Source: Ferrovibrionaceae bacterium
GTDB lineage: Bacteria > Pseudomonadota > Alphaproteobacteria > Ferrovibrionales > Ferrovibrionaceae
Direction of reading: 5' to 3'
Assembly: GCA_965229335.1 (NCBI GenBank)
Contig: OZ245874.1
Coordinates: 5,860,736 to 5,924,735, forward strand
Length of the DNA: 64,000 nt
In this document: positions 1-64,000 of the stretch, in pieces
How positions within the stretch are numbered: the first letter of the stretch is position 1
Layout of the letters: the number at the start of each line of letters is the position of its first letter
Notes under the pieces: generated by a model
What the model was told of the DNA's origin: nothing
Seen by the model: the letters and a program-made list of their open reading frames with translations, nothing else
Database searches by the model: none
Made by a program: the position numbers and the translations under genes

Positions 1-486
1 CAGGAATTCGACGTGGCTCAGGTCGAGCAGGTTGTCGGTGATCAGCTGGTAGTTGGCCGCGATGCGCAGATAGCCGTCGACCGTGGCGTAGCCGTCATGC
101 CGTCCGAACGGCGCCAGGTCGGGCAGTAGTTCCGGCTTGTCGTCCGCCTCGCCCATCCAGATCCAGACGAAGCCGTGACGCTCCAGCAACGGAAAGCTGC
201 GCACCCGGGCCTGTCGCGGGATCGCAGCCCCATGCGGATTGTGGGTGCAGGCCCCGGCGCCATCGAAGCGCAGGCCGTGATAGCCGCATTGCAGGTCGTC
301 GCCGACGAGGCGCCCGCGCGAGAGCGGCGCGAACCGATGGGGACAGCGATCCGCGAGAGCGACGGGCACGCCATCCTCCTTGCGGTAGAGCACGACGGGT
401 TCGCCCAGCAGGACGCGCCGCAGCGGCTTGCGCCCGATTTCCGCTGTCGACCCGGCGACATACCAGGCATTGCGCAGGTACTCCAA
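1..486 (-). CDS. Rieske [2Fe-2S] aromatic-ring oxygenase alpha subunit (VanA-like), N-terminal part; the rest runs off the window
   Basis: Absent from the ORF track because the window edge truncates it. My minus-strand translation from TTG 486 (alternative GTG 510) reads LEYLRNAWYVAGSTAEIGRKPLRRVLLGEPVVLYRKEDGVPVALADRCPHRFAPLSRGRLVGDDLQCGYHGLRFDG. This contains the CxH-x16-CxxH Rieske cluster motif. Confidence 0.8.
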   Translation of the reverse strand, partial: MEYLRNAWYVAGSTAEIGRKPLRRVLLGEPVVLYRKEDGVPVALADRCPHRFAPLSRGRLVGDDLQCGYHGLRFDGAGACTHNPHGAAIPRQARVRSFPLLERHGFVWIWMGEADDKPELLPDLAPFGRHDGYATVDGYLRIAANYQLITDNLLDLSHVEFL

Positions 487-542
487 CGTCCGCCCCTTTC
501 CTGTTTTCACTATTTTATTGACAATATTAGGAAATTAAGAAA

Positions 543-563
543 AATTGAAACGCTGTTGCAATT
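543..563. promoter_or_regulatory. Imperfect palindrome AATTGAAAC-GCT-GTTGCAATT in the AT-rich divergent intergenic region (candidate IclR operator/promoter zone)
   Basis: The two arms match 8 of 9 positions. It lies in a conspicuously AT-rich ~70-bp stretch (500-570) between the divergent Rieske oxygenase and IclR genes. TTGACA (518-523) and TTGCAA-like hexamers are nearby. Confidence 0.4.
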
Positions 564-650
564 ATTATGGGTCTGCAGTGCGGGTGCTGTCAACGACGAT
601 TGGTCATTCAACAATCGGCAACCAGCATCGCTGCGCGCGGGGAGGACGGA

Positions 651-1433
651 ATGGACAAGAAGGATGCGGCCGACCAGTACGTGGCGGCAGCGCTCGATCG
701 GGGCCTGCAGCTGCTGGAAATCCTGAGCGACGCGCGCGCGGCGCTGCCGCTGGCCGAGATCGCGCGGCGCATGGGGCTGTCGCGCGGCGTGGCGTTCCGG
801 CTGGCCCATACGCTGGAGCGGCGCGGCTATCTCGAACGCATCGATGCCGTGCCGAACTACCGGCCGGGCGTCAGGGTCATGGGCCTCGGTTTCTCATACC
901 TGCGTTCGCTCGGCCTGACCGAACTGGCGCGACCCTATATGGAGCGGTTGCGCGATGCGACCGACGCCTCGGTCCATCTCGGCGTGCTGGACGGCCGCGA
1001 CGTCTTCTACGTCGCCCGCATCGCGGCACGCCACGGGGTGGTCAGCTATATCGATATCGGCGACCGTTCACCCGCCCACGCCTCGGCGATCGGCCATGCA
1101 CTGCTAGCCAGCCTGGCGGACGACGAAATCGCGCGGCTCTACCGGGACGCGTCGTTCGAGACGGTGCGCGGCGCCGCACCGCGCAACGCGGTGGAGTTGC
1201 TGCAGAAGCTCGCCGAAGTACGCAGCCAGGGTTACGCCGTCTCGATCGGCGCGCTGCATTCGAACGTGCTGGCGATTGCTGCGGCATTCCGCAATGCCGA
1301 CGGCAAGCTGGCCGGCGCGGTCAGCGTGACCAGCCTCGATACCGAACGGCTGCGCGATGCGCCGCAACTCGGCGCCTCGGTCATCGCCGCCGCCGCCGAA
1401 ATCTCGCGGGCGCTGGGCTACACCGGCGCCTGA
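651..1433 (+). CDS. IclR family transcriptional regulator
   Basis: ATG 651 is preceded by GGAGGA. The N-terminal winged HTH reads LDRGLQLLEILSD...LPLAEIARRMGLSRGVAFRLAHTLERRGYLER, followed by an IclR-type effector domain. It is divergent from an aromatic oxygenase gene. Confidence 0.85.
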   Translation: MDKKDAADQYVAAALDRGLQLLEILSDARAALPLAEIARRMGLSRGVAFRLAHTLERRGYLERIDAVPNYRPGVRVMGLGFSYLRSLGLTELARPYMERLRDATDASVHLGVLDGRDVFYVARIAARHGVVSYIDIGDRSPAHASAIGHALLASLADDEIARLYRDASFETVRGAAPRNAVELLQKLAEVRSQGYAVSIGALHSNVLAIAAAFRNADGKLAGAVSVTSLDTERLRDAPQLGASVIAAAAEISRALGYTGA

Positions 1434-1437
1434 GCCG

Positions 1438-2997
1438 TCACGCCTCTTCCAGCGCGCGACGCAGCCGACGGATCAGCACGGCCCGGCCCCGCTCGTCGGC
1501 GATGCGATCGGCGGCAGTACCGATATCGAGCAGCAGCCGCGACAGGTCGTTGTGGGAATCGAGCCGGCCGAGCTTCTCGGGCTCGAGCCGCCGCTCGGCC
1601 GGAACGATCGCGCGCGCGCCGTCGGGGGTCAGCTCGTAGATATCGTCAAGCTCAGGAAGGAAAATATTCTTGTCTTCGAGGCGCGCCTGCATGGCCGCGC
1701 GCGAGGGTGCCTCGCCATGGACGAGGAACACGCCCCGGCCGATCGGGCGACGGGCCGCGATCCATTCGGCCAGCCCGTCGGCATCGGCATGACCGGAGTA
1801 GAAGTCGAGCGTGCGGATGCGGGCACGCACCTCGATGGCGTCGCCCTGGATCCGCACCCGGGGCGCGCCTTCCTGCAGGATCCGGCCCAGCGTTCCCTGC
1901 GCCTGGTAGCCGATCAGCAGCACCGTGGCCTCCGACCGCCACAGCCAGTCCCTGAGGTGATGGCGGATCCGGCCGGCCTCGCACATGCCGGACGCGGAGA
2001 TAACGATGAAGAAGCCGTGGACACGGCTGATCGCCTTGCTCTGCTCGACCGTCTCGGTGAAGCGCACCTGGGCCGATTCCATCGCGCGGCGCAGCACGTC
2101 GCCGTTGACGATCTCGCGCGCATGCCGGGCAAAGATCGCCGAGGCGCGGGTCGCCAGCGGCGAATCGATGAAGATCGGAATAGCCGGCAGCTCGCCGCCC
2201 TCGACCAGCAAGGTTAGGTCGACCAGCAGTTCCTGGGTCCGTTCGACGGCGAACGAAGGGATGATCAGCGGTCCGCGGGCCGCCATGGCGGCCCGCACCT
2301 CGTCGCGCAGACGATGACGGCGCGCCTCCGGCGTCACCGGTTCGCGCGTGCGATCACCATAGGTGGATTCGCAGACCAGATAATCGATGCCCGCCGGGGC
2401 CAGGGGATCGTCCTGCAGCGTCTTGTGGCCAGGCCCGATATCGCCGGAAAACAGGATCGTCGTCTCGGCGGTGCGCAGTTCGACCGAAGCCGAGCCAAGC
2501 AGATGGCCGGCATTCCAGAAACGCGCCTGGATGCCCTTCGCCAACGGCGTCCAATGCCCGTACCCGGCCGGACGGAAGCGGGTCAGCACGTCGGCGGCAT
2601 CCTCGGCCGTATAGATCGGCGTCACCGGCTTGCGACCGCGCCGGGCATTGCGGCGATTGAGCTGTTCGACTTCCATTTCCTGGATATGGCCAGAATCGGG
2701 CAGCATCACGGAACAGAGGTCGACGGTTGCCGCCGTCGCGTGGATCGGCCCGCCATAGCCGTCGCGCACCAGCCGCGGCAGCAGGCCGGAATGGTCGATA
2801 TGGGCGTGGGTCAGGACGACGGCATCGATACCGTCGGCCGCGACCGGCAACGGCCGGTAGTTCAATTCCTTCTCGGTCTTGGGCCCCTGGAACAGGCCGC
2901 AATCGACCATGACGCGGGCGTCGGCGGTTTCGACCAGAAAGCAGGAGCCGGTGACCGTTCCCGCCGCCCCGAGAAAGCGCAGCCGTGTCGGGGTCAC
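1438..2997 (-). CDS. MBL-fold metallo-hydrolase of the beta-CASP (RNase J/CPSF-like) RNA-metabolising family
   Basis: 519 aa with a GTG start. It has the HAHIDHSG metallo-beta-lactamase motif and a beta-CASP-like middle and C-terminal region (SGHAD). Confidence 0.8.
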   Translation of the reverse strand: MTPTRLRFLGAAGTVTGSCFLVETADARVMVDCGLFQGPKTEKELNYRPLPVAADGIDAVVLTHAHIDHSGLLPRLVRDGYGGPIHATAATVDLCSVMLPDSGHIQEMEVEQLNRRNARRGRKPVTPIYTAEDAADVLTRFRPAGYGHWTPLAKGIQARFWNAGHLLGSASVELRTAETTILFSGDIGPGHKTLQDDPLAPAGIDYLVCESTYGDRTREPVTPEARRHRLRDEVRAAMAARGPLIIPSFAVERTQELLVDLTLLVEGGELPAIPIFIDSPLATRASAIFARHAREIVNGDVLRRAMESAQVRFTETVEQSKAISRVHGFFIVISASGMCEAGRIRHHLRDWLWRSEATVLLIGYQAQGTLGRILQEGAPRVRIQGDAIEVRARIRTLDFYSGHADADGLAEWIAARRPIGRGVFLVHGEAPSRAAMQARLEDKNIFLPELDDIYELTPDGARAIVPAERRLEPEKLGRLDSHNDLSRLLLDIGTAADRIADERGRAVLIRRLRRALEEA

Positions 2998-3179
2998 AGC
3001 GATTGCGGATGACGCAGGAACGCGATCATCCGGACGATCGGCGGCGGCGACGGATCGCGGCGGATATCGCCGCGCATCGCACCCAGCGCGATGCAGCCGA
3101 GCAGGCCGAGAAAGGCGGCGATCGAGTAACCCAGCGCGGTCTGATCAAGGCCCAGTACGTATTGCGTCATCTCGTTCAT
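2994..3179 (-). CDS. Small hypothetical membrane protein (61 aa) translationally coupled to the beta-CASP gene
   Basis: MNEMTQYVLGLDQTALGYSIAAFLGLLGCIALGAM... has one hydrophobic helix and a GGGGG SD-like run upstream. Its TGA overlaps the GTG of the downstream gene (GTGA). No homolog recognised. Confidence 0.4.
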   Translation of the reverse strand: MNEMTQYVLGLDQTALGYSIAAFLGLLGCIALGAMRGDIRRDPSPPPIVRMIAFLRHPQSL

Positions 3180-3377
3180 CGCTGCCCCCGGTGTGGTCAA
3201 GGTGGGTTGCTGTCGAGGACGATCCTCGCCCAATCGGCGGCTTTTCGACATTCAGGGAAATCCCCTATCCGCCGAATGGCGCACCTCCTCGGGGCCTTCG
3301 CCGGCAAGCCGGGATCGTATAGTTATGCGGCCACGCGCCGAACAACGTCGCAATGAAAGATACCAAGGACGGGATCC

Positions 3378-3932
3378 GTGATGACAGGCAAGACGTCGAC
3401 GACCTTACCCTGCCCGCCGCTGTCCGATGCGGCCTGGCCCGAGGCCATCGCCGAGATGAAGGCGGGCTTCGCCGGCGCGTTGAACGTCTATCGCACGATG
3501 GCGCATCACCCGGCGCTGCTGAAGGCCTGGGCGCCGCTGCGCCAGCATGTCGTCAAGGACAGCGCGCTGGGACCGGAACGGTCGGAAGTCGTGATCCTGC
3601 GCGCCGCCCACCGCATGGGCTCCGCCTATGAATGGGCGCATCACGTGTCGCGTGCCCGGGCGCTCGGTTTCGCCGACAGCCGCATTGCCGCACTGCGCGG
3701 CCAGCCCGAAGGCGAGGATGGCCTGATCGCCCGGGCGGTCGACGCCCTGTTCGACCAGCGCCGCCTGCCCCCGGACCTGGAAGCGGCGCTGGCGGCCGCG
3801 ATCGGCCGGCAGGGCGTGTTCGACCTGATCGCCACGGTCGGGTTCTATTCGGTGTTGGGCAATATCCTGATGACCTACGACACGCCGATCGACGACGGCG
3901 TCGCCGCGGAAATGGCAGCCAGGCCGCTATAG
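3378..3932 (+). CDS. Carboxymuconolactone decarboxylase (AhpD-like/CMD) family protein
   Basis: 184 aa. The stretch YRTMAHHPALLKAW...ILRAAHRMGSAYEWAHH is typical of CMD-family proteins. Confidence 0.7.
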   Translation: MMTGKTSTTLPCPPLSDAAWPEAIAEMKAGFAGALNVYRTMAHHPALLKAWAPLRQHVVKDSALGPERSEVVILRAAHRMGSAYEWAHHVSRARALGFADSRIAALRGQPEGEDGLIARAVDALFDQRRLPPDLEAALAAAIGRQGVFDLIATVGFYSVLGNILMTYDTPIDDGVAAEMAARPL

Positions 3933-3936
3933 CCGT

Positions 3937-4293
3937 TCAGTGCGCGGCGTCGATCGCCGCCAGCAGGATCGACTGGTCGACCGGCTTGTCCAGGAGGCAG
4001 CGAATGCCGGCCGCCGCCGCGCGCTGACGCAGCATCTCGTCGGAACGGCCGGTGATCATGATGATCGGCAAGGCGGGCGCGCGGGCGCGCAGCATGCCGG
4101 CCAGTTGCAGGCCGTCGGTGCCGGGCATGTGCATGTCGAGCAGCACGCAATCGTCGCGATCGACCGGCAGGCTCGCCACGAACTCGGCCGCCGAGCCATA
4201 ACCGCGCACGTCGAGGCCGTGGCAGGACAGGAGCGCGTCGAGCGAATCCCTTACCGCCTCATCATCGTCGACGACATGAACGATACGCGCCAT
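3937..4293 (-). CDS. Single-domain response regulator (receiver only; FixT-like position)
   Basis: 118 aa. MARIVHVVDDDEAVRDSL...DCVLLDMHMPGTDG...DKP carries the receiver acidic pocket, phospho-acceptor Asp and conserved Lys, with no output domain. It lies downstream of fixLJ on the same strand. Confidence 0.85.
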   Translation of the reverse strand: MARIVHVVDDDEAVRDSLDALLSCHGLDVRGYGSAAEFVASLPVDRDDCVLLDMHMPGTDGLQLAGMLRARAPALPIIMITGRSDEMLRQRAAAAGIRCLLDKPVDQSILLAAIDAAH

Positions 4294-4407
4294 CCGGAGT
4301 CCCGGCCTTTCGTCCGCACCATGCGGATGGCAAAGTCTAGGGACGTGCCGACCGGCCCGATATACGCAATCCCCCGTATGCGACGCCGGAGCGCAGGGGC
4401 AAACCGG

Positions 4408-5022
4408 TCACTCGCCGGCCGCGATCGCCGCGCGCACCAGGTCGGACAGGCTGCGCGCCTCCATCTTCTCCATCAGATGGGCGCGATGGATCTCGACCGT
4501 GCGCGGGCTGATGTCGAGCTCGAAGGCGATGACCTTGTTGGGCCGGCCCAGCACCAGCAGGTCGAGGACCTGACGCTCGCGCGGGCTCAAAGTCGCAAGA
4601 CGGGCCCGGGCGGCCGCCGCTGCGGCTTGCCGACCCTGGTCCTGGCTGCGCAAGGCGGCGGCACGGGCCACCGACGACAGCAGCTGTTCGTCGTCGAACG
4701 GCTTTTCCAGAAAATCGACCGCGCCGGCCTTCATCGCCTGGACCGCCAGCGGCACGTCGGCATGGCCCGTCACCACGATGACCGGCAGGCCAAGCTGGCG
4801 TTCCGCCAGCGCCGCCTGCAGCGCCAGGCCGTCCATGCCGGGCATGCGCACGTCGGTGACGAGACAACGCCCGGCATCGAGCCGGTCATAGCCGAGCAAA
4901 TCGGCCGCCGAGGCGAAGTCCTCGACCTGCCAGCCCGCCGATTCCAGCAGGGCGCGCAGCGAATCGCGGACATCTTCGTCGTCGTCGACGACAAAGACCA
5001 CGGCCTTGTCGGGGTCGCTCAT
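4408..5022 (-). CDS. fixJ: FixJ-type response regulator (REC + LuxR/FixJ HTH)
   Basis: I place the start at the internal ATG 5022 (MSDPDKAVVFVVDDDEDVRDSL), which overlaps the fixL stop as ATGA. The C-terminal LSPRERQVLDLLVLGRPNKVIAFELDISPRTVEIHR is a LuxR-type HTH. Confidence 0.85.
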   Translation of the reverse strand: MSDPDKAVVFVVDDDEDVRDSLRALLESAGWQVEDFASAADLLGYDRLDAGRCLVTDVRMPGMDGLALQAALAERQLGLPVIVVTGHADVPLAVQAMKAGAVDFLEKPFDDEQLLSSVARAAALRSQDQGRQAAAAAARARLATLSPRERQVLDLLVLGRPNKVIAFELDISPRTVEIHRAHLMEKMEARSLSDLVRAAIAAGE

Positions 5023-6116
5023 CGCGTGCCTGCCGGCAGCCGGAAGCGAAACAGCGCCCCGCCGCCCTCGCCGGTGGTGGCGGAAAGCTCGCCGCCATGA
5101 GCGTCGACGATGGTGCGGCACAACGAAAGGCCGATACCCATGCCGTTCTCCTTGGTGGTGACGAAGGGTTGGAACAGCCGCTCGAGCACCTCGGGCGGCA
5201 GGCCGGGGCCGGTATCGGCGACCAGCACCTCGACGGCGCCGTCGGCCGCAGCCGTCGTCATGACGCGCAATTCGCGCCGCGGCTGTCCCGCCATCGCCTC
5301 GACGGCGTTACGCACCAGGTTGAGGACGACCTGCTGGATCTGGATGCGGTCGATCATGACTTCAGGCAGGCCGGCGGCGTATTCGAACCGCCGGTCGACG
5401 TCGGCACCGGCGGTCAGGCCGAGGGCCACCGCCTCGGACACCGTGGTGTTGATGTCTTCCAGCTTGCGGTGCGTCTCGCCCTTCTCGACGAAATCCCGCA
5501 GGCGGCGGATGATCTGGCCTGCGCGCGTGGTCTGCCCGGCGGCCTTGTCGACCAGCTCGACCGCACGGACCGCCCGCGGATCGTCGAGCCCCTCGATCGT
5601 GCGCCGGGCCGCCTTGACGTAGTTCATGATCGCGGTCAGCGGCTGGTTCAGCTCATGGGCCAGGCCCGACGACATCTGCCCCATCGCGGTCAGGCGCGAG
5701 ACATGCAGCAATTCGGCCTGAAGCTCGCGCAGCCGCCGTTCCGCGGCATGGCGGTCGGAGATGTCGTGGATGATGCCGACGAAGATCGGGCGCGCCTCGA
5801 CCCGCCCCTCGCCGACCGACAGATACATCGGGAAGGTCGACCCGTCCTTGCGCCTGCCGACGACCTCGCGCCCGATGCCGATGATCTTGGCCACGCCGGT
5901 GCGGTTGTACGCCGCGATATAGCCGTCATGGGCATCCCGGTAGGGCGCCGGCATCAGCATCGACACGTTGCGGCCGACGACCTCGTCGGCCGCAAAGCCG
6001 AACAGCCGCTCGCACGCCGGGTTGTAGACCTCGACGATCCCTTGCGCGTTGATAACCACCACGCCGTCGACGGCGGTGGCAATCAAGGCCTCGAACATGC
6101 TGTTCGCCGATACCAT
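5019..6116 (-). CDS. fixL: FixL-type haem-PAS oxygen sensor histidine kinase
   Basis: The PAS segment PYRDAHDGYIAAYNRTGVAKIIGIGREVVGRRKDGSTFPMYLSVGE matches the FixL haem-binding signature, with the proximal His in DAHDGY. It is followed by the HisKA H-box (SGLAHELNQPL) and an HATPase domain. The start is uncertain (ATG 6116, 6098 or 6149). Confidence 0.85.
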   Translation of the reverse strand: MVSANSMFEALIATAVDGVVVINAQGIVEVYNPACERLFGFAADEVVGRNVSMLMPAPYRDAHDGYIAAYNRTGVAKIIGIGREVVGRRKDGSTFPMYLSVGEGRVEARPIFVGIIHDISDRHAAERRLRELQAELLHVSRLTAMGQMSSGLAHELNQPLTAIMNYVKAARRTIEGLDDPRAVRAVELVDKAAGQTTRAGQIIRRLRDFVEKGETHRKLEDINTTVSEAVALGLTAGADVDRRFEYAAGLPEVMIDRIQIQQVVLNLVRNAVEAMAGQPRRELRVMTTAAADGAVEVLVADTGPGLPPEVLERLFQPFVTTKENGMGIGLSLCRTIVDAHGGELSATTGEGGGALFRFRLPAGTR

Positions 6117-6197
6117 CCGATTGTTCTGTCCGCAACAAACCCGAATCACGGCGGGCAGAATAGCGGTTTGGTACCGGCTTGGAGAGGGACTTGTCGA

Positions 6198-6845
6198 CTA
6201 GATCTTGCGAACTAAGTTGACCCCGTCGCCGATCGGCAACAGGCACATGTCGACCCGGGGGTCGGCATGGATCTTGGCATTCAGGGTCCGCAGCGCCACG
6301 GTGTCGGCATCGTTGATCGCGGGGTCGGCGACCGCGCCGCTCCACAGCATGTTGTCCAGGGCGATGACGCCGCCGGGGCGCAACAGGATCAGGCAGTCCT
6401 CGTAATAGCCGTCATAGCCGGTCTTGTCGGCGTCGATGAAGGCGAAGTCGAACTGCCCTGCCCGCCCCTCGGCGATCAGCCTGTGCAAGGTCGCCGAGCC
6501 CGGCCCGATCCGCAGGTCGATCCGGTCGGCCACGCCGGCCTCCTGCCAGTAGCGGCGGCCGATCGCGGTCCATTCCTCGGACACGTCGCAGGCGATCAGC
6601 CGCCCGCCTTCGGGCAGCGCCTGGGCCACGGCCAGCGCGCTGAAGCCGGTGAAGGTGCCGACCTCCAGGCAGTGGCGCGCACCCAGCAGGCGGACGAGGA
6701 AGGCGAGGATCTGGGCGGTTTCAGGCCCGGCCTGCATGCGCCCGCGCGGCAGGCGCATGGTCTCCTCGCGCAGGCGGCGCTGCAGGTCGGTCTCGCGGCC
6801 GCCGACGGCCAGCAGGTACTTCTCGATGACGGGATCGGTGCCCAT
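6198..6845 (-). CDS. Class I SAM-dependent O-methyltransferase (caffeoyl-CoA OMT-like, family 3)
   Basis: 215 aa. It has the LEVGTFTGFSAL SAM-binding motif and FDFAFIDADK, typical of the family. Confidence 0.8.
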   Translation of the reverse strand: MGTDPVIEKYLLAVGGRETDLQRRLREETMRLPRGRMQAGPETAQILAFLVRLLGARHCLEVGTFTGFSALAVAQALPEGGRLIACDVSEEWTAIGRRYWQEAGVADRIDLRIGPGSATLHRLIAEGRAGQFDFAFIDADKTGYDGYYEDCLILLRPGGVIALDNMLWSGAVADPAINDADTVALRTLNAKIHADPRVDMCLLPIGDGVNLVRKI

Positions 6846-6865
6846 GCCCTGTACTCCTGACGGTG

Positions 6866-7450
6866 TCAGCCGCGCTCGATCTCGGCCGCGGCGCGGTCCA
6901 GCGTCTCGACGATGCGGCGGGTGTCCTCGGCGCTCATCGGGCCACGGGTGATGCGGATCTTCAGCGCCATCCGCAGGTTTTCGGCCGCGCGGCGGATTTC
7001 GGGCGCGGGACCGCCGCCGAACTGCGACGCCGCCTCGTTCATCCGGCCGAGGATGGCTTCGACGGTCGGGCCGTTCTGGGCCAGGAAGGCCGAGCCTTCT
7101 TCGGTGACGGTGTAGAGCTTCTTGTTGCCGCTCTCCACCTCGGACCGCAGATAGCCGTATTCCTCCAGCAGAGTCAGCGTCGGGTAGATAACACCGGGGC
7201 TGGGGCTGTAGGCGCCGGCAAACTTCTCCTCGACCGCCTTGATCAGCTCGTAGCCGTGCGCCGGCTTCTCCGCGATCAGATGCAGCAGGATGAAGCGCAG
7301 ATCGCCCTGGTCGAGCATGCGCCGACCGCGCCCGCCGCGCCGGTGATGGTGGTCGTGATCGCCCCAGCCGTGCCGGCCGAATCCAAACAGCTTGTGCATC
7401 AGCCGATGATGCCCGCCGAAGCCGTCGCGGTCATGGAAATGATGAAACAT
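6866..7450 (-). CDS. PadR family transcriptional regulator with a His-rich N-terminal extension
   Basis: The internal ATG 7450 is preceded by GGAGG. The PadR winged HTH reads LRFILLHLIAEKPAHGYELIKAVEEKFAGAYSPSPGVIYPTLTLLEEYGYL. The N-terminal ~45 aa are rich in His/Gly/Arg (MFHHFHDRDGFGGHHRLMHKLFGFGRHGWGDHDHHH). Confidence 0.85.
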   Translation of the reverse strand: MFHHFHDRDGFGGHHRLMHKLFGFGRHGWGDHDHHHRRGGRGRRMLDQGDLRFILLHLIAEKPAHGYELIKAVEEKFAGAYSPSPGVIYPTLTLLEEYGYLRSEVESGNKKLYTVTEEGSAFLAQNGPTVEAILGRMNEAASQFGGGPAPEIRRAAENLRMALKIRITRGPMSAEDTRRIVETLDRAAAEIERG

Positions 7451-7467
7451 CAGATACCTCCGATAGG

Positions 7468-7498
7468 TCAGATATATCGAACAATTCGATATATCTGA
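7468..7498. promoter_or_regulatory. Perfect 14-bp inverted repeat TCAGATATATCGAA-caa-TTCGATATATCTGA (candidate PadR operator)
   Basis: Read directly. It begins 18 bp upstream of the PadR start codon. A third partial copy (AGATATATCT) follows at about 7504-7513. Confidence 0.6.
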
Positions 7499-7511
7499 AA
7501 CATAGATATAT

Positions 7512-8414
7512 CTAACTTTGCCGGTCGTCAAGGCCGGCGGCGAGGTGGTCGAGAAACCGTCGGCCGACCGGCTTCAAGGCGCGCGGCGACGGATAGACGG
7601 CATAGAAGGTCATCGGCGGCGGTGACCAGCCGGGCAGCGCCTCGACCAGCCGCCCGCCGGCGAGGTCTTCGGCGACGATATGACGGCTGAGCCGGGCAAG
7701 GCCGAGACCGGCCAAGGCCGCGTCGCGGGCTACCAGCAGGTTGTCGGTGACGAAGCGGGGGCGGATGGCGATTTCGGCCGCGGCCGCGCCAGGTCCCTGC
7801 AATTGCCAGCGCGGTGCATCGCCTTGCTGCCACCAGCCGACCCCGTCGCGGCCGTTGAGCTGGGCCGGCGTGCGCGGCTGCCCGGCCGCGGCGACCCAGG
7901 CCGGCGTCGCCACCAGCGCGAACGGCGCGACCAGCAGGCGGCGGGCGACCAGCGTCGAATCCGCCAGGGTCGACGGTGTCGGGCGGATCATCAGGTCGCA
8001 GCCGGGCGGCATGATCTCCTCGACCCCCGTCGTCACCGTCACGTTGAGCTGGACCAGCGGATGGGCGGCGGCGAATTCGGCCGCCAGCCGGCCGATGATC
8101 AGTTCGGCCAGCACCACCGGACAGGCGATGCGCAGCGGCCCGCTCGGCTCGGCCAGCGCTTCCTGCGCGATCAGCGCGGCGGCCTCGGCCTCGGCCCGGA
8201 TCGCCGCGCCGTGGCGATAGAGGCGCAGGCCCAGTTCGGTCACCGCAAAACGGCGGGCGTCGCGATGGATCAGGGTGACGCCCAGCCTGGCCTCGAGCTC
8301 GGCGACACGCCGGCTCAGCCGCGACTTCGGAATGCCGGTGCGCCGGCTGGCTGCGGTGAAACCGCCGGCCTCGATCACCTGTGCCAGCAGGCTCAGATCG
8401 TCGCTCATCAACAT
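7512..8414 (-). CDS. LysR family transcriptional regulator
   Basis: The track ORF (497 aa) has an implausible Arg/Pro-rich N-terminal extension. The LysR HTH starts at MLMSDDLSLLAQVIEAGGFTAASRRTGIPKSRLSRRVAELEARLG (ATG 8414; alternatives 8408 and 8435). It is divergent from the esterase gene. Confidence 0.85.
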   Translation of the reverse strand: MLMSDDLSLLAQVIEAGGFTAASRRTGIPKSRLSRRVAELEARLGVTLIHRDARRFAVTELGLRLYRHGAAIRAEAEAAALIAQEALAEPSGPLRIACPVVLAELIIGRLAAEFAAAHPLVQLNVTVTTGVEEIMPPGCDLMIRPTPSTLADSTLVARRLLVAPFALVATPAWVAAAGQPRTPAQLNGRDGVGWWQQGDAPRWQLQGPGAAAAEIAIRPRFVTDNLLVARDAALAGLGLARLSRHIVAEDLAGGRLVEALPGWSPPPMTFYAVYPSPRALKPVGRRFLDHLAAGLDDRQS

Positions 8415-8521
8415 CGGATCGGCCCATCGTTCCATTTTCAGGACGAAACATCGCAGAATCGGAGCGCGCGCGCCATTTTGGCGACGATTAGGCTTGCAAC
8501 CGTCACAACAGGGGGAAAGCG

Positions 8522-9820
8522 ATGACGGAAACCGTCGAGATCGCCACCGCGCTCGGCCGGCTGGCCGGACGGCGCGAAGGCGGGGCCCTAGCCTTCCGCG
8601 GCGTGCCCTATGCCGGGCCGACGCCACGCTTTGCCCCACCCACCCCGTCGGCCGCCTGGTCCGGAACCCGCGATGCCGGCGTGGACGGTCCGATCCCGCC
8701 GCAATCGCGGTCACGGCTGGCCCTGGTGATGGGCGATTTCGACAAGCCGCAGTCGGAAGACTGCCACTGGCTGACGATCTGGACACCGGCGGCCGACGGG
8801 CGCAGGCGGCCCGTGCTGTTCTGGATCCATGGCGGCGGATTTTCGTCCGGGGCGGGATCGCTGCCCTGGTATGACGGCGCGACCCTGGCCGCGCTGGGCG
8901 ATATCGTCGTGGTGACCCCGAACTACCGGCTGGGTCCGTTCGGCTACCTGCTGGCACCCGGCCTGTCCCCGGCCAATCTCGGCCTGCTCGACCAGGCTGC
9001 CGCACTGGCCTGGGTTGCCACGCATATCGCGGATTTCGGCGGCGATCCCGATGCCATCACCGTCGGCGGCCAGTCGGCGGGCAGCCATTCCACCCTGCTG
9101 CTGGCCCTGCTCGGCGGCATGCCGATCCGCCGCACCATCCTGCAGAGCGCGCCGCTCAGCCTTGCACCGCTGGCCGAAGGGCGCGCCGTCGAACTGGGGA
9201 AGATGTTCCTCGACCTGCTGGACGGCGATCCCCGCACCCTGCCGGCGGGCCAGTTGCTCGCCGCCCAGGGGAAACTCGCCGCGGCCATCGCCAGACCGGG
9301 CGATCCGACCCCGCCCTTCATGCCGGTCGCCAGCGGGGCGCTGGCGCGCGACTGGGCCGGCGCGCTGGACGAGGTTGCGGCCGCGACCGACACGCTGGTC
9401 GGCGCCACCGCCCACGAGATGGCAGCCTTCGTGCCGATGACCGCCGAGAACCGCGCCGGCGTGCTTGCCACGGGCAATGCGCTGTTCAACGCGCCGACGC
9501 GCGACTACGCGGCCGCGGCCGACGCTGCCGGCCGTTCGGCCTATCTCTATCGCTTCGACTGGCTCTCGCCCCAGGACGGGCGCGGGGCCTGCCATTGCCT
9601 GGAACTGCCCTTCGTGCTCGGCCGGGCCGGCGCCTGGGACGACGCCCCGATGCTGGCCGGCGCCGACCCCGGCGCCATCGCCGACCTGACCCGGACGATG
9701 CAGCGGGCCTGGATCGGCTTCGTCCGCGACGGCGATGCCGGCTGGCCGGCCTGGCGGCGCGACGCACCGACCACCCTCAGCCTCGACACCCCCGCCACGA
9801 CCTTCGCCTGGCCGCTCTGA
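8522..9820 (+). CDS. Carboxylesterase type B (para-nitrobenzyl esterase-like)
   Basis: 432 aa. It has the WIHGGGF oxyanion motif and the GGQSAGS nucleophile elbow. Confidence 0.85.
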   Translation: MTETVEIATALGRLAGRREGGALAFRGVPYAGPTPRFAPPTPSAAWSGTRDAGVDGPIPPQSRSRLALVMGDFDKPQSEDCHWLTIWTPAADGRRRPVLFWIHGGGFSSGAGSLPWYDGATLAALGDIVVVTPNYRLGPFGYLLAPGLSPANLGLLDQAAALAWVATHIADFGGDPDAITVGGQSAGSHSTLLLALLGGMPIRRTILQSAPLSLAPLAEGRAVELGKMFLDLLDGDPRTLPAGQLLAAQGKLAAAIARPGDPTPPFMPVASGALARDWAGALDEVAAATDTLVGATAHEMAAFVPMTAENRAGVLATGNALFNAPTRDYAAAADAAGRSAYLYRFDWLSPQDGRGACHCLELPFVLGRAGAWDDAPMLAGADPGAIADLTRTMQRAWIGFVRDGDAGWPAWRRDAPTTLSLDTPATTFAWPL

Positions 9821-9831
9821 AGGAGATACCG

Positions 9832-10977
9832 ATGCGCCGCCTGATCGCCCCCGCACTCCTGCTCGCCTCGCTCAGCGCCCCTGCCTTCGCCGCCGACCCC
9901 GTCAAGGTCGGCATGATCACGACGCTGTCCGGGCCGGGCGGCTATCTCGGCGAGGACATGCGCGACGGCTTCCGCCTCGGCGCCACCGGCGCGACGGTGC
10001 CGATCGAACTGCTGGTCGAGGACGACGCGCTGAAGCCGGGGACTGCAAAGCAGATCGCCGAGCGCATGCTGAAGAGCGACAAGGCGCGGATCTTCACCGG
10101 CACGATCTTCACGAACGTCTTCCTGGCGATCGCCCCCGACCTGCTGGAATCGGGCGCCACGGTGCTCGCGAACGTTCCCGCCCCCAACAACTATGCCGGC
10201 AAGGAATGCGAGCCGGGCTACTTCAACTCGGGCTGGGACGAGACGCTGCATGCGTCGGCCGGCCAGCTGGCCAACAATCTTGGCTACAAGAAGATATTCC
10301 TTATCGCGCCGAACTACCAGGCGGGCAAGGACGTGATCGCCGCGGTCAAGCGGATGTACAAGGGCGAGGTCGCCGGCGAACTCTACACCCGTCTCGACCA
10401 GACCGACTTCGCCGCCGAAATCGCCCAGATCCGCGCCGCCAAGCCGGACGCGCTCTACCAGTTCCAGCCCGGCGGCCTCGGCATCACCTTCATCAAGCAG
10501 TACGCCCAGGCCGGGCTGAACCGCGAGATCCCGATGGTGGTCGCCTCGCCCTCGCTCGATGCGCGGATTCTCTCGGCCGTCGGCGATGCCGCACTGGGCA
10601 TGCAGGTCGCGGCCAACTGGTCGACCGGCTTCGACAACCCGGCCAGCCAGGAATTCGTCGCGAACTTCCGCAGCAAATACGGTCGCGAACCGACCGTCTA
10701 TGCGGCACACGGCTACGATACCGCGCGGCTGATCGGCGCCGCCCTGGCCAAGTCGGGGGGCAATCCGGATGCGCCCGCCTTCCGCACGGAGTTGGCGAAG
10801 GCCGACTTCCCCACGGTGCGCGGCCATCTGCGCTTCGCCTCCAATCACGGCCCGGTCCAGGACTGGTATCGCCTCAGCGTCGAGCCCGGCGCCGACGGCC
10901 GGCCGGCGCTGGCGCTCAAGGAGAAGTTCATGCCCGATGCCGGCGGCTATCTCGCCGACCAGTGCAAGATGAAGTGA
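9832..10977 (+). CDS. ABC transporter periplasmic substrate-binding protein (Leu/Ile/Val-binding, type 1 PBP family)
   Basis: ATG 9832 follows AGGAGA. The signal peptide is MRRLIAPALLLASLSAPAFAADPVKVG, and the mature start ITTLSGPGGYLGEDMRDG is typical of the family. Confidence 0.8.
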   Translation: MRRLIAPALLLASLSAPAFAADPVKVGMITTLSGPGGYLGEDMRDGFRLGATGATVPIELLVEDDALKPGTAKQIAERMLKSDKARIFTGTIFTNVFLAIAPDLLESGATVLANVPAPNNYAGKECEPGYFNSGWDETLHASAGQLANNLGYKKIFLIAPNYQAGKDVIAAVKRMYKGEVAGELYTRLDQTDFAAEIAQIRAAKPDALYQFQPGGLGITFIKQYAQAGLNREIPMVVASPSLDARILSAVGDAALGMQVAANWSTGFDNPASQEFVANFRSKYGREPTVYAAHGYDTARLIGAALAKSGGNPDAPAFRTELAKADFPTVRGHLRFASNHGPVQDWYRLSVEPGADGRPALALKEKFMPDAGGYLADQCKMK

Positions 10978-10984
10978 GCGCGCG

Positions 10985-11917
10985 ATGCGCAAGCTCATCG
11001 CCGCCACCGCGCTCGCACTCGGCCTCGCCATGACCGACGCCTCGGCCCAGATGTACGGACCCGCGACGCCAGCCTTCGCCCCGGCACTGCCCGAGTTGCG
11101 GCTGGCCGCCATCCCGGAGGCGGCGCGGCCGGCCTTCGACGGCAACCGCTTCAGCTACATGGAAGCCGGGCGCGCCGACGCCCCGCCACTGCTGCTGCTG
11201 CACGGCATCGGCGCCAATTCGGCCCATTGGCGCTTCCAGTACGCCGCACTGCAGGACCGCTACCGCGTGATCGGCTGGAATGCGCCGGGCTACATGCTGA
11301 CCGACAACCTGAAGGCCGAGACGCCGTCCTGCGAGGATTATGCCGGCGCGGTCGCAGCCTTCCTCGATGCCCTCGGCATCGGGAAGGCCTATGTCCTCGG
11401 CAATTCCTTCGGCTCGGGCGTCGCCCAGTGCTTTGCGATCAACCACCCCCAGCGGGTGATCAAGCTGGCCCTGACCGGCACGCTGATCGGCCGCGCCAAT
11501 ACCTCGGCCGAGGAAAAGGCGAAGAACCTGGCCGCGCGTGAAGCATCGATCGCCGGCGGCGGCATGACCCTCGGCCTCTCCGGCCGCGACGAGGTGCTGA
11601 TCGGCTCCAAGGCCCCACGCAGCCTGCGCCCGATGCTGCAGAGCGTTCTGGCCGCCACCAACCCGCGCGGCTACCTGCAGGCGACGCGCTTCATCTCGGC
11701 GCTCGAGCCGACCACGGCGCGCGCCGATCGCCTGACCATGCCGCTGCTGCTGATCCATGGCCGCGAGGACCGGATCACCCCGCTCGATACCGGCGCCGTG
11801 CCGCTGCAGAAGGCAGTGCCGGGCGCGCGGCTCGAGATTCTCGACGGCTACGGCCACCTGCCGGAATTCGAGAACCCGGAAGCCGTCAACGCCCTGCTGG
11901 CCGACTTTTTCCGCTAG
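10985..11917 (+). CDS. Secreted alpha/beta-fold hydrolase
   Basis: It has a signal peptide, an HGIGANS oxyanion region, a GNSFGSG nucleophile motif and a C-terminal GYGHLP catalytic His. Confidence 0.8.
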   Translation: MRKLIAATALALGLAMTDASAQMYGPATPAFAPALPELRLAAIPEAARPAFDGNRFSYMEAGRADAPPLLLLHGIGANSAHWRFQYAALQDRYRVIGWNAPGYMLTDNLKAETPSCEDYAGAVAAFLDALGIGKAYVLGNSFGSGVAQCFAINHPQRVIKLALTGTLIGRANTSAEEKAKNLAAREASIAGGGMTLGLSGRDEVLIGSKAPRSLRPMLQSVLAATNPRGYLQATRFISALEPTTARADRLTMPLLLIHGREDRITPLDTGAVPLQKAVPGARLEILDGYGHLPEFENPEAVNALLADFFR

Positions 11918-11983
11918 CCGCCACGGCTAATGGCGAGACGGCGACGTTGCCGTGAACCGCATCGGCCATGCTAGTCTCGCCGC

Positions 11984-12940
11984 ATGACCGATATCGACCT
12001 GATCGTCCTGAAAGAGGCGAGTCCCGCGGCGGTGGGGGTCAGTATCGAACTTCTCGACATGGTCAACCGGCTGGGCGGACAGCGGTTGCTGAACTGGCGG
12101 ATCCTCAGCCCGTCCGGTGCCCAGGCCACGCTCGGCGGCGGCATGTTCATGGCGGCCCAGCCGCTGGTGCGGGCGCAGGCGCGCGACATCGTCATCCTGC
12201 CCGGTCTCGGCACCGAGACGGAGATGGCGGCCCGCATCGCCGAACCCGATGCGGTAGGGGCGGCACGCTGGGTGGCGCGGGCCTGGGCGCGCGGGGCGAC
12301 CGTCGCCGCCTCCTGCACCGGCGTCTTCGTGCTCGGCGCAGCCGGTCTGCTGGACCGGCGGCACTGCACGACGGCCTGGTGGCTGGTGCCCGCCCTGCAG
12401 GCCGCCTTCCCCGACGCGCGGGCCACCGCCGACGCGATGGTGACCGAGGACGAGCGGGTCTGGACCGCCGGTGCGGCACTTGCCCATCTCGACCTGATGC
12501 TGGCGCTGGTCGGGCGTTTCGTCGGGCCGGCGCTGGCCGACAGCGTCGCCAGGCATCTGCTGGTCGACCGGCGCGCCTCGCAGGCACCCTATGTCATGCC
12601 GGCCCGGCTTGCCGCGCACGACCCGCTGGCCTGTGCGATCGAGACCGCGGTGCGCGAACGGCTGGCCGGCCCGATCGCGCTGTCCGACCTGGCCCGGGCC
12701 GCCGGAGTCTCCCCCCGCACCCTCGCCCGCCGCATTCAGGCCGCGACCGGCCTGTCGCCGATGCGATTCGTGCAGAAGATCCGCCTCGACACCGCCTTGC
12801 AGCTGCTGCAATCGACCGGGCTGTCGCTGGAGGCGATCGCCGACCGGCTGGGCTTTGCCGACGCCGCCACCCTCTATCGTCTGGTGCGCCGCCACACCGG
12901 CCAGCCGCCCAGCGCCTTCCGCAGGCCCGAGCGCTACTGA
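11984..12940 (+). CDS. GlxA family transcriptional regulator (DJ-1/PfpI-like domain + AraC HTH)
   Basis: 318 aa. The N-terminal DJ-1-like domain includes ASCTGVFVLG. The C-terminal AraC-type double HTH reads LARAAGVSPRTLARRIQ ... IADRLGFADAATLYRLVRRHTG. Confidence 0.8.
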   Translation: MTDIDLIVLKEASPAAVGVSIELLDMVNRLGGQRLLNWRILSPSGAQATLGGGMFMAAQPLVRAQARDIVILPGLGTETEMAARIAEPDAVGAARWVARAWARGATVAASCTGVFVLGAAGLLDRRHCTTAWWLVPALQAAFPDARATADAMVTEDERVWTAGAALAHLDLMLALVGRFVGPALADSVARHLLVDRRASQAPYVMPARLAAHDPLACAIETAVRERLAGPIALSDLARAAGVSPRTLARRIQAATGLSPMRFVQKIRLDTALQLLQSTGLSLEAIADRLGFADAATLYRLVRRHTGQPPSAFRRPERY

Positions 12941-13836
12941 CCCAGGCTGCGGGCGAAAGCGCCGGGGGTGATGCCGAAGGCGGCCTTGAAGCGGCGGCCG
13001 AGGTGGCTCTGATCGACGAAACCGACCGCCACCGCCACTTCCGCCACCGGTTCGCCGGCTGCGATCAGCCGCCGCGCCTCGGCCAGCCGGAGGCGCGACT
13101 GGTAGGCATGTGGCGGCAGGCCGTAGCGGCGCTGGAACAGCCGGCTCAGGTGAAACCGGCTCAAGCCGGCCTCGGCGGCCAGGCGATCGAGGGTCAGCGG
13201 CTCGGCATATTCGTCGGCGATCAGCGCGTGGACGCGGGCCACCGCGTCGCGGTCATCGCCGCCGCGGGCGAAGCCCGGCCGCCAGTCGGCATGCCGCCCG
13301 GCGAGGCCGGTGACCACCTCGATCAGCGCCGCGTCGCGGGCCAGCGGCTCGGCCGTCGCCTCGGCAAAGCGCCGGTGCAGCCGCAGGATCGCGTTGCCGA
13401 GCAGCGGGTCGTCGATCACCGGCGCCCGCGCCCAGGGCAGGCCGGCCGGGCGCTCGGCCGCGTCCGACAGCACCGCCTGCACCGTTCCGGGCGTCAGGTA
13501 GATCATGCAGTAGGTGAAGCCGGCCTCGTCCAGCGCGTGCCCGTCATGGGGTTCGTCGGGGTTGAAGGCCATGATCTGGCCCGCCGCCGAGACATGGCCC
13601 GCGCCGCGGCAGGAGAAGGCCTGCGCCCCGGTCTCGGTCACCCCCAGGCAATAGGCGTCGTGGGCGTGGCGGGCATATTCATGGCTGACATAGCGGGCCT
13701 GGAGCACCTCGATGCCCTGGCCGGGCAGTGCCCGATAGCGCGTCCATTCGCCTGAAGCGGCCAATCCGGAAAGCCCCTGCGCAAGAATGTACAAGCGGGC
13801 CCGAGCGCCCGCCTCCACTTTAGCGGGGTTCGTCAC
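12934..13836 (-). CDS. AraC family transcriptional regulator (cupin-like N-domain)
   Basis: 300 aa. The C-terminus LDRLAAEAGLSRFHLSRLFQRRYGLPPHAYQSRLRLAEARRLI ... GFVDQSHLGRRFK is a canonical AraC HTH pair. Its 3' end overlaps the convergent GlxA gene by 7 nt. Confidence 0.85.
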   Translation of the reverse strand: MTNPAKVEAGARARLYILAQGLSGLAASGEWTRYRALPGQGIEVLQARYVSHEYARHAHDAYCLGVTETGAQAFSCRGAGHVSAAGQIMAFNPDEPHDGHALDEAGFTYCMIYLTPGTVQAVLSDAAERPAGLPWARAPVIDDPLLGNAILRLHRRFAEATAEPLARDAALIEVVTGLAGRHADWRPGFARGGDDRDAVARVHALIADEYAEPLTLDRLAAEAGLSRFHLSRLFQRRYGLPPHAYQSRLRLAEARRLIAAGEPVAEVAVAVGFVDQSHLGRRFKAAFGITPGAFARSLGQ

Positions 13837-13850
13837 CGCCGAGGAAGCCC

Positions 13851-14261
13851 ATGCGTTTCGAGACCAAGATCGCCATCATCGTCCGCGAGGATCTCGCCAC
13901 CTGGCAGAAGCTGAACGTCACCGCCTTTCTCGCCGCGGCGATCGCGGCCTCCGACGCCCAGTTGATCGGCGAACCCTACGAGGATGCCGACGGCGTGCCC
14001 TATCTCGCCACCTTGCGCCAGCCCGTGATGGTGTTCGCCGCCGACGGCGTCGGCATCCGGGCCGCCTTCGACCGGGCCCGCGGCCGCAACCTGCGGCTGA
14101 TGCCCTATACCGTCGAGATGTTCTCGACCGGCCATGACGCGGCCAACCGCGAGGCGGTGAAGGCGGTCGGCACCGCCGGCCTCGATCTCGCCGGCTTTGC
14201 CTTCCTGGCCGACCGCAAGGATGCCGACAAGGTGACGAAGGGCCTGAAACTGCATCCGTGA
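13851..14261 (+). CDS. DUF2000-like small protein
   Basis: 136 aa. [32 protein letters not shown] resembles DUF2000 (Pth2-like fold) proteins from memory. Not verified by search. Confidence 0.5.
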
Positions 14262-14362
14262 GGCGATTCGCCGGCAAACCGGGCAGGCTGCGCCGCCCCG
14301 TTCTTGACTTGGGGCGTGCGGTTTCTATGGTGACGCCTCCAAGCTTCCGTGGAGTCCGCCTG

Positions 14363-16327
14363 ATGTCCAGCCCCGTCACCATCACCCTGCCCGATGGCAA
14401 GGAACGCCGCTATGAGGCGCCGATCACCGGCGCGGCGCTGGCCGCCGATATCGGCCCGGGCCTGGCCAAGGCGGCGGTGGCGCTGAGGATCGACGGCGGC
14501 CCGCTGGTCGATCTCAAGACCCGGCTGGACCGCGACGTCCGCGTCGCCATCGTCACCCGCGACGACCCGTCGGACGAGGTGCTGGAACTGATCCGCCACG
14601 ATGCCGCCCACGTGCTGGCCGAGGCGGTGCAGGAACTCTACCCCGGGACCCAGATCACCTTCGGCCCGGCGACCGAGACGGGCTTCTACTACGATTTCGT
14701 CCGCGACGAGCCGTTCACGCCCGACGATCTCGTGGCGATCGAGGCGCGGATGCGCGAGATCGTCGCCCGCGACGAGCAGATCGAGCGCGAGGTCTGGGAC
14801 CGTTCGGAGGCCGCCCAGCGCTTTGCCGAGATGGGCGAGAAGTACAAGGCCGAATGGGTCCATGAACTGCCCCGCGACGCCGACATCACCGTCTATCGCC
14901 AGGGCAACTGGCTCGATCTCTGCCGCGGCCCCCATCTGCCGTCGACCGCCAAGCTCGGCACCGCCTTCAAGCTGACCCGCGTCTCCGGCGCCTATTGGCG
15001 CGGCGATGCCAAGAACCAGCAGTTGCAGCGCATCTACGGCACCGCCTGGCGCAACCAGAAGGAGCTTGACGCCTACCTCACCCAGATCGAGGAAGCCGAG
15101 AAGCGCGACCATCGCAAGCTCGGCCGCGAGATGGGCCTCTTCCACATGCAGGAAGAGGCGGCGGGCATGGTATTCTGGCACCCCAAGGGCTACACCCTGT
15201 ACCGGCTGCTCGAGGAATTCGTCCGCCGCCGGATTTCCCAGGACGGCTATGTCGAGGTCAAGACCCCGCAGCTGGTCGACCGCAAGCTGTGGGAAGCCTC
15301 GGGCCACTGGGAAAAGTTCCGCGAGAACATGTACATCGCGGAGAACGAGGAAGGCATCAAGGAGTTCGCGGCCGACGGCACCTCGCGCATCTTCGCGCTG
15401 AAGCCGATGAACTGCCCCTGCCATGTGCAGATCTTCAACCAGGGGCTGAAATCCTACCGCGACCTGCCGATGCGCATGGCCGAGTTCGGCTCGTGCCACC
15501 GCTTCGAACCGGGCGGCGCGCTGCACGGCATCATGCGCGTGCGCAACTTCGTGCAGGACGATGCCCATATCTTCTGCACGGTCGAGCAGATCGAAGAGGA
15601 ATCGGTCCGCTTCTGCAAGCTGCTCTACGGCATCTACGGCGATCTCGGCTTCAAGGACGTGCGCGTCAAGTTCTCGACCCGGCCCGAGAAGCGCGCCGGC
15701 GACGATGCGCTGTGGGACCGGATGGAAAGCTCGCTGGCCGCGGCCTGCAAGGCGGTCGGCCTCGACTACACGCTGAACCCCGGCGAAGGCGCCTTCTACG
15801 GCCCCAAGCTCGAATTCGTCATCCGCGACGCCATCGGCCGCGACTGGCAATGTGGCACGCTGCAGGTCGACATGGTGCTGCCCGAACGGCTCGAAGCCAG
15901 CTATATCGGCGAGGATGGCCAGCGCCACCGGCCGGTGATGCTGCATCGCGCCATCCTCGGTTCGCTCGAACGCTTCATCGGCATCCTGATCGAGGAATAT
16001 GCCGGCAAGTTCCCGCTGTGGCTGGCGCCGACCCAGGCCGTGGTCGCGACCATCACCTCGGACGGCAACGACTATGCCCGCCAGGTGGGCGGCCGGCTGA
16101 TGGAGGCCGGCATCCGGGTCGAGACCGATCTGCGCAACGAGAAGATCAACCTCAAGGTGCGCGAGCATTCGCTGGCCAAGGTGCCTGTGCTGCTGGTGGT
16201 GGGCAAGCGCGAGGCCGAGCTGGGGCAGGTGTCGATCCGCCGCCTGGGGTCGCAGGCGCAAGAAACGCTTGCGCTCGACGATGCGGTGACTAGATTGATC
16301 GGAGAGGCGCGCGTACCGGGCGCCTGA
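14363..16327 (+). CDS. thrS: Threonine--tRNA ligase
   Basis: Internal ATG 14363 ([20 protein letters not shown]) begins the TGS domain. Class II motifs and the anticodon-binding domain follow, and infC lies downstream. Confidence 0.95.
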
Positions 16328-16454
16328 CACCGTTTTGTGTCAACAGCCGTTTTTTGTGTCAACAACGGTCGAGGTGAGAGCGGATGGCGTTTGACGGCTC
16401 GTTCACGATCTCGCTCGACCATGCCAAGGAGATCGTGGCATAGCACGTCCCCCT

Positions 16455-16979
16455 ATGGGCGCCCCCGCCCCGTCCCGCGACGGACCGCGCTTTAACCACT
16501 ATATCGACGTCCCCCAAGTGCGCCTGATCGACGATCAGGGCGAGAACCGCGGCGTCGTCCCGATTCGCGAAGCGTTGCGCCTCGCCGAAGAGGTGGGCCT
16601 CGACCTCGTCGAGATTTCGCCGGGCGCGGTGCCGCCGGTCTGCAAGATCCTCGATCTCGGCAAGTACAAGTTCGAGGCGCAGAAGAAGGCCAACGAGGCG
16701 CGCAAGAAGCAGAAGGTCATCGAGGTCAAGGAGATCAAGCTCCGCCCCGGCATCGACGACCACGACTACGAGGTGAAGATGCGCGCGATGCGCCGCTTCC
16801 TCGAGGAGGGCGACAAGGTCAAGGTGACCATGCGCTTCCGCGGCCGCGAGATGGCGCATCAGGAACTCGGCATGAAGGTGCTGGACAAGGTGCGCGACGA
16901 ACTGGCCGAGATCGCCAAGGTCGAGCAGACGCCCAAGATGGAAGGGCGCCAGATGACGATGGTCATCGCCGCCAAATAA
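16455..16979 (+). CDS. infC: Translation initiation factor IF-3
   Basis: [35 protein letters not shown]...[17 protein letters not shown] is canonical IF-3. The true start may be an upstream non-canonical codon, as is common for infC (in-frame ATA at 16440). Not resolved. Confidence 0.9.
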
Positions 16980-17068
16980 CGGTTTGCGGGGCTTCCGGGC
17001 CGCATGCCCGGGGTTCGAGGTCACGACGGACGGCGGCGGCATCCCGGGATGCGCCGCCGTTTTTGTCT

Positions 17069-17521
17069 TCAGACGATTCGCTGGTCCAGTTCGCGCGGGT
17101 CGGCCACGTCGACATGCCAGAATGCCGCGGCCCCTTCGGGCAGGCCGGCCAGCACCCGATCCAGATCCAGCCGGTTGGTGAAGCGGCGCACCGCCCAGGC
17201 CGTCGCCTCGATCGCATTGTCGGGGGTCAGGTTGTGGTCGGGGCGCACCGCCTTGACCTCGGCCGTCAGGCTGGCCCGGTCGGCGAAGGGCAAGGGCGGA
17301 TCGTCGACCCGCCAGCCGGCGACGAAGATCGCCCTGAGAATGCTGGGCAGCACGCCGGCAAAATCGAGGCCCTGCTGGGCGGTCAGCCGCCGGCGGAACA
17401 CCTGGAACACGGCATCGACCGCCGTATAGGCGGAATTGTCCGACACCAGGTCCATCCGCTCCCGCACGTCGTCGAGAAAGGCGCGCCACTCGCGCGAGGC
17501 ATGGCGGTAGGTCCAGGGCAT
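17069..17521 (-). CDS. DUF2267-like protein
   Basis: Internal ATG 17521 (MPWTYRHASREWRAFLDDVRERMDL...). The two-repeat helical layout is reminiscent of DUF2267. Assignment is from memory only. Confidence 0.5.
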   Translation of the reverse strand: MPWTYRHASREWRAFLDDVRERMDLVSDNSAYTAVDAVFQVFRRRLTAQQGLDFAGVLPSILRAIFVAGWRVDDPPLPFADRASLTAEVKAVRPDHNLTPDNAIEATAWAVRRFTNRLDLDRVLAGLPEGAAAFWHVDVADPRELDQRIV

Positions 17522-17585
17522 CGGCACGGCGCGGTTTCCTCTGGTCGGCTGAACGGGCCACCAGGCTAGCGGGGGCATCCGAGGC

Positions 17586-18362
17586 TCAGAAGCGGTAGAT
17601 CACGAACAACGACGCGCGGTACTGGTCGGCCGAACCGGCCTGCGACACGATCGGGCTGTCGGCGGCATCGCCCAGCAGGCGCTTGTAGCGCAGCTGGCCG
17701 TAGAGCATCCAATGCTGCCCCAGCGGATAGGTCAGGCCCAGCGTGGCGCTGGCATCCTTGAATCCCGCACCGGCCGTGAACGGCGCATAGCCCGAGTTGC
17801 GCGACTGCTGGCCCGAGATGCCGAAATGGGTCTGCATGTAGTCGCGATCGGCCCAGGTTGCGGCCAGTGATACCGTGGCGCGCAACTTGCCGACCAGCTG
17901 GGTGCCGTAGGCGCCCTCGGCCTCAGCGGTCAGGCCGTTCTCGGACTTGGTCACGTTCTGATAGGCCGACAGCCCCAGCGACCACGGCCCGTGGGCATAA
18001 CGGGCGAACCCGCCTAGATCGAGGCCCCCGTCGATATTGCCCAGGCCGCGCAGCGCATCGTCGTCATCCTCGTCGCGGCCGAAGTCATAGCGGGCCAGCG
18101 GGCCGATCTGCAGCTTGCCGCCGCCCAGCGTGGTAGAGATCAGGTTGGCCCCCAGGATCGGGCCGGTGATGAAGACGCGGTCGCGATAGCTGCCCTGAAT
18201 GAAGGGAAACGGCGACACCTTGTAGCGATCCGACCCTTCATAGGCCGGGCCGACGATTGCGCCGGCACCGAGGCGCAGGTCCCAGCTTCGTTCCTGGGCC
18301 AGGGCTGCGCCGGCACCCAGGCCGGACAGGAGAACGGCGAGAACAGCGATACGGATCATCAC
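17586..18362 (-). CDS. mipA: MipA/OmpV family outer-membrane protein
   Basis: It has a signal peptide, alternating beta-strand pattern and a C-terminal ...LFVIYRF. It is adjacent and divergent to an OmpR/EnvZ-type pair, the usual context for this family. Confidence 0.75.
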   Translation of the reverse strand: MMIRIAVLAVLLSGLGAGAALAQERSWDLRLGAGAIVGPAYEGSDRYKVSPFPFIQGSYRDRVFITGPILGANLISTTLGGGKLQIGPLARYDFGRDEDDDDALRGLGNIDGGLDLGGFARYAHGPWSLGLSAYQNVTKSENGLTAEAEGAYGTQLVGKLRATVSLAATWADRDYMQTHFGISGQQSRNSGYAPFTAGAGFKDASATLGLTYPLGQHWMLYGQLRYKRLLGDAADSPIVSQAGSADQYRASLFVIYRF

Positions 18363-18498
18363 GGGGTAAAACCTCGATATTGGTTGATGGCGCGGATCTT
18401 ACGAATGGGTCAGCCGTCCCCTGTGTCGGCGACATGTCCATATGTGTCAGTTTGTTGCTGGCCGCCGCGCGGGCGGCCAGAACTGCTATGGCAGGGCC

Positions 18499-19254
18499 AT
18501 GAGACCCAACGAGCAGGCGGCCGGCGCGCCCCAGCCGCATATCCTTGTCGTCGACGACGACCAGCGAATCCGGACGATGCTGGCGACCTTCCTGCGCGAC
18601 CATGGCCTGCGCGTCAGCCAAGCCGGGGACGGCCGCCAGATGTTTACGGTGCTGGAAGCTGCGCGGATCGATACCGTCGTGCTGGACGTGATGATGCCGG
18701 GCGAGGACGGCATTTCGCTGTGCCGCCGGCTGCGGTCGGAAAGCACTGTGCCGATCATCCTGCTGACCGCGCTGTCGGGCGAGACCGACCGGATCGTCGG
18801 GCTGGAAGTCGGTGCCGACGATTACGTGACCAAGCCGTTCAACCCACGCGAGCTGCTGGCCCGCATCCGGGCGGTGCTGCGCCGGGTGGCGATGCTGTCG
18901 TCGGGACCGCGCGAAAACCGCCAGGCGATCTACCGCTTCAACGGCTGGCGCCTCGATCCGACCCGCCGCACGCTGCATTCGCCCGGCGGCGCGCTGACCG
19001 ACCTGACCTCGGGCGAATTCGACCTGCTGGTCGCCTTTGCCGAACATCCGCAACGCGTGCTGACCCGCGACCAGTTGCTGGACCTGGCCCGCGGCCGGTC
19101 GGCCGCCAGTTTCGACCGTTCGATCGACGTCCAGATCAGCCGCCTGCGCCGCAAGATCGAGGACAACCCGCAGGATCCGTCCCTGATCAAGACCGTGCGC
19201 AACGAAGGTTATTACTTCGCGGCCGATGTCGAGATCGAGGAGGCCAGGCCATGA
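18499..19254 (+). CDS. OmpR family response regulator
   Basis: Internal ATG 18499. The REC domain (HILVVDDDQRIRTML...VVLDVMMPGEDG) is followed by a winged-helix output (LTSGEFDLLVAFAEHPQRVLTRDQLL...IKTVRNEGYYF). Confidence 0.9.
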   Translation: MRPNEQAAGAPQPHILVVDDDQRIRTMLATFLRDHGLRVSQAGDGRQMFTVLEAARIDTVVLDVMMPGEDGISLCRRLRSESTVPIILLTALSGETDRIVGLEVGADDYVTKPFNPRELLARIRAVLRRVAMLSSGPRENRQAIYRFNGWRLDPTRRTLHSPGGALTDLTSGEFDLLVAFAEHPQRVLTRDQLLDLARGRSAASFDRSIDVQISRLRRKIEDNPQDPSLIKTVRNEGYYFAADVEIEEARP

Positions 19255-20636
19255 TCGGCCGCCGCCTGCGGCTGATGCCCCGCCTGGCGCTTGGCATCAC
19301 CATCATCATCGTCGCCACGCTGGTGCTGGACCTGACGCTCAGGCTGTTCATCACCTCGCCACCCGTCATGGTCTTCAGCCGCGACTGGCTGGCCGAGGCG
19401 ATCGTCCGCGCCGCCCGCACAGCCGATGCCGCGCCGCCCGACCGGCGTGGCGAGGCGCTGGCCGCCCTTGGCCTGGGCGAATTCCTGGACCTGGAGTTCG
19501 AGCCGGCGGCACCCGAAAGCTGGCATGCCGACCAGCCGGAAGCCTTCATCAAGCTGCAGGACGACGTGACGCGGCAGTTGGGCAACGGCGTCCGGGTCGA
19601 GGCGGTGGCATTCAGCACGCTGAGCCTGTGGAGCCGGTTTCGCCCCGCCGCGATCGTCCTGCCCGAACTGTCGGCCCGGCGGCTCGACATCGATACCGCC
19701 GACAGCATCATCATGGGCCGCCTGCGCATCAGTGTGCCTCTGACCGACGGCCAATGGCTGACGATGATCCCGGCGACCGGCCCGCATTTCCCGCTCCGTC
19801 CGATCCTGCTGACGGCGCTGGGGCTGGCCGCGATCTTCTGGCTGTCGATGCGGCTGGCCCGCGACCTGACCCGGCCGCTGATCCAACTGTCGGCCGCCGC
19901 GGAACGGCTGGGCCGGTCCCGCGAACCGACCGTCATTCCCGACATGACCCTGCCGGAATACGCCGCCATCGCCGCCTCGTTTAACGAGATGCAGCGGCGG
20001 ATCAAGCTGTTCATCGATGAACGTATGCAACTTCTTGGCGCGATCAGCCACGATCTGCGCACGCCGCTGACCCGGCTGCGCCTGGCCGCCGAATACCAGC
20101 CCGACCCGGCCTTGCGCCAGCAGATGCTGTCCGACATCGCCGACATGCAGACGATGGTCGCCTCAAGCCTCGCCTTTGCCGGCGACGACCTGGCCCGCGA
20201 GTCGCATGACGTGGTCGATATCGCATCCGCCCTGATCAGCCTGTGCGACCAGTCGAGCGACGCGGGCGGTGACGCCGTCTATGACGGGCCCGACCACGCC
20301 ACCCTGTCCTGCCAGCCGGTGGCGATGCGGCGCGCCTTTGCCAATCTGATCGACAATGGCTGCAAATACGGCCAGTCGGTGGCGGTACGGCTGCAGGACG
20401 CCCCGGACGCGATCACAGTCGAAATCCGCGACAAGGGGCCGGGAATCGCGGCCGCCGACATCGAACGCGCCTTTGCCCCCTTCCAGCGCCTGGATCCTTC
20501 GCGCAACCGCAAAACCGGCGGCACCGGGCTCGGCCTGACCATCGCCCGCGACGTCGTCCGCGGCCATGGCGGGGAAATCACGCTGGCCGGGGCCGGCCCT
20601 GTCGGGCTGCTGGTTACCGTGCGGCTGCCCAAGTAG
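19251..20636 (+). CDS. EnvZ-like sensor histidine kinase (2 TM, HAMP, HisKA, HATPase)
   Basis: ATG 19251 overlaps the regulator stop as ATGA. The H-box is [14 protein letters not shown], with N ([10 protein letters not shown]) and G ([11 protein letters not shown]) boxes. Confidence 0.9.
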
Positions 20637-20642
20637 CCCGGC

Positions 20643-20671
20643 TTGCATTCCCGCCCCGCCCCCGCTATAAG
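20643..20671 (+). promoter_or_regulatory. Sigma-70-like promoter upstream of rpmI-rplT: TTGCAT-17 nt-TATAAG
   Basis: The hexamers and 17-nt spacer were read directly, ~80 nt upstream of rpmI. Prediction from sequence only. Confidence 0.4.
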
Positions 20672-20752
20672 GCCGCTCTTCGACGGGTGGCCCGGCTCAT
20701 CATAGGGCATGCCGAGGCGGCCCGAGGTTCATCCTTTTTGAAAGGACAGGAA

Positions 20753-20953
20753 ATGCCCAAGCTGAAGACCAAGAGCGGCGCCAAGAAGCGCTTCTCCCTG
20801 ACTGCGACCGGCAAGGTCCGTCGCGCCAATGCCGGCAAGCGGCATGGCATGATCAAGCGCACCCCCAAGCAGATCCGCGATGGCCGCGGCACCGAAATCT
20901 GCTTCGAGGGTGATGCCGCGAAGATCAAGAAGTACTACCTGCCGAACGCTTGA
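20753..20953 (+). CDS. rpmI: 50S ribosomal protein L35
   Basis: [37 protein letters not shown]. The ATG is preceded by AGGACAGGA. Confidence 0.95.
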
Positions 20954-20965
20954 GGAGAATAAGCA

Positions 20966-21337
20966 ATGGCTCGCGTTAAGCGCGGCGTGACCAGCCACGC
21001 CCGTCACAAGAAGATCCTCAAGCTCGCCAAGGGCTATCGCGGTCGCGGTTCGACGAACTACCGCATTGCCCTGCAGAAGGTCGAGAAGGCGCTGCGTTAT
21101 GCCTATCGCGACCGGCGCGTCCGCAAGCGGACCTTCCGCTCGCTGTGGATCCAGCGCATCAATGCCGCCGTCCGCCAGGAATCGGCCAAGCTGACCTATG
21201 CGCGATTTATGAACGGCCTCAAGCTCGCCGGCGTCGAGGTCGATCGCAAGATTCTGGCGGACCTCGCCGTCCGTGAGCCGCAGGCCTTCCAGGCCCTGGT
21301 GGCGCAGGCGGAAGCCGCGATCGCCAAGGCCGCCTGA
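20966..21337 (+). CDS. rplT: 50S ribosomal protein L20
   Basis: [35 protein letters not shown]... is canonical L20. Confidence 0.95.
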
Positions 21338-21373
21338 ACCGCGGCCCCACCGGCTATATAGTCTTGCTGCCTG

Positions 21374-21407
21374 GGGGGCCGACTGCATGTTGGCCCCCTT
21401 AGCTTTT
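21374..21407 (+). terminator. Hairpin GGGGGCC-11 nt-GGCCCCC followed by a T-rich tract (terminator/attenuator between rplT and pheS)
   Basis: The 7-bp GC stem and the following TTAGCTTTTGTG were read directly. Confidence 0.5.
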
Positions 21408-21418
21408 GTGGATAACCG

Positions 21419-22498
21419 ATGACCGAGACGATCGAAGCTCTGGCCGCGAAACATCTCGCCGCCGTCGCCGAGGCCGGCACGCTCGACGCGCTCGAGGCCG
21501 TGCGCCTCGCCGCCCTGGGCAAGAAAGGCGATATCAGCGTCCGGATGAAGGAACTGGGCGGCCTGCCCCCCGAAGAGCGCCGCGCCGTCGCCGAACGCCT
21601 GAACCTCGCCAAGGACCAGCTGACCGAGGCGCTGGGCCAGCGCAAGGCGACATTGGCCGAAGCCGCGCTGAACGCCCGGCTCGCCGCCGAGACCCAGGAC
21701 CTGACCCTGCCTGCGCGCCCGGAAGCCGAGGGCCGCATCCACCCGGTCAGCCAGGTGATCGACGAGATCACCGAAATCTTCGGCGCGATGGGTTTCTCGA
21801 TCGCCGAGGGGCCGGACATCGAGGACGATTTCCACAACTTCACCGCGCTCAACATCCCGCCGGAGCATCCGGCGCGGCAGATGCAGGACACGTTCTACCT
21901 GGCGACGCCCGAAGGGCGCGAGCGGATGGTGCTGCGCACCCACACTTCGCCGGTGCAGATCCGGTCGATGATGTCGATGAAGCCGCCGCTGCGCCTGATC
22001 ATCCCGGGCCGCACCTACCGCTCCGACAGCGACATGACCCATACGCCGATGTTCCACCAGCTCGAAGGGCTGGTGATCGGGCGCGACATCCACATGGGCC
22101 ACCTGAAGGGCACGCTGACCGAATTCTGCAAGGCGTTCTTCGAGCTCGACCGCGTCGAGATGCGCTTCCGCCCCAGCTATTTCCCGTTCACCGAGCCGTC
22201 GGCCGAGGTCGACATCCGCTGCAGCCGCAAGGGCGGCGAGATCCGGATCGGCGAAGGCGACGACTGGCTGGAAATCCTCGGCTCGGGCATGGTCCATCCC
22301 AAGGTGCTGCAGAATTGCGGCCTCGATCCGAACGAGTGGCAGGGCTTCGCCTTCGGCATGGGCATCGACCGGATCGCGATGCTGAAATACGGCATCCCCG
22401 ACCTGCGCGCCTTCTTCGAGGCCGACCTGCGCTGGCTGAAGCATTACGGCTTCGCCGCCCTCGATCTGCCGACCCTGGGACAGGGGCTTTCGCGATGA
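21419..22498 (+). CDS. pheS: Phenylalanine--tRNA ligase alpha subunit
   Basis: 359 aa. It carries class II motifs ([33 protein letters not shown]). Confidence 0.95.
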
Positions 22499-24894
22499 AA
22501 TTCACCGAATCCTGGCTGCGCGAGCATCTCGACACCGAGGCCGACCTCGCCACCATCTGCGCCAAGCTGACCGCCATCGGCCTCGAGGTCGAGGAAGTCC
22601 ACAACCCGGCCGCCGGGCTGGAAAACTTCGTCGTCGCCCGCGTGCTGACCGCCGAAAAGCACCCGAACGCCGACAAGCTGCGCGTCTGCACCGTCGATCC
22701 CGGCACCGGCCCGATCCAGGTGGTCTGCGGGGCGCCGAACGCACGCGCCGGCATGGTCGGCGTCTTCGCCCGCGACGGCCTGACCATCCCCGGCACCGGC
22801 CTGGTGCTGAAGCCGTCGACGATCCGCGGCGTCGCCTCGAACGGCATGCTGGTTTCCGAGCGCGAGATGGGGCTGTCGGACGAGCATGACGGCATCATCG
22901 ACCTGCCGGAAGCCGCCGCCGCCCATGTCGGCCGGCCGTTCGCCGAGGTCATGGGGCTGGCCGATCCGGTCGTCACCATCAAGCTGACGCCGAACCGCCC
23001 GGACTGCACCGGCATCCGCGGTATCGCCCGCGATCTCGCCGCCGCCCGCCTCGGCGCGCTGAAGCCGCTGAAGATCGAGCCGGTCGCCGGGCATTTCACC
23101 TCGTCGATCGGGGTTTCGATCGACGACTACGCCGCCTGCCCGCTGTTCATCGGCCGCGAGATCCGGGGCGTGAAGAACGGCCCCAGCCCGAAATGGCTGC
23201 AGGACCGGCTGAAGTCGATCGGGCTGCGCCCGATTTCGGCGCTGGTCGACATCACCAACTGGTTCACCCACGCGCTGGGCCGGCCGCTGCACGTGTTCGA
23301 CGCCGACAAGGTCCACGGCGCGCTGCATGTCCGCCTGGGCCGCGCCGGCGACGAATTGCTGGCGCTGGACGGCAAGACCTACCAGCTCGGCCCCGAGATG
23401 TGCGTCATCGCCGATGCCAATGGCCCCGAATCGATTGGCGGCATCATGGGCGGCGAACAGTCCGGCTGCACCGACGCCACCACGCGCGTGTTCCTCGAAG
23501 CCGCGCTGTTCGACCCGATCCGGACCGCGGCGACCGGCCGCAAGCTCGGCATCATCTCGGACGCGCGCTATCGCTTCGAGCGCGGCGTCGACCCCGAGTT
23601 CGTGCGCCCCGGCGCCGAGCTTGCCACCCGGATGATCCTCGAGCTGTGCGGCGGCGAGGCCAGCGAGCTGGTCGTCACCGGCGTCGCGCCGGACTGGCGC
23701 CGCCAGTACACCTTCCGGCCCGAGCGCGTCGCCGCGCTGGGCGGCGTGCCGGTGACCGCGGCCGAGGCCGAGGCCGCGCTGGAAGCGGTCGGCTGCGTCG
23801 TCGCGGCCGGAGGCGGCGTGTTCAGCGTCACCCCGCCGTCCTGGCGGCCCGACATCCACGGCGAGGCCGACCTGGTCGAGGAAGTGCTGCGCCTGAAGGG
23901 TTTCGACGCCATCCCGAGCGTACCGCTGCCGCAGGATCGCGCGGTGCCGGCACCGGGGGTCACCCCGATGCAGCGCCGCGTCCGCGTCATCCGCCGGGCG
24001 ATCGCCGCGCGCGGCCTGAACGAGGCGGTGACCTACTCGTTCATCCCGACGCCACATGCGCTGCTGTTCGGCGGCGGTGCCCCGGAAATGGCGGTGGCCA
24101 ACCCGATTTCCGCCGATCTCGACGCGATGCGCCCGTCGATCCTGCCGGCGCTGCTGGCCGCGTCGAAGCGCAATGCCGACCGCTCGATGCCCGATCACGG
24201 GCTGTTCGAGGTCGGGCCGCAATATCGCGACGACACGCCGACCGGCCAGGACATGGTCGCCGCCGGCATTCGTGCCGGCCAGACCGGCCCGCGCCACTGG
24301 TCGGCGCGGCCGCGCGGCGTCGATGCCTATGACGCCAAGGCCGACGCGCTGGCGGCGCTGGCCGCGGCCGGCGCCCCGGCCGAACAGCTGCTGGTGATGG
24401 ACGGCGCGCCGTCCTGGTACCATCCCGGCCGCTCGGCCACGCTGCGGCTGGGGCCCAAGCAGATCCTGGCCCATGTCGGCGAGTTGCATCCGCGCGTGTT
24501 GCAGGAATTCGACCTGCGCGGGCCGGTGGTCGCCTTCGAAATATTCCTGGAGCGGGTGCCGTTCCCGAAGAACCGGGCGGGACGGTCGAAGGGGCCGCTG
24601 GCCCTGAACGACCTGCCGGCGGTCGAGCGCGATTTCGCCTTCGTCGTCGACGACAAGGTCCAGGCCTTCGAGATCGTCAAGGCGGCGCGCGGCGCCGAGA
24701 AGGCCCTGATCACCCAGGTCTCGGTGTTCGACCAGTTCACCGGGGCGGCGATCGGCGAGGGCCGCAAGTCGGTGGCGATCTCGGTGCGGCTGGAGCCGAA
24801 GGAGAAGACCCTGACCGATCCCGAGATCGAGGCGGTGGCGGCGAAGGTGATCGCCGCGGTCGCCAAGGCAACCGGCGCGACGCTTCGGGGTTGA
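22495..24894 (+). CDS. pheT: Phenylalanine--tRNA ligase beta subunit
   Basis: ATG 22495 overlaps the pheS stop as [18 protein letters not shown]... is followed by the tRNA-binding, B3/4, B5 and FDX-ACB domains. Confidence 0.95.
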
Positions 24895-24901
24895 TCCGAC
24901 C

Positions 24902-26620
24902 GTGCTGATCCTTGGGCTTCATCCGGGCTATCACGACGGCTGCGCCGCCCTCTACGAGGACTACGACCTCCTCGCGGCGGTGGCGCAGGAACGGCTGACG
25001 CGCCGCAAGATCGACGGCGGCCGGGTGCCGACGGAAGCGATGGCGGAAGTCTTCCGCATCAGCGGCCGCAGCCCGGCCGAGGTCGGCGCGGTGGTGCTGG
25101 GGCGCGGGGTCTTCCCCTCGCGCTACTTCACCCACCTGACGCTCGGCCGCCAGCTCGAAAGCCTGGTCCGCCGCCGGCTGAACAAGGAAAAGCACAAATC
25201 GATGGAGCGCGAGGCGATGCGCGCCCTGCGCACCGACAGCGAGGGCATGTTCGACGCGCCCCGCTTCCTGCGCGACCACGGCCTGCCGGCCGGCGCCGCC
25301 GTGCGCTTCTTCAACCACCACTACGCCCATGCGCTGCCGACCCTGTTCCATACGGACTGGCCGGATGCGCTGCTCTATACCGCCGATGGCGGCGGCGACA
25401 ATGCCCAGTATTCCCACCGGCTGTTCCGCGACGGCCGGCTGACCGACCTGTTCGGCGGCGACAGCGACCTGCTCGGCCGCACCCGCATCGACAGCCTGGG
25501 GCTGGCCTACGGCTTCGCCACCCAGGCGCTGGGTTTCCAGATCAACAAGCACGAAGGCAAGCTGACCGGCCTTGCCGCCTACGGCCAGCCGCATCTGGCC
25601 GAGGCCCTGGCCCAGCGCTTCGCCATCGACGAGCTCGGCGTGATTTCGTCGGACTTCATCGACAACCGCGCGATGAAGACCTTCATCTTCGACTGGGCGC
25701 GCGACCAGAAGCGCGAGGATGTCGCCGCCTCGGTCCAGAAGGTGCTGGAGGACATGATCCTCGAATCGGTACGGCGCCTGCTCGCCCGCACCGGGGTGCG
25801 CCATCTGGGCCTGTCGGGCGGGGTGTTCGCCAACGTGCGGCTGAACCAGCGCCTGGCCGAGGAATTGCCGGTCGACGAGATCTTCGTCTACCCGGCGATG
25901 TCCGACCAGGGCCTGGCTGCCGGCGGCGTGCTGCAATACCTGCTGGAACGCGACGGGCTGGCGACCTGGCTGTCGCGCCGCTGGCGGCTCGACCATCTCT
26001 ATTACGGCGGGTCCTACGAGGATACGGCCGATACCGTGCTGGGCAGCGACCCGCGCTTCGTCAAGGTCGAGGGGGCGCCGGTCGCCACCGCCGCGCGGCT
26101 GATCCACGAGGGGCGGATCGTCGCGATCTTCGCCCGCGGCATGGAATACGGCCCCCGCGCGCTGGGCGCCCGCACGATCATGGCGGCACCGATCGACCCG
26201 ACGATCAACCAGACCCTGAACGACCGGCTGGAACGCTCGGAATTCATGCCGTTCGCGCCGGTGGTGCGCGAGGACGACGCCGAGGCGATCTTCGACCTGG
26301 GCCCGGTCAAGACCTATGCCGCCCGCTTCATGACCACGACCTGCCGGGTGCGCGATGCCTGGCGCGACCGCATCCCCGCCACCGTGCATGTCGACGGCAC
26401 GGCGCGGCCGCAGGTGATCCAGCGCGCGCCCAACCCGCTCTATTACGACATCGTCGGGGCCTATGCGGCCCTTTCCGGGATTCCGGTGCTGATCAACACC
26501 TCGTTCAACGTGCACGAGGAACCGATCATCAACACCCCGCAGGAATGCGCCCGCGCGCTCGGCGACGGCCGCGTCGACTATGTCGTCACCGAACAGGCGG
26601 TCTACGCCCGCGTCGTCTGA
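24902..26620 (+). CDS. Carbamoyltransferase (NodU/CmcH family)
   Basis: 572 aa with a GTG start. It has ILGLHPGYHDGCAALYEDYDLLAAVAQERLTRRK and the C-terminal VLINTSFNVHEEPII motif. Confidence 0.85.
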   Translation: MLILGLHPGYHDGCAALYEDYDLLAAVAQERLTRRKIDGGRVPTEAMAEVFRISGRSPAEVGAVVLGRGVFPSRYFTHLTLGRQLESLVRRRLNKEKHKSMEREAMRALRTDSEGMFDAPRFLRDHGLPAGAAVRFFNHHYAHALPTLFHTDWPDALLYTADGGGDNAQYSHRLFRDGRLTDLFGGDSDLLGRTRIDSLGLAYGFATQALGFQINKHEGKLTGLAAYGQPHLAEALAQRFAIDELGVISSDFIDNRAMKTFIFDWARDQKREDVAASVQKVLEDMILESVRRLLARTGVRHLGLSGGVFANVRLNQRLAEELPVDEIFVYPAMSDQGLAAGGVLQYLLERDGLATWLSRRWRLDHLYYGGSYEDTADTVLGSDPRFVKVEGAPVATAARLIHEGRIVAIFARGMEYGPRALGARTIMAAPIDPTINQTLNDRLERSEFMPFAPVVREDDAEAIFDLGPVKTYAARFMTTTCRVRDAWRDRIPATVHVDGTARPQVIQRAPNPLYYDIVGAYAALSGIPVLINTSFNVHEEPIINTPQECARALGDGRVDYVVTEQAVYARVV

Positions 26621-27838
26621 TCAGGGCTTCAGCAGGCTCGGCGCCGGCCGGCGGAACGACCGCCGGCCATTCTTGAACCCGGTCAGCGGCTGGGCGATCG
26701 TGGCCAGCGCGGTCGGCCCGTCGGGCGCGTCCAGTACCACCAGATCGGCCGGGTTGCCCGGGGCGATGCCGTAGTCGCGCAGGTTCATCAGCCGCGCCGG
26801 CGACGCGGTGACGAGATCGAGGCAGGCGGCGAACCCGTCCGGCCCGACCTGGGCGGCAGTGGCGTAGAGATTGGCCATGCGCAGCAACGAGCAGTCGCCG
26901 AACGGGGTGAACGGGTTCAGCACGTTGTTGGTGGCGATCGAGCAGGTGACGCCCTGCCCCGCCAGCAGATGGGCCGGGGCCAGGCCGCGCGGCACGTGAT
27001 GATCGTGCCCCCGCCCCATCAGGTAGAGGTCGGTCGCGGGCAGCACGGTCAGCGCCACGCCGGCGGCGGCAAGCTGCCGCGCGATCGCATCGCGCCGCGC
27101 CGCCGGCATCGCCGACAGCTTGGTGACGTGGCCGATCGCGACCCGCCCGCCCCAGCCATGGGCATCGGTCTGGCGCACGATCTCGGCCAGATGCGTCCAG
27201 GCGGGATCGAGGTCGAAATCGACATGGAAATCGAGATCGAGGTCGAAGCGCCGGGCCAGCGCGAACAGCCGCGCGATCTGCTCGTGCGGATCCGTGTCGG
27301 TATAGGGGCAGCCGCCCAGCGCGTCCGCCCCGGTCTCCAGCGCCTCGACCAGCAACGCCTCGGTGCCGGGATCGTTGGTCAGCCCCTCCTGGGGGAAGAC
27401 GCAGATCGACAGCTCGACGGCCCAGCCATAGTCGCGCTTCAGCCGGCGGATGGCCTCGAAGCTGCGCAAGGCCACCCGCGGATCGACCTCGACATGGGTG
27501 CGGATGCGCGTGGTGCCCTGGACGATCGCCTGTTCCAGCACCCGCGCGCCGCGGGCGTAGACGTCATCCTCGGTGAAATCGCGCTTGGCCGCCGAGACCG
27601 CGCGGATCGCCGCGGCCAGGTCGCCATGGCCGTGGCCGCAGCGATCGAGCAGGCAGGCCTTGTCGAGATGGAGATGGCTGTCGACGAAACCGGGCAGGAC
27701 CAGGCGGCCGGCCACGTCCTCGACCGCCGCGTCGAGGTCGGGCAACGGCTCGACCGCGACGATGCGGCCGCCGGCCACGCCGATATCGACCGGGTCGGGC
27801 CGGTCGGCAAGGCGGCAGCGGCGCAGGACGAGATCCAT
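26621..27838 (-). CDS. Amidohydrolase family protein (cytosine deaminase/AtzC-like)
   Basis: 405 aa. It has the PGFVDSHLHLDK metal-binding HxH motif. Its stop abuts the convergent carbamoyltransferase stop (TGATCA). Confidence 0.8.
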   Translation of the reverse strand: MDLVLRRCRLADRPDPVDIGVAGGRIVAVEPLPDLDAAVEDVAGRLVLPGFVDSHLHLDKACLLDRCGHGHGDLAAAIRAVSAAKRDFTEDDVYARGARVLEQAIVQGTTRIRTHVEVDPRVALRSFEAIRRLKRDYGWAVELSICVFPQEGLTNDPGTEALLVEALETGADALGGCPYTDTDPHEQIARLFALARRFDLDLDFHVDFDLDPAWTHLAEIVRQTDAHGWGGRVAIGHVTKLSAMPAARRDAIARQLAAAGVALTVLPATDLYLMGRGHDHHVPRGLAPAHLLAGQGVTCSIATNNVLNPFTPFGDCSLLRMANLYATAAQVGPDGFAACLDLVTASPARLMNLRDYGIAPGNPADLVVLDAPDGPTALATIAQPLTGFKNGRRSFRRPAPSLLKP

Positions 27839-27897
27839 GCGGCGATCCTAGCGCGGATCGGGTTAGCATGGGTATCCATTCAGCCCGGGAGCCCCCG

Positions 27898-28302
27898 ATG
27901 ACCGACGACCGGAGCCGGCGCGACGCCGAGACCGTCCGCGCCTATCTCGAAGCCACGATGGTGCCCGACCCCGATACGGCCGAGCGCTATATTGCGCCCG
28001 GCCTGCGCCTCACCTTCACCGGCGGGCGGAAATTCGGCCACCCGCGCGAGGCGACGGCGTTCAATGCCGCCCGCTACCAGTGGGTGAAGAAGAAGATGGA
28101 GCGGATGGACGTGGTGCCGGGGCCGGACCGGACCATCGTCTACAGCCTGGGCACGCTCTACGGCTGTTGGCCCGACGGCACGCCGTTCGAGGGCAACCGC
28201 TATGTCGACCGCTTCGTCGTCGAGAACGGCCTGATCGTCGAGACCGACGTGTGGAACGACAGCGCCGAACGGCTGCTGGAACGCCATGGCATCAAGGCCT
28301 GA
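27898..28302 (+). CDS. NTF2-like (SnoaL-like) small protein
   Basis: ATG 27898 follows GGGAG. It is ~134 aa with the pattern AETVRAYLEA ... RYVDRFVVENGLIVETDVWND, typical of SnoaL-like folds. Confidence 0.55.
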   Translation: MTDDRSRRDAETVRAYLEATMVPDPDTAERYIAPGLRLTFTGGRKFGHPREATAFNAARYQWVKKKMERMDVVPGPDRTIVYSLGTLYGCWPDGTPFEGNRYVDRFVVENGLIVETDVWNDSAERLLERHGIKA

Positions 28303-28305
28303 CGG

Positions 28306-29202
28306 TCACGGGGCCAGCAGGCCCGAGACCGTGCCGACCAGATGGCCCGCGTCGCGGCGGGCCTTGGCCGTATGGCCGGCCAGGCCATGGCCGACCGTCT
28401 TGCCGGCATAGCGCAGGCCCGCCGCCACCCCGTGAACCGCGGCGGCGGCCCAGCCGCCGTATTTGCGCTCGAACAGCACGCGCGAGCGGGCCATGTGCAG
28501 CGCCCGGAAGAACAGCCGGCCGGGATTGCGCGGCGCCGAGGCGCCGCCCAGGTGCAGGGCGGTGGCGCCGTCGACCAGGACGAGGCCGTGGCCGGCGGCA
28601 CGCAGCCGCAGGCAGAGGTCGTCATCCTCGTAGAACAGGAAGAAACGCTCGTCGAAGCCGCCGATCGCCTCCCACGCCGACCGGCGGACGACGAAGGCCG
28701 CGCCGGACAGGAAATCGGCGCAGAGATCGCCTTCCGGCACCTCCCTGCCCCGCCGGCCCAGGAGCCGGCGGGCGAACAGGGCCACGTCGTGCGACGGCTG
28801 GATGCGGCAGGAGGAATCGACCAGTTGCGGCGCGAACAGCGCGGCATCCGGATAGCGGTCGCTGGCGGCGATCAGGGCAGCGGCGGCCCCGGGTGCCAGC
28901 CGGCAGTCCGGGTTGATCACCAGCGCCAGTTCGCGCCGGGTCCGGGTCATGCCGAGATTGACGGCGCGGCCGAAGCCGAGATTTTCCGGATTGGCGACGA
29001 TCACCGCATCGGGCCGCAGCGCGCGGACCAGCGCCACGGTGCCGTCGCGCGAGGCGTTGTCGACAACGACGATGTCGGCGGCGACCGGCAGCGCGGCCAG
29101 GCAGCCGCCGATGACCGCCGCCGAATTATGGGTCACGACCACGATCGACAGGCGGCCGGCCGCCGATTTCTGATCGAGATGGGCCAGTATCGGTTGTGTC
29201 AT
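28306..29202 (-). CDS. Family 2 glycosyltransferase
   Basis: LSIVVVTHNSAAVIGGCLAAL...VVDNASRDGT...FYEDDDLCLRL carries the GT2 DxD/ED signatures. Start placed at the internal ATG 29202. Confidence 0.8.
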   Translation of the reverse strand: MTQPILAHLDQKSAAGRLSIVVVTHNSAAVIGGCLAALPVAADIVVVDNASRDGTVALVRALRPDAVIVANPENLGFGRAVNLGMTRTRRELALVINPDCRLAPGAAAALIAASDRYPDAALFAPQLVDSSCRIQPSHDVALFARRLLGRRGREVPEGDLCADFLSGAAFVVRRSAWEAIGGFDERFFLFYEDDDLCLRLRAAGHGLVLVDGATALHLGGASAPRNPGRLFFRALHMARSRVLFERKYGGWAAAAVHGVAAGLRYAGKTVGHGLAGHTAKARRDAGHLVGTVSGLLAP

Positions 29203-29335
29203 AGGGCAAATCCTTCGCGTTCGAGCCACCCCACCGGATGGTTAACGCGGCCTTCACCATAACCCTGCGCAAGATTTTCGGGGCGGCATCGGCTAGGGTG
29301 CCGGCCGGTTGCTTACCCCCGGAGACGCCTGAACG

Positions 29336-30388
29336 ATGCTCTACAATGTGCAGGCCGGACGCGCGCTGGCCGCCCTGATGGTCGTCTATCTGCATGTCAC
29401 CGCGATGATTTCCGAACGCTTCGGCGGCATGGACTGGTTCTATCCGGGGGCCGCCGGCGTCGACATCTTCTTTGCGATCTCGGGCTTCCTGATGGTGATG
29501 ACCACGGCCGGCCAGTGGGGCCAGCCCGGCGTCTGGCGCAGCTTCATCGTGCGCCGCATCATCCGCATCGTGCCGCTCTACTGGCTGATGACCGCGGCGA
29601 AGCTGGCCCAGATGCTGGTCATCCCCGCGCTGGCCCAGCGCTCGACCCTGGTCCCCTGGCACGTCGTCGCCTCCTTCCTGTTCATTCCCGCCTGGAATGC
29701 CGAGCATGAGGCCATTCCCCTGATACCGCTGGGCTGGACGCTGTCGTTCGAGATGCTGTTCTACGTGTTGTTCGCCGCGGCGCTGGCCCTGCGCCTGCGG
29801 CCGGTGCCCTGGCTGACCGCGGTGCTGGTGGCGGGCGCGGCCATCGGCCTGTTCCGCACCGACGGCTGGGGGGCCGAGGCCAGGCTGCTCGACCCGCTGC
29901 TGCTCGAATTCGTCTTCGGCATGGGCATCGCCATGGCCGCGCTGCGCGGCCGCTACCTGCCGGTACCGGTGGCGCTGGTCGGCGCGCCGGCGATGTTCCT
30001 GGTGCTGGTCGCGACCAACTGGCTCGACCCCGGCTGGGCCAACGGCCATCGCGCGCTGGTCTGGGGCGTGCCGGGGGCGATCCTGCTGGCCTGCCTCGTG
30101 GCGCTGGAGGGGCGGTGGCGGGGCCGGCTGTTCCGGCTTGCCTGTTTCCTGGGCGATGCCTCCTACGCGATCTACCTGGCCCATGGGTTCGTGCTGTCGA
30201 TCGTCGGCGTCCTGTTCACCCGGCTGTTCGGGCCGCGCTTCGACTGGTCGGGCTGGCTGTTGCTGCCGACCTTCGTGCTGGCGGTGGCGGGCGGCGTGAT
30301 CGTCCATCTGCTGATCGAGCGGCCGGTGACCGACTGGCTGCGCCGCCGCTGGCACGAACGGCGGCTGCGCCGGGCGGTATCGGCCTGA
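29336..30388 (+). CDS. Acyltransferase family 3 membrane protein (O-acyltransferase)
   Basis: 350 aa and polytopic. The N-terminal RALAALMVVYLHV and GVDIFFAISGFLM motifs are present. Confidence 0.8.
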   Translation: MLYNVQAGRALAALMVVYLHVTAMISERFGGMDWFYPGAAGVDIFFAISGFLMVMTTAGQWGQPGVWRSFIVRRIIRIVPLYWLMTAAKLAQMLVIPALAQRSTLVPWHVVASFLFIPAWNAEHEAIPLIPLGWTLSFEMLFYVLFAAALALRLRPVPWLTAVLVAGAAIGLFRTDGWGAEARLLDPLLLEFVFGMGIAMAALRGRYLPVPVALVGAPAMFLVLVATNWLDPGWANGHRALVWGVPGAILLACLVALEGRWRGRLFRLACFLGDASYAIYLAHGFVLSIVGVLFTRLFGPRFDWSGWLLLPTFVLAVAGGVIVHLLIERPVTDWLRRRWHERRLRRAVSA

Positions 30389-30456
30389 CGGCGCCAAGGC
30401 GGACGGAACCCCTTGGCATTGCCCGAACAGGGGGGCGATGCTAAAAGGCGGCCGAC

Positions 30457-30921
30457 ATGTCAGCGAACGCGACCGACGATACCGTGCCGGCCGGCTTCAA
30501 GCCGTTCCCGATAGCGGAGGGTTTTGCCGCCCATAATGGCCCGCTCTATATCCGGCGCGATGCCGGGGGCGGCGTGCGCCTGGGTTTCCGGGTGGAACGC
30601 CAGCATCTGAACGCCGGCGGGGTGTGCCATGGCGGCATGCTGATGACGCTGGCCGACATGGCGCTGGGAATTTCCGCGACCGTCGCCGCCGGCGGGCGCA
30701 AGTTCCTGCCGACCGTGACGATGGCGACCGAATTCCTGCGTCCGGCCGAGCTCGGCCAGTGGGTCGAGGCGATCGGCGAGCCGTTGCGCATCACCCGCAA
30801 CCTCGGCTTTTCCGTCTGCCGGGTGATGGCGGGCGACGAACTGGTCCTCCATGCCTCGGGCACGCTGAAGGTGCCGCAGGCCGAATGGGCCCATGACTTC
30901 AACCAGATCCTCGCCGATTGA
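30457..30921 (+). CDS. PaaI-family hotdog-fold thioesterase
   Basis: 154 aa. It has the [18 protein letters not shown] motif. Confidence 0.75.
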
Positions 30922-32732
30922 GCGCCATGACCGAGCTGTCCCAGATCCGCAATTTCTCCATCGTCGCCCATATCGACCACGGCAAGTCGACCCTCGCCGA
31001 CCGCCTGATCGAGGCTTGCGGCGCGCTGGAAAGCCGCGAGATGACCAGCCAGATCCTCGACTCGATGGATATCGAGCGCGAGCGCGGCATCACCATCAAG
31101 GCCCAGACCGTGCGGCTGCGCTATCGCGCCAAGGACGGCAAGGACTACGTGTTCAACCTGATGGACACGCCCGGCCATGTCGACTTCGCCTATGAAGTCT
31201 CGCGCTGCCTTGCCGCCTGCGAAGGCTCGCTGCTGGTGGTCGACGCCTCGCAGGGCGTCGAGGCGCAGACGCTGGCCAACGTCTACCAGGCGATCGAGGC
31301 CAACCACGAGATCGTGCCGGTCCTGAACAAGATCGACCTGCCGGCGGCCGACCCCGAGCGGGTCAAGGCGCAGATCGAGGAGGTGATCGGCCTCGACGCC
31401 TCCGACGCCGTCGAGATCTCGGCCAAGACGGGCCTGGGCATTCCCGACGTGCTGGAGGCGCTGGTCACCCGCCTGCCGCCGCCGAAGCACGGCGACCGCG
31501 ATGCGCCGCTGAAGGCGCTGCTGATCGACAGCTGGTATGACGCCTATCTCGGCGTCGTCGTGCTGTTCCGCATCATCGACGGGGTGATGAAGAAGGGCAT
31601 GAAGGTCCGCTTCATGTCGAACAAGTCTAACTACCTGGTCGAGCGTGTCGGCGTGTTCAACCCCAAGCGCACGATCGTCGACGAGCTCGGCCCCGGCGAG
31701 GTCGGGTTCCTGACCGCCGCGATCAAGCAGGTGGCCGACACCAATGTCGGCGATACCATCACCGACGACCGCAACCCGATCGCCGAGCCGCTGCCCGGTT
31801 TCAAGCCGTCGGTGCCGGTGGTGTTCTGCGGCCTGTTCCCGGTCGACGCCGCCGATTTCAACGTGCTGCGCGAGAGCCTCGCGAAACTGCGCCTGAACGA
31901 TGCGAGCTTCCATTTCGAGACCGAGAGCTCGGCGGCGCTGGGCTTCGGCTTCCGCTGCGGCTTCCTCGGTCTCCTGCATCTGGAGATCATCCAGGAGCGG
32001 CTGGAGCGCGAATTCAACCTCGACCTGATCACCACCGCCCCCTCGGTGGTCTACAAGGTCTACATGACCGACGGGACGATGCAGGAATTGCACAACCCCG
32101 CCGACATGCCCGACGTGATGAAGATCGACCGCATCGAGGAACCCTGGATCAAGGCCCAGATCCTGGTGCCGGACGAGCATCTCGGTTCGATCCTGAAGCT
32201 GTGCGAGGACCGCCGCGGCCGGCAGGTCGAGCTGACCTATCACGGCAGCCGGGCGATGGTGACCTATCGCCTGCCGCTGAACGAGGTGGTGTTCGATTTC
32301 TACGACCGGCTGAAATCGGTCAGCCGCGGCTATGCCTCGTTCGACTACCAGATGGACGGGCACGAGATCGGCGACCTCGTGAAGATGTCGATCATGGTCA
32401 ATGCCGAGCCGGTCGACGCGCTCGCCATGATCGTGCACAAGAGCCGGGCCGAGATGCGCGGCCGCCAGCTCTGCGAGCGGCTGAAGGAGCTGATCCCGCG
32501 GCAGCTGTTCAAGATCGCGATTCAGGCGGCGATCGGCGCCCGCGTCATCGCCCGCGAGACCATCTCGGCGATGCGCAAGGACGTGCTGGCCAAGTGCTAC
32601 GGCGGCGACATCAGCCGCAAGCGCAAGCTGCTCGACAAGCAGAAGGAAGGCAAGAAGCGCATGCGGAACGTCGGCAATGTCGAGATCCCGCAGGAAGCCT
32701 TCATCGCAGCCCTGAAGATGAACGACGACTGA
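30918..32732 (+). CDS. lepA: Elongation factor 4 (translational GTPase LepA)
   Basis: [34 protein letters not shown] and the characteristic LepA C-terminus are present. Confidence 0.95.
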
Positions 32733-33009
32733 CCAGCGCGACGGTCAGCAGGACGATCCCGAGGCCCAGCAGGACGATCGAGGCCGGCTGGGCCAGCGCG
32801 GCGGCAAAGCCGTTCCAGAACTCGGGCGACAGATGGTCGCGCACCGCCTGGCGGGCGGCAACGAGGCTGGCCTGGTCGATTTCCGACCACAGGCTCTCCA
32901 GCGACAGCGGTTGCCAGCCGCGCGATTCCAGCGCCTCCAAACCATCGCGGCCGAGCACCAGGATGCCCGCAATGGCACAGAGATAGCCCAGAAGCCGCAC
33001 CAGACGCAT
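32701..33009 (-). CDS. Hypothetical small membrane protein
   Basis: 102 aa with N- and C-terminal hydrophobic helices ([15 protein letters not shown]; [17 protein letters not shown]). It converges on and overlaps the lepA 3' end by 32 nt. No homolog recognised. Confidence 0.4.
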
Positions 33010-33135
33010 CGACGTAACCCTTTGAACCGGGCCGCATCCTGCAACCGCCGGAACTTCAACGCAATCGCGGGCTGAACTGTTGCAAAACCCGGACCGGCCG
33101 CTATAGTCGCGCCCGCATTAAGCAGGACCTGACCC

Positions 33136-33223
33136 GGAGGGATGGCCGAGCGGCTTAAGGCGCACGCCTGGAAAGCGTGTTCACCGAAAGGTGTCGAGGG
33201 TTCGAATCCCTCTCCCTCCGCCA
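33136..33223 (+). tRNA. tRNA-Ser (anticodon GGA)
   Basis: Folded by hand. The acceptor GGAGGGA pairs with TCCCTCC, and the anticodon arm is CACGC-CTGGAAA-GCGTG. It has a long variable arm (TCACCGAAAGGTGTC), T arm GAGGG-TTCGAAT-CCCTC, discriminator G and an encoded CCA. Confidence 0.9.
33207..33223 (+). repeat. attL core: TCCCTCTCCCTCCGCCA (3' end of tRNA-Ser)
   Basis: Identical to 41198-41214. The flanking bases differ on both sides. Confidence 0.85.
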
Positions 33224-33313
33224 GCCATAGCCAAGCCCTTGATATCTCATCAAGTTCTTGGAATCCCTGGCTAATTTCTTCTCGTTACTCCATTGGACTG
33301 TTACAGTGGAGAC

Positions 33314-35044
33314 ATGGAGAAGATGCCCGGACATCCCCGTCTGTATCGTCGTGGCGCGGTCTATTGGCACCGCGCCGCCGTACCCGTCGACATTGCCGAT
33401 ACCTACCCGAAAACCGAGGAAACGTTCTCCCTTCGGACCAAGGACCGAAACGAGGCCCTGAAGCTCGTTCGGATCGAGGCGGCGCGGGTGGATCGCCTGT
33501 TCGACGAACACCGCAAGCGGGTGGCGGCGGCGGCGGGGCCGACCGTGGACGAATTGACCGATGCCCAGGTCAAGGCGATCGGCGAGGCGTACTATGCGAT
33601 GCTGCTGCAAGAGGACGATGCACGGCGCCTCAGGGAATTCGAAGGGAAGTCATTTGAGGAGCATTTAGAGGACATCGCGGGCCTATCCGCTGTCGCTCGC
33701 CACGAGTTTGCGCGCGGAGAAATTAGCGACTTCGACGCCGACGAGGCCGAAGATTTCATGGCCTCCGACTGGGTGGGCGTGAAGCTGTCACCAGATAGCC
33801 CGAGCTGGCCCCGCGTCGCCCGCGAGATGAAAGCCGCCCGCATCCGGGCCTATGCGGCCAAACAATCCCGGAGCGACGGCGAACCAGTACCTACCCCTGA
33901 ACCGCCGCCGCCTTTGTCCTCACGCCAGAAGGCGCGCGGGTCAAGCCGCCTGCTGTCCGATGAGGTCAAGGATTGGATGGCCGAGAAGACCCGGACTTCA
34001 TGGGTCCCGAAGACCGAGCATGAACACCGCGTATGGATGGGGCATTTTATCACGATCGCGGGTGACAGGCCGTGGCTGGACTACAACAAGGCCGACGCGC
34101 GGGCCTTCAAGGCCGTCTTGATGCGCCTCCCCGCCAACTGGAACAAGTTCGACGCGCTGGCCCCCCTGGGGATCGCAGAAGCGTCCGACCGAGCCCATGA
34201 GCTTGGCTTACCGCCCATGTCCGAAAAGAACCTGAACAAGCTCCTGGGGTATGTCGGGTCGTTCTGGACCTGGGCGAAGGACAATCACGACGACTGCCCC
34301 GAAAACCCGTTCAGGGGCCTCAAGCTCAAACTCAAGGGCAAGAACGTCCGCGATGAGCGCCACCCGTTCACCCTCGACGAACTGAAGGCGATCTTCCGCG
34401 CACCTATCTTCACAGGCTGTAAATCAGCAACCGAATGGGCAGCGCCGGGCGCTTTTGTACCCCGCTCCGCGGGCATCTTCTGGGTGCCTCTCATAGGCCT
34501 CCTGACCGGCGCGAGGCTCGGCGAAATCATCCAACTCCGAACGTCGGACGTTCGCGCGGATCAGGGCATCACGTATCTGGACCTCAACGACGACGGCGAA
34601 GACAAGCGCCTCAAGACCGCCCACAGCAAGCGGATGGTCCCGATACATGCCGAGCTTGTTGCGGCTGGCTTCCTTGAGCTTGTCGATCAGCGCCGCCGGG
34701 CTGGCCAGGAACGGCTATTCCCTGACCTGGGGATGGGGGCGGACGGGTACTATTCGTCGCCGTTCTCGAAGCATTTCAGCCGTTTCCTGACCCGTGTCGG
34801 GGTCAAGACCCGGAAGAACGCCTTCCACTCGTTCCGGCATTGCTTTGAGGACGCCTGCCGTGACAGCGACATCTCCAAGGAGGTCATGGACGCCCTTCAG
34901 GGGCACGGCGAGGAAGGCATGTCGGGGCGGTACGGGCGTGGGTATGTCCTGAAGAAACTGGCCGAGGCGATGGGGCGCTTGCGATACGACGGGCTCGACT
35001 TATCGCACCTTCACATTCGTCAAGCGGGGGATGAGAGGCGTTGA
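33314..35044 (+). CDS. int: Tyrosine-type site-specific integrase (large, with an N-terminal extension typical of alphaproteobacterial island integrases)
   Basis: The C-terminal catalytic region reads GARLGEIIQLR ... HSFRHCFEDACRD ... LQGHG ... GRYGRGY (R...HxxR...H...Y). Its position next to the tRNA supports the call. Start at ATG 33314 or nearby. Confidence 0.9.
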   Translation: MEKMPGHPRLYRRGAVYWHRAAVPVDIADTYPKTEETFSLRTKDRNEALKLVRIEAARVDRLFDEHRKRVAAAAGPTVDELTDAQVKAIGEAYYAMLLQEDDARRLREFEGKSFEEHLEDIAGLSAVARHEFARGEISDFDADEAEDFMASDWVGVKLSPDSPSWPRVAREMKAARIRAYAAKQSRSDGEPVPTPEPPPPLSSRQKARGSSRLLSDEVKDWMAEKTRTSWVPKTEHEHRVWMGHFITIAGDRPWLDYNKADARAFKAVLMRLPANWNKFDALAPLGIAEASDRAHELGLPPMSEKNLNKLLGYVGSFWTWAKDNHDDCPENPFRGLKLKLKGKNVRDERHPFTLDELKAIFRAPIFTGCKSATEWAAPGAFVPRSAGIFWVPLIGLLTGARLGEIIQLRTSDVRADQGITYLDLNDDGEDKRLKTAHSKRMVPIHAELVAAGFLELVDQRRRAGQERLFPDLGMGADGYYSSPFSKHFSRFLTRVGVKTRKNAFHSFRHCFEDACRDSDISKEVMDALQGHGEEGMSGRYGRGYVLKKLAEAMGRLRYDGLDLSHLHIRQAGDERR

Positions 35045-35374
35045 GCCTGTTCCACACGGACGAGACGCCCGGTATTGTCACGTGGAACCGATCAACTGCA
35101 CGGCGGCCCCGTGAGCCGGGCTCAGACACGTCGGCGGTGGGGCAGTTCGGCCACGGGCTGCCCTGATCGGTTCGGATGGTTGGCGCGCTGCATATGTCCT
35201 TCAGATCGAAGGAAAATCCGGGGATACCCAGGACCGCCGCAGAGGCCCATACAGGCACATGGACGGCCCGCCGCAAGGGCAGTAGCGGACAGCGGCAAGA
35301 TGGGCACTGACGGAGTCCGCAGAGGCCCTAGCGGCGATCTATGCGGCGGTCATTCGGATTTGCAGAAAAGGGCT

Positions 35375-35500
35375 TTAGGACGGGAAGACGCGATCCGTCA
35401 GGAACACGAGAATGACCAGAAGCATCACAAAGGCGGCACCTAGCATCCATCGTATCTGGCGCAAGCTTCGGCGGATTGCTTGGAATTGATCCTCTTCCAT
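35375..35500 (-). CDS. 41-aa hydrophobic mini-protein (below the track's length cutoff)
   Basis: My translation is MEEDQFQAIRRSLRQIRWMLGAAFVMLLVILVFLTDRVFPS, with one TM helix. GGAGG lies 6 nt upstream of the ATG. It overlaps the weak track ORF 35328..35687 in another frame. Confidence 0.4.
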   Translation of the reverse strand: MEEDQFQAIRRSLRQIRWMLGAAFVMLLVILVFLTDRVFPS

Positions 35501-36044
35501 GCTGGCCTCCGTGGTTGAGGTCGAGGCGACGATACCAGAACTGCCCCGCCGGTCCTACGGCCGGAGAGATAACCTCGATACCGGCCGCCTTGCCGATCGC
35601 CAAGATGATCTCCTCGGCCAGCTCGGGCTTGAACGCGACGCCGGGCTTCATCGGGCGCATTTCGCCATCCGAGACGGGAGCGAACAAGCGGACATGGATA
35701 CCCTATCCGTAGGAATGACTTACCCCTCCAGGAAGTCCGAGACGAAGCGGTTCCAGCGATCTATTCGACCGTCGAGGAATATTCCGCGCCCATCACCGCA
35801 TTGATGCGCACCGGGTTAATTCAGCTTCATGTGAGTGGCGGCGCTTGGGGCGGGGGCGGCGGCGCCAGCTACAATTTCACGCCCTTGATGGCCCGGCTCG
35901 CCGCGCTTGCACCGTTTGATCATCTGGCGTGATCAGCCGTTCAGTATGCGCGCAGTGCTGGAGCAAAACCATACGGCCCCCGTCATCTGACCCATGGACC
36001 ACGGTCGGCCCATAGTCCGCCTCAGGTCAAACCGAGGAGGACCC

Positions 36045-36158
36045 ATGATCAAGATCAGGAAACTAAAGCTGGGCACGGTGCTTCTGGTGGTCGCCCTTCC
36101 GGCCGTCACCGCCCATCTGTTCGACAAGCTGTCCGTCGTCGTGATGATCGTCGTGTGA
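36045..36158 (+). CDS. 37-aa hydrophobic mini-protein (below the track's length cutoff)
   Basis: My translation is MIKIRKLKLGTVLLVVALPAVTAHLFDKLSVVVMIVV. GAGGAGG lies just upstream of the ATG. Confidence 0.4.
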   Translation: MIKIRKLKLGTVLLVVALPAVTAHLFDKLSVVVMIVV

Positions 36159-36286
36159 ACCGGGCAGAGGGACGCAGGGATGGCCGATCGCTGTCCCTAC
36201 GGTTTCCCGGTCGGGCGGGGGCGGTGGTGGGTCGTGGTCGAGGACGATATGCAGGCTGGCTTACGGCTTCTACTACGCTCGGGGAA

Positions 36287-36348
36287 ACCTGAAGTCATAC
36301 CCTAAGGGTACCTGAAGGTATCCCTTCGGTACGACCTCCACAGGTACC
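36287..36348. repeat. Cluster of phased GGTAC/GGTAT motifs (starts 36307, 36317, 36328, 36343) plus a direct repeat ACCTGAAG(T/G)(C/T)AT(A)CC
   Basis: Read directly. The spacing is 10, 11 and 15 bp. The cluster sits just 3' of the polymerase-like gene. Further GGTAC copies lie at 37742 and 38046 in island intergenic DNA. Confidence 0.55.
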
Positions 36349-36379
36349 ATTCCCAAGCATGTCATATGGAGGATACCGC

Positions 36380-37648
36380 TTAGGTGACCTTCAAGACTGC
36401 GTTGGTCCCGGTGATGGCTCGGTACTTGTCGGAGAGGACCGCCACCGCCCTCTCAAGGTTCGACCTGGGCACCACCAGGGCATCATGAACGGGTAGCGCC
36501 ACCACGCTCTCATCACCGAGCGCCAGCAAGGTAGCAACCATGACCGTCGCCTCCGTCTTCATTGCCTTGAGCCCCGCGCCGGTACCGAAGAGGCTGGCTA
36601 TCGGCTTGTGTCTTTCAGTCAGAAGCTTGGTGACGAGGTCGATGGTCGCATGCCGCGGAAGCAGGGCCTTGGTGCCGCCAGGGAGCCGCCATAGGGGCTT
36701 CGTCGTCGACAGCATCGCGTTGAGGACTTTCTTCAGCCCCTCGCGTCGCCCTTGGAAGCTCGGATCGTCGACCGCATAGGCGTCCTCATCGGCCGGGAAT
36801 TCCAGCCCTGCGCCAGCGTAGACGAACCTGACCGCCGCTGATCGCATGTCGACCTCACCGACCTCCTCGCCGCCGATACGAAGCTTCGACAACCGATCGT
36901 CTCCGCTCATGTTTTGCCAGAAGGCCCCGTAGAGGCGCCCGCCGTGGTCAAAGTCGACGTTGAACACCCGACGCATGGACCGGGTGCCGACATGGGGGCG
37001 GGTGATATCCCGAAGGTCCGCGACGGCCAGCCGGCGGTTGATGGTCTGCATTTCCTCGCGCCAACGGGTCGTGTCTGCGGTCTCCTCATAGTCGACCTCC
37101 GCCCCCGTCTCGCCGTTGACCTTCTCGGCCCGGAGGATGATGGTCTCCCCCTTCTGGCTGTCTGCGAAGTCGTCGGCGGTGAGCCCTTCGCTCGCCAGAA
37201 GCCCAGCCATCGCCGGGCCGGCGCTCATGACCGACTGTCGGCGCTCTTTCCGTGGCCTGTGGATTCCCTGCGGGGCGACAGTCGAAACCAGGAAGCCGCA
37301 CGCCGGGTCACTCAGTAGGTCGACGATGCCCGGGAGCTGAGTATTGAGCGCCGGGGCCTTGTAGCGGTCGCGGCTACCGAGGAAGCCCAAAGCGCGCGGG
37401 TAGGTGACGGCAAGGTCGGGCTCGGTGAGATACACCCGTGCCAATTCCGATACGATCGCTTCGACGGTAGCGCGGAAGGTTGCCTCATCGGCCGCCTTAC
37501 GAGCCCGCTGGCGGGGTTTCACGGATGGCTCGGCGCCGAGGGCGCGGGAAACGATGAAGGCCACCAGCGAGGCCCCAGCGGGCGACGCGGGGCGGTACCA
37601 GCCGGTGAACCAATGGTCACGGTCTTCGGGATCGATAAGGGGGCTCAA
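36380..37648 (-). CDS. Orphan 422-aa protein with family-A (PolA-like) polymerase motifs; candidate minimal polymerase/replicase
   Basis: Hand alignment to Taq/Klenow. GGRLYGAFWQNMS matches TGRLSSSDPNLQNIP, and VGEVDMRSAAVRF matches motif A (VALDYSQIELRV). RREGLKKVLNAML matches motif B (RRAAKTINFGVLY). GTGAGLKAMK...LPVHDALVV matches QGTAADLMK...QVHDELVL (motif C). Both metal-binding Asp are present (D267, D389). Confidence 0.55.
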   Translation of the reverse strand: MSPLIDPEDRDHWFTGWYRPASPAGASLVAFIVSRALGAEPSVKPRQRARKAADEATFRATVEAIVSELARVYLTEPDLAVTYPRALGFLGSRDRYKAPALNTQLPGIVDLLSDPACGFLVSTVAPQGIHRPRKERRQSVMSAGPAMAGLLASEGLTADDFADSQKGETIILRAEKVNGETGAEVDYEETADTTRWREEMQTINRRLAVADLRDITRPHVGTRSMRRVFNVDFDHGGRLYGAFWQNMSGDDRLSKLRIGGEEVGEVDMRSAAVRFVYAGAGLEFPADEDAYAVDDPSFQGRREGLKKVLNAMLSTTKPLWRLPGGTKALLPRHATIDLVTKLLTERHKPIASLFGTGAGLKAMKTEATVMVATLLALGDESVVALPVHDALVVPRSNLERAVAVLSDKYRAITGTNAVLKVT

Positions 37649-38338
37649 GGGGCCTCGTAGCGGGGTTCTGTCTGGGGTCAGGGGGATATGCCAGGCGCCT
37701 CAAAAGGGACCAGGTCAAGGGAGGCGATGGAGAACTGGAGGGGTACCGTGGGGCCGGACTGTTCCGTCTGGGTTGCGTCTAGTTTTCTAAATTTGCCTTG
37801 CCGGCCCGCCTAAGGTTCGTCCGTTGTCGCGCCATGCGGTGTTCTGTCTAACGTGCGTCCTTTGTCGCCCCCCTCTAACGCGGGGATAGTTTCGACCTCG
37901 GGGTTCTCGTTACTCGCGGTGGGTGCTTCGTCATCGCCTGCGTCATATGTGGGTCCGGTATCGGCAGCCGGTTCATCCGCTTCATTCCCCGACCGATGCA
38001 CTGCCGATAGCCGGCTTTGGCGATGACCGTAAAGGGTCCTAAAGGGGTACGCCGGGATGGTGCGCAGTGGCGTCAGCCACATAAATGATTGTTATAATAT
38101 GACCAAAAGGAGAAATTTCCTATGTGAAGTATCTCCATCGCGGCCAACCACCCCCGCCGACCGCCTCAGGCCCCCATACAGCCGCCTCGGCCCCGCTCCG
38201 CCGCCCACCCTAAGCCGCCCCATGAAACCCGCCCAGCGGCCTCCCAGGGGCGCCTACGGGCACGCTGCGGGAGACTATCGGGGACCAGAAAGGGCCGCCA
38301 AACAGCAGCCCTCGTAATCGTCCCCTCCCCGCCTCAGT

Positions 38339-38896
38339 TCACGCCCTCCCGATGATGCGATAGACCGACGACCGACCAATCCCGAGCCGCTTAGCGATTT
38401 CCGCAACGGGGACCTTCTCGGCATGCAGGGCCTCGACCTCCGCCGCCTTGGCCGTCGCCGTGGGCTTGCGGCCCTTGTACTTCCCCTCGCTCTTGGCCTT
38501 CGCGATGCCCTCACGCTGCCGCTCAAGCATCATCTCCCGCTCGAATTGGGCGATGGAGCCGAGAAGGTTCACCATGAGCTTCCCTGTGGGTGTCTCCGTA
38601 TCGAGGTTCATTGCGAGAACCCGAAGGCTCGCCCCCCTCTCGGCAATCTCGCCGACGATCCGCGACAGGTCGGCCACCGACCGGGCCAAGCGGTCCAGCT
38701 TGGTCACCACCAGCACGTCACCATCCCGGAGATAGTCGAGGGCCGCTTCTAGCTCCGGGCGCTTCCCCTGCGACGAAACCTGTTCGCGGTAGAGCTTCGT
38801 TGCCCCTGCGGCCTTCAGGTCCCGTATCTGGGCCTCAAAGCCCGCTTCCTGTTCCACGGTGCTGGTCCGCGCGTACCCGATCACCATGCCCGTCAT
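38339..38896 (-). CDS. Small serine recombinase (resolvase/invertase family)
   Basis: MVIGYARTSTVEQEAGFEAQIRDL...VVTKLDRLARSV...FEREMMLERQREGIAKAK plus the C-terminal HTH VAEIAKRLGIGRSSVYRII. The catalytic Ser is in YARTST. Start at ATG 38896 or 38887. Confidence 0.9.
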   Translation of the reverse strand: MTGMVIGYARTSTVEQEAGFEAQIRDLKAAGATKLYREQVSSQGKRPELEAALDYLRDGDVLVVTKLDRLARSVADLSRIVGEIAERGASLRVLAMNLDTETPTGKLMVNLLGSIAQFEREMMLERQREGIAKAKSEGKYKGRKPTATAKAAEVEALHAEKVPVAEIAKRLGIGRSSVYRIIGRA

Positions 38897-39950
38897 GTCT
38901 GCCCCCACATTCCCAATGAAATCTTAGACATAGTGGTGAATAATGCTCCAAAATGCAATACCCATTTATTTGGGGCATGATTTGGGGCGTCGGACCAAGG
39001 CCCGCAGGACCAGGGTCTATTGGGAATGGGGAGGCTGGGGATGGTTGGGCGCGCTCGACGCAACCCTGCCCTCAATCCCCCAGGTTGACCCAATGTCTCC
39101 CGATGGACGGCCCGCGCCCCGTGACCAGTCCAGCGCTTCCGCCCGAATGCGCACCGTCCTTCAGACCGCTCCTTGCCCGCGCATGGCTCCCTCGCCGTCA
39201 CGCCCGCGGTCGACCGATCGGGAACCCTCAGAAAATTCAGGCCGGGCGATCGGTACCCCCGGGGTGTGCCGGCGGGTGGGGGTCTTTCAAAAAGACCGCT
39301 AAAGCTCCGCGCGCGCGGTTAATTTTGGGTCAGACCTTCGGCAGTGAGGGCGGCCCCGGAAAAAGCAGAGGTAGCGACGGGGGGATGACTTTCGGCGTAG
39401 ACTTGATTATACTTAGCTGCCCTTAGGCCGGGAGCCCCTGTGGCCGAGAATTACATCTCGCGCAAAAGCAGGCCCCTCCCTCATGGAATATGAAAAAGGA
39501 CGAGGCGATGTTGAACATCGTTCTCCAAGTAGACCTGAACTCAGTTCTGGTTGCGTTGGCGTTTGCTATTAGCTTGAAACGCTAGTCGGGCTGGGGAGGT
39601 GGGTCGCCTGCCTCCCCATCTTACCAGTCCGCCTCCGCGCTACATGCGCCCCATCTCCTCGCGGCACCCATCCGTCCGCGCAAGAGCCCTATGCATTTAC
39701 CTGGAGAAGCGCGACGGCTATATGACCGGTCGCTGGCGTATCGAGGTCAGTCCACCCTACCAGCCCAGGCGCGCGCCGAGCGTGCCCGGACCTACCGTCC
39801 GCAACCTCAGAAACCGGTAGAGGCAGCAAGTGGAAGCGTCGGATTGGCCACGGGAATGCAAGAACTCGTTGTCGAGCCCAAGGAGTTCGTTGGCCTATTC
39901 GGCGACGCCCCAGCCCACTAACCGTCACAGTCCAAAATCAGCAAAACAAG

Positions 39951-40907
39951 CTAGTCATCTTTGTTGACGACGCCACCACAATAATCACACAAAGCATGAT
40001 TATCATAATAGGCATTATTAGGGGTGATTTCGACACCACACCTTATGCAATCCTCAAGAACATAGCCACACCATACGCATCCAACATATTCACCATCCAT
40101 AACATAGGTTCCAAGAGCGCACTCCGGGCAATCTTGAACATGTGGATTACCGCCATCCTTCGCAGCCATGTAATTCTCAACTGCGAAAGGTGTATCAAGA
40201 GAATGAACAAATATGTCCTTGGCGCTATTTTCCTCGCTACAAGAGCGACACCTGAATTCGGCTGACTGAAAATCATCGTTATCTGGGTTGACCTGTGCGA
40301 CTAACCGCGACCCACAATCCACGCAGACCAGATCAATCCCAGAAAGATAATCGACTGGCTCCCATGTGAAATTGCTCATAGTCGCCTTGCACTCGATCAA
40401 CTCTTTCTCAAACAGCAACTTTACTGCTTCGAGTTCCGCCCATGTTTCACCCAGTTCAATTTCTGGATTAAGCTTCATATGTCTGAACAGCAAAACGACA
40501 ACAGGGAATGCCTTAACGATCGCCTCGCGTACTGCAGGTTGCGTGGCTTGAGTATAAGCATGCTCAATGTCATTCCTAACCTCATTTAATGAGGTCAATA
40601 GCTTTCTATCGATTTCAATGCGAAAATCATTCAAGCGCTCGTTTATAGTTTCAAAGTCGAGCGTCTTTTTTCCCTTAGCTTTAATCTCCACCTTGCCGTC
40701 GCCATTCAATACGATCTTAAGATTAGAAGCCAGGATTATTTTTGCACTCTCATTGGGAGTAGCTCGAACCAACGTTTCTTTGGCGAGCAACAGAAGCCCA
40801 GAGTAGAAATTCCGTACAGCCGACAGCGGGCGCTTAGGATCATTTGATTTGTAATCCTCAAGCCCGAGCTGAATTGACTGGATAGCGTTGTCGAACAACG
40901 AGTTCAT
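39951..40907 (-). CDS. AT-rich orphan: predicted HEPN-like helical domain (Rx4H motif) fused to three C-terminal CxxC...CxxC zinc ribbons
   Basis: The N-terminal ~150 aa are all-helical with LNEVRNDIEHAY (R126-x4-H131 in track numbering). The C-terminus has CVDCGS..CRSCS, CPECAL..CVWCGY and CIRCGV..CDYCGG. The start is uncertain (ATG 40907, 40919 or 40952). Composition is far more AT-rich than all surrounding DNA. Confidence 0.6.
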   Translation of the reverse strand: MNSLFDNAIQSIQLGLEDYKSNDPKRPLSAVRNFYSGLLLLAKETLVRATPNESAKIILASNLKIVLNGDGKVEIKAKGKKTLDFETINERLNDFRIEIDRKLLTSLNEVRNDIEHAYTQATQPAVREAIVKAFPVVVLLFRHMKLNPEIELGETWAELEAVKLLFEKELIECKATMSNFTWEPVDYLSGIDLVCVDCGSRLVAQVNPDNDDFQSAEFRCRSCSEENSAKDIFVHSLDTPFAVENYMAAKDGGNPHVQDCPECALGTYVMDGEYVGCVWCGYVLEDCIRCGVEITPNNAYYDNHALCDYCGGVVNKDD

Positions 40908-41197
40908 GATGTCACCCATTATTATGGTGCAACGCAAAAACTCTGGACGCATTCAAGCGAGGCACCGCCGAAGCGGCTACTTCTCCATTTTGCACACCGC
41001 AACCGCCACCGCGCAAGCGGCTGGATATCCAGATTGTCGAACCGCCGAAAAGAGGGAGCCGCCACCTTCCGTCTACTCCGGATTAATGTTTGCCTCCAAC
41101 CCGCTTGCGGGCTGTTACAGTGAGATGCTACATCTAAGGCTCGGACAACGAGCGTAGAATGGCGGAAATCCTAGGGTTTTGACTCCTCTCACGAGGT

Positions 41198-41214
41198 TCC
41201 CTCTCCCTCCGCCA
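41198..41214 (+). repeat. attR core: TCCCTCTCCCTCCGCCA (17-bp copy of the tRNA-Ser 3' end)
   Basis: Read directly. Only the last 17 nt of the tRNA are duplicated, so this is not a tRNA gene. Confidence 0.85.
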
Positions 41215-41255
41215 CGTCCACTCTGGACACTGGCCGCTTCCGTCCCCGACCCCCT

Positions 41256-42149
41256 TTACCGTTTGAAGCAGTTCTCCCGATGCCAGGCCAGGAAATCGGG
41301 GTGAGGCCGTTCGGCTGGCCGCAACGGGGCAAAGGCACGCCCGCTTCTGTTGATGAAGCCGCGCACCCCGTCGGGATCGTTCACCTGGCGAGAGATCAGG
41401 ATTTCCAACTCGTTGCTCAGGCTGATCAGGCCACGGTCGAACATCCAGTGCGCGGTGCCTGAAAGCGCGATGCCATTCGAAACCGCGTCGGGACCGTCAT
41501 GCTCGACCGGGCGAATATGCGCGGCATCGACCTCGGCGCGTCCGCCGCCATTGATCAGTTTAAGGCCGCTGATCGCGCAGCGTTCGTCATAGGCGCGGAG
41601 CACGACACGCCGGAAATTGCGGTCACGCACCGCACGGGTGGCAATGAAACTGACGCGGTCGCGCTGTTGGACAAAGGGAGCGCGCTCGTCGTTCAACCCG
41701 AGCGGCGGCAGGGCTTCGCCGAGCCGCGGCAGCAACGGTTCGTGATCGTCGAGGCCCAGCCCGACGATGCGATTGAAGTCCTCGGCCGAAATCGGTCGCA
41801 CCGCCGCCTGGGCGCGGCCGGAAAGCCGGCCGGTGTCATTCAGCAAGCCGCGTTCGATGACACCATCGGGGCCGGTAAAGGGGACGGGATTGGCAAAATC
41901 GAGATAGCTGCCCGGCTCGATATGCGCGAGATACATGCCGGAGACCTTGGGATCCGGACTGATCCGGCTGACCCGCGCCACCGCAAAATAGCCGCGCGTC
42001 CGCGCGACCTTGGCCGGCTCGAGGTACAGGATCCAGTCGCCTTCGCTGGCCCGGGCACGGCCAAGATACTGGCTGGGGAACTGATAGCGCGCGGCGGGGC
42101 TGTCGTCGTAGATCGAATCGGCGCGGTGGATGAAGACCCCGTATCCCAT
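41256..42149 (-). CDS. HNH endonuclease (HNH_2/COG3440-like) with an N-terminal PUA/EVE-like domain; candidate modification-dependent (type IV) restriction enzyme
   Basis: The C-terminus YDERCAISGLKLINGGGRAEVDAAHIRPVEHDGPDAVSNGIALSGTAHWMFDRGLISL is an H-N-H core. The N-terminal ~150 aa (ARYQFPSQYLGRA...GDWILYLEP...GYFAVARVSRI) resemble PUA-like reader domains. Assigned from memory. Confidence 0.65.
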   Translation of the reverse strand: MGYGVFIHRADSIYDDSPAARYQFPSQYLGRARASEGDWILYLEPAKVARTRGYFAVARVSRISPDPKVSGMYLAHIEPGSYLDFANPVPFTGPDGVIERGLLNDTGRLSGRAQAAVRPISAEDFNRIVGLGLDDHEPLLPRLGEALPPLGLNDERAPFVQQRDRVSFIATRAVRDRNFRRVVLRAYDERCAISGLKLINGGGRAEVDAAHIRPVEHDGPDAVSNGIALSGTAHWMFDRGLISLSNELEILISRQVNDPDGVRGFINRSGRAFAPLRPAERPHPDFLAWHRENCFKR

Positions 42150-42383
42150 TCAACCTGTATAGCGCGGCAGGCGCGCCGTCTCACGCCCGAAAATGCCGCG
42201 CCCCGCCCGATGGCCGGTATGAAGCCGGTCGCGCATGGCCAGATGCTGTGCTCGATCGCCACCGCCATTGGGCGGGCCATGCGTTCGCCTATGCCGCAAT
42301 GCGCCTGCATGATCCGGTCGGCGAAATCGGCGGGATGTCCGTCACGAAGCCGCCCATGAAGGCACGCTACCCGTCAAGCCGGG

Positions 42384-42416
42384 AAAAAAAAGGGGGGACG
42401 CCGTCAGGCGCCCCCC
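42384..42416 (-). terminator. Rho-independent terminator downstream of the secreted-protein gene
   Basis: The minus strand reads GGGGGGCGCC-TGAC-GGCGTCCCCCC followed by T8. That is a 10-bp stem with one G-U pair and a U-tract. Confidence 0.75.
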
Positions 42417-42439
42417 GAAGAAAGACCGGCAGCAGGTCG

Positions 42440-43399
42440 TCAGTTGCCGCGCAGCCGGGCGGCAAGCGCCGTCACGGCGTCGGTCAAGGCCGGGTCGGCG
42501 GGAACGGCGTCGGCCCCGGCCGAGGCCAGCGCATCGGCGGCAAGCTTGGCCGTCTCGACCGCACCGGGCGCGGCATTCGCCACGATGTCGGCGGCACTGC
42601 CTGCCCCGAACAGATTGGCTTCGCCGGCGATCGCCGCCCGAACCCCCTGGACGCGATAGCGCGTGCCGCTGCCCGGCGTCAGCCAGTACTGGCCGCGGAA
42701 TTCGTTGGTCGGCATCGAGATCAGATAGGTCTCGGTTATCGTCGATCCGACATAGATCAGCAGACACTGACCCGCGAAACTGCCGGAAGTGTAGCATTCG
42801 CCGGCATAACCGCTCGGCGCGCAGGAGACGAAACCGGTACCGCCCGAATTGACCGGCGAGCCGACCGTCGAGCACCGGACGATGCCGCCATAGCTGCTGG
42901 AATAGGTCGGCGAGCCGATCGAATAGGCGAACGCCCATTGGCCCAGCAACGGATTCTGGGAATCGGAGAACGTATAGCGGGACAGCGGGATCATGGCCGA
43001 TCCGCCCGAACCGAAAGGCCCGCTGGAGCCAAGCGACAGGGTCGCCCTGCTGGCGGTGCTGAAGGTCAGCGTTGCCGTGCCGGCCGAGGTACCTGCCGGC
43101 GATGTCATGGCACAGCCCAGACACTGGCCGCCGCTGTACTTGGTGAGGTTTGCCGAGAACGTCGGATAGCCGGACCCGTTCAACGAGTATCCGCCCGTGG
43201 CGTAGTACCAGACCGGCGCCAGGCTGCCGGTCTCATAGACGTAGATGATCAGCGTCATCTGCGTCCCCTGTTGCTCGATCGAATAGCCGCGCCCGCCCTC
43301 GCTCGGGTTGAAATAGATACCGCTTTCGATCAGCGCGGCACTGGCGGTGCCAATCCACGCACACAAAAAGCCCGCCAGAATTCCCAATAATACACGCAT
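42440..43399 (-). CDS. Secreted Cys-containing Gly/Ser/Tyr-rich protein of unknown function
   Basis: The signal peptide is MRVLLGILAGFLCAWIGTASA. It has 8 Cys in the mature part (GQCLGCAM, VRCS, VSCAP, GECY, GQCLL) and an Ala-rich C-terminal tail. No family recognised. Confidence 0.6.
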   Translation of the reverse strand: MRVLLGILAGFLCAWIGTASAALIESGIYFNPSEGGRGYSIEQQGTQMTLIIYVYETGSLAPVWYYATGGYSLNGSGYPTFSANLTKYSGGQCLGCAMTSPAGTSAGTATLTFSTASRATLSLGSSGPFGSGGSAMIPLSRYTFSDSQNPLLGQWAFAYSIGSPTYSSSYGGIVRCSTVGSPVNSGGTGFVSCAPSGYAGECYTSGSFAGQCLLIYVGSTITETYLISMPTNEFRGQYWLTPGSGTRYRVQGVRAAIAGEANLFGAGSAADIVANAAPGAVETAKLAADALASAGADAVPADPALTDAVTALAARLRGN

Positions 43400-43693
43400 T
43401 GTAATCCTCCCTCTTTTCCGATTCTCAGCATAACAGTGTGCTTTAGGGGAGTCAGGCCATGATGATGGTTAATATGAGAGCACTATGTTGAGTTTATATT
43501 TCTGTATCGATGAAATATCGGCACAGTTGTATTTTAATAGGTGCATTTTTATGGATAGAAGCGCGGCAATCCGCCAAAAATCTGGCAACCGAACGCGACG
43601 CCGCCAGCAGCCGGCGGCGATGGAAGCCTCGTCCTGAGGTTGCACGGTGCTGTGGCCTGGCTATCGCTGCGACGGCCGGGCCGGCTGGTGCGC

Positions 43694-43885
43694 CTATTTC
43701 TGCGACTTGTCCGTCGACGCCGGTGGCGACCACTTGCCGGCTTCCATGTCGGCCAGCGCGCCAAGGAGCACGCGGCGCAGGAAATCGCCTTGCCGGGTGT
43801 CGCCGCGCTGCGCGTCGATCCGCGCCTTGGTACCCTCGGGGGCGCGGATGAAGACGTCTTCCGTGTAGAGCTTCGGCTTGGGCAT
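43694..43885 (-). CDS. Ribbon-helix-helix (Arc/CopG-like) small DNA-binding protein
   Basis: Internal ATG 43885. MPKPKLYTEDVFIRAPEGTKARIDAQRGDTRQGDFLRRVLLGALADMEAG fits a beta-strand/helix/helix RHH pattern. Weak assignment. Confidence 0.45.
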   Translation of the reverse strand: MPKPKLYTEDVFIRAPEGTKARIDAQRGDTRQGDFLRRVLLGALADMEAGKWSPPASTDKSQK

Positions 43886-44117
43886 TGCCCTTCGTTTAGC
43901 CTGCGACTCACCGCTAGCGCAATCGGTCATATCGTCCGTCCCCCGCGTCAATGCGGCATTAATCGATAGCGCAATCGCTTATTGACGTGATTAAGCGCTA
44001 GCACTTATAGTGTCGACCCGAGCTTTGCAGCCAGAGGCCCTATCCCATGCGCAGCACCGCAGGGCTGATGCCCACGGCATGACCGGACCCGACCCGTCAT
44101 GCAGGCCGCACCGGCGG

Positions 44118-44651
44118 TCAATCAAGCGCCGCGGCGGCGGGCCGCGCCCCCTTGCGGCGCGAGGCCGCCCGGTCGGCGCCATAGCCGAGCAGGTCGTTCG
44201 GCGACAGGTCGAGCGCACCGCACAGCGCGTGCAACATGGCCAGGCCCGGCTCGTTCCGGCCGCGGGCATAATGGCCATAACGCGTCGTGCTGATGCCCAG
44301 CCGGCCAGCCAATTCGGTATCGGTCAGTCCCTGGCGCAGGCTGAGCGCGCGCAGACGCCGACCGAAGCTTTCGGCATCGAGCGCGATGTCGTCGGCCGTG
44401 CTGTCGCGCATCGCGGCCTGGATCATCTCGCCAGCCTCCATCCCCGCCGCGGCGGCCAGCGCCTCGAGCGTGCCCGACGGAATTTTGCCACCATTGAAGG
44501 CCGCCGAGACGACGCCATAAGGCAAGCCCGCGAGTTTTGCCCAATTTGCCCGCGTCTTAAGCAGAGACTTCTTTTCCGTAAGCACCTTTCGCAGCGCGAA
44601 AGCAAAAATGGCTCCGCCGGCGTCCCGGCGGATCTGCCTGCTTTTTGTCAT
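44118..44651 (-). CDS. XRE (Cro/CI) family transcriptional regulator, apparently with two HTH-like halves
   Basis: ATG 44651 is preceded by GGGGGAG. The C-terminal half FGRRLRALSLRQGLTDTELAGRLGISTTRYGHYARGRNEPGLAMLHALCGALDLSPNDLLGY is a classic XRE HTH. The N-terminal half (ALRKVLTEKKSLLKTRANWAKLAGLPYGVVSAAFNG) looks like a second, degenerate copy. Confidence 0.75.
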   Translation of the reverse strand: MTKSRQIRRDAGGAIFAFALRKVLTEKKSLLKTRANWAKLAGLPYGVVSAAFNGGKIPSGTLEALAAAAGMEAGEMIQAAMRDSTADDIALDAESFGRRLRALSLRQGLTDTELAGRLGISTTRYGHYARGRNEPGLAMLHALCGALDLSPNDLLGYGADRAASRRKGARPAAAALD

Positions 44652-44890
44652 CACAACAAACTCCCCCACGACCACTAAAAAATCTACTTCAAGGTATTTC
44701 AATACGCAAATATTATTATGCATGACGTTTTTTGGTTGTGCCAAACATTCATTAAGCAATGGTCTTGAATAATTTCACTACTTATTAGGGTGATTTGTTG
44801 ATGACAAAATGCGCATTGATGCTCGCCATACGATTGCGGAAGTGCGCGGGCTGGTAGCAGGCGCAGGATTGCGGACGGACGACTGGCGAC

Positions 44891-45880
44891 TTAGTCGAAG
44901 ATGCGGTCCGCCGTCTGCAGGGTCAGCGGAATCTCCACCCCCAGGGCTCGGGCGGTGGCGAGGTTGATCCAGAGCTCGACCACGGTGGGTTGCTCGACCG
45001 GCAGGTCGGCCGGCGTGGCGCCGTCGAGGATGCGGCGCACGAAATACCCGGCCCGTCCCAGCAGCTTGCCCGGCACCGGGCCGAAGCCGAGCAGGCCGCC
45101 GATCTCGGCGGCCGGCGGATAGGGTGCGAAAAACGGCAGGCGGCGCGAGAGGGCGAAGGGCGCGATCCGGTCGCAGAGGTCCAGGCTGGCTGCGTCCGCC
45201 AGCAGGTGGAGGGCGTCGAGATCCGCAGCGGCCAGGGTCGCGAGCGCGGCATCAAGGTCGCCGGGCAGGCGGACCGCTGCCGGGACCACGGCGATACCGT
45301 GGCCGGTCGCGCCGGCCTGCAAGCCCGCCAGCATGCCCTGGTTGCTCGGGTTCGCCGGGTTGAGCACGACGCCGATCCGCCGCGCCCGCGGCACGATCTG
45401 GCGCTGGAAATCGAGCATCTTCGGCGTCATGTCCTCGATCTGGGTGGCGATGCCGGTGGTCTGGCCACCCGGCCTTGCCAATGTCGCAATCAGCCCGGAT
45501 TCGACGGGATTGTTGATCCCCAGCATCACCACCGGGCGGGTGGGCAATGCGGCCTGGGCCGCGCGCACCCCGGCGATCGTGTTGGCCAGGATCAGCGCGG
45601 CGCCGGACGCTGCCAGACCTTGCGCCAGCGGTCCGAGCCGCTGGTAGTCACCCCCGGCATAGTGGACGTCGAGCTGATAGTCGCGGCCGTCGCGCAGGCC
45701 GGCGTCGTGCAGGCCCTGCCCCACGATCGCGGTCGTCGCATCGGTGAAATAGGCCCCCTTGCTGCCCGCGAGCAGCAGGCCGAGCCGCGCCGGCGCGGCC
45801 CCGGCGGCCCGGGGACAGGCCGTGGCGGCGATGGCCGCACCGAGCCGCGCCAGGAGGATCCTGCGTCCGATTCCCGTCAT
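44891..45880 (-). CDS. ABC transporter substrate-binding protein (PF04392-like ABC_sub_bind family)
   Basis: 329 aa with a signal peptide carrying RR (MTGIGRRILLARLGAAIAATA). The general pattern resembles this family. From memory. Confidence 0.6.
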   Translation of the reverse strand: MTGIGRRILLARLGAAIAATACPRAAGAAPARLGLLLAGSKGAYFTDATTAIVGQGLHDAGLRDGRDYQLDVHYAGGDYQRLGPLAQGLAASGAALILANTIAGVRAAQAALPTRPVVMLGINNPVESGLIATLARPGGQTTGIATQIEDMTPKMLDFQRQIVPRARRIGVVLNPANPSNQGMLAGLQAGATGHGIAVVPAAVRLPGDLDAALATLAAADLDALHLLADAASLDLCDRIAPFALSRRLPFFAPYPPAAEIGGLLGFGPVPGKLLGRAGYFVRRILDGATPADLPVEQPTVVELWINLATARALGVEIPLTLQTADRIFD

Positions 45881-45895
45881 CGATGTTGCTCTGTC

Positions 45896-46876
45896 CTAGT
45901 GGTCGCGCAGCCTGGCACCGCCCGCGGCGCGCCAGGCGCGCGGCGACAGGCCGAAGCGTTCCTTGAACGCGCGGCTGAAATGGGCGAGGTCGTTGAAACC
46001 CCAGAGGAAGGCGATCTCGCCGATCTGCAGATGCGCCTGGACCGGTGCCACGAGGCTGCGCCGGCACTGGTCGAGCCGGCGGGCAAGCAGGTAGCGGCGG
46101 AACGACGTCCGCTCGTCGGCCAAGAGGTCGTTGACGTAACGCGGCGACAGGCCGAGGCCCGCCGCCACCTGCCCGATACCAAGCTCGGCCTCGGCCAGAT
46201 GGGCCTCGATATAGGCTTTCAGCCGGTAGAGCATCGCGGCACGATGCGTGGTGGTGGCGCGGGCGCCGGCGGTCAGCCGGTCGGACAGCATCGCGCCGAG
46301 CAGGTCGATCGCCTGGCCCGACAGCCGCGCCGCCACCTCGTCGCCGACCGTGCCGGCGGTGCGCGCGACGCCGCGCAGGAACTCGGCGGTCAGCCGTTCC
46401 AGCGGCCGGGCGGCGGCGTCGCCGGCGGCAAAGGTCGTCGCGGTCAGCCGTTCGGTGTCGCCGACGCGCCGCAACAGTTCGGCCCGCGGCAGTTGGATGA
46501 CCATCTGGCTGAAATCGCCGTCGAACTGCAATTCATAGGGCCGGGTGGTGTCGTAGAGGGCGAACTGGCCGGGTTCGATCAGCGCGTCGCGTCCGTCCTG
46601 GACCACACCGCCGCTGCCCGCCAGGCCGAGTGCGACCAGCACGAAGTCCTCGTGGGCGCGGCGGATGCGGGCGGGCGTGCGAAACACGCGCTGGCGCGAC
46701 GAGACCACCTCGGTGCATTGCAACAGGCCGAGGTCGCGGCGATCGATCGCCCCGCGAAAACTGTCGCCGGCATCCGAACGGCAGTCGAGCTGGACGAAGA
46801 CGTCGCAGACGATGTCCTGCCACAGCGCCAGGCGCCGCGAAGGCGGCGTGCCGTCGGTATCGAGCCGGGTGAACAT
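45896..46876 (-). CDS. AraC family transcriptional regulator
   Basis: The long N-terminal part of the track ORF is antisense to the nitrilase gene and was rejected. The real protein starts near MFTRLDTDG (ATG 46876; alternatives 46909 and 46921). The C-terminal HTH pair is VAAGLGLSPRYVNDLL ... IAFLWGFNDLAHFSRAFKERFG. Confidence 0.8.
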   Translation of the reverse strand: MFTRLDTDGTPPSRRLALWQDIVCDVFVQLDCRSDAGDSFRGAIDRRDLGLLQCTEVVSSRQRVFRTPARIRRAHEDFVLVALGLAGSGGVVQDGRDALIEPGQFALYDTTRPYELQFDGDFSQMVIQLPRAELLRRVGDTERLTATTFAAGDAAARPLERLTAEFLRGVARTAGTVGDEVAARLSGQAIDLLGAMLSDRLTAGARATTTHRAAMLYRLKAYIEAHLAEAELGIGQVAAGLGLSPRYVNDLLADERTSFRRYLLARRLDQCRRSLVAPVQAHLQIGEIAFLWGFNDLAHFSRAFKERFGLSPRAWRAAGGARLRDH

Positions 46877-47026
46877 CGCCACGCCCTCCCCCGCAGAAAG
46901 ATCCGGCATCGAGCATACCATGGTTTCAGGGGGGCGCGCCGTCCCGGTCAAGTTTTGGTGCCGGCCGGGACAAACGCGCAGCCCCGGTCCATGCCTAGCA
47001 TCGGGGTCTCGAAACAGGAGGCAACG

Positions 47027-48037
47027 ATGGGCACCAAGCACCCGAAATACAAGGTGGCGGTCGTACAGGCCGCGCCGGTCTGGCTCGATCTCGACGGCAC
47101 GGTCGACAAGACCATCGCGCTGATCGAGGAAGCGGCCGCCAACGACGCACGGCTGATCGGCTTTCCGGAAACCTTCATCCCGGGCTATCCCTGGCATATC
47201 TGGCTCGACGCACCGGCCTGGGCGATCGGGCGCGGCTTCGTCGGGCGCTATTTCGACAATTCGCTGGCCTATGACAGCCCGCAGGCCGAGCGCCTGCGCG
47301 CCGCGGTGGCCAAGGCCGGCATCACCGCCGTACTCGGCCTGTCCGAACGCGCCGGCGGCAGCCTCTATATCGCCCAGTGGCTGATCGGGCCGGCCGGCGA
47401 GACCATCGCCCGGCGCCGCAAGTTGCGCCCGACGCACGCCGAGCGCACGGTATTCGGCGAGGGCGACGGCAGCGATCTCGCGGTGCATGACCGGCCCGAT
47501 ATCGGCCGTCTCGGCGCACTCTGCTGCTGGGAACACCTGCAACCGCTGTCCAAGTACGCGATGTATGCGCAGGACGAACAGGTCCATGTCGCGGCCTGGC
47601 CGAGCTTCTCGCTCTACGATCCGTTCGCGGTGGCGCTGGGGGCCGAGGTCAACAACGCCGCCTCGCGCGTCTACGCGGTCGAGGGCTCGTGCTTCGTGCT
47701 GGCACCCTGCGCCACCGTCTCGCCGGCGATGATCGACGAATTGTGCGACAGCCCGGCCAAGCACCAGTTCCTGCATGCCGGGGGTGGCCATGCGATGATC
47801 TTCGGGCCCGACGGCGCCGCGCTGGCCGAGAAGCTGCCGGAAACCCAGGAGGGGCTGATCTACGCCGAAATCGACCTCGCGGCGATCGGGGTCGCCAAGA
47901 ATGCGGCGGATCCGGCCGGGCATTATTCGCGACCGGACGTGACGCGGCTGTTGTTCAACAACCGCCCCGCCCGGCGGGTCGAGCATTTCGCCCTGCCGAT
48001 CGACGAGGTCGAGCAGAAGGCGGAGGCGGCGGAATAG
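47027..48037 (+). CDS. Nitrilase (nitrilase/cyanide hydratase branch of the C-N hydrolase superfamily)
   Basis: ATG 47027 follows AGGAGG. The catalytic residues lie in FPETFIPGYP, RRRKLRPTHAER and GALCCWEH (Glu, Lys and Cys respectively). It is divergent from the AraC regulator. Confidence 0.9.
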   Translation: MGTKHPKYKVAVVQAAPVWLDLDGTVDKTIALIEEAAANDARLIGFPETFIPGYPWHIWLDAPAWAIGRGFVGRYFDNSLAYDSPQAERLRAAVAKAGITAVLGLSERAGGSLYIAQWLIGPAGETIARRRKLRPTHAERTVFGEGDGSDLAVHDRPDIGRLGALCCWEHLQPLSKYAMYAQDEQVHVAAWPSFSLYDPFAVALGAEVNNAASRVYAVEGSCFVLAPCATVSPAMIDELCDSPAKHQFLHAGGGHAMIFGPDGAALAEKLPETQEGLIYAEIDLAAIGVAKNAADPAGHYSRPDVTRLLFNNRPARRVEHFALPIDEVEQKAEAAE

Positions 48038-48159
48038 CGATTGCGCCGCCGCCGCCCGGCGGCAACACTGGCGGCATGAAGAAGATCTCGTTCCTGCGAC
48101 GCTGACCGGCCCTGCCGGTCAGCCTTTTCGGATTTTCCCCGGGAACGAGAGAGCCCCTG

Positions 48160-48978
48160 ATGCCGCATGCCCTGACGCGCGCCCAGATCGCGCAATTCGT
48201 CGCCGACGGCTACGTCCGCGTCGACAACGCCTTTGCCCCCACCCTTGCCGCCGCAGCCCGCCGGATCCTCTGGCGCGACACCGCCTGTGATCCCGATCGG
48301 CCGGCGAGTTGGAGCCGGCCCGTCATCCGCCTCGGCCACTATACCGACGGCCCGTTCGTCGCTGCCGTCGACACCCCGGTGCTGCACGATGCCTTCGACC
48401 AGCTGGTCGGCCCCGGCCGCTGGCTGCCCTGCCGGGCGATGGGCAGCTTCCCCGTCCGCTTTCCCTCGCCGCAGGATCCCGGCGACACCGGCTGGCACAT
48501 CGATGTCAGCTTCGGGCTGGAAGCACCCGATTTCCTCGACTGGCGTGCCAACGTCCTGTCCCGCGACCGGGCGCTGCTGATGCTGTTCCTGTTCTCCGAT
48601 GTCGGGCCGGACGACGCGCCGACCCGCATCCGCGTCGGCTCGCATCGCGCCATCGCCCGGCGCCTCGCCCCGGCCGGCGAGGCCGGGCTCACCTTGCGGG
48701 AACTCGCGGCCGACGGATTCCGGGAAACCGTACATTGTCCGGAAACGGCGGCGACGGGGCCGGCCGGGACCGTCTATCTCTGCCACCCGTTCCTGGTCCA
48801 CGCCGCCCAGGCCCATCGCGGCAGCCGGCCGCGCTTCCTGGCGCAACCGCCATTGCTGCCCCGGATACCGCTCGATCCGTTCGGGCCAGGACCGCTATGG
48901 CCCGTCGAACAGGCGATTGCCGAGTCCTTGGCAGGAGACGCGATGCCGCATCGACGCCCGTCGCCTTACGGCATATGA
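48160..48978 (+). CDS. Phytanoyl-CoA dioxygenase (PhyH) family Fe(II)/2-oxoglutarate oxygenase
   Basis: 272 aa. It has LTRAQIAQFVADGYVRVDNAF and a GWHIDVSF HxD motif. Confidence 0.65.
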   Translation: MPHALTRAQIAQFVADGYVRVDNAFAPTLAAAARRILWRDTACDPDRPASWSRPVIRLGHYTDGPFVAAVDTPVLHDAFDQLVGPGRWLPCRAMGSFPVRFPSPQDPGDTGWHIDVSFGLEAPDFLDWRANVLSRDRALLMLFLFSDVGPDDAPTRIRVGSHRAIARRLAPAGEAGLTLRELAADGFRETVHCPETAATGPAGTVYLCHPFLVHAAQAHRGSRPRFLAQPPLLPRIPLDPFGPGPLWPVEQAIAESLAGDAMPHRRPSPYGI

Positions 48979-49023
48979 ATACCCGACCAAGCCAGGCCGG
49001 CAGGCCAAGCCAGGGGACTACTC

Positions 49024-49551
49024 ATGACCGACCCGCTACCGCGATACGACGCCGTCGCCATCACCCTGCATTGGGCGGTCGCGCTCCTGATCCTGGCGGC
49101 GTTCGGCCTTGGCCTGACCGTCGACGATTTTCCGTCAGGCTGGAAAAGTGCGGTCATCAACCTCCATGCGCTGATCGGGCTGGCCGTGCTCGTCCTGAGC
49201 CTGGCGCGGCTGGCCTGGCGGCTGGGGCACCGGCCGCCACCCTATCAGCCGCCGCTGGCGCCGCTGGCCGCCCGGCTGGCGCATCTGGGCCACCTGCTGC
49301 TCTACGTGCTGATGATCGCGGTGCCGGCGATCGGGGTGCCGACCTTGCTGTTTCGCGGGCTCGGCCTCGATTTCGGCCTGTTCCAGCTCGCCTCGCCGCT
49401 GGCCCGCAATCGCGAGATCTATCGCCCGCTGACCGAAATCCACGAACTGGGCAGCTATCTGATGATCGCACTGGCCGCGGGTCATGCCGCCGTGGCGGTC
49501 TTCCACCAGGTGGTCGCCCGCGATCAGCTGATGCGGCGCATGCTGCCGTGA
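49024..49551 (+). CDS. Cytochrome b561 family protein (CybB-like)
   Basis: 175 aa with four TM helices. It carries the RYDAVAITLHWAVALLIL signature. Confidence 0.8.
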   Translation: MTDPLPRYDAVAITLHWAVALLILAAFGLGLTVDDFPSGWKSAVINLHALIGLAVLVLSLARLAWRLGHRPPPYQPPLAPLAARLAHLGHLLLYVLMIAVPAIGVPTLLFRGLGLDFGLFQLASPLARNREIYRPLTEIHELGSYLMIALAAGHAAVAVFHQVVARDQLMRRMLP

Positions 49552-49652
49552 GCGGACGATTGTAATTTTGCTGTGACCGTGGACCCTTGCGCGGCGACCT
49601 GCGTTTCGAGCTTGAAACCGGCCGTCCTGCCGGATGCCGACCAGGAAGTGCC

Positions 49653-49832
49653 ATGAGTCCCAGGATCATCTATCAGCCGCAGGGCGAAGACGGCGAGGAA
49701 GTCGCCGCCGAAGCGGTGCGCGAGGCCCTGCAGCACTGCTTCGAGCCGGTGATCGATCAGGTCCTGCCCGACGACATGCTGCGCATCCTGGTCCGGGCAG
49801 TGCCCCCGCAATCGGCCGGCAGACAATCCTGA
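49653..49832 (+). CDS. NepR-like anti-sigma(EcfG) mini-protein (orphan)
   Basis: Internal ATG 49653 follows AGGAAG; 59 aa. ALQHCFEPVIDQVLPDDMLRILVRA resembles the NepR core (..ALRxVYxxTVxExIPDEMLDLLxKL). Confidence 0.45.
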   Translation: MSPRIIYQPQGEDGEEVAAEAVREALQHCFEPVIDQVLPDDMLRILVRAVPPQSAGRQS

Positions 49833-49856
49833 CCGGCCGATTGCGGGACCTGATGC

Positions 49857-50954
49857 TCAGCCGGCGCGGACCTGGCGGAGAAAGCGGTCGACCTCGCCGC
49901 GCAGCTTTTCGGCCAGGGTCGACAGTTCGCCCGAGGCCACCGCCACCTGGTCGGCGGCATGGCCGGCATCGTCGGCCGCCTGCTTGACCGCCGACACGCT
50001 CGCCGACGCTTCCTGGGTGCCGGCCGAGGCCTGCTCGACATTGCGGGCGATTTCCTGCGTCGCCGCCCCCTGCTCCTCCACCGCCGAGGCGATCGAGGCG
50101 TTGATCTCGTTGATCCGCCCCACCGTCCCGCCGATGTTGCGGATCGCCTCCACCGCCTGGCGCGTCGCGTCCTGCACGCCCGAGATCTGCTGGCCGATCT
50201 CGTCGGTCGCCTTCGCCGTCTGGTTCGCCAGGTTCTTCACTTCCGAGGCCACCACCGCAAATCCCTTGCCGGCATCGCCCGCCCGCGCCGCCTCGATCGT
50301 CGCGTTCAGCGCCAGCAGGTTGGTCTGCCCGGCGATCGTGTTGATCAGGCTGACCACCTCGCCGATCTTGTCGGCCGCCGCCGCCAGGCCCTGGACGATC
50401 GCGTCCGTCGCCTGCGCCTCTTCCACCGCCCCCTGCGCGATCCGGCTGGCCGTCGCCACCTGGTTGGAAATCTCGTTGATCGACGCGGCCAGTTCCTCCG
50501 ACGCGCTCGCCACCGTCTGCACGTTGGTCGCCGCCTGCTCGGTCGCCGCCGCCGCGCTCAGCGATTGCTGCGTCGTCGTCGCGGCAATCCCGGTCATCGA
50601 CCGCGCGGTCGCGTTCATCTCGGTCGCGCCGGCCGCCACCGCCTCGACCACGCCGCCCACCGCACCCTCGAAATCGGCCGCCAGCTTCAGCAGCGCCTCG
50701 CGCCGCAGCCGCTCGCCCTCGACCCGCGCCCGCTCCTGCTCGGCCTGGCGCTCGGCCGCCTGGCGCCGCTCGGCCTCCTCGGCCTCGCGCTGGCGCTGGG
50801 CCTCGGCCTGGCGGGCCGCCTCGTCGCGCGCCCGCTTCTCCTCGGCCGCCGCCCGCTCGCGCGCCTCCTCGTCGCGCTGGCGCTGCTCCTCGCGGATCCG
50901 CGCATCCTCGGCCTCGGCCGCCAGCCGCTTGCCCTCGATCCCGTTCTGCTTGAA
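49857..50954 (-). repeat. ~1.1-kb near-identical repeat (3' portion of MCP copy A)
   Basis: Aligned by eye to 51827-52924 at an offset of 1970 bp. Only a handful of substitutions were seen. Identity drops sharply upstream of the repeat. Confidence 0.85.
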
Positions 50955-51719
50955 CACCTCGACGCTGCGCGCCATCAGGCCCACTTCGTCCTGGCGCTGA
51001 CGCCCGCTCACCTCGGCCGAATAGTCGCCGCGCGCCAGCACCTCCATCACCTTGGCCAAGCCTTGCAGCGGCCCGGCAATGCCGCGCTGGGCAATCCAGA
51101 ACGCCACCGCACCGACGATCAGGACGCCCAGCCCCAGGATCGTGAACAGCATGTTGCGGGTAGACACGTAGCCGGCGGTCAGATCGTCTGCTGTCTGCTT
51201 GAGTTCGACCAGCAACTGATCCAGCTCGCGCGCCACGTCCTGGCGCAAGGCCTCGATCCGCGGGTTCAACTCCTTGTCGATGATTCGCGTCGCCTCGTCG
51301 GTCGCTTCCTGCCCATCGATCTGGGCCAGTGCCTGCACGTCGCGCGTCGCCTCGAAGATGCGGGTATATTCCGCCTTGAACCGGTCGATTGCCTGGGCGT
51401 GATGCGGCAGGCCCTGGCGGGCCAGCTCGGCGCGCCGGTTGAACTCGACCTGTGCTGCCTGCAGGTTGCGCAGCGTGACCTTGACGTCAGCCTGATTGTT
51501 CTGCGCGGTCATCTGGTAGAGCAATGCGGCAGTCTGGGTGATCGTCACGTTGACGCGGGCCAGCCAGACCAGACCCGGGGCGTCACGGGTCAGGATGACG
51601 GTATTCCGATCGTCGGCCTGCCCCATCCGATGGATCGACAACCAAGTCGTCCCGATGCCGAGCAAGGCCAGCATCGCGATGACGATAACAATCTTGTAGA
51701 GGATCTTGAGATTTTGCAC
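49857..51719 (-). CDS. Methyl-accepting chemotaxis protein (copy A)
   Basis: 620 aa. The layout is TM, periplasmic 4-helix-bundle-like sensor, TM, HAMP, Glu/Arg/Ala-rich linker, then the MA signalling domain ([37 protein letters not shown]). Confidence 0.9.
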
Positions 51720-51826
51720 GCGTAATGCCCGCCAGTTTCCGTCGAAAATCTGGCGGGCATTTATACTGACTTAAGGCGGGTTGCCTATGCGAATTATCGC
51801 ATAATCCACACTACCAAAGCGTTCAA

Positions 51827-52924
51827 TCAGCCGGCGCGGACCTGGCGAAGGAAGCGGTCGACCTCGCCGCGCAGCTTCTCGGCCATCGTCGACAGTTCGC
51901 CCGAGGCCGCCGCCACCTGGTCGGCGGCATGGCCGGCATCGTCGGCCGCCTGCTTGACCGCCGACACGCTCGCCGACGCCTCCTGGGTGCCGGCCGAGGC
52001 CTGCTCGACATTGCGGGCGATTTCCTGCGTCGCCGCCCCCTGCTCCTCCACCGCCGAGGCGATCGAGGCATTGATCTCGTTGATCCGCCCCACCGTCCCG
52101 CCGATGTTGCGGATCGCCTCCACCGCCTGGCGCGTCGCGTCCTGCACGCCCGAGATCTGCTGGCCGATCTCGTCGGTCGCCTTCGCCGTCTGGTTCGCCA
52201 GGTTCTTCACTTCCGACGCCACGACGGCGAAGCCCTTGCCGGCATCGCCCGCCCGCGCCGCCTCGATCGTCGCGTTCAGCGCCAGCAGGTTGGTCTGCCC
52301 GGCGATCGTGTTGATCAGGCTGACCACCTCGCCGATCTTGTCGGCCGCCGCCGCCAGACCCTGGACGATCGCGTCCGTCGCCTGCGCCTCTTCCACCGCC
52401 CCCTGCGCGATCCGGCTGGCCGTCGCCACCTGGTTGGAAATCTCGTTGATCGACGCGGCCAGTTCCTCCGACGCGCTCGCCACCGTCTGCACGTTGGTCG
52501 CCGCCTGCTCGGTCGCCGCCGCCGCGCTCAGCGATTGCTGCGTCGTCGTCGCGGCAATCCCGGTCATCGACCGCGCGGTCGCGTTCATCTCGGTCGCGCC
52601 GGCCGCCACCGCCTCGACTACACCGCCCACCGCACCCTCGAAATCGGCCGCCAGCTTCAGCAGCGCCTCGCGCCGCAGCCGTTCGCCCTCGACCCGCGCC
52701 CGCTCCTGCTCGGCCTGGCGCTCGGCCGCCTGGCGCCGCTCGGCCTCCTCGGCCTCGCGCTGGCGCTGGGCCTCGGCCTGGCGCGCCGCCTCGTCGCGCG
52801 CCCGCTTCTCCTCGGCCGCCGCCCGCTCACGCGCCTCCTCGTCGCGCTGGCGCTGCTCCTCGCGGATCCGCGCATCCTCGGCCTCGGCCGCCAGCCGCTT
52901 GCCCTCGATCCCGTTCTGCTTGAA
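51827..52924 (-). repeat. ~1.1-kb near-identical repeat (3' portion of MCP copy B)
   Basis: Partner of 49857-50954. Confidence 0.85.
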
Positions 52925-53713
52925 AACCTCGACCGCGCGCGCCATCAGGCCGACCTCGTCCTGACGCTGCTGGCCGCTCACCTCCGCCGAATAGTCGCCG
53001 CGGGCCAGCACCTCCATCACCCCGGCCAGGCCGCGCAGCGGCGCGGCAATGCCGCGCTGGGCGATCAGCATGGCAACGCCCGCGACGATCACGACGCCCA
53101 GGCCAAGGATCAGCAACAGGCTGTTGCGGGTCGACTGGTAGGTGGCGGTCAGACCGTCAGACGTCACCTTCAGGGCCTCGACTTGGCGGTCGACCTCGGT
53201 AGTTATTTCGCGGCGCAACGCCTCGAAGGCCGGACCGAGCGTCTTGTCCACGATCAGTGTGGCACGGTTATTCGCTTCTGTCGTGTTCTCCACTGCCAGC
53301 GCCTGGGCCTCGCGCGACGCCTCAATGAGCCGCGCATAGTCCGCCTTGATGCGACTGATCTCCGCGCTCCGTTGTGGCAGCAGTCGGCCCGCTTCGGCAA
53401 TACGGGTATCAAAGTCGCGAATCGTTGCGCGCAACGCCTCCTGCGTCGCCTTGATGTCGCTTGCATCGTTCTCCGCGATCATCTGGTAGAGAAGCCCAGC
53501 CGTGCGGTTGACTGTCGCATTGGCCCGCGCCATCCATACCAGTCCCGGTGCATCGCGTGTCAGCACCGCCGAGTTGCGGTCGTCGGCCTGGCCCATGCGA
53601 TAGATCGACAGCCCGGTCGTCGCGATGCCGAGCAGGGCGAGCGCCGCGATCACCAGCGCGATCTTGTAGAGGATCCGGATATTCTGCAAGGCCAACCCCC
53701 CGTTCGAAACCAC
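51827..53713 (-). CDS. Methyl-accepting chemotaxis protein (copy B, tandem paralog)
   Basis: 628 aa with the same architecture. The C-terminal 365 aa are almost identical to copy A, while the sensor domain has diverged. Confidence 0.9.
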
Positions 53714-54084
53714 TGATGGTGGGCGGCAATCTGATACTAGTGGCAGTGGCGTAATATCGGTGATTTGTAAAAAGTTTTATTCGCCCAGAAATTGGGCGCA
53801 GCCGGCGCTGCAGAAGCGGCTGAAATCCGGGCAATCGCGGTGCGCCGCGACAATCCCGGCAGGGGTCTTGTTTTCCAGCGAATAAGGAGCTATATTCAAA
53901 TCCGTCGACATGTTTGGTTTCGGCCACGCTTTTCCCGCCCCCTTTCGGGCCTCGCCCTTTCGGAAACGAGGCTATTGGCAATACGCCACGGGTGCCGGAG
54001 CGGCCCTCCCCGATCCCCTCTATCATGGTTGATCCGCCGGGCAGCCTGCCCGGTGGCCTGATGACATACCCAAGGAACTAGTTA

Positions 54085-54297
54085 ATGGCCACTATTGGCA
54101 CCGTGAAATGGTTCAACGCCCAAAAGGGCTACGGCTTCATCCAGCCCGAGAGCGGCGGCACCGACGTGTTCGTCCATGTCTCGGCGGTTGAACGCTCGGG
54201 CCTCGCCGGCTTGAACGACGGTCAGAAGATCGAATTCGACGTCGAGCGCGACAAGCGCAGCGGCAAGTCCGCCGCCGTCAATCTGCGCGCGCTCTAA
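54085..54297 (+). CDS. cspA: Cold-shock protein (CspA family)
   Basis: MATIGTVKWFNAQKGYGFIQPESGGTDVFVHVSAV carries the RNP1/RNP2 motifs. A long (~370 nt) ORF-free upstream region is consistent with a csp 5' UTR. Confidence 0.95.
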   Translation: MATIGTVKWFNAQKGYGFIQPESGGTDVFVHVSAVERSGLAGLNDGQKIEFDVERDKRSGKSAAVNLRAL

Positions 54298-54310
54298 GCG
54301 ACGCCGCCCT

Positions 54311-54333
54311 GGGGCGCCCGTCGCGGGCGCCCC
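54311..54333 (+). terminator. Perfect 10-bp GC hairpin GGGGCGCCCG-tcg-CGGGCGCCCC downstream of cspA
   Basis: Read directly. There is no clear U-tract (ATTGCTG follows). A second hairpin, GCTGCCC...GGGCAGC, follows. Confidence 0.5.
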
Positions 54334-54681
54334 ATTGCTGCCCCCCTGACGCGGGCAGCCCCGTGCGCCGCCGCCAGTCGGCCGCGCCCCGGATCCAAAT
54401 CTCCCAACTCAGCGTTTGAAACAGGCCGCGGCCCGCTCAACTGCCGCGCCTTTTGACAGGAATATGATTGTGCAGACCATTCAGCGTACCCCGATGAAAA
54501 CCCTCCACCCGATGCCGACCGTCCGCCGCATGCCGGCCGCCGAGCCCAAGATCACCGCCATGGCGGGCATGACCCGCGACGAAGTGCGCCGGCTGGTCGT
54601 CTCGCTGATCGGCTAGTCAGCCATCATCCTGCGGTGCTAGCCTTCCCCCCGGGCCAATGAGCCTTGTGGGGGAAATGCCGG

Positions 54682-56610
54682 ATGTCACGCAGTCGGTTCA
54701 TGCTCGGTGTCGCGGCCCTCGCACTGGTCGCGGGCAACGCCGATGCCGCCAGGGTCAGTCTCCGCATCATGGAGACGACCGACATCCACATGAACCTGCT
54801 GGACTACGACTATTACCAGGACAAGGGCACCGACCAGTTCGGCCTGGCGCGGGCCGTCACCCTGGTCAAGGCGGCGCGGGCCGAGGCCCGCAACAGCCTG
54901 TTCTTCGACAACGGCGACCTGCTGCAGGGCAACCCGATGGGCGACCTGGTCGCCCGGGTCCAGCCGCTGGCCCAGGGCATGGTGCATCCCGCCTACAAGG
55001 TGATGAACCAGCTGGGTTATGACGCCGGCAACATCGGCAACCACGAATTCAACTATGGCCTGCCATTCCTGCGGCAGGCCCTGGCCGGCGCGGCCTTCCC
55101 TTATGTCAACGCCAACGTCTATGTCGACGAGCGGGCGGGCGGCCCCGAGGCCGGCAAGAATGCCTTCACGCCCTATGTGATCCTCGAGCGGGAGGTCGCG
55201 GACGATACCGGCCAGGCCCATCGGCTCAAGGTGGGCGTCATCGGCTTCGTGCCGCCCCAGATCATGCAGTGGGACCGGGCCAATCTCGAAGGCCGGGTGA
55301 CGACGCACGAAATCGTCGCGACGGCACGCAGGTTCGTGCCGGAGATAAGGGCCAAGGGCGCGGACCTCGTCGTCGCCATCCCCCATTCCGGCTTCGAGAA
55401 TGGCGAGACCGCGGCCTCGACCGAGAATGCCGTGGCGGGCCTGGCCGAGGTGCCGGGCATCGACGTCATCCTGTTCGGCCACGCCCACGCCGAATTTCCC
55501 GGCAAGCAGTTCGCCGGCCATCCCAAGGTCGACATCGCCAGGGGCACGATCAATGGCATCCCCGCGGTGATGCCCGGCCGCTGGGGCGATCATCTCGGCA
55601 TCGTCGACCTGATGCTCGATGACCGGTCGGGCCGCTGGCAGGTCGTCGACTCGCGGGCCTCGATCCGGCCGATCTTCGACCGGTCCGCCAAGAAACCGCT
55701 GGTCGAGGCCGATCCGATGGTCCTGGCCGCGATCGGCGACGAACATCGGGCGACACTCGACTATATCCGCGGCAAGGTGACCGAGACGACCGCCCCCATC
55801 CATTCCTATTTTGCCCAGGTTGCCGACGACCCGTCGGTCCAGGTCGTCTCGCTGGCCCAGATCGCGTATGTCCGCGCCGCGGTACAGGGAACCGACTACG
55901 AGAAATACCCGATCCTGTCGGCCGCGGCCCCGTTCAAGGCCGGCGGCCGCCAGGGCTGGGGCTACTATACCGACATCCCGGTCGGCCCGGTCGCCATCAA
56001 GAACGTCGCCGACCTCTACATCTACCCCAACACGCTCAAGGCCGTGCTGATCACCGGGGCCGAGGTCCGCGAATGGCTGGAGATGTCCGCCGGCCAATTC
56101 AGGCGGATCGACCCGCACGGGGCAGCCGAGCAGCCGCTGATCAACGACGATTTCCGGTCCTACAACTTCGACGTCATCGACGGCGTCACCTACGAGATCG
56201 ACGTGACCGAGCCGGCGAAATACGATCCGAACGGCAAGCCGGCCAATCCCGGCGCCAACCGGATCAAGAACCTGGCCTTCGACGGCCGGCCGATCGACGA
56301 CACGGCCAAGTTCATCGTCGCCACCAACAACTACCGCGCCTATGGCGGCGGCAATTTCCCCGGTATCGACGCCGGCAAGGTCGTGATTGACGCGCCGGAG
56401 GAGAACCGCGAGGCGCTGGTCCGCTACTTTACCGCCAACCCGACCTTCAACCCGGCGGCCGACGGCAACTGGCGCATCCGTCCGGTTCCGGGCATCAGCC
56501 TGCGCTTTCTTTCCGGGGCGGGGGCGACGCGGTATCTCGCGTCCAATCCGTCGATCAGGCTGGTGCGGGACAACGGCGACGGCTCGGCCCTGTTCGAGCT
56601 GGCGCGATAG
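54682..56610 (+). CDS. cpdB: Bifunctional 2',3'-cyclic-nucleotide 2'-phosphodiesterase/3'-nucleotidase (metallophosphatase/5'-nucleotidase family)
   Basis: The signal peptide is followed by RIMETTDIHMNLLDYDYYQD, NGDLLQGNP and GNHEFNYG metallophosphatase motifs. A C-terminal 5'-nucleotidase domain is present. Confidence 0.85.
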   Translation: MSRSRFMLGVAALALVAGNADAARVSLRIMETTDIHMNLLDYDYYQDKGTDQFGLARAVTLVKAARAEARNSLFFDNGDLLQGNPMGDLVARVQPLAQGMVHPAYKVMNQLGYDAGNIGNHEFNYGLPFLRQALAGAAFPYVNANVYVDERAGGPEAGKNAFTPYVILEREVADDTGQAHRLKVGVIGFVPPQIMQWDRANLEGRVTTHEIVATARRFVPEIRAKGADLVVAIPHSGFENGETAASTENAVAGLAEVPGIDVILFGHAHAEFPGKQFAGHPKVDIARGTINGIPAVMPGRWGDHLGIVDLMLDDRSGRWQVVDSRASIRPIFDRSAKKPLVEADPMVLAAIGDEHRATLDYIRGKVTETTAPIHSYFAQVADDPSVQVVSLAQIAYVRAAVQGTDYEKYPILSAAAPFKAGGRQGWGYYTDIPVGPVAIKNVADLYIYPNTLKAVLITGAEVREWLEMSAGQFRRIDPHGAAEQPLINDDFRSYNFDVIDGVTYEIDVTEPAKYDPNGKPANPGANRIKNLAFDGRPIDDTAKFIVATNNYRAYGGGNFPGIDAGKVVIDAPEENREALVRYFTANPTFNPAADGNWRIRPVPGISLRFLSGAGATRYLASNPSIRLVRDNGDGSALFELAR

Positions 56611-56688
56611 GACGGCCGCCATTCACGCGACAGAGCCGGATTCTGTACCCATCTGGTCGAACGTGCCGTCTCGCGCCAACATGCGGCC

Positions 56689-57054
56689 ATGCTGAAACTG
56701 CCTGTAATCACCTATCCGATCACGGTCGATACGATCGGCAAGGCCTACATGCTCGATTGCGGCATCAAGGCCCGCTGCCACCAATGCGCCTCTTCCCGCT
56801 ATCTCGACCTGGTCGAGCTGATCGAACAGCGCGGCCATGACTGGCCGATCGACCTGGTGCAGGCCAGCTGCCCGGCCTGCGGCCTGCCGGCCCGCCCGGT
56901 TCTCGCCCGGCAGGCGCGGCGGGCGCGACGGGCCGGCAAGATCCTCTACCCCCCGCCGCCGCGCGATATCGTGGACGGCGTCTGGGAGGTCGCCTACCGC
57001 CACTATCGCCAGCAGCGCGCAATCAAGGCCGAACTGGTCTCGCCAAGTCGCTAG
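56689..57054 (+). CDS. Hypothetical protein with a CxxC...CxxC zinc-ribbon-like motif
   Basis: 121 aa with CHQCASS ... CPACG. No family recognised. Confidence 0.4.
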   Translation: MLKLPVITYPITVDTIGKAYMLDCGIKARCHQCASSRYLDLVELIEQRGHDWPIDLVQASCPACGLPARPVLARQARRARRAGKILYPPPPRDIVDGVWEVAYRHYRQQRAIKAELVSPSR

Positions 57055-57226
57055 CCCGCGTCGCCGGGGTTCCTCCTCGATATTGCCGGCCGATGTCGGG
57101 GCAGATGCCCCCCCTGTAAGCGGGATGACGGCGCCCGCTGTACCCAGAACGGACCGGCCGCCTTCTACGGCCTGGCCGTCCTGGATACCGCGCCGGCGCC
57201 GGCGCGCCCGGCGAAGTCAGGCCAGG

Positions 57227-59074
57227 CTAACCCGCGCGGATCTGGCTGAGGAACCGGCCCACTTCCTGGCGCAGGCGGCTTGCCTGACCCGAGAGTTCGC
57301 CGGAGGCGCCGAGTACCTGGTCGGCGGCATGGCCGGCTTCCTTGGCCGAGGTCGAGACGCGGACGACGTTGTTGGAGACGACACGCGTCCCCTCGGCCGC
57401 TTCCTCGACGCTGCGGGCGATCTCGGTGGTCGCCGCGCCCTGCTCCTCCACCGCGGCGGCGATCGAGCCCGAGATCTCGCTGATCTCGCCGATCACGTTT
57501 GAGATGTTGCGGATCGCCTCGACCGCCTCCTGGGTGGTCGCCTGGACCGTCGCGATCTGCTGGCCGATATCCTCGGTCGCTTTCGACGTCTGGTTGGCCA
57601 GGTTCTTGACCTCGGAAGCGACGACCGCGAACCCCTTGCCGGCCTCGCCCGCCCGGGCGGCCTCGATCGTCGCGTTCAGGGCCAGCAGGTTGGTCTGGCC
57701 GGCGATCTGGTTGATCAGGTTCACCACCTCGCCGATCTTCTCGGCCGAGGTCGCGAGGCTGCGCACGATTTCGTCGGTATGACGGGCATGGGTCACCGCG
57801 CCCTGGGCAATCCGCGACGACTTCGCCACCTGCCCGGAAATCTCGCGGATCGAGGCGGCAAGCTGTTCGGAGGCGGAGGCGACGGTCTGCACGTTGCTGG
57901 CAGCCTGTTCAGACGCCGAGGCCGCGGCCAGCGACTGCTGTTCGGTCTCGCCGGCGATGCCGGTCATGCTCTGGGCTGTCGCGTTCAGCTGGGTTGCCGC
58001 CGAGGCGACGGTCTCGACGACACCGCCGACCGCATGCTCGAAGCTCGAGGCCAGGGTCATCAGCTCGGCCTTGCGCCGGGCTTCGGCCTCGGCCCGCAGG
58101 CGCTCCTGCTCGGCCCGGCGCTCGGCGTCGGCCCGCGCCTCGGCTTCCTGCTTCTCGCGTTCGCGGCGTGCCTCGGCTGCCCGGGTCTCCTCCTCGTGAC
58201 GGCGCCGCTCCTCGGCGGCCAGGCGCTCGCGCTCGGCCTGCTCGGCCTTCATCGCGGCCTCACGCAGCCGGTTCTGCTCGGCCTCGGCAGCCAGCCGTTC
58301 ACCCTCGATCAGCCCCTGCTTGAAGGTCTCGACGGCCTCGGCGATCTCGCCGATCTCGTCGGCGCGGCCGCGATACGGTACCTCGGTATCGAGCTTGCGC
58401 TGGCTCAGCGCCTCCATCGTACGCAGCGTCACACCCAGAGGCACAAGGAACGAGTTCCTGATGACCCAGACGGCGATGGCGAGCGAGACGGCGATGCCGA
58501 TCGCGGCGCAGGTGACCAGCAGCCAGACCAGGCGATCATAGGCGGCATCCATCGCGTCGTTGATCGCAGTCGCGGCCTGGAAGGCTTGCTGCGAGAACCG
58601 ATCGACTTCTTCGTTCAGCTTCTGCCGGTTGGCCCGGTTGGTCTCGTTGTCGCCATAGGCACGAGCCTTGGCCGGCCCTTCTTCGCGGCCGAGCCGCACC
58701 AGTTCGGTCCGGAACCGGATAAATTCATCCAGGGCGGCATAGAGCTGCGTCGCCGGGGCGACACCCAGTTCCTGCTCGACCTTGCGCATCTCGTCGGCCC
58801 GCTTGCGCATCTGGTCGAAGAACTTGAGCATACCGTCGCCAAAGCGCGCGGTGGCGGCGGCGTCGGCCGACATGTAGACGCCGCGGCTGTCCATCACGAC
58901 GGCGTAGACCAGTGCATTCATCTGCTCGCCCAGCAGCGACCGTCGCGCCGCGAGCTCGACCTTGTTCGCCTGGTCATTGAAGTCGCCGAGCGCCTTGACG
59001 CCGATACCGGCAAGCCCGATGCCGACGACGGAAAGAATACCTACGATGCCGAGCAGCTTTGTCGAGATGCGCAT
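57227..59074 (-). CDS. Methyl-accepting chemotaxis protein (third paralog)
   Basis: 615 aa with the same TM, sensor, TM, HAMP, charged linker, MA architecture. It is more diverged at the nucleotide level than copies A and B are from each other. Confidence 0.9.
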   Translation of the reverse strand: MRISTKLLGIVGILSVVGIGLAGIGVKALGDFNDQANKVELAARRSLLGEQMNALVYAVVMDSRGVYMSADAAATARFGDGMLKFFDQMRKRADEMRKVEQELGVAPATQLYAALDEFIRFRTELVRLGREEGPAKARAYGDNETNRANRQKLNEEVDRFSQQAFQAATAINDAMDAAYDRLVWLLVTCAAIGIAVSLAIAVWVIRNSFLVPLGVTLRTMEALSQRKLDTEVPYRGRADEIGEIAEAVETFKQGLIEGERLAAEAEQNRLREAAMKAEQAERERLAAEERRRHEEETRAAEARREREKQEAEARADAERRAEQERLRAEAEARRKAELMTLASSFEHAVGGVVETVASAATQLNATAQSMTGIAGETEQQSLAAASASEQAASNVQTVASASEQLAASIREISGQVAKSSRIAQGAVTHARHTDEIVRSLATSAEKIGEVVNLINQIAGQTNLLALNATIEAARAGEAGKGFAVVASEVKNLANQTSKATEDIGQQIATVQATTQEAVEAIRNISNVIGEISEISGSIAAAVEEQGAATTEIARSVEEAAEGTRVVSNNVVRVSTSAKEAGHAADQVLGASGELSGQASRLRQEVGRFLSQIRAG

Positions 59075-59239
59075 TTTCCCGCTCTCCCGCTAATGAAACA
59101 TTTGACGGGAGTACGATGGTGCCGGGACCGGAATACCTCAATCCAACATGTGATATTTTATGTAAAGTCCTGTCACAATCGCCACGTGTGCGTTGCAACA
59201 TGGGTTGTTCGATACCGCGGCGTCCAACTCTCTGCGACT

Positions 59240-60490
59240 CTATCGCAGCAGGCCCAGACTTCCAAACAGCCCGGGCAACAAGCGCCGATAGCTCATCCGG
59301 GTGCCAAGGTGACGGCCCTGCGCCTCAGCCAGCGCCGCGCGCTCGGCCGGCCGCGTCAGAAGATCGTCGATGCGGTCGAGCATGCCGGGCATGTCGGAAA
59401 ACGACATGCGGGGTTCGAGTTCGCCCCAGACACCGACACCGTCGAAGCATTGCGCCTGCACCAACACGCCGCCGCATTCGACAATTTCGCGTGGCCGGTT
59501 ATAGAGGGCGGTATCGAACGACAGGCTGCCGAAATCGATCGACAGGCTGGAGCGCGCATAGCGGAAGCCGCGCAGCTTCGCCTCCTCCGGCCGCGCAGGA
59601 ATTCCGACCTTCGGCCAGAAATCGCCGAACAGCATCAGCCGGTCGCCGAGATGGCGGTGCAGCCGCGCGACCTCCACCCGCCGCTTGCGACCCTTGGCAT
59701 CATGGGCCAGCGCGTCGGCGACCCGGCCGCGCCACAGCCGGGTCGCGGCATCGTCGCCGGCCGTATCGGCACGAGCGTGGAGGAACTGCTCGATACGCGC
59801 ATGGATCGCCGGCACGTCGAGTTCGGCGATGTCCGGCGTCGCAGCGGCAAAATCGTCGAGGGCGGGTTGAAAGACCGCGTCATGGTCCTGGCCGGGATTG
59901 CCGAGATAGACGACGCCGTCATGGACGAGGCCGCGGCCGCCATCGGCCATGCCGGCAAGCGTATTGGCGATCAGCTCGGCCATCGTCACCCGCTGCCGGC
60001 AATGCGTCGCCGGCCGCAGCCAGCCATAACTGTCGAGGCCCACGGCCGGATCGGCCCAGTATCCCTCGGCCGTGCCGAACGGCAGGTGGACGATGCGGGT
60101 CATGCCGAGTGCGGCAAGGCGCGCCATCTCGCGCCGGCAGGGCACTGCCAGCCAGAAATTGCCCTGCGCCAGATAGTCGTCGGGCGGCGACGGCTGCGCC
60201 TCGCGGATGTTCCACACCTCCATGAACAGCGAGCCGAAGGCAATGTCGACGATCGGCGGCGCACCGGCCGGCGCGAAACCGGCGAGTGGCGCAAAGCCGA
60301 ACGAACCGAACCAGTCCGAGGTGATGACGAGATCGAGCGGCACGCGCGACAATCCGGCGACGGCATCGGGGGTGGCCAGATCGACATCGCGGCGCAGGCG
60401 CAGCACGTCGTGGCCGAGGTCGAGCAGGCTGGAGGCGAGCGCGCGGAATTCCTCGATGCGCCAGCGGTTCTCGATCAGGCAGACACGCAT
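59240..60490 (-). CDS. CgeB-like/group-1-like glycosyltransferase family protein (uncertain)
   Basis: The real protein starts at MRVCLIENRW (ATG 60490); the upstream part of the track ORF is antisense noise. The C-terminal YARSSLSIDFGS...YNRPREIVECGGVLVQ...MLDRIDDLLTRPAERAAL resembles Glyco_trans_1_2 domains. From memory. Confidence 0.5.
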   Translation of the reverse strand: MRVCLIENRWRIEEFRALASSLLDLGHDVLRLRRDVDLATPDAVAGLSRVPLDLVITSDWFGSFGFAPLAGFAPAGAPPIVDIAFGSLFMEVWNIREAQPSPPDDYLAQGNFWLAVPCRREMARLAALGMTRIVHLPFGTAEGYWADPAVGLDSYGWLRPATHCRQRVTMAELIANTLAGMADGGRGLVHDGVVYLGNPGQDHDAVFQPALDDFAAATPDIAELDVPAIHARIEQFLHARADTAGDDAATRLWRGRVADALAHDAKGRKRRVEVARLHRHLGDRLMLFGDFWPKVGIPARPEEAKLRGFRYARSSLSIDFGSLSFDTALYNRPREIVECGGVLVQAQCFDGVGVWGELEPRMSFSDMPGMLDRIDDLLTRPAERAALAEAQGRHLGTRMSYRRLLPGLFGSLGLLR

Positions 60491-60501
60491 CGCCGGCGCA
60501 C

Positions 60502-61371
60502 TCAGGGGATGAAGCGCCGCTCGGCCGCCTTCATCTCGGCGACACGCTGCAGGCGGAAGATTTCCTCGACCGCGACGATGTCGCGGTCGGCCCCGGCAAT
60601 GCCGCCCTCGGCGCGGATGCGGCGGAAAACCGCCTGCATCGCGGTCACCGCCGCACGGATCGCGTGGTTGCCGTAGATCACCAGCCCGACCTTGCCCGTC
60701 GCCCGCATTCGCGCCTCGTCGAGATCGGGATAAAGCGTCGGCACAAGGGCCAGCGGCACCGGCCCGTCCCAGGCCGCGATGAAGGCCATCACCTCGTCCG
60801 GCGTGCGCTGCTTCGAATGGACCAGGACCAGATCGGCCCCGGCGGCCGCATAGGCACGGGCGCGGGCAAGCGCCTCGCCCTGGCCGAGGCCGGCGATCAG
60901 CGCCTCGGTCCGCGCGATCACGACGAAGCCGGCATCGCGGCGCACCGACAGCGCGGCGGCGATCTTGCCGGTGAATTCCTCCGTGCCGACCAGTTCCTGC
61001 CGCCCGCCGGCAAGTAGGCTGGTGTCCTTGGGAAACCGCTTGTCCTCGATGACCACCGCGGCGACGCCGGCACGTTCGTAGGCACCGACGACATGCATCA
61101 CGTTGACCGCATTGCCGTAGCCGGTATCGAGATCGGCGATGACCGGCAGGGCGGTCTGCTCCGCCATTGCGCGGGTCATGTCGAGATGCTGGCCATAGGA
61201 CAGCAGGCTCGCATCGGGCACGCCATAAGCCGCCGACAGTTCGAAACCCGACGCCCAGATCGCGTCGAACCCCGCCTCCTCGGCAAGGCGCGCCGACAAC
61301 GGGTTGTGCGCCGACATCGCATGGGCCAGCCCGGCGGCGATACGGGCGCGCAATTGCGCCGCGCGGCTCAT
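60502..61371 (-). CDS. PEP mutase/phosphonopyruvate hydrolase-clade member of the isocitrate lyase/PEP mutase superfamily
   Basis: 289 aa. It has SGFELSAAYGVPD, ADLDTGYGN and IEDKRFPKDTS (EDK-x5-TS, no KRCGH Cys loop). This excludes PrpB/ICL-type members and points to the PepM/PPH branch. Confidence 0.7.
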   Translation of the reverse strand: MSRAAQLRARIAAGLAHAMSAHNPLSARLAEEAGFDAIWASGFELSAAYGVPDASLLSYGQHLDMTRAMAEQTALPVIADLDTGYGNAVNVMHVVGAYERAGVAAVVIEDKRFPKDTSLLAGGRQELVGTEEFTGKIAAALSVRRDAGFVVIARTEALIAGLGQGEALARARAYAAAGADLVLVHSKQRTPDEVMAFIAAWDGPVPLALVPTLYPDLDEARMRATGKVGLVIYGNHAIRAAVTAMQAVFRRIRAEGGIAGADRDIVAVEEIFRLQRVAEMKAAERRFIP

Positions 61372-61751
61372 GCCGCGGCCATCCCTTCGATTTCGACGAG
61401 ATAGTCGGGATGGGCCAGGCCCGCCACGACCAGCAGCGTCGCGGCCGGGGCATGCCCGCCCAGCAGGCGATTGCGGATCTCGCGATAGGCGGCGACATCG
61501 CCGGCACGGGTGATGAACACGGTGATCTTGACCAGGTTGCCCACGGCCATGCCGTCGGCAGCCAGCACGGCCAGCAGGTTGAGCAGCGCGCGTTCCATCT
61601 GCGCCGCGAAACCGTCGGCCACTCGCCCGTCGGGCGCCACCCCGACCTGGCCCGAGACATGCAGCCAGCGCGCCGACTGCGGCGCGGAGACGCCCTGGCT
61701 GTAGCGCGACGCCGGCGCCGCGATATCGGAAGGATTGATCAGCTTCAGCAT
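61368..61751 (-). CDS. RidA/YjgF family protein
   Basis: 127 aa. SRYSQGV...LHVSGQVG...NLVKITVFI...YLVEIEG is the RidA pattern. Its stop overlaps the downstream start as ATGA. Confidence 0.85.
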   Translation of the reverse strand: MLKLINPSDIAAPASRYSQGVSAPQSARWLHVSGQVGVAPDGRVADGFAAQMERALLNLLAVLAADGMAVGNLVKITVFITRAGDVAAYREIRNRLLGGHAPAATLLVVAGLAHPDYLVEIEGMAAA

Positions 61752-61871
61752 GGCGGGGCCCCCGAGTCGTGTCTTCGATCGGCGAAGATTACGTCATAAG
61801 TCGCGACTCGCTGCCAAATAGCTTGACGCCGCGCGCCGGCGGGCCTCACAAACTTTGTTGACCGCGCAACC

Positions 61872-63902
61872 ATGCAAGACGTTCCACCGATGACCATGAC
61901 GCTCGTGCACAGCCATGACCATGCCCTGGTCGTGCTGTCGTATGTGGTTGCCTTCTTCGCCTCCTATACGGCGCTCGACATGGGCGGCCGACTGGCCATC
62001 GCGTCCAGCCCGGCGTCGCGCCGGCTGTGGCTGGCCGGTTCGTCGGTCGTGCTGGGCGGCGGCATCTGGTCGATGCATTTCATCGCGATGCTGGCCTTCA
62101 CCGTCACGGTGCCGGTCAGCTACGACATCGGGCTGACGCTGCTGTCGCTCGTCATCGCCATTGCCCTCACCGCCGTGGGCTTCCATCTGGTCGAGACGCG
62201 GCTGACCCCGACACGCCTGGTCGCGGCGGGCATCATCGTCGGGGCCGGCGTCGCCGCCATGCACTATACCGGCATGGCCGCGGTGGTCCTGCCCGGCCGG
62301 CTGATCTACAGCCCGGTGCTCGTCGCGGCCTCGGGCCTCATCGCCGTGGTGGCGGCCACCGCCGCCCTCTACCTCGCCCTGTCGGTGCGCCGGATCGGCC
62401 CCAAGCTCGCCGCCGCGGCGATCATGGGGGTCGCCATCTGCGGCATGCATTATACCGGCATGGCGGCGATGACCGTCTCGGCCGACCCCACGGCGCTGCA
62501 GACCATGTCTTCGAGCCTGTCGCGCCCGCTGCTGGCGCTGGCGGTCGCCTGCGGCACGTTCCTGATCCTGTGCCTGGCGCTGGTCTCGGTCTTCGTCGAC
62601 CGCCGGCTCGAAGCCCTTGCCGAGCGCGAGGCCCAACAGCTGCGCCGTGCACGCGACGATCTCGAGGCCCGGGTGCTCGAGCGCACCGCCGAACTGGCCG
62701 AGGCCAATACCCGGCTGACCGCGGCGGCAGCGGATCTGGAGGCGGCGCGCCGTCGCGCCGAAAGCGCCAACCACGCGAAATCCGACTTCCTGGCGAACAT
62801 GAGCCACGAGTTGCGCACGCCGATGAATTCGATCCTCGGTTTTGCGCAACTGCTGATGCGCAGCACGCGCGACCCGCTGACCGACCGCCAGGCCCGGCAG
62901 GTCGGCCTGATCGTCAAGTCGGGCAATCATCTGCTCAGGCTGATCGACGACGTGCTCGATTTTTCGCGCATCGAGACCGGTGCGATCAAGCTGTCGCTGG
63001 AGCCGGTCTGGCTGCCCGAGATGGCGGACGAGGTGCACACGAACCTGGTGGCGCTGGCCCAACGCTTCGACGTGCTGCTGCGGACCGAGCTCGACGGCGA
63101 CTTGCCCCCGGTGCTGGCCGACCGCACCCGGCTGATCCAGGTGATGATCAACCTGGGGACGAACGCCATCAAGTATAACCGCCCCGGCGGCGAGGTCGTC
63201 ATCACCGCCGTGGCCGACGGAGCCGACCGGCTGCGCCTGACGGTGCGCGACACCGGGCACGGGATCGCACCAGGCCAGTTGGAAGCCTTGTTCGAGCCGT
63301 TCAACCGGCTGGGCGCCGAACAGGGCAACGTCGAGGGCACGGGCATCGGCCTGACGATCACCAAGCGGCTGGTCGAGCTGATGAACGGCCGCATCTCGGT
63401 CGATTCCGAAGTCGGCAAGGGTTCGGTCTTCGCGGTCTCGCTGCCGGTGACGACGTCGGCGCGTCCGCAGGCTCCGGCCCATGGTGCGACCGGCATGGCC
63501 GCCCGGCCGGGCAACCGGCGCAAGCTGCTCTATGTCGAGGACAATCCGTCCAACATCGAACTGATGCGCGACCTGATCGACACGCTGCCGGGTTTCGAGC
63601 TGCTGGTCGCGGACCGCGCATCGACCGGCCTCGACCTCGCGCGGGCGCATCGCCCCGACGTCATCGTCCTCGACATCAACCTGCCGGGCATGAGCGGGAT
63701 CGAATTGCTCGGCGAGCTCAAGCGTCGGCCGGAAACGGCATCGACACCCGTGCTGGCCCTGTCGGCCGCCGCGATGGACCGCGAGATCCGGCGCGGCCAC
63801 GACGCCGGCTTCCGCCACTATCTGACCAAGCCGCTCGATATCTCGGCGTTCCTCGCCGCGCTCGAGGACGTGCTGGGCGGCAAGCTTTCGGAGGGGGCCT
63901 GA
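61872..63902 (+). CDS. MHYT-domain hybrid sensor histidine kinase (MHYT x3, HisKA, HATPase, REC)
   Basis: Three membrane repeats are present (WSMHFIAM, AAMHYTGMAA, CGMHYTGMAA). They are followed by a coiled coil, the H-box (SHELRTPMNSILGF), N/G boxes and a C-terminal receiver (LLYVEDNPSNIEL...VIVLDINLPGMSG). Confidence 0.9.
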   Translation: MQDVPPMTMTLVHSHDHALVVLSYVVAFFASYTALDMGGRLAIASSPASRRLWLAGSSVVLGGGIWSMHFIAMLAFTVTVPVSYDIGLTLLSLVIAIALTAVGFHLVETRLTPTRLVAAGIIVGAGVAAMHYTGMAAVVLPGRLIYSPVLVAASGLIAVVAATAALYLALSVRRIGPKLAAAAIMGVAICGMHYTGMAAMTVSADPTALQTMSSSLSRPLLALAVACGTFLILCLALVSVFVDRRLEALAEREAQQLRRARDDLEARVLERTAELAEANTRLTAAAADLEAARRRAESANHAKSDFLANMSHELRTPMNSILGFAQLLMRSTRDPLTDRQARQVGLIVKSGNHLLRLIDDVLDFSRIETGAIKLSLEPVWLPEMADEVHTNLVALAQRFDVLLRTELDGDLPPVLADRTRLIQVMINLGTNAIKYNRPGGEVVITAVADGADRLRLTVRDTGHGIAPGQLEALFEPFNRLGAEQGNVEGTGIGLTITKRLVELMNGRISVDSEVGKGSVFAVSLPVTTSARPQAPAHGATGMAARPGNRRKLLYVEDNPSNIELMRDLIDTLPGFELLVADRASTGLDLARAHRPDVIVLDINLPGMSGIELLGELKRRPETASTPVLALSAAAMDREIRRGHDAGFRHYLTKPLDISAFLAALEDVLGGKLSEGA

Positions 63903-64000
63903 TGATACCGATCGCCGATGGTGTGCTGCGGGCCGCGCGGATCCTGATCGTCGACGACAACGAGACCAATGTCGAACTGATCCGGGCCCTGCTCGAAGAC
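63902..64000 (+). CDS. Response regulator receiver protein, 5' fragment (continues beyond the window)
   Basis: My translation is MIPIADGVLRAARILIVDDNETNVELIRALLED. The ATG overlaps the kinase TGA by 1 nt. Confidence 0.7.
   Translation, partial: MIPIADGVLRAARILIVDDNETNVELIRALLED

Follow-up and report, generated by a model that had tools for sequence, protein, structure and literature searches.

Elements encoding minimal family-A polymerases of the TV-Pol type were predicted computationally by Iyer, Abhiman and Aravind in 2008 (PMC2579912). Their polymerase is PolA-like, 400-600 aa long and devoid of a nuclease domain; it has a lambda-type integrase and a gamma-delta-type resolvase as neighbours, and the elements, most of them from Alphaproteobacteria, occur in hot spots together with restriction-modification and other mobile genes. 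The family is marked by a pre-palm hairpin with an absolutely conserved arginine, by two palm aspartates, by fingers that are inserted after the first palm strand and carry a conserved aspartate and an RxxxK motif, and by a thumb formed by two antiparallel helices or by an N-terminal TV-PolN helical domain (PMC2579912). The elements were predicted to be replicative transposons, with direct repeats of ~200 nt in Brucella. The polymerase gene of SCCmec was also classed as a TV-Pol (PMC2579912), and CCPol-MP is the sole enzyme of this type that has been assayed for polymerase/primase activity (PMC7581432). The divPolA2 proteins of barbaviruses and other tailed phages are of ~430 aa and have an active-looking palm with motifs A, B and C, no exonuclease domain and an N-terminal globular domain of a novel type (PMC11348598); in phages their genes have varied surroundings that also include a regular PolB, and the enzymes are not believed to be replicative (Yutin et al. 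2024, Virol J 21:200, PMC11348598).

Pipolins integrate by tyrosine recombinases at tRNA 3' ends with direct repeats, encode their own polymerase and resolvase-like serine recombinases, combine a bimodular core with swappable defence cargo, and exchange integrases between elements (PMC11551731, PMC5695915). Direct repeats of tDNA 3' ends also characterize the jumbo-phage-transduced tmRNA/tRNA islands (Zhao et al. 2025, PNAS, PMC12595487) and the Islander tDNA islands (PMC4383910), in which the integrase adjoins the tDNA and defence cargo is present without autonomous transfer genes.

The island described here, located in a window of 64,000 nucleotides (the whole stretch of DNA analysed) from a 7,149,050-bp Ferrovibrionaceae genome, resembles these systems in the organization of its genes and ends and belongs to a known, barely studied kind of element. 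Unlike pipolins, it carries a family-A (TV-Pol) rather than a primer-independent family-B polymerase, and its hosts and integrase family (DUF6538) differ; no PolB domain was found in any island ORF (Pfam, NCBIfam, PHROG), and with no piPolB it is by definition not a pipolin. In SCCmec, the CCPol-MP-Cch2 module (Bebel et al. 2020, eLife 9:e55478, PMC7581432) consists of the polymerase gene, then a small gene for the SSB-like MP and then the Cch2 helicase gene. With this module the present island shares an island-encoded, exonuclease-less A-family polymerase beside a serine recombinase, but it differs from that module in having no helicase of the Cch2 or other type, no OB-fold gene and no MP/SSB-like partner, and in using a tyrosine recombinase instead of the large serine recombinases CcrAB/CcrC. 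In contrast to phage divPolA2, the present gene lies in a chromosomal island with no other replication gene. For the tmRNA/tRNA and Islander islands no polymerase or resolvase is reported in the text of the publications (PMC12595487, PMC4383910), unlike in the present island.

A preliminary description of this DNA had proposed an integrative island delimited by an exact 17-bp repeat of the tRNA end with non-matching flanks, and a repeat search and flank comparison confirmed both the repeat, TCCCTCTCCCTCCGCCA, and the lack of any match between the sequences flanking its two copies (Table 1). The tRNA-Ser(GGA) call was likewise borne out, and this gene is attL once the island is integrated. The span between the repeats is 8,008 bp. 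Genome-wide, TCCCTCTCCCTCCGCCA occurs twice only, both times at the island ends; no further match at up to 3 mismatches was found in the 64-kb window, in which 0.03 matches at up to 2 mismatches are expected by chance. An 11-mer, CTGTTACAGTG, is present at 33298-33308 in the integrase-side arm and at 41112-41122 in the attR-side arm; it is restricted to the two island ends both here and in a related genome (L025), and is a candidate arm-type integrase site. The arm-plus-core att pattern had no match in two metagenome scans and one scan of IMG/VR viral contigs. The G+C content of the island is 60.1%, compared to 68.1% for the genome (within the lowest 0.5% of 8-kb windows), and falls to 45% at positions 40000-41000, while its tetranucleotide distance is ~6 SD above the random-window mean; both measures are outlying, in agreement with the earlier statement that its composition differs from that of the flanks.

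Table 1. Features of the tRNA-Ser(GGA) island (window coordinates). L025, related genome with an island at the same tRNA; G001, sister species.
Feature	Position	Strand	Evidence
tRNA-Ser(GGA), intact target gene	33136..33223	+	ARAGORN; Rfam tRNA, 59 bits
attL core, final 17 nt of the tRNA including CCA	33207..33223	+	Exact repeat
Integrase-proximal att arm, non-coding	33224..33322	+	92% identity to L025, unrelated to G001
Tyrosine integrase, N-terminal DUF6538	33323..35044	+	Pfam DUF6538 2.6e-16, Phage_integrase 6e-8; PHROG 1 integrase
Possible 41-aa single-transmembrane mini-protein, uncertain	35375..35500	-	ORF; GC by codon position fits the frame
Degraded gene remnant	35723..35932	+	tblastn, 43% over 68 aa, C-terminal part only
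Conserved 37-aa hydrophobic mini-protein	36045..36158	+	GAGGAGG Shine-Dalgarno; GC3 supports the frame
Predicted TV-Pol/divPolA2-type minimal family-A polymerase, 422 aa	36380..37648	-	AF2, Foldseek, hhalign
AT-rich non-coding block between recombinase and polymerase genes	38080..38275		71-76% identity to L025
Small serine recombinase, resolvase/invertase type	38339..38908	-	Pfam Resolvase 5e-41, HTH_7 1e-9; PHROG 125
Non-coding block upstream of the recombinase gene	39177..39384		79-81% identity to L025, with indels
PDC-S64 candidate defence protein gene	39951..40907	-	PADLOC PDLC05058 2.6e-40; 45% G+C
attR-proximal att arm, non-coding	41103..41197	+	84-87% identity to L025
attR core, displaced copy of the tRNA 3' end	41198..41214	+	Exact 17-mer

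The integrase ORF is open from 33293 and has an ATG at 33314, 91 bp past the tRNA as first reported; the likely, homologue-backed start is 33323, where the alignment with the L025 integrase begins. Its Phage_integrase match exceeds the Pfam cut-off. As in the Islander definition of tDNA islands, the tyrosine integrase adjoins an intact tRNA on the same strand and a displaced copy of the tRNA 3' end lies at the far boundary, the latter also in L025.

At the same tRNA, this related genome has an island of 12.4 kb that is bounded on each side by the same 17/18-mer. The two islands resemble each other right up to the repeat and no further, conservation on the attR side stopping at the last base of the 17-mer. 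The tRNA-Ser(GGA) is 100% identical in L025 and in the sister species G001. In the latter, a closer relative, a TacA/GNAT toxin-antitoxin pair lies between the tRNA and an HNH gene, and the island is missing, which indicates gain or loss within the genus. In the proposed search for an empty site in relatives, G001 proved to lack the island, without showing the precise join of 33223 to 41215. Taken together, the unique 17-mer, the L025 island with the same end repeats and the absence from G001 support 33207-41214 as a site-specific integrative genomic island. Its backbone, shared with L025, consists of the integrase (86% amino acid identity), the 37-aa membrane mini-protein, the polymerase (72%) and the small serine recombinase (43%), while the slot beside attR holds exchangeable cargo.

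The 422-aa protein is predicted, from its sequence and a structural model, to be a minimal family-A polymerase of the TV-Pol/divPolA2 type. Its AF2 model has a pLDDT of 91, the top 50 Foldseek matches in the PDB were all Pol I enzymes (prob 1.0), and neither Pfam nor Foldseek detected an exonuclease or nuclease domain. Alignment by hhalign was collinear with the Pol I motifs, motifs A, B and C being conserved. Residues R227, G236, G237, R238, D267, D289, R302, K306, H388 and D389 are invariant in the family. The model has the pre-palm beta-hairpin of TV-Pols (strands 226-230 and 236-240), in a segment that aligns to TGRLSS of Pol I. The two conserved catalytic aspartates of the palm are found in motif A (D267; family consensus LDYGQM, compared to DYSQIELR in Pol I) and motif C (H388-D389; LPVHDA, compared to VHDE), and the fingers contain D289 and, within helix 302-314, the RxxxK motif. 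The first 215 aa form a mixed alpha/beta part with long helices at 23-43 and 52-75. In BFVD the model matched phage proteins of ~430 aa with TM scores of 0.5-0.7; these include the 'DNA polymerase' of Rheinheimera phage Barba31A (435 aa, E 2.3e-19, TM 0.54), the barbavirus likeness expected of a divPolA2, and others of 416-450 aa (TM 0.59-0.70). Matches in Vibrio phages were obtained by tblastn.

The family of this protein comprises 11,569 cluster representatives and the 333-aa cargo ORF has at least 291 homologues, so that the interior is not 'dominated by orphans', as had been thought. Similarly, Pfam, NCBIfam and PHROG searches upheld the reported lack of phage-structural and conjugation genes, but the claim that replication genes are lacking did not stand, since a TV-Pol-type minimal polymerase is present. 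No relaxase, type IV secretion or coupling protein was matched in the island by Pfam, NCBIfam or PHROG, nor did any figure in the top 25 families of the sister-island census; with no relaxase match it does not qualify as an ICE or IME, although it may contain a cryptic oriT.

The cargo gene of the present island codes for a protein whose N-domain is HEPN-like (Rx4H) and which carries three Zn ribbons; domains of the HEPN superfamily are all-helical, with a conserved Rx4-6H motif. Its start at 40907 was set by 317-aa homologues. The PDLC05058 match is full-length, spanning residues 15-325 of the protein and positions 6-300 of the 305 in the profile, and R111, E115 and H116 (RxxxEH) and six Cys pairs are invariant in the family. 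Fold matches of the HEPN part were weak (2hsb, prob 0.96, TMt 0.69, E 0.66; HEPN toxin 8xdj, TMt 0.57). This HEPN-like/Zn-ribbon gene of low G+C is a recent acquisition and belongs to PDC-S64, a candidate defence family.

The setting of the polymerase, with no nuclease domain and a resolvase, integrase or transposase nearby, is that described for TV-Pols. In 82 TV-Pol loci, a tRNA was found within 10 kb in 45, a DUF6538 integrase in 46 and a resolvase, mostly upstream and on the same strand, in 41. At 25 other loci the TV-Pol lies inside an 8-17-kb island bracketed by 16-45-bp direct repeats of a tRNA 3' end, in the order tRNA, integrase, polymerase, resolvase, cargo. These islands usually combine a DUF6538 integrase with a resolvase and defence genes; type I restriction-modification, methylases, AAA_21/AAA_15, Schlafen, Cap15 and HNH are among the cargo. 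In a census of the sister islands, which matched 59 Pfam families, the 25 most frequent included no relaxase, capsid, terminase or primase family. In contrast to the 2008 prediction, the present locus and these 25 are integrative islands at tRNA 3' ends with short att repeats, a conserved backbone and a defence slot. The survey refines the earlier picture: at least this branch of TV-Pols resides in tRNA-targeting integrative islands with a pipolin-like core-plus-cargo organization, not in replicative transposons.

The explanation we favour, with a probability of roughly 0.6, is that of a site-specific integrative defence island: once excised, its circle would be primed or copied by the TV-Pol and resolved by the serine recombinase, and its transfer would require a helper. 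Integration itself is shown by the anatomy of the locus and by comparison: the DUF6538-type integrase recombined the 17-bp attP core with the identical 3' end of tRNA-Ser(GGA), attB, so that attL retains a complete tRNA and attR has the displaced 17-mer; the ~100 bp on each side of the core are element-specific arms with one copy of CTGTTACAGTG apiece. The integrase would also excise the circle, the TV-Pol may then prime and/or copy it, an activity predicted for TV-Pols and demonstrated for their SCCmec relative CCPol-MP, and the serine recombinase may resolve multimers. The role of the polymerase in this cycle is inferred. Genes for packaging or transfer are lacking, so that passage from cell to cell would depend on a helper phage or conjugative element. 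Several findings count against this explanation. The island encodes no helicase or SSB-like partner of the sort that CCPol needs, and no excisionase was identified in it; neither a circular form nor attP nor an exact empty attB was seen, the metagenome and viral scans being negative; phage divPolA2 is regarded as non-replicative (PMC11348598); and the lack of a TV-Pol in 20 sampled loci with this integrase type, the weak or absent distance correlations and the signs of an old resident, all detailed below, weigh on the same side. A DUF5906 helicase was found in just 4 of the 82 loci.

An alternative that we consider less likely is that the island is genuine but that its TV-Pol and resolvase, instead of being its replication machinery, make up a module of their own, selfish or accessory, lodged inside the integrase island. 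Such a module could be a resolvase-driven three-gene element like that of Brucella (Iyer et al. 2008), a nucleic-acid synthesizer acting in defence or counter-defence, or an RNA polymerase. None of 20 sampled DUF6538-integrase loci, 14 of which abut a tRNA, contains a TV-Pol, which is thus an optional, dispensable module of these islands. Distances between TV-Pols correlate weakly with those between integrases (Mantel r = 0.13) and not at all with those between resolvases (r = -0.02); the steric-gate position of motif A is unconserved in the family consensus. The L025 island also carries Bro-N beside the polymerase-resolvase pair, the same trio as in the Brucella element (PMC2579912), and phage divPolA2, given its variable neighbourhoods beside a regular PolB, may be an RNA polymerase or repair enzyme (PMC11348598). 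Against a nested module, the polymerase lies near the integrase (median gap 1.2 kb, and ~160 bp or less in a quarter), on the conserved side of the island and outside the cargo slot, no PADLOC model matches it, the pair is not bracketed by direct repeats within the island, and CCPol-MP is a proven island primase-polymerase (PMC7581432).

Less probable still is a fossil, integrated long ago and inherited vertically after loss of excision, with the cargo slot alone refreshed by homologous recombination. Nucleotide identity to L025 is 82% for the integrase gene and 74% for the polymerase gene (74-82% for island genes overall), much as in the flanking chromosome (76-80% for non-essential regions, 93% for lepA). 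The segment 35045-35990 looks decayed, with a weak coding signal and a remnant whose intact L025 version is a 114-aa protein without a known domain. Together with the flank-level divergence, this suggests that the element may be an old, quiescent resident; moreover, no excisionase was identified in the island, and no identical 422-aa protein is recorded in any other assembly. A fossil would, however, sit poorly with the intact integrase, TV-Pol and resolvase ORFs, in which all family-invariant residues are kept, with the exact att cores and with arms (92% and 84%) better conserved than the neighbouring genes, as well as with the island's absence from the closer relative. A phage satellite of the PICI, P4 or PLE type hijacking a helper capsid is very improbable: the compact tRNA-integrated layout with an integrase, a replication-type gene and defence cargo, the relatives of TV-Pol in large phages and the ability of jumbo phages to move small integrase-plus-defence islands (PMC12595487) fit it, but no AlpA/Stl-type regulator, terS, Sid/Psu, capsid-remodelling or packaging gene was matched (Pfam, PHROGs, NCBIfam), IMG/VR viral contigs gave no match, and packaging families are missing from the 25 most frequent in the sister-island census.

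As a compact (8.0 kb), cleanly bounded and apparently intact member of a widespread class, with a base-precise att system and the smallest kind of family-A polymerase, the island is well suited to asking three things: if TV-Pols can prime and copy DNA unaided, how islands that have an integrase but no transfer genes are maintained and spread, and if PDC-S64, with its HEPN and Zn-ribbon parts, truly acts in defence. More speculatively, TV-Pol islands may be the family-A counterpart of pipolins, a very large class, as yet without a name, of tRNA-integrating elements of 8-17 kb that replicate after excision by means of a self-priming minimal PolA, encode neither a helicase nor a primase and act as swappable platforms for defence genes, or else the TV-Pol/resolvase pair may be an immune or counter-immune nucleic-acid-synthesizing effector built on a PolA palm.

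Several smaller features accompany the backbone genes. The Shine-Dalgarno sequence, ATG and frame of the 37-aa mini-protein are kept in L025 (with an in-frame 3-nt indel), and the 41-aa ORF is not conserved there. The likely start of the serine recombinase is at 38887. The AT-rich block downstream of this gene appears promoter-like. The upstream block, which forms the inner edge of the variable cargo slot, contains an inverted repeat (39193-39220 / 39247-39274) and may serve as res site, origin or regulatory region.

The final 17 nt of the tRNA-Ser(GGA) gene, TCCCTCTCCCTCCGCCA, were found at 33207-33223 and again at 41198-41214; as the preliminary description had claimed, the second copy is exact, and a comparison of both flanks confirmed that the sequence beyond the repeat differs between the two. 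These are the only copies in the entire genome (7,149,050 bp), so that the 17-mer is not a frequent genomic word, and no further copy was detected in the window when up to three mismatches were allowed. As a longer, 25-nt word from the tRNA 3' end has no second copy, the repeat length is 17 bp. The compositional contrast noticed earlier held when GC and tetranucleotide checks were run: the 8,008-bp interval has a G+C content of 60.1% compared to 68.1% for the genome, among the lowest 0.5% of 8-kb windows, with a tetranucleotide distance about 6 SD above random windows and only 45% G+C at 40000-41000. An 11-mer, CTGTTACAGTG, occurs just twice in the window, once per arm and in the same orientation, and is also present at both equivalent places in L025, an island-carrying locus of a more distant relative; these copies are candidate arm-type integrase sites. 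Neither the pattern of arm motif plus core nor a 26-nt arm-plus-core word was matched in metagenome or viral contig collections, and a promoter/terminator scan and Rfam yielded nothing useful apart from the tRNA.

The locus was also compared to that of G001, the sole same-genus genome compared. G001 follows the left flank with 89% identity up to the tRNA; this is followed by 845 bp unrelated to the island, coding for a TacA antitoxin and a GNAT toxin, and then by a homologue of the HNH gene located just outside attR in the window, with chromosomal synteny resuming at 45924. This arrangement indicates that the island is missing from the sister species. The proposal that relatives would display an empty site was thus upheld in part: G001 lacks the island, but the literal junction of 33223 with 41215 was not seen in it, the toxin-antitoxin pair filling the gap. 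In L025 (GCA_037189325.1), lepA and an identical tRNA are accompanied by a 12.4-kb island between copies of the same 17-mer (18 nt there). Identity to the L025 island is 86% for the integrase, 72% for the homologue of the 422-aa protein and 43% for the resolvase; approximately 99 bp beside attL (92%) and 95-112 bp beside attR (84-87%) are conserved as well, and the likeness ceases at the repeat's final base. The two islands share the backbone and both arms, while the cargo, in a slot between the conserved block at 39177-39384 and the attR arm, is different. This layout parallels that of pipolins (PMC11551731), with their conserved backbone and exchangeable cargo slot, and of the islands with an integrase and defence genes described by Zhao et al. 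(PMC12595487). Both the island and its att sites are confirmed as real, and the island was almost certainly formed by site-specific recombination of a tyrosine integrase at the tRNA 3' end.

Features of the island and its tRNA, in window coordinates
Feature	Position	Strand	Basis or remark
tRNA-Ser(GGA)	33136-33223	+	Sole ARAGORN tRNA in the window; Rfam concurs
Tyrosine integrase	ORF open 33293-35044; homologue-backed start 33323	+	DUF6538 and Phage_integrase domains
Possible 41-aa transmembrane ORF	within 35045-35990		
Degraded C-terminal remnant of a gene intact in L025 (114 aa)	35723-35932		Decay within the island
Hydrophobic mini-protein, 37 aa	36045-36158		Strong Shine-Dalgarno; in-frame conservation in L025
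TV-Pol-type protein, 422 aa	36380-37648	-	AlphaFold2 model and family motifs
Conserved non-coding blocks on either side of the recombinase gene	38080-38275 and 39177-39384		
Serine recombinase, 189 aa	38339-38908		Resolvase and HTH_7 domains
Low-GC cargo gene	39951-40907		Full-length PADLOC PDC-S64 match, E 2.6e-40

The coding signal at 35045-35990 is weak. ORFs of 119-122 aa in 35075-35687 and a 90-aa ORF at 37810-38082 are probably not genes, their codon-position GC being flat and the frames not kept in L025. The non-coding stretch that separates the mini-ORF from the TV-Pol 3' end (36159-36379) is conserved, being largely identical in L025, and contains GGCTTACGGCTTCTACTA and GTACCT/GGTATCCC repeats; a function as convergent terminator or as origin-like site is possible. 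A role of the serine recombinase as a DNA invertase or shufflon was rejected, since no convincing inverted repeats were found around any segment.

The 422-aa protein had no match in Pfam, NCBIfam or PADLOC, a PDB profile search was empty, PHROGs returned one family of unknown function only, and PF00476 found the host polA alone. Its AlphaFold2 model (pLDDT 91, pTM 0.86) nevertheless had family-A DNA polymerases (Bst, Taq, Klenow, apPol and relatives) as the best 50 PDB structure matches listed, with probabilities of 0.99-1.0 and a TM of only ~0.3; in a viral structure library, phage proteins of 400-450 aa matched at TM 0.5-0.7, among them a Rheinheimera barbavirus "DNA polymerase". Alignment by hhalign to the polymerase domains of Pol I from this genome and its relatives was collinear, pairing GGRLYG..FWQN with TGRLSS..PNLQN, LDYGQM with DYSQIELR (motif A), RxxxK with motif B and LPVHDA with VHDE (motif C), at weak scores (E 1.4e-4 with 33 sequences, 0.027 with 188). 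Invariant in the family are R227, G236, G237, R238, D267, D289, Y291, R302, K306, H388 and D389. A word-indexed search gave 48 matches, as for a rare orphan, but an exhaustive one gave 11,569 cluster representatives, and the reading of this protein as an orphan was rejected.

TV-Pols, as defined by Iyer, Abhiman and Aravind (2008, PMC2579912), lack a nuclease domain and have a beta-hairpin whose Arg is invariant, a palm carrying two catalytic Asp, and fingers bearing a conserved Asp plus an RxxxK motif; a subset occurs with resolvases of the gamma-delta type, integrases of the lambda type or transposases, in hot spots that also hold restriction-modification operons. The 422-aa protein has all four of these sequence features, and its gene neighbourhood agrees too. 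The barbavirus protein is of the same kind, divPolA2, the replicative role of which has been doubted (Yutin et al. 2024, PMC11348598), and CCPol, a related enzyme from SCCmec, is active as a polymerase and turned into a primase by its partner MP (PMC7581432). The 422-aa protein is therefore, as judged from sequence and predicted structure, a member of a known, biochemically little-explored family.

A scan of species-representative genomes yielded 142 TV-Pol loci of this branch, 80 of which were analysed together with L025 and L027, a marine metagenome contig (n=82). A tRNA lies within 10 kb in 45 of the 82, and in 25 loci a 16-45-bp direct repeat of the 3' end of one of many different tRNAs brackets an 8-17-kb island holding the TV-Pol. 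The loci usually run in the order tRNA, DUF6538 integrase, TV-Pol, resolvase, cargo. When the island of the window is included in the tally, the integrase is present in 46/82 loci and the resolvase, mostly on the same strand and upstream of TV-Pol, in 41 of the 82 with a TV-Pol ORF. Among the cargo are type I restriction-modification systems, N6/N4 and C5 methylases with Vsr, AAA_21/AAA_15 ATPases, Schlafen/AlbA_2, Cap15, HNH_2 and Bro-N; among the 25 commonest of the 59 families matched, none is for transfer or packaging. The kind of element is already known, from the TV-Pol elements of 2008 and tDNA defence islands, and what is new here is an unusually compact, well-delimited member. In L027 (ENA ERZ10646654 contig_2341, 8420-13719), a tRNA-Leu(TAA) is followed in turn by an integrase, a TV-Pol homologue, a DUF5906 (D5-type) helicase and a His-Me endonuclease, the helicase-linked context of the 2008 description. 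A ~246-aa protein without a Pfam domain is encoded directly 3' of TV-Pol on the same strand in 23/82 loci (median gap 62 bp; e.g. L074 11331-12071) and is a possible partner protein; the window island has no counterpart.

The best-supported reading, with a probability of about 0.6 for all steps jointly, is that the integrase would excise a circle, which the TV-Pol would prime or copy, that the serine recombinase would resolve multimers, that the HEPN/Zn-ribbon cargo would serve defence and that a helper would provide transfer. The step assigned to TV-Pol is the weakest link. Several results argue against an obligate island replicase: in Mantel tests, pairwise TV-Pol distances show only a weak correlation with integrase distances (r = 0.13, p = 0.012) and none with resolvase distances (r = -0.02), a D5-type helicase lies beside TV-Pol in 4/82 loci only, and homologues are almost missing from plasmids. 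The divergence of the island genes from L025 is similar to that of non-essential chromosomal flanks; this, the partial decay of the island and the empty collection scans point the same way. A plasmid replicase was rejected, with three weak matches only (a chromid-sized record, a 2.2-Mb record and one 128-kb plasmid). Moreover, in a sample of 20 DUF6538-integrase loci taken from 121 genomes of the class, a tRNA is adjacent in 14 and a resolvase present in three, whereas none has a TV-Pol, which makes TV-Pol an optional module. The main rival, that TV-Pol and the resolvase are a separate nested module or effector, is considerably less probable. A quiescent fossil is a rather improbable alternative, and a phage satellite is the least credible. 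The gene context of the phage homologues was uninformative, the neighbours all being hypothetical proteins. Searches of Pfam, NCBIfam and PHROGs found no capsid, terminase, relaxase, T4SS, Rep, primase or helicase gene in the island, in agreement with the initial account of missing phage structural, conjugation and classical plasmid replication genes. The same genome has another, distantly related DUF6538 integrase (28% identity) beside a tRNA-Arg (G000:C1:466999-468334), with no TV-Pol or resolvase within 10 kb.

The cargo gene has at least 291 homologues of ~317 aa, in which RxxxEH is invariant and six Cys pairs are found. The model of its protein has a pLDDT of 86, and HEPN fold matches were weak.

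To the right of attR, a second variable stretch (41215-45924, 65% G+C) reaches to the resumed G001 synteny. It comprises the HNH gene, a gene for a 319-aa protein that has weak paralogues at other places in the genome, a small ORF of 85 aa and a regulator of the XRE-type HTH class (44118-44759); AT-rich gaps lie near 43400 and 44700. It contains no integrase or att copy; an island extending to ~45.9 kb was rejected, as no degenerate third att copy (up to three mismatches) was found, and the stretch is therefore separate. The HNH_2 nuclease (41256-42149, minus strand) lies 41 bp beyond attR, and in its C-terminal half it is similar to restriction endonucleases that bind phosphorothioate DNA (NCBIfam NF045808, 107 bits, below cut-off; PADLOC HNH). 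Its presence beside the tRNA-Ser locus in both G001 (80% nt) and L025 (77% aa) makes it part of a chromosomal hot spot outside the island. The interval from tRNA or attR to the HNH gene is a slot for toxin-antitoxin pairs, empty in the window genome (41 bp) and occupied by TacA and the GNAT toxin in G001 (contig C767; L023 14170-14981) and by PhdYeFM and PIN in L025 (2571-3277).

Follow-up and report, generated by a model that had tools for sequence, protein, structure and literature searches.

A predicted TV-Pol-type minimal family-A polymerase encoded in a tRNA-Ser-associated genomic island of a Ferrovibrionaceae bacterium

We analysed a 64-kb stretch of DNA from a Ferrovibrionaceae bacterium (hereafter, the window) and found that one of its genes encodes a protein of 422 aa that, by sequence and predicted fold, is a well-supported member of the very large TV-Pol / divPolA2-type family, a family described by computation. 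The resemblance of this protein to family-A polymerases is more than chance, and its gene lies in a genomic island of ∼8 kb that is integrated at a tRNA-Ser gene and bounded by exact 17-nt repeats. As best explanation, we regard the protein as a TV-Pol-type minimal family-A polymerase that forms, together with the integrase and the resolvase, the backbone of this integrative island and that would act as its replicase or primase-polymerase, a reading that we favour with modest confidence. Polymerases of this kind were already known; what is new is a well-supported further member borne on an island.

The list of open reading frames located the gene exactly where the earlier note had placed it, on the minus strand, with a TTG start and a product of 422 aa (Table 1). 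The reading frame is intact and full length, a GAGG lies 4 nt 5′ of the TTG codon, an arrangement that is common to the closest homologue, and public collections contain a protein that is 100% identical (P0001). A scan for promoters and terminators between 35 and 39 kb gave nothing convincing for this gene. Comparison with a 72%-identical homologue showed that the gene is under purifying selection, with an overall dN/dS (omega) of 0.28 (0.32 for the N-terminal domain and 0.24 for the Pol domain). The island integrase gave 0.10, and this looser constraint on the polymerase counts against the best explanation. The protein had been described as an orphan, which holds only in the sense that it carries no Pfam, NCBIfam or PADLOC annotation. 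Homologues are in fact abundant: a word-index search found 48 of them and a profile search found 11,580 representative homologues at E <= 1e-3. The protein also matches the PHROG family phrog_4756 (E = 5e-24). Rhodobacteraceae HTCC2083 has two copies of the polymerase gene.

Table 1. Position of the polymerase gene, its parts and the surrounding island features in the window.
Feature	Position	Strand	Basis
tRNA-Ser(GGA), integration target	33136..33223	+	ARAGORN; Rfam tRNA 59 bits
attL, last 17 nt of tRNA-Ser	33207-33223		Direct repeat search
Island tyrosine integrase (DUF6538 + Phage_integrase)	33293..35044	+	Pfam
422-aa minimal family-A-like polymerase gene	36380..37648	−	ORF list
Stop codon of polymerase gene	36380-36382		
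Palm and fingers polymerase core, residues 216-422	36383..37003	−	Conservation (192 sequences), hhalign register
D389 codon (motif C)	36482-36484	−	
K306 codon (O-helix-like)	36731-36733	−	
R302 codon (O-helix-like)	36743-36745	−	
D267 codon (motif A)	36848-36850	−	
R238 codon	36935-36937	−	
N-terminal domain, residues 1-215	37004..37648	−	Model secondary structure and invariant residues
Start codon TTG of polymerase gene	37646-37648		
Degenerate iteron-like direct repeats, intergenic, 5′ of polymerase gene	37665..37876	−	
Small serine recombinase (gamma-delta resolvase + HTH_7)	38339..38908	−	Pfam E = 5e-41
Cargo: 333-aa protein, Cys-rich C-terminus, GC ∼46% (low)	39951..40952	−	GC profile, PADLOC
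attR, far island end: exact 17-nt copy of tRNA-Ser 3′ end, TCCCTCTCCCTCCGCCA	41198..41214	+	

The AlphaFold2 model of the 422-aa protein had a pLDDT of 90.2 and a pTM of 0.84. When this model was compared with the PDB using Foldseek, all 50 matches listed were family-A DNA polymerases, with a probability of ∼1.0. The global TM to solved PolA structures was only ∼0.3, which counts against the best explanation; far better fold matches, with TM values of 0.55-0.70, were found in BFVD and corresponded to phage proteins of 400-450 aa. Pfam and NCBIfam scans of the 422-aa protein returned nothing relevant (DNA_pol_A gave no match at E <= 10), a Pfam scan of 28 family members gave no DNA_pol_A or RNA_pol match at E <= 5, and searches of PDB sequences with either the single sequence or the family profile produced chance-level matches only, PolA not being among them. 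None of the hhalign comparisons of the family with E. coli Pol I, T7 DNAP and T7 RNAP, each taken as one sequence, was significant; Pol I picked up motif A, T7 DNAP picked up motif C and T7 RNAP gave nothing relevant. A search started from the polymerase domain of E. coli Pol I had returned only sequences of at least 70% identity, too similar to serve well for a diverse profile, and we therefore combined nine phage PolAs with T7 DNAP and E. coli Pol I into a PolA profile. Alignment of the family with this profile gave P = 8.5e-5 in local and 1.5e-5 in global mode (probability 57-60%), with all motifs collinear and in register, and motif A was the only segment with statistical weight (probability 60%). 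This, and the failure of every sequence profile to connect the protein with PolA in Pfam or the PDB, count against the best explanation. The similarity to the palm and fingers of PolA, which had been proposed from an alignment made by hand, was found again at the level of both fold and profile.

The motif strings quoted in the earlier note, HGGRLYGAFWQN, EVDMRSAAVRF, RREGLKKVLNAML, GTGAGLKAMK and PVHDALVV, are all present in the translation, and D267 and D389 were correctly numbered there. Among 192 homologues D267 is conserved in 192 and D389 in 189. Neither of the outcomes that the earlier note had named as refuting its reading, namely a lack of significant similarity to the PolA palm and fingers or a lack of conservation of the two Asp, was observed. 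In the AlphaFold2 model, D267 ends the strand 261-268 and D389 lies within the hairpin 385-394. The palm is preceded by a beta-hairpin, regarded as contacting the template through Arg and modelled as strands 226-230 and 236-240, that carries R227 (191/192) and G236-G237-R238, the last two residues being present in 192/192 homologues. The fingers contain D289 (189/192), Y291 and, in helix 302-314, R302 and K306 (191/192 each), while H388 is found in 188 of the 192 sequences. In the hhalign register with E. coli Pol I, D267 corresponds to D705, R302 to R754, K306 to K758 and H388-D389 to H881-D882, and motif C of T7 DNAP (VHDE) aligned to PVHDA.

Measured against a canonical family-A polymerase, however, the protein has no match to a curated model (PF00476) and its motif set is incomplete: D, R, K and HD are present, but the equivalents of Pol I E710, F762, Y766 and E883 are not conserved across the 192 homologues. 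The residues most commonly found at the E710 position (D+5) are A (51), G (42), S (35), N (15), V (9), C (8) and M (7), Glu not being among these seven; the present protein has A272 there. At the F762 position (K+4) the family has N, Q, S, A or G, which bears out the lack of motif B aromatic residues noticed previously, and motif C reads HD followed by A, G, C or S, and not HDE. E710 and F762 are the residues by which Pol I excludes ribonucleotides; without the steric-gate Glu and F762, the substrate of the family could be dNTPs or rNTPs. T7 RNAP selects rNTPs through Y639, and the position corresponding to this residue (K+8), where the alignment is of low confidence, is occupied by F in 88, N in 49, H in 12, S in 10 and Y in 10 of the 192 sequences. 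Finally, motif A of the present lineage reads D-M-R-S at near-invariant positions where the family consensus is D-Y-G-Q, and this departure counts against the best explanation.

According to the model, the N-terminal domain comprises a long helical hairpin (H23-43/H52-75), an alpha/beta module and the helix 191-209. The loop joining H23-43 and H52-75 carries the invariant residues R46, R48 and R50, and invariant N204 lies in helix 191-209. Modelled alone, the domain had a pLDDT of 80. A PDB fold search with the N-terminal 218 aa gave nothing significant (best E = 0.14), the weak matches being mostly MarR-type winged-helix proteins. An exonuclease domain had been reported as missing, and this agrees with the empty Pfam and NCBIfam scans and with a fold search of the N-terminal domain that contained no exonuclease. 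Our best explanation is that a family-specific N-terminal domain of ∼215 aa replaces the canonical thumb and exonuclease region; judging from the model, it may serve as a thumb or bind DNA.

The island extends from attL to attR, and the same pair of att repeats flanks a sister island (L001). Within it, the serine recombinase gene is located upstream of the polymerase gene and on the same strand. The cargo protein matched the phage-defence candidate PDC-S64 in PADLOC (E = 2.6e-40) and, weakly, a double zinc ribbon in Pfam. A blastn comparison with the sister island gave no DNA match to the PDC-S64 gene; among the genes called there, a toxin-antitoxin pair and Bro-N occur in its place, and the sister island also has the polymerase and a resolvase. 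The tRNA was the sole match when the present island was scanned with Rfam, and no relaxase, oriT or transfer genes were seen in it.

Examination of 84 loci containing the polymerase showed its linkage to recombinases across loci. A tyrosine integrase or a resolvase is found within 5 kb of the polymerase gene in 68 loci; the integrase is of the DUF6538 type in 46 (also within 5 kb), and a resolvase accompanies the polymerase in 42. No nuclease was conserved beside the polymerase when neighbours of the 84 loci were clustered. Neither was a helicase, an SSB or another replication gene, which counts against the best explanation. A single unannotated partner is conserved, a Cys-rich (C3-H-RHG) protein of 239 aa that has no Pfam match and whose gene adjoins the polymerase in 36/84 loci. 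This gene is absent from the present island, and thus the present copy may lack a cofactor, which likewise speaks against the best explanation. One very small element (L003) consists of the polymerase gene between two integrase genes and one further small ORF, another element sits in a comM-like gene and has a large serine recombinase, and a scan for viral contigs returned only 4 loci.

The intergenic region upstream of the polymerase contains one exact repeat core, ACGTTAGACAGAAC, and about three degenerate copies. The exact core occurs once only in the window and is not significant by itself. The motif GTTCYGTCT occurs three times in the window, always upstream of the polymerase (expected 0.41; 3 of 100 shuffles reach three). 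In the sister island, the six matches to ACNTTAGA all fall within 715 bp 5′ of the polymerase gene (expected 0.48), a number that none of 100 shuffles reaches. These repeats are candidates for an origin or an operator; the array of the sister island, with what is left of it in degenerate form here, is in favour of the best explanation. Across 79 loci, a test for repeated 10-mers flanking the gene, which is insensitive to degenerate iterons, showed no enrichment (P = 0.95); repeat enrichment beside the polymerase is hence not general, and this counts against the best explanation.

The TV-Pol (Transposon-Virus polymerase) family was defined by Iyer, Abhiman and Aravind in 2008 (PMC2579912), and the earlier note had suggested that the protein may belong to it or be a new branch. 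We examined eight features, namely seven structural, sequence or contextual ones from that paper and a link to a named member, and five of them were found: the Arg beta-hairpin, the palm with two Asp, the fingers with Asp and RxxxK, the lack of a nuclease and the mobile-element context. The assignment therefore fits, with an approximate PolA profile link: the paper reports an HHpred link to PolA at p < 1e-5 (PMC2579912), and our hhalign values are of a similar order but fall short of that cut-off. Regarding the thumb module, the helical hairpin of the N-terminal domain is present in the model and may occupy the thumb position; the domain had no significant PDB match. As for named members, the family HMM found nothing in the whole 162 kb of Microcystis phage Ma-LMM01, and no Brucella protein was among the 120 matches listed for a search seeded with a Mesorhizobium member. 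In the same phage, MAP_134 turned out to be a DnaG-type primase, and MAP_030, which adjoins IS605-type transposases, has motifs that look similar by eye only.

The present protein and the published TV-Pols share a minimal PolA-like core with an invariant-Arg hairpin, two palm Asp, a fingers Asp with RxxxK and no nuclease; a size of 400-600 aa; a location in small mobile elements beside a gamma-delta resolvase, a lambda-type integrase and sometimes Bro-N; and a distribution mostly in alphaproteobacteria (Rhodobacterales, Methylobacterium, Loktanella). From this genomic context, the protein matches the resolvase- or integrase-linked alphaproteobacterial subset of TV-Pol (PMC2579912). Two differences are that TV-PolN is described as all-helical (PMC2579912), whereas the modelled N-terminal domain is mixed alpha/beta, and that a D5-like helicase showed no linkage to the polymerase in the loci examined here. 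To postulate a new branch is not needed, since phage relatives were named divPolA2 in 2024 (PMC11348598) and some members already have UniProt labels, either family-A palm-domain protein or, in one case, DNA-directed RNA polymerase.

The divPolA2 proteins that barbaviruses and further marine phages encode (Virol J 2024, PMC11348598) resemble the island protein in their size of ∼430 aa, in an N-terminal globular domain of unknown fold and in a PolA palm with catalytic residues, without an exonuclease or a canonical thumb. In BFVD, the ‘DNA polymerase’ of Rheinheimera phage Barba31A matched the model with a TM of 0.55 (E = 2e-19), and Aeromonas phage 2L372X was also matched. By tblastn, the island protein found Vibrio phage HNL01 (E = 2e-10), and HNL01 in turn found 115 Rheinheimera phages at 2e-5 and Aeromonas 2L372X at 5e-22. 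Homology to the barbavirus proteins is thus indicated by the predicted fold and by a sequence link that is transitive and not direct. The phage proteins differ in having only ∼25% sequence identity to the present one and in being encoded by phages, together with a regular PolB and in variable neighbourhoods, while the island gene is part of the integrase/resolvase backbone of a chromosomal island.

Among such proteins, polymerase activity has been demonstrated for CCPol alone. In the CCPol-MP primase-polymerase of SCCmec, CCPol is an active polymerase that becomes a primase when bound to MP (eLife 2020, PMC7581432), and Iyer et al. placed it in TV-Pol (PMC2579912). As in the present case, its A-family polymerase domain is encoded by an integrative element in which a serine recombinase is found as well. 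Unlike the present protein, in which both residues are replaced, CCPol prefers dNTPs and keeps the equivalents of E710 and F762; it also needs MP to prime, and no gene for a helicase or an MP-like protein lies beside the present one. The arrangement of a PolA-SSB primase, in which the operon also encodes a helicase and MP, a small partner with an OB fold, was not apparent from the neighbour clustering of the 84 loci. With Pol I (Klenow, KlenTaq, Bst large fragment) and T7 DNAP the protein shares the palm/fingers fold, the motif A Asp, the R...K of the O-helix and the motif C HD, but, compared with Pol I, it has neither a 3′-5′ nor a 5′-3′ nuclease domain and no DNA_pol_A match, motifs A and C are ∼120 aa apart instead of ∼177 aa, and the fingers are much shorter. 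T7-like RNAPs have in common with it a small residue at the steric gate (G542 in T7 RNAP) and a motif C of HD-Ser/Ala; they differ in being twice its size, with no detectable sequence or profile similarity, and the N-domain fold search and hhalign detected no equivalent of the N-terminal promoter-binding domain of T7 RNAP. The piPolB of pipolins and the AEP prim-pols are self-priming replicative polymerases of small integrative elements that also lie beside recombinases (PMC10061031, PMC2579912). Being B-family and AEP enzymes, they are functional analogues and not homologues; their priming has been shown experimentally, and the same role is proposed for the present protein.

If the protein acts as a replicase or primase-polymerase, the integrase would excise the island, the polymerase would copy the circular element, possibly priming itself, while the N-terminal domain holds the template and the upstream iteron-like repeats serve as origin, and the resolvase would resolve multimers. 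The literature points in two directions here, since TV-Pol was predicted to be the primase-polymerase of mobile elements (PMC2579912) while for phage divPolA2, found in phages that also have a regular PolB, a role as the replicative enzyme was considered improbable (PMC11348598). The nature of the substrate is where the replicase reading meets its main rival, an enzyme that uses rNTPs and is not a DNA polymerase. It would be either an RNA primase from which host polymerases take over or a small RNAP of one subunit that transcribes island genes. We consider this rather unlikely, although both ribonucleotide-excluding residues of Pol I are absent across the family, motif C is not HDE and T7 RNAP (NC_001604) has G542, M635 and HDS at these positions; CCPol, which prefers dNTPs, retains the two residues (PMC7581432), the possibility that phage divPolA2 acts as an RNA polymerase was brought up by Koonin and colleagues (PMC11348598), and the UniProt name of one member goes in the same direction. 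Against it, all of the 50 PDB matches listed are DNA polymerases and none is an RNAP, there is no Pfam RNA_pol match, hhalign gives no signal with T7 RNAP while it finds motif A with Pol I and motif C with T7 DNAP, and the Tyr that selects rNTPs is not conserved at its (low-confidence) position. If the RNA made by such an enzyme primes replication, this rival overlaps with the best explanation. A bolder form, which we put forward tentatively and think less likely still, is that the clade may constitute a primer-independent, ribonucleotide-accepting RNA primase/RNA polymerase in a single chain of ∼420 aa with a PolA core, whose N-terminal domain replaces both the thumb and the ssDNA-binding partner.

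As a second rival, an establishment polymerase would convert incoming single-stranded island DNA, received by conjugative mobilisation or transformation, into a duplex that the integrase can use, without vegetative replication. Such a role was proposed by Rice for the PolA-SSB primases of SCC elements (PMC10061031) and would explain the missing helicase, why most loci show no clear origin and why the gene is so closely paired with recombinases, but neither a relaxase nor an oriT nor transfer genes were seen in the island and the iteron-like array of the sister island suggests a fixed initiation site, so we regard it as improbable. Between the two options of the earlier note, island replicase or component of a defence system, a backbone replicase fits better, because the gene travels with recombinases, the cargo varies and PADLOC gave no match to the polymerase. 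A nucleic-acid-synthesising defence or counter-defence component, producing for instance a decoy or signalling polynucleotide upon phage infection, would accord with the PDC-S64 candidate in the island, with the large cargo genes of some related islands, which have helicase motifs or resemble specificity subunits (clusters 9 and 17), with the variable neighbourhoods and occasional multiple copies of phage divPolA2 and with a possibility raised by Rice for PolA-SSB modules (PMC10061031). We hold it nonetheless to be very unlikely and rejected it as primary explanation: the PDC-S64 model matched the cargo protein alone, the polymerase and the integrase are common to both sister islands while the cargo differs, and the linkage is to recombinases and not to any constant effector. 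Even less probable, in our opinion, is a catalytically dead or degenerating relic retained for a structural or DNA-binding role. The unusual residues at D+1 to D+3 of motif A (M, R, S for Y, G, Q), a constraint looser than that on the integrase and the missing 239-aa partner of many other loci are in its favour, but the residues for two-metal catalysis and triphosphate binding are all retained and near-invariant in the family, and the Pol domain shows an omega of 0.24 in a full-length, intact reading frame.

Primases were long believed to comprise two families only, DnaG and AEP. With CCPol-MP, priming was shown for an enzyme of the PolA type (PMC7581432). The present family is much larger; it occurs widely in Proteobacteria and in marine phages, in linkage with integrases and resolvases, and lacks both the MP partner and the residues by which Pol I rejects ribonucleotides. 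For the window itself, a ‘hypothetical protein’ can now be confidently assigned to a fold and a family on the basis of model and sequence comparisons. Were the self-sufficient, rNTP-using reading true, small islands would carry a minimal cellular counterpart of the T7/mitochondrial RNAP lineage. If members of the family prime or replicate alone, they would offer a compact PolA scaffold of ∼420 aa that has no exonuclease and selects its substrate with unusual residues, which would be of interest to those who study the evolution of polymerases or engineer them. Many small islands taken to be ‘non-replicative’, some of them ferrying defence genes, would then be autonomously replicating, and the way in which island copy number, stability and spread are modelled would change.

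The 422-aa polymerase encoded on the tRNA-Ser island is very probably a nucleotidyl transferase that derives from PolA and has kept its two-metal site intact. All the motif strings quoted in the earlier note were found in the ORF translation, and an AlphaFold2 model built on a 28-sequence alignment was confident (pLDDT 90.2, pTM 0.84). Foldseek comparison of this model with the PDB showed that all 50 matches listed were family-A DNA polymerases (KlenTaq, Bst, Klenow, M. smegmatis Pol1 and apicoplast Pol), with E values from 4e-5 to 9e-4 and a probability of ~1.0 at a global TM of only ~0.3. Among predicted viral structures, the top matches were phage proteins of 400-450 aa (E = 1e-16 to 1e-22, TM 0.50-0.70), one of which is annotated as 'DNA polymerase' (Rheinheimera phage Barba31A), and canonical phage PolAs ranked lower. 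Sequence profiles by themselves reached no PolA. When 192 family members were compared, profile against profile, with aligned sequences of E. coli Pol I, T7 DNAP and nine phage PolAs, P was 8.5e-5 (probability 60%) across motif A and the fingers Asp, while a greedier alignment placed all motifs collinear and in register (D267=D705, R302=R754, K306=K758, H388-D389=H881-D882). With single sequences, motif C was recovered by T7 DNAP alone and motif A by E. coli Pol I alone. Within the 192 members, conservation was 192 for R238 and D267, 191 for Y291, R302 and K306, 189 for D289 and D389, and 188 for H388. Since both Asp residues are near-invariant and similarity to the PolA palm and fingers appears in profile and structure, the PolA-like reading withstands the two grounds on which the earlier note had proposed to abandon it.

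The TTG start is preceded by GAGG 4 nt upstream, a layout identical in the closest homologue. Pfam, NCBIfam and PADLOC scans gave no relevant match, the sole library match being phrog_4756, of unknown function (E = 5e-24). Nevertheless, the label 'orphan' was wrong, the rest of the earlier interpretation being essentially right and the finding real. A word-index search retrieved 48 homologues, mostly of ~425 aa, and a profile of 28 of them, searched against 1.84 billion representative proteins, gave 11,580 matches at E <= 1e-3 and 4,828 at E <= 1e-30, full length nearly throughout. A one-genome-per-species scan found 153 relatives, spread over Alpha-, Beta-, Gamma- and Deltaproteobacteria and Planctomycetota, among other groups. 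UniProt already has names for two full-length homologues, both at 33% identity to the protein: 'DNA-directed DNA polymerase family A palm domain-containing protein' for one, 'DNA-directed RNA polymerase' for the second. Rhodobacteraceae bacterium HTCC2083 carries two copies of the gene ~2.8 Mb apart on one scaffold (L050 and L052), which fits an active mobile element.

TV-Pol is defined by five features: two antiparallel helices that make up the thumb, an invariant Arg carried on a hairpin, a pair of palm Asp residues, a fingers Asp with RxxxK, and the absence of a nuclease (PMC2579912). The subset with an additional N-terminal domain occurs, mostly in alphaproteobacteria, in elements with a resolvase, lambda-type integrase or transposase, and primase-polymerase activity was predicted for the family by Iyer, Abhiman and Aravind (PMC2579912). 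The hairpin Arg, palm Asp residues, fingers motifs, lack of nuclease and genomic context are all present here; as to the thumb, our model shows an N-terminal helical hairpin that might correspond to it. The architecture is also that of the divPolA2 phage class (PMC11348598), to which the protein is linked by a structural match and, in sequence, stepwise via Vibrio phage HNL01. The protein likely belongs to the TV-Pol/divPolA2 assemblage, the TV-Pol side being compared through its published feature description, and it is a member of a computationally described kind of polymerase, not a new one. Microcystis phage Ma-LMM01 MAP_030 (L099, 22746-24266), a 506-aa hypothetical protein adjoining IS605-type transposases, has motifs that look TV-Pol-like by eye alone (GGGLQG..., NYDVVKCH..., ...QHDGALIH); it was detected neither by the family HMM nor by hhalign, and may be the protein that Iyer et al. 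mentioned as the Ma-LMM01 TV-Pol.

Unlike Pol I, the protein lacks an exonuclease domain. Its first 215 aa make up a domain peculiar to this family, a long helical hairpin followed by an alpha/beta module, with R46, R48 and R50 invariant in the loop joining the two helices. Modelled alone, this domain had no significant PDB match (best E = 0.14), the weak matches being mostly MarR-type winged-helix proteins. The Pol I residues for ribonucleotide rejection and fidelity are not conserved in the family either (n=192): at D+5 (E710) A, G, S and N are commonest and Glu is outside the seven commonest residues, K+4 (F762) is N/Q/S/A/G, K+8 (Y766) is F/N/H/S/Y, and D389+1 (E883) is A/G/C/S. At three of these four positions, the T7 RNAP sequence in NC_001604 carries G542, M635 and HDS. 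In contrast, the SCCmec enzyme CCPol retains the E710 and F762 equivalents and favours dNTPs (PMC7581432). The protein and its 72%-identical sister read D-M-R-S where the family has D-Y-G-Q. Between these two, dN/dS was 0.28 for the whole gene and 0.24 for the Pol domain (integrase, 0.10), and therefore the polymerase gene is under purifying selection.

The last 17 nt of the tRNA-Ser are repeated exactly at 41198-41214, which defines the bounds of an island of ~8 kb. The locus of the sister protein, L001, has the same tRNA-Ser/lepA junction and repeat pair, and shares the integrase, the polymerase and short alignable stretches near the resolvase. The cargo gene matches the PADLOC phage-defence candidate PDC-S64 (E = 2.6e-40) and had no blastn match in the L001 island, where called genes include a toxin-antitoxin pair and Bro-N. 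The ~370 nt 3' of the polymerase stop (36007-36380) are conserved with L001, falling in a DNA alignment of 74% identity that extends over the gene as well; they hold no convincing ORF and no Rfam match, and 36173-36190 resembles the tRNA-Ser 5' end (16/18 nt), perhaps by chance. Just beyond attR, 41215-44800 has below-average GC (0.60-0.67) and holds the HNH_2 gene, a Cro/C1-type HTH gene (44118-44759) and ORFs that have no annotation, chromosomal genes resuming at ~44.9 kb; it may be what is left of an older island at this same tRNA hotspot. Two 1-kb bins in 50001-53000 are strongly skewed (GC skew ~-0.2, AT skew ~-0.35, GC <= 0.73), uniquely in the window.

Features of the polymerase island and of related loci
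Feature	Sequence	Position	Strand	Remarks
lepA	window	30918-32732		start of gene order
tRNA-Ser(GGA)	window	33136-33223		after lepA
Tyrosine integrase	window	33293-35044		DUF6538/Phage_integrase
Minimal polymerase ORF	window	36380..37648	-	422 aa, TTG start
Iteron-like array	window; L001	37665-37876; 9165-9879		imperfect direct repeats of ~27 nt, core ACSTTAGACAGAAC; upstream of polymerase gene
Resolvase	window	38339-38908	-	beyond polymerase gene
PDC-S64-like cargo gene	window	39951-40952	-	333 aa, Cys-rich C-terminus, ~46% GC vs ~68% around
HNH_2 endonuclease gene	window	41256-42149		outside attR in window and L001; 76% conserved, equivalent position beside L001 island
239-aa protein (example)	L035	7186-7905	+	C...C...C-x-H...RHG

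Upstream of the polymerase gene lies a candidate origin or operator, proposed from its repeats. All six ACNTTAGA matches in the 21 kb of L001 fall within 715 bp upstream of the gene and on one strand with it (0.48 expected; none of 100 shuffles reached six), as part of a ~27-nt unit, ..GACAAAAnnnACnnACSTTAGACAGAAC. The window array has a single exact core, the other copies (about three) being degenerate. A crude repeat test on 79 loci gave no general enrichment.

Neighbouring ORFs, up to 5 kb from the polymerase gene, were clustered for 84 loci. Of these loci, 46 had a DUF6538 tyrosine integrase, 42 a resolvase, and 68 either or both; in other elements the recombinase is an integrase of another kind or a large serine recombinase, and one of them sits within a comM-like Mg-chelatase gene. 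In one locus (L003) the gene is flanked by two integrase genes, with only one further small ORF. No conserved helicase, SSB or primase was found in these neighbourhoods. A 239-aa protein with no Pfam match, which is absent from the window, directly adjoins the polymerase gene, upstream or downstream, in 36/84 loci and could be its obligate partner. This protein's motif agrees with 'C3RHD', a name given in the supplement of the TV-Pol paper, and may mark the same domain, a lead only.

Genomic context and the CCPol precedent suggest, with about even confidence, that the protein would serve the island, once excised, as its replicase or primase-polymerase. CCPol, placed in TV-Pol by Iyer et al., is the sole biochemically characterised protein so placed, no other TV-Pol having been characterised as of the 2020 eLife paper (PMC7581432). 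The main rival, overlapping in part, is a primase or RNA polymerase using rNTPs, as the missing steric gate suggests, although neither the fold search nor the profiles favour it. Less likely readings are a defence role, a dead relic, and an establishment polymerase that copies ssDNA on its entry. Beyond this island, the protein represents a very large clade with unusual sugar-selectivity residues.

Follow-up and report, generated by a model that had tools for sequence, protein, structure and literature searches.

A divergent PDC-S64-family gene for a predicted HEPN and triple zinc-ribbon protein as terminal cargo of a tRNA-Ser integrative island

HEPN domains with an intact Rx4-6H motif are metal-independent endoribonucleases, for which both the histidine and the arginine are required (PMC3710099). 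In these domains helices 2 and 3 are separated by an insert, the Rx4-6H motif closes helix 3, and an E-x3-[KR] motif in helix 2 is only 'typical' of the superfamily (PMC3710099). HEPN enzymes usually form a composite site via dimerisation (PMC13017515). DUF3644 has been classed as HEPN with a conserved Rx4-6H motif (PMC3710099), and the fusion of the EC042_2821/DUF3644 HEPN domain to zinc ribbons, found in restriction-modification (R-M) operons, was listed in 2013 (Anantharaman et al., PMC3710099).

HEC-08 from E. coli is a DUF3644-HEPN protein with a zinc finger, and its anti-phage defence is lost in the H128A mutant (10.1101/2024.01.29.577857). RAZR (PD-T7-4) combines a zinc ribbon with a DUF4145 HEPN domain, the zinc domain being the most variable part of the protein and setting its phage specificity (Zhang et al., Nature 2026, PMC13017515). 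Ring-shaped phage proteins are bound by RAZR, an active RNase is assembled by oligomerisation and ssRNA is cleaved non-specifically, resulting in abortive infection (PMC13017515). Each encoded by a single gene, Ishtar1 and Ishtar2 have a HEPN domain (DUF4145 or DUF3644) at the N-terminus and a further domain at the C-terminus, and they clear the plasmid RP4 from A. baumannii (10.64898/2026.07.06.735840). Additionally, PADLOC (PADLOC-DB v2) contains families labelled PDC, for 'phage defence candidate', for which Payne et al. started from genes located within BREX, DISARM or type I R-M systems; this embedding criterion concerns the founder members only (10.1101/2024.01.29.577857).

The window, i.e. 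the whole stretch of 64,000 nucleotides that was analysed, contains an open reading frame (ORF) of 333 aa on the minus strand (39951..40952 in the ORF listing). All homologues begin at M16 of this ORF, at position 40907, with 95% query coverage and a length of typically 316-318 aa. The ATG at 40907 is preceded by GGGTGA, and the same ATG was chosen as start by an independent gene call in a draft contig of 100% identity. Therefore, the gene most likely covers 39951-40907 and codes for 318 aa, with the second in-frame ATG as the probable real start. Zinc-ribbon cysteine positions are given in the numbering of this 318-aa product, of which an exact look-up found no copy on record. The features of the locus are collected in Table 1.

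Table 1. Positions of the PDC-S64-family gene, its predicted domains and the island that carries it.
Feature	Position	Strand	Evidence or remark
lepA, ahead of tRNA-Ser	30918-32732		
tRNA-Ser(GGA)	33136..33223	+	ARAGORN; final 17 nt (33207-33223) form the attL core
Tyrosine integrase of the island (DUF6538 + Phage_integrase)	33293..35044	+	Pfam; phrog_1 integrase 1.2e-27
422-aa island ORF, function unknown	36380..37648	-	phrog_4756 5e-24 only
Small serine recombinase (resolvase/invertase) in the island	38339..38908	-	Pfam Resolvase 5e-41 + HTH_7
Gene for the 318-aa predicted HEPN + triple zinc-ribbon protein (PDC-S64 family)	39951..40907	-	ORF, homologue N-termini, Shine-Dalgarno-like GGGTGA, gene call in identical contig, PADLOC
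Stop codon of the PDC-S64-family gene	39951-39953	-	
Zinc ribbon 3, C287-x2-C290 … C307-x2-C310	39978..40049	-	C287 and C290 invariant; C307 nearly
Zinc ribbon 2, C260-x2-C263 … C277-x2-C280	40068..40130	-	All four Cys invariant in 132 sequences
Zinc ribbon 1, C195-x2-C198 … C220-x2-C223	40239..40325	-	C195, C220 and C223 invariant; C198 nearly
N-terminal HEPN-like domain, residues 1-178	40374..40907	-	AF2 models, hhalign to HEC-08 family, HEPN topology
Predicted Rx4H catalytic signature, R111-N-D-I-E-H116	40560..40577	-	Family alignment, HEC-08 alignment
Upstream in-frame extension, 15 codons, probably untranslated	40908..40952	-	Aligned by no homologue
attR, exact 17-nt copy of the tRNA-Ser 3' end (TCCCTCTCCCTCCGCCA)	41198..41214	+	Repeat search

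The G+C content of the gene is 44.9%, compared to 67.1% for the window and 62.4% for the remainder of the island. The two 500-nt windows over the gene have values of 0.454 and 0.462 and form the sole stretch with a G+C below 0.5, the next lowest window being at 0.53 and the values elsewhere at 0.58-0.77. An initial annotation, made from the DNA letters, had described this as the most AT-rich coding stretch of the window, which agrees with these values; its estimate of roughly 40% G+C was too low, the actual figure being about 45%.

An exact copy of the 17-nt tRNA-Ser end is found 290 nt upstream of the start of the gene; with up to 3 mismatches tolerated, the window contains no further copy. 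The exact 17-nt att repeats therefore delimit an 8.0-kb integrative island at tRNA-Ser, and the PDC-S64-family gene is the terminal cargo at its attR end. Composition and island context together support the foreign origin of the gene, which had initially been proposed as recent. The corrected start codon and the exact island boundaries are additions of the present analysis, as are the full-length link of PDC-S64 to HEC-08 and the evidence for a fast-evolving zinc-ribbon half, both described below. Neither Pfam nor PADLOC gave a match for the 422-aa island ORF, and within the window the gene lies neither inside nor beside a recognised multi-gene defence system. An HNH endonuclease gene is located 42 nt beyond attR and is therefore outside the island; it was ruled out as a partner, being beyond attR and not a recurrent neighbour in the family.

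Compared with its closest relative the gene has a dN of 0.135 with saturated synonymous sites, and it belongs to a conserved family; it is therefore real and under strong purifying selection. This bears on the reading of the ORF as a silent or decaying foreign gene, which would be intact but non-functional in its host. Such a reading would fit the extreme G+C mismatch (45% versus 67%) and the region upstream of the gene, where promoter and terminator scans gave counts not above those of shuffled sequences, nothing convincing was predicted and no promoter-like site was seen. We consider it highly improbable, given that the ORF is full-length with every family-invariant residue intact, that dN/dS versus the closest relative is far below 1, and that the first 62 codons are unchanged in the identical draft assembly, up to the point where that contig ends.

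A PADLOC search had been proposed as a check on the defence role of this protein. In PADLOC-DB, the protein gave a full-length match to the PDC-S64 model PDLC05058 (E 2.6e-40, 137 bits, ORF residues 15-325, profile positions 6-300 of 305), together with a match to a second PDC-S64 model, PDLC05059 (E 1.4e-8), and a weak Csx1 match across the motif. NCBIfam and PHROGs gave no match, and Pfam gave nothing significant. The protein is not an orphan, as had been claimed: 291 relatives were found by a word-indexed search, the best at 78% identity, and an exhaustive HMMER scan at E<=0.001 returned at least 839 representatives (clusters at 50% identity), 198 of them with E<=1e-30. Judged from these profile matches, the gene is a divergent member of the catalogued candidate family PDC-S64 and hence not new.

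The protein has the same length, architecture and single-gene organisation as PDC-S64. The copy in the window differs from the PDC-S64 nomination in not being placed within BREX, DISARM or type I R-M; its flanks are the serine recombinase and attR. In a literature search for PDC-S64 the name was found in no paper. Ten family variants are longer, and no extra domain could be recognised in them except one DUF7683.

For the N-terminal domain, a family alignment of 132 diverse members was used, with identities down to 28%. The motif RNDIEH is encoded where the initial annotation had placed an R-N-x-x-x-H signature, and its two catalytic candidates, R126 and H131, become R111 and H116 with the start at M16. 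Within the motif, R and H are conserved in 132/132 members, N in 128/132 and E in 131/132. The positions D18, R26, R32, G37, L40, K43, R111 and H116 as well as nine cysteines are invariant in this alignment. The pattern R-N-x-x-E-H has a polar residue after the arginine of Rx4-6H, as PMC3710099 describes for HEPN. The acidic residue of the helix-2 E-x3-[KR] motif is absent: K43 is invariant, but the residue four positions earlier is L39, and an invariant D18 in helix 1 is found instead.

Structures were predicted with AF2 for the whole protein (pLDDT 88, pTM 0.78) and for residues 1-182 (pLDDT 88, pTM 0.83), and the order of elements assigned by DSSP is identical in both models. The predicted helices are H1 4-20, H2 27-49, H3 101-117 and H4 123-143, followed by an extra long helix at 154-175, and the insert 50-100 between H2 and H3 contains a beta-hairpin (63-77) and a short helix. 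The domain had initially been called all-helical, which is borne out for the helices and fails for the one beta-hairpin of the insert. RNDIEH (111-116) is predicted at the C-terminal end of helix 3. In the predicted structures, four helices thus form an up-down bundle in which an insert separates helices 2 and 3, as in HEPN.

With Foldseek, neither the full-length nor the N-domain model had a match at E<=0.001 in PDB, where the best E-values were 0.3-0.7, and the full-length model had none in BFVD. HEPN proteins had the highest probabilities against PDB, namely 1wty with 0.92 (TM-score on target 0.65) and 8xdj with 0.84, all at E-values of at least 0.3. Further HEPN matches were 1ylm, 7ae6, 8xeh and the Csm6 structure 5yjc, interleaved with FAT, talin and designed four-helix bundles, likewise at E-values of at least 0.3, so that the HEPN toxins near the top were mixed with generic four-helix bundles. 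Sequence searches among solved structures, whether run with the protein or with the profiles of its full length and N-domain, yielded no meaningful match. HEPN is not provable from structure alone because no Foldseek match is significant, and the fold evidence is consistent with HEPN without being decisive.

The best structural matches of the N-domain are the HEPN-MNT toxins 8xdj, 8xeh, 7ae6 and 1wty, with TM-scores of 0.5-0.65 on the target and Foldseek E-values that are not significant. These toxins also have an Rx4H RNase motif, but they need an adjacent MNT antitoxin and are devoid of zinc ribbons. No ORF for an MNT antitoxin was found beside the gene, nor is there a conserved neighbour in 47 loci of the family.

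Pfam DUF3644 was reached with 11.8 bits (E 0.18, ORF residues 77-146), which is below the gathering threshold of 27.6 bits, and by 4 of the 132 family members at E<=0.01 (best E 7.9e-5). The fusion of Rx4-6H to zinc ribbons is common to the window protein and EC042_2821/DUF3644, although for the former the DUF3644 match is only at the E-value just given. No wHTH or REase fusion was found in the window protein. We assign the N-terminal domain to the HEPN type, as the initial annotation did, mainly on the basis of the motif and of profile homology to DUF3644 and HEC-08, with the position of the motif on helix 3 of the AF2 models in agreement.

Three consecutive CxxC-x(n)-CxxC zinc ribbons follow the HEPN-type domain, as had been noted initially. 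In addition to the invariant and nearly invariant cysteines listed in Table 1, C310 is nearly invariant in a separate family alignment. The PDC-S64 family has six Cys pairs, hence three ribbons. Pfam DZR is below threshold in the window protein (E 0.002) and matches 51 of the 132 members.

Divergence is faster in the C-terminal zinc-ribbon half than in the HEPN half. On average, pairs of members are 29% identical in the zinc-ribbon half and 38% in the HEPN half, the N-terminal half being the more similar one in 95% of 2,000 pairs. Column entropies are 2.9 and 2.1 bits, and the dN values versus the closest relative are 0.19 and 0.09, respectively. This fast-evolving half is the likely specificity module of the protein.

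The HEC-08 sequence (E. coli ECOR52, WP_150698383.1) was taken from Table S2 of 10.1101/2024.01.29.577857. The HEC-08 protein matches the PDC-S64 model PDLC05059 with E 3.3e-8, compared to 1.1e-173 for its own HMM PDLC04162; the window protein did not match the latter HMM at E<=1. Alignment of our family profile to HEC-08 as one sequence gave E 7e-5, with both motifs in register. An hhalign comparison of 132 family members with 62 HEC-08 relatives gave a probability of 95.2% and E 2.8e-8 over 282 columns (15-327 vs 25-361). In this alignment, RNDIEH is placed opposite RNRVVH, H116 opposite H128, and zinc ribbons opposite zinc ribbons. The profiles thus indicate that the PDC-S64 family is distantly homologous to HEC-08, almost end to end.

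Each of the two proteins forms a single-gene system and consists of an N-terminal DUF3644-type HEPN domain with Rx4H, a run of Cys4 zinc ribbons and an acidic tail. The identity is about 19% in the profile-profile alignment. HEC-08 has eight invariant Cys pairs and hence four ribbons, compared to three in the PDC-S64 family, and its helix 2 carries E56-x3-K60 where the window protein has L-x3-K. HEC-08 is enterobacterial and embedded in Hachiman, whereas the PDC-S64 family is mostly alphaproteobacterial. The initial annotation did not recognise the architecture as a named system; it was in fact listed in 2013, HEC-08 was shown to be defensive in 2024, and the family is catalogued as PDC-S64. 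That the untested candidate PDC-S64 can be tied to the validated HEC-08 through remote homology over the full length is of practical and not of conceptual value, and no new class of system is opened. R111 and H116 are the residues to mutate as the predicted catalytic pair.

For the family as a whole, the analysis yielded 73 genomic loci; most belong to Alphaproteobacteria, and some to Gammaproteobacteria, bdellovibrio-like bacteria and planctomycetes. The G+C of the gene is usually below that of its flanks or host (median -5.6 points, extremes -25 and -29). No neighbour recurs in 47 loci, which is the behaviour of a single gene, and a conserved partner gene was ruled out, the largest neighbour cluster being found at 5 of these loci. 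Linkage to tRNA genes was likewise rejected as a family trait, as it is seen at 10/47 loci, approximately the background rate.

The two nearest genes on each side were scanned at 37 loci (144 proteins, E<=1e-10, with E-values down to 0). Among them were GajA (3-4), GajB (2), DrmMI (3) and type IIG R-M (3), as well as type I REase, IetS and PtuA (2 each). The control consisted of 111 genes at least 7 positions away at the same loci, where the matches were for the most part to type I methylases or specificity subunits (one or two) and to two further PDCs. These counts suggest a local association with defence genes, as read from a small, non-independent control without statistics. The known systems near relatives are Gabija, DISARM, Septu and restriction systems, and they are often adjacent.

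HEPN domains are known from toxin-antitoxin pairs and RNA-processing enzymes as well (PMC3710099), and several homologues are solitary amid housekeeping genes. The gene might therefore code for an addiction or toxin module, or for a domesticated RNA-processing or regulatory protein without an immune role, the ribbons binding nucleic acid and the HEPN domain processing RNA of the cell or the island. We regard this as quite unlikely. The 47 loci contain no conserved antitoxin or MNT-like neighbour, the distribution is patchy and mobile with the G+C shift given above, known defence systems are frequent immediate neighbours, and the family was nominated through members located inside BREX, DISARM or type I R-M. 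The neighbourhoods of homologues, which had been proposed as a check, comprise plasmids, prophages, islands and defence genes, besides the solitary copies. A defence role of the gene, suggested in the initial annotation, is plausible from the PADLOC match, the mobile relatives and the flanking defence systems.

In our view, the gene probably encodes an immune effector of the PDC-S64 family that acts on its own, i.e. a HEPN RNase activated upon infection, its zinc ribbons serving as sensor. The protein would dimerise or oligomerise into a composite, metal-independent RNase site as in other HEPN enzymes. Since no conserved partner exists, control would have to be intrinsic: in uninfected cells the enzyme may be kept inactive without an antitoxin, either by zinc-ribbon autoinhibition or by an unproductive oligomeric state. 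Activation would follow when the faster-evolving zinc-ribbon half binds a component of a phage or plasmid, and RNA cleavage would then stop translation and abort the infection. If true, the gene product is another compact single-protein RNase immune sensor, encoded on a minimal integrative island of a proteobacterium with high G+C.

The role of the zinc ribbons as invader sensor is proposed because of the analogy with RAZR, which is the best mechanistic analogue. Both are single proteins with a Cys4 zinc ribbon and HEPN, and the zinc half diverges fast in RAZR as in the PDC-S64 family. The zinc finger of RAZR is N-terminal, with one zinc domain and a DUF4145 HEPN, whereas the window protein has three C-terminal ribbons and a DUF3644-type HEPN. 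The window protein did not match PD-T7-4 in PADLOC at E<=1, nor did it match DUF4145. A more far-reaching proposal is that the family forms a distinct branch of HEPN immunity, in which three ribbons would read a phage or plasmid structure and bring the HEPN domains together as an active RNase with no partner, with a trigger and RNA target unlike those of HEC-08 and RAZR, and AT-richness as a means of control, e.g. by xenogeneic silencing up to the time of infection; this we find unlikely.

The same enzyme could also act against conjugative plasmids or competing mobile elements by Ishtar-like plasmid loss, or work on behalf of the island or plasmid that carries it when mobile elements compete. 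By description, Ishtar (ist1/ist2) shares several traits with the PDC-S64 family, namely a single gene, HEPN at the N-terminus, a beta-rich domain at the C-terminus and a distribution that is both patchy and mobile; its target is the plasmid RP4, with limited toxicity. The clearance of RP4 by these monogenic HEPN proteins, the position of the present gene at the end of an island and the occurrence of homologues on 13 plasmid records, 12 of them conjugative or mobilisable, would all agree with such a role. Three observations make it unlikely: PDC-S64 does not appear among the PADLOC calls for the strains from which Ishtar comes, the A. baumannii locus with PDC-S64 lacks the ist2 primer sequence, and HEC-08, the closest tested relative, was scored against phages.

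Homologues were not found in cultured phage genomes; 15 IMG/VR contigs carry one. At individual loci, the gene is accompanied by type I R-M in one case, and in another by a TIR protein, M78/DUF4411 and a large serine recombinase. Further loci show a prophage end followed by an AAA_13 ATPase, and GmrSD_C together with TniB.

Homologues of the AT-rich gene are found on replicons of several other bacteria. The copy in A. baumannii (NZ_CP104448.1; positions 3998-4954 of locus L104) is a member of the PDC-S64 family of 318 amino acids with the RNDIEH motif and three zinc ribbons. The record itself, 4.09 Mb in length and listed as a plasmid in PLSDB, is evidently a chromosome. No annotation is given in NZ_CP104448.1 for this family member. 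On the Ralstonia solanacearum plasmid CP076121.1 the homologue (L103, 7220-7990) is directly followed by H-NS-family and HU-family genes, which is notable given the AT-richness of the gene family and possible xenogeneic silencing.

Two further loci, L002 from an alphaproteobacterial Rhodospirillales MAG and L005 from the gammaproteobacterium Luteimonas, have the same two genes upstream of the homologue (genes -1 and -2), with products of 676 aa and 639-669 aa. These are probably the GajA and GajB matches of our scan of neighbouring genes, and if so, this would suggest that Gabija was co-transferred with the PDC-S64 gene.

A public draft contig (JBQVOW010000181.1 of GCA_052437655.1) is 100% identical to the window over positions 40721-41330 and stops at codon 62 of the AT-rich gene, the assembly break being located in the low-GC stretch. 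The full protein is therefore missing from the protein collections, where an exact look-up of the gene product was negative.

Other features of the window are listed in the table below.

Coordinates of additional genes in the window and the evidence for each
Feature	Position	Strand	Evidence
422-aa island ORF	36380-37648	-	phrog_4756, 5e-24
HNH endonuclease gene	41256-42149	-	Pfam HNH_2, 5e-10
Tandem paralogous ORF, ~620 aa	49857-51719	-	Sequence comparison
Tandem paralogous ORF, ~620 aa	51827-53713	-	Sequence comparison

The only match of the 422-aa ORF is to a phage protein family without known function, and searches of Pfam and PADLOC gave nothing for it. The HNH gene lies outside the island, 42 nt beyond attR. 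Its product matches the NCBIfam model 'phosphorothioated DNA-binding restriction endonuclease' in the C-terminal half only, with a score under the family cut-off. G+C is still lowish over the ~3.5 kb past this gene, which carry an XRE-type HTH gene and a 319-aa ORF without any family match. The stretch 41215-44900 may be what is left of an earlier island that had inserted at the same tRNA as the present one.

By sequence, the tandem paralogues look like methyl-accepting chemotaxis proteins. Because the pair is 84% identical overall, with the last ~380 residues virtually identical, the comparison suggests a recent duplication or gene conversion. The composition profile of the window shows a strong GC/AT skew at these two ORFs.
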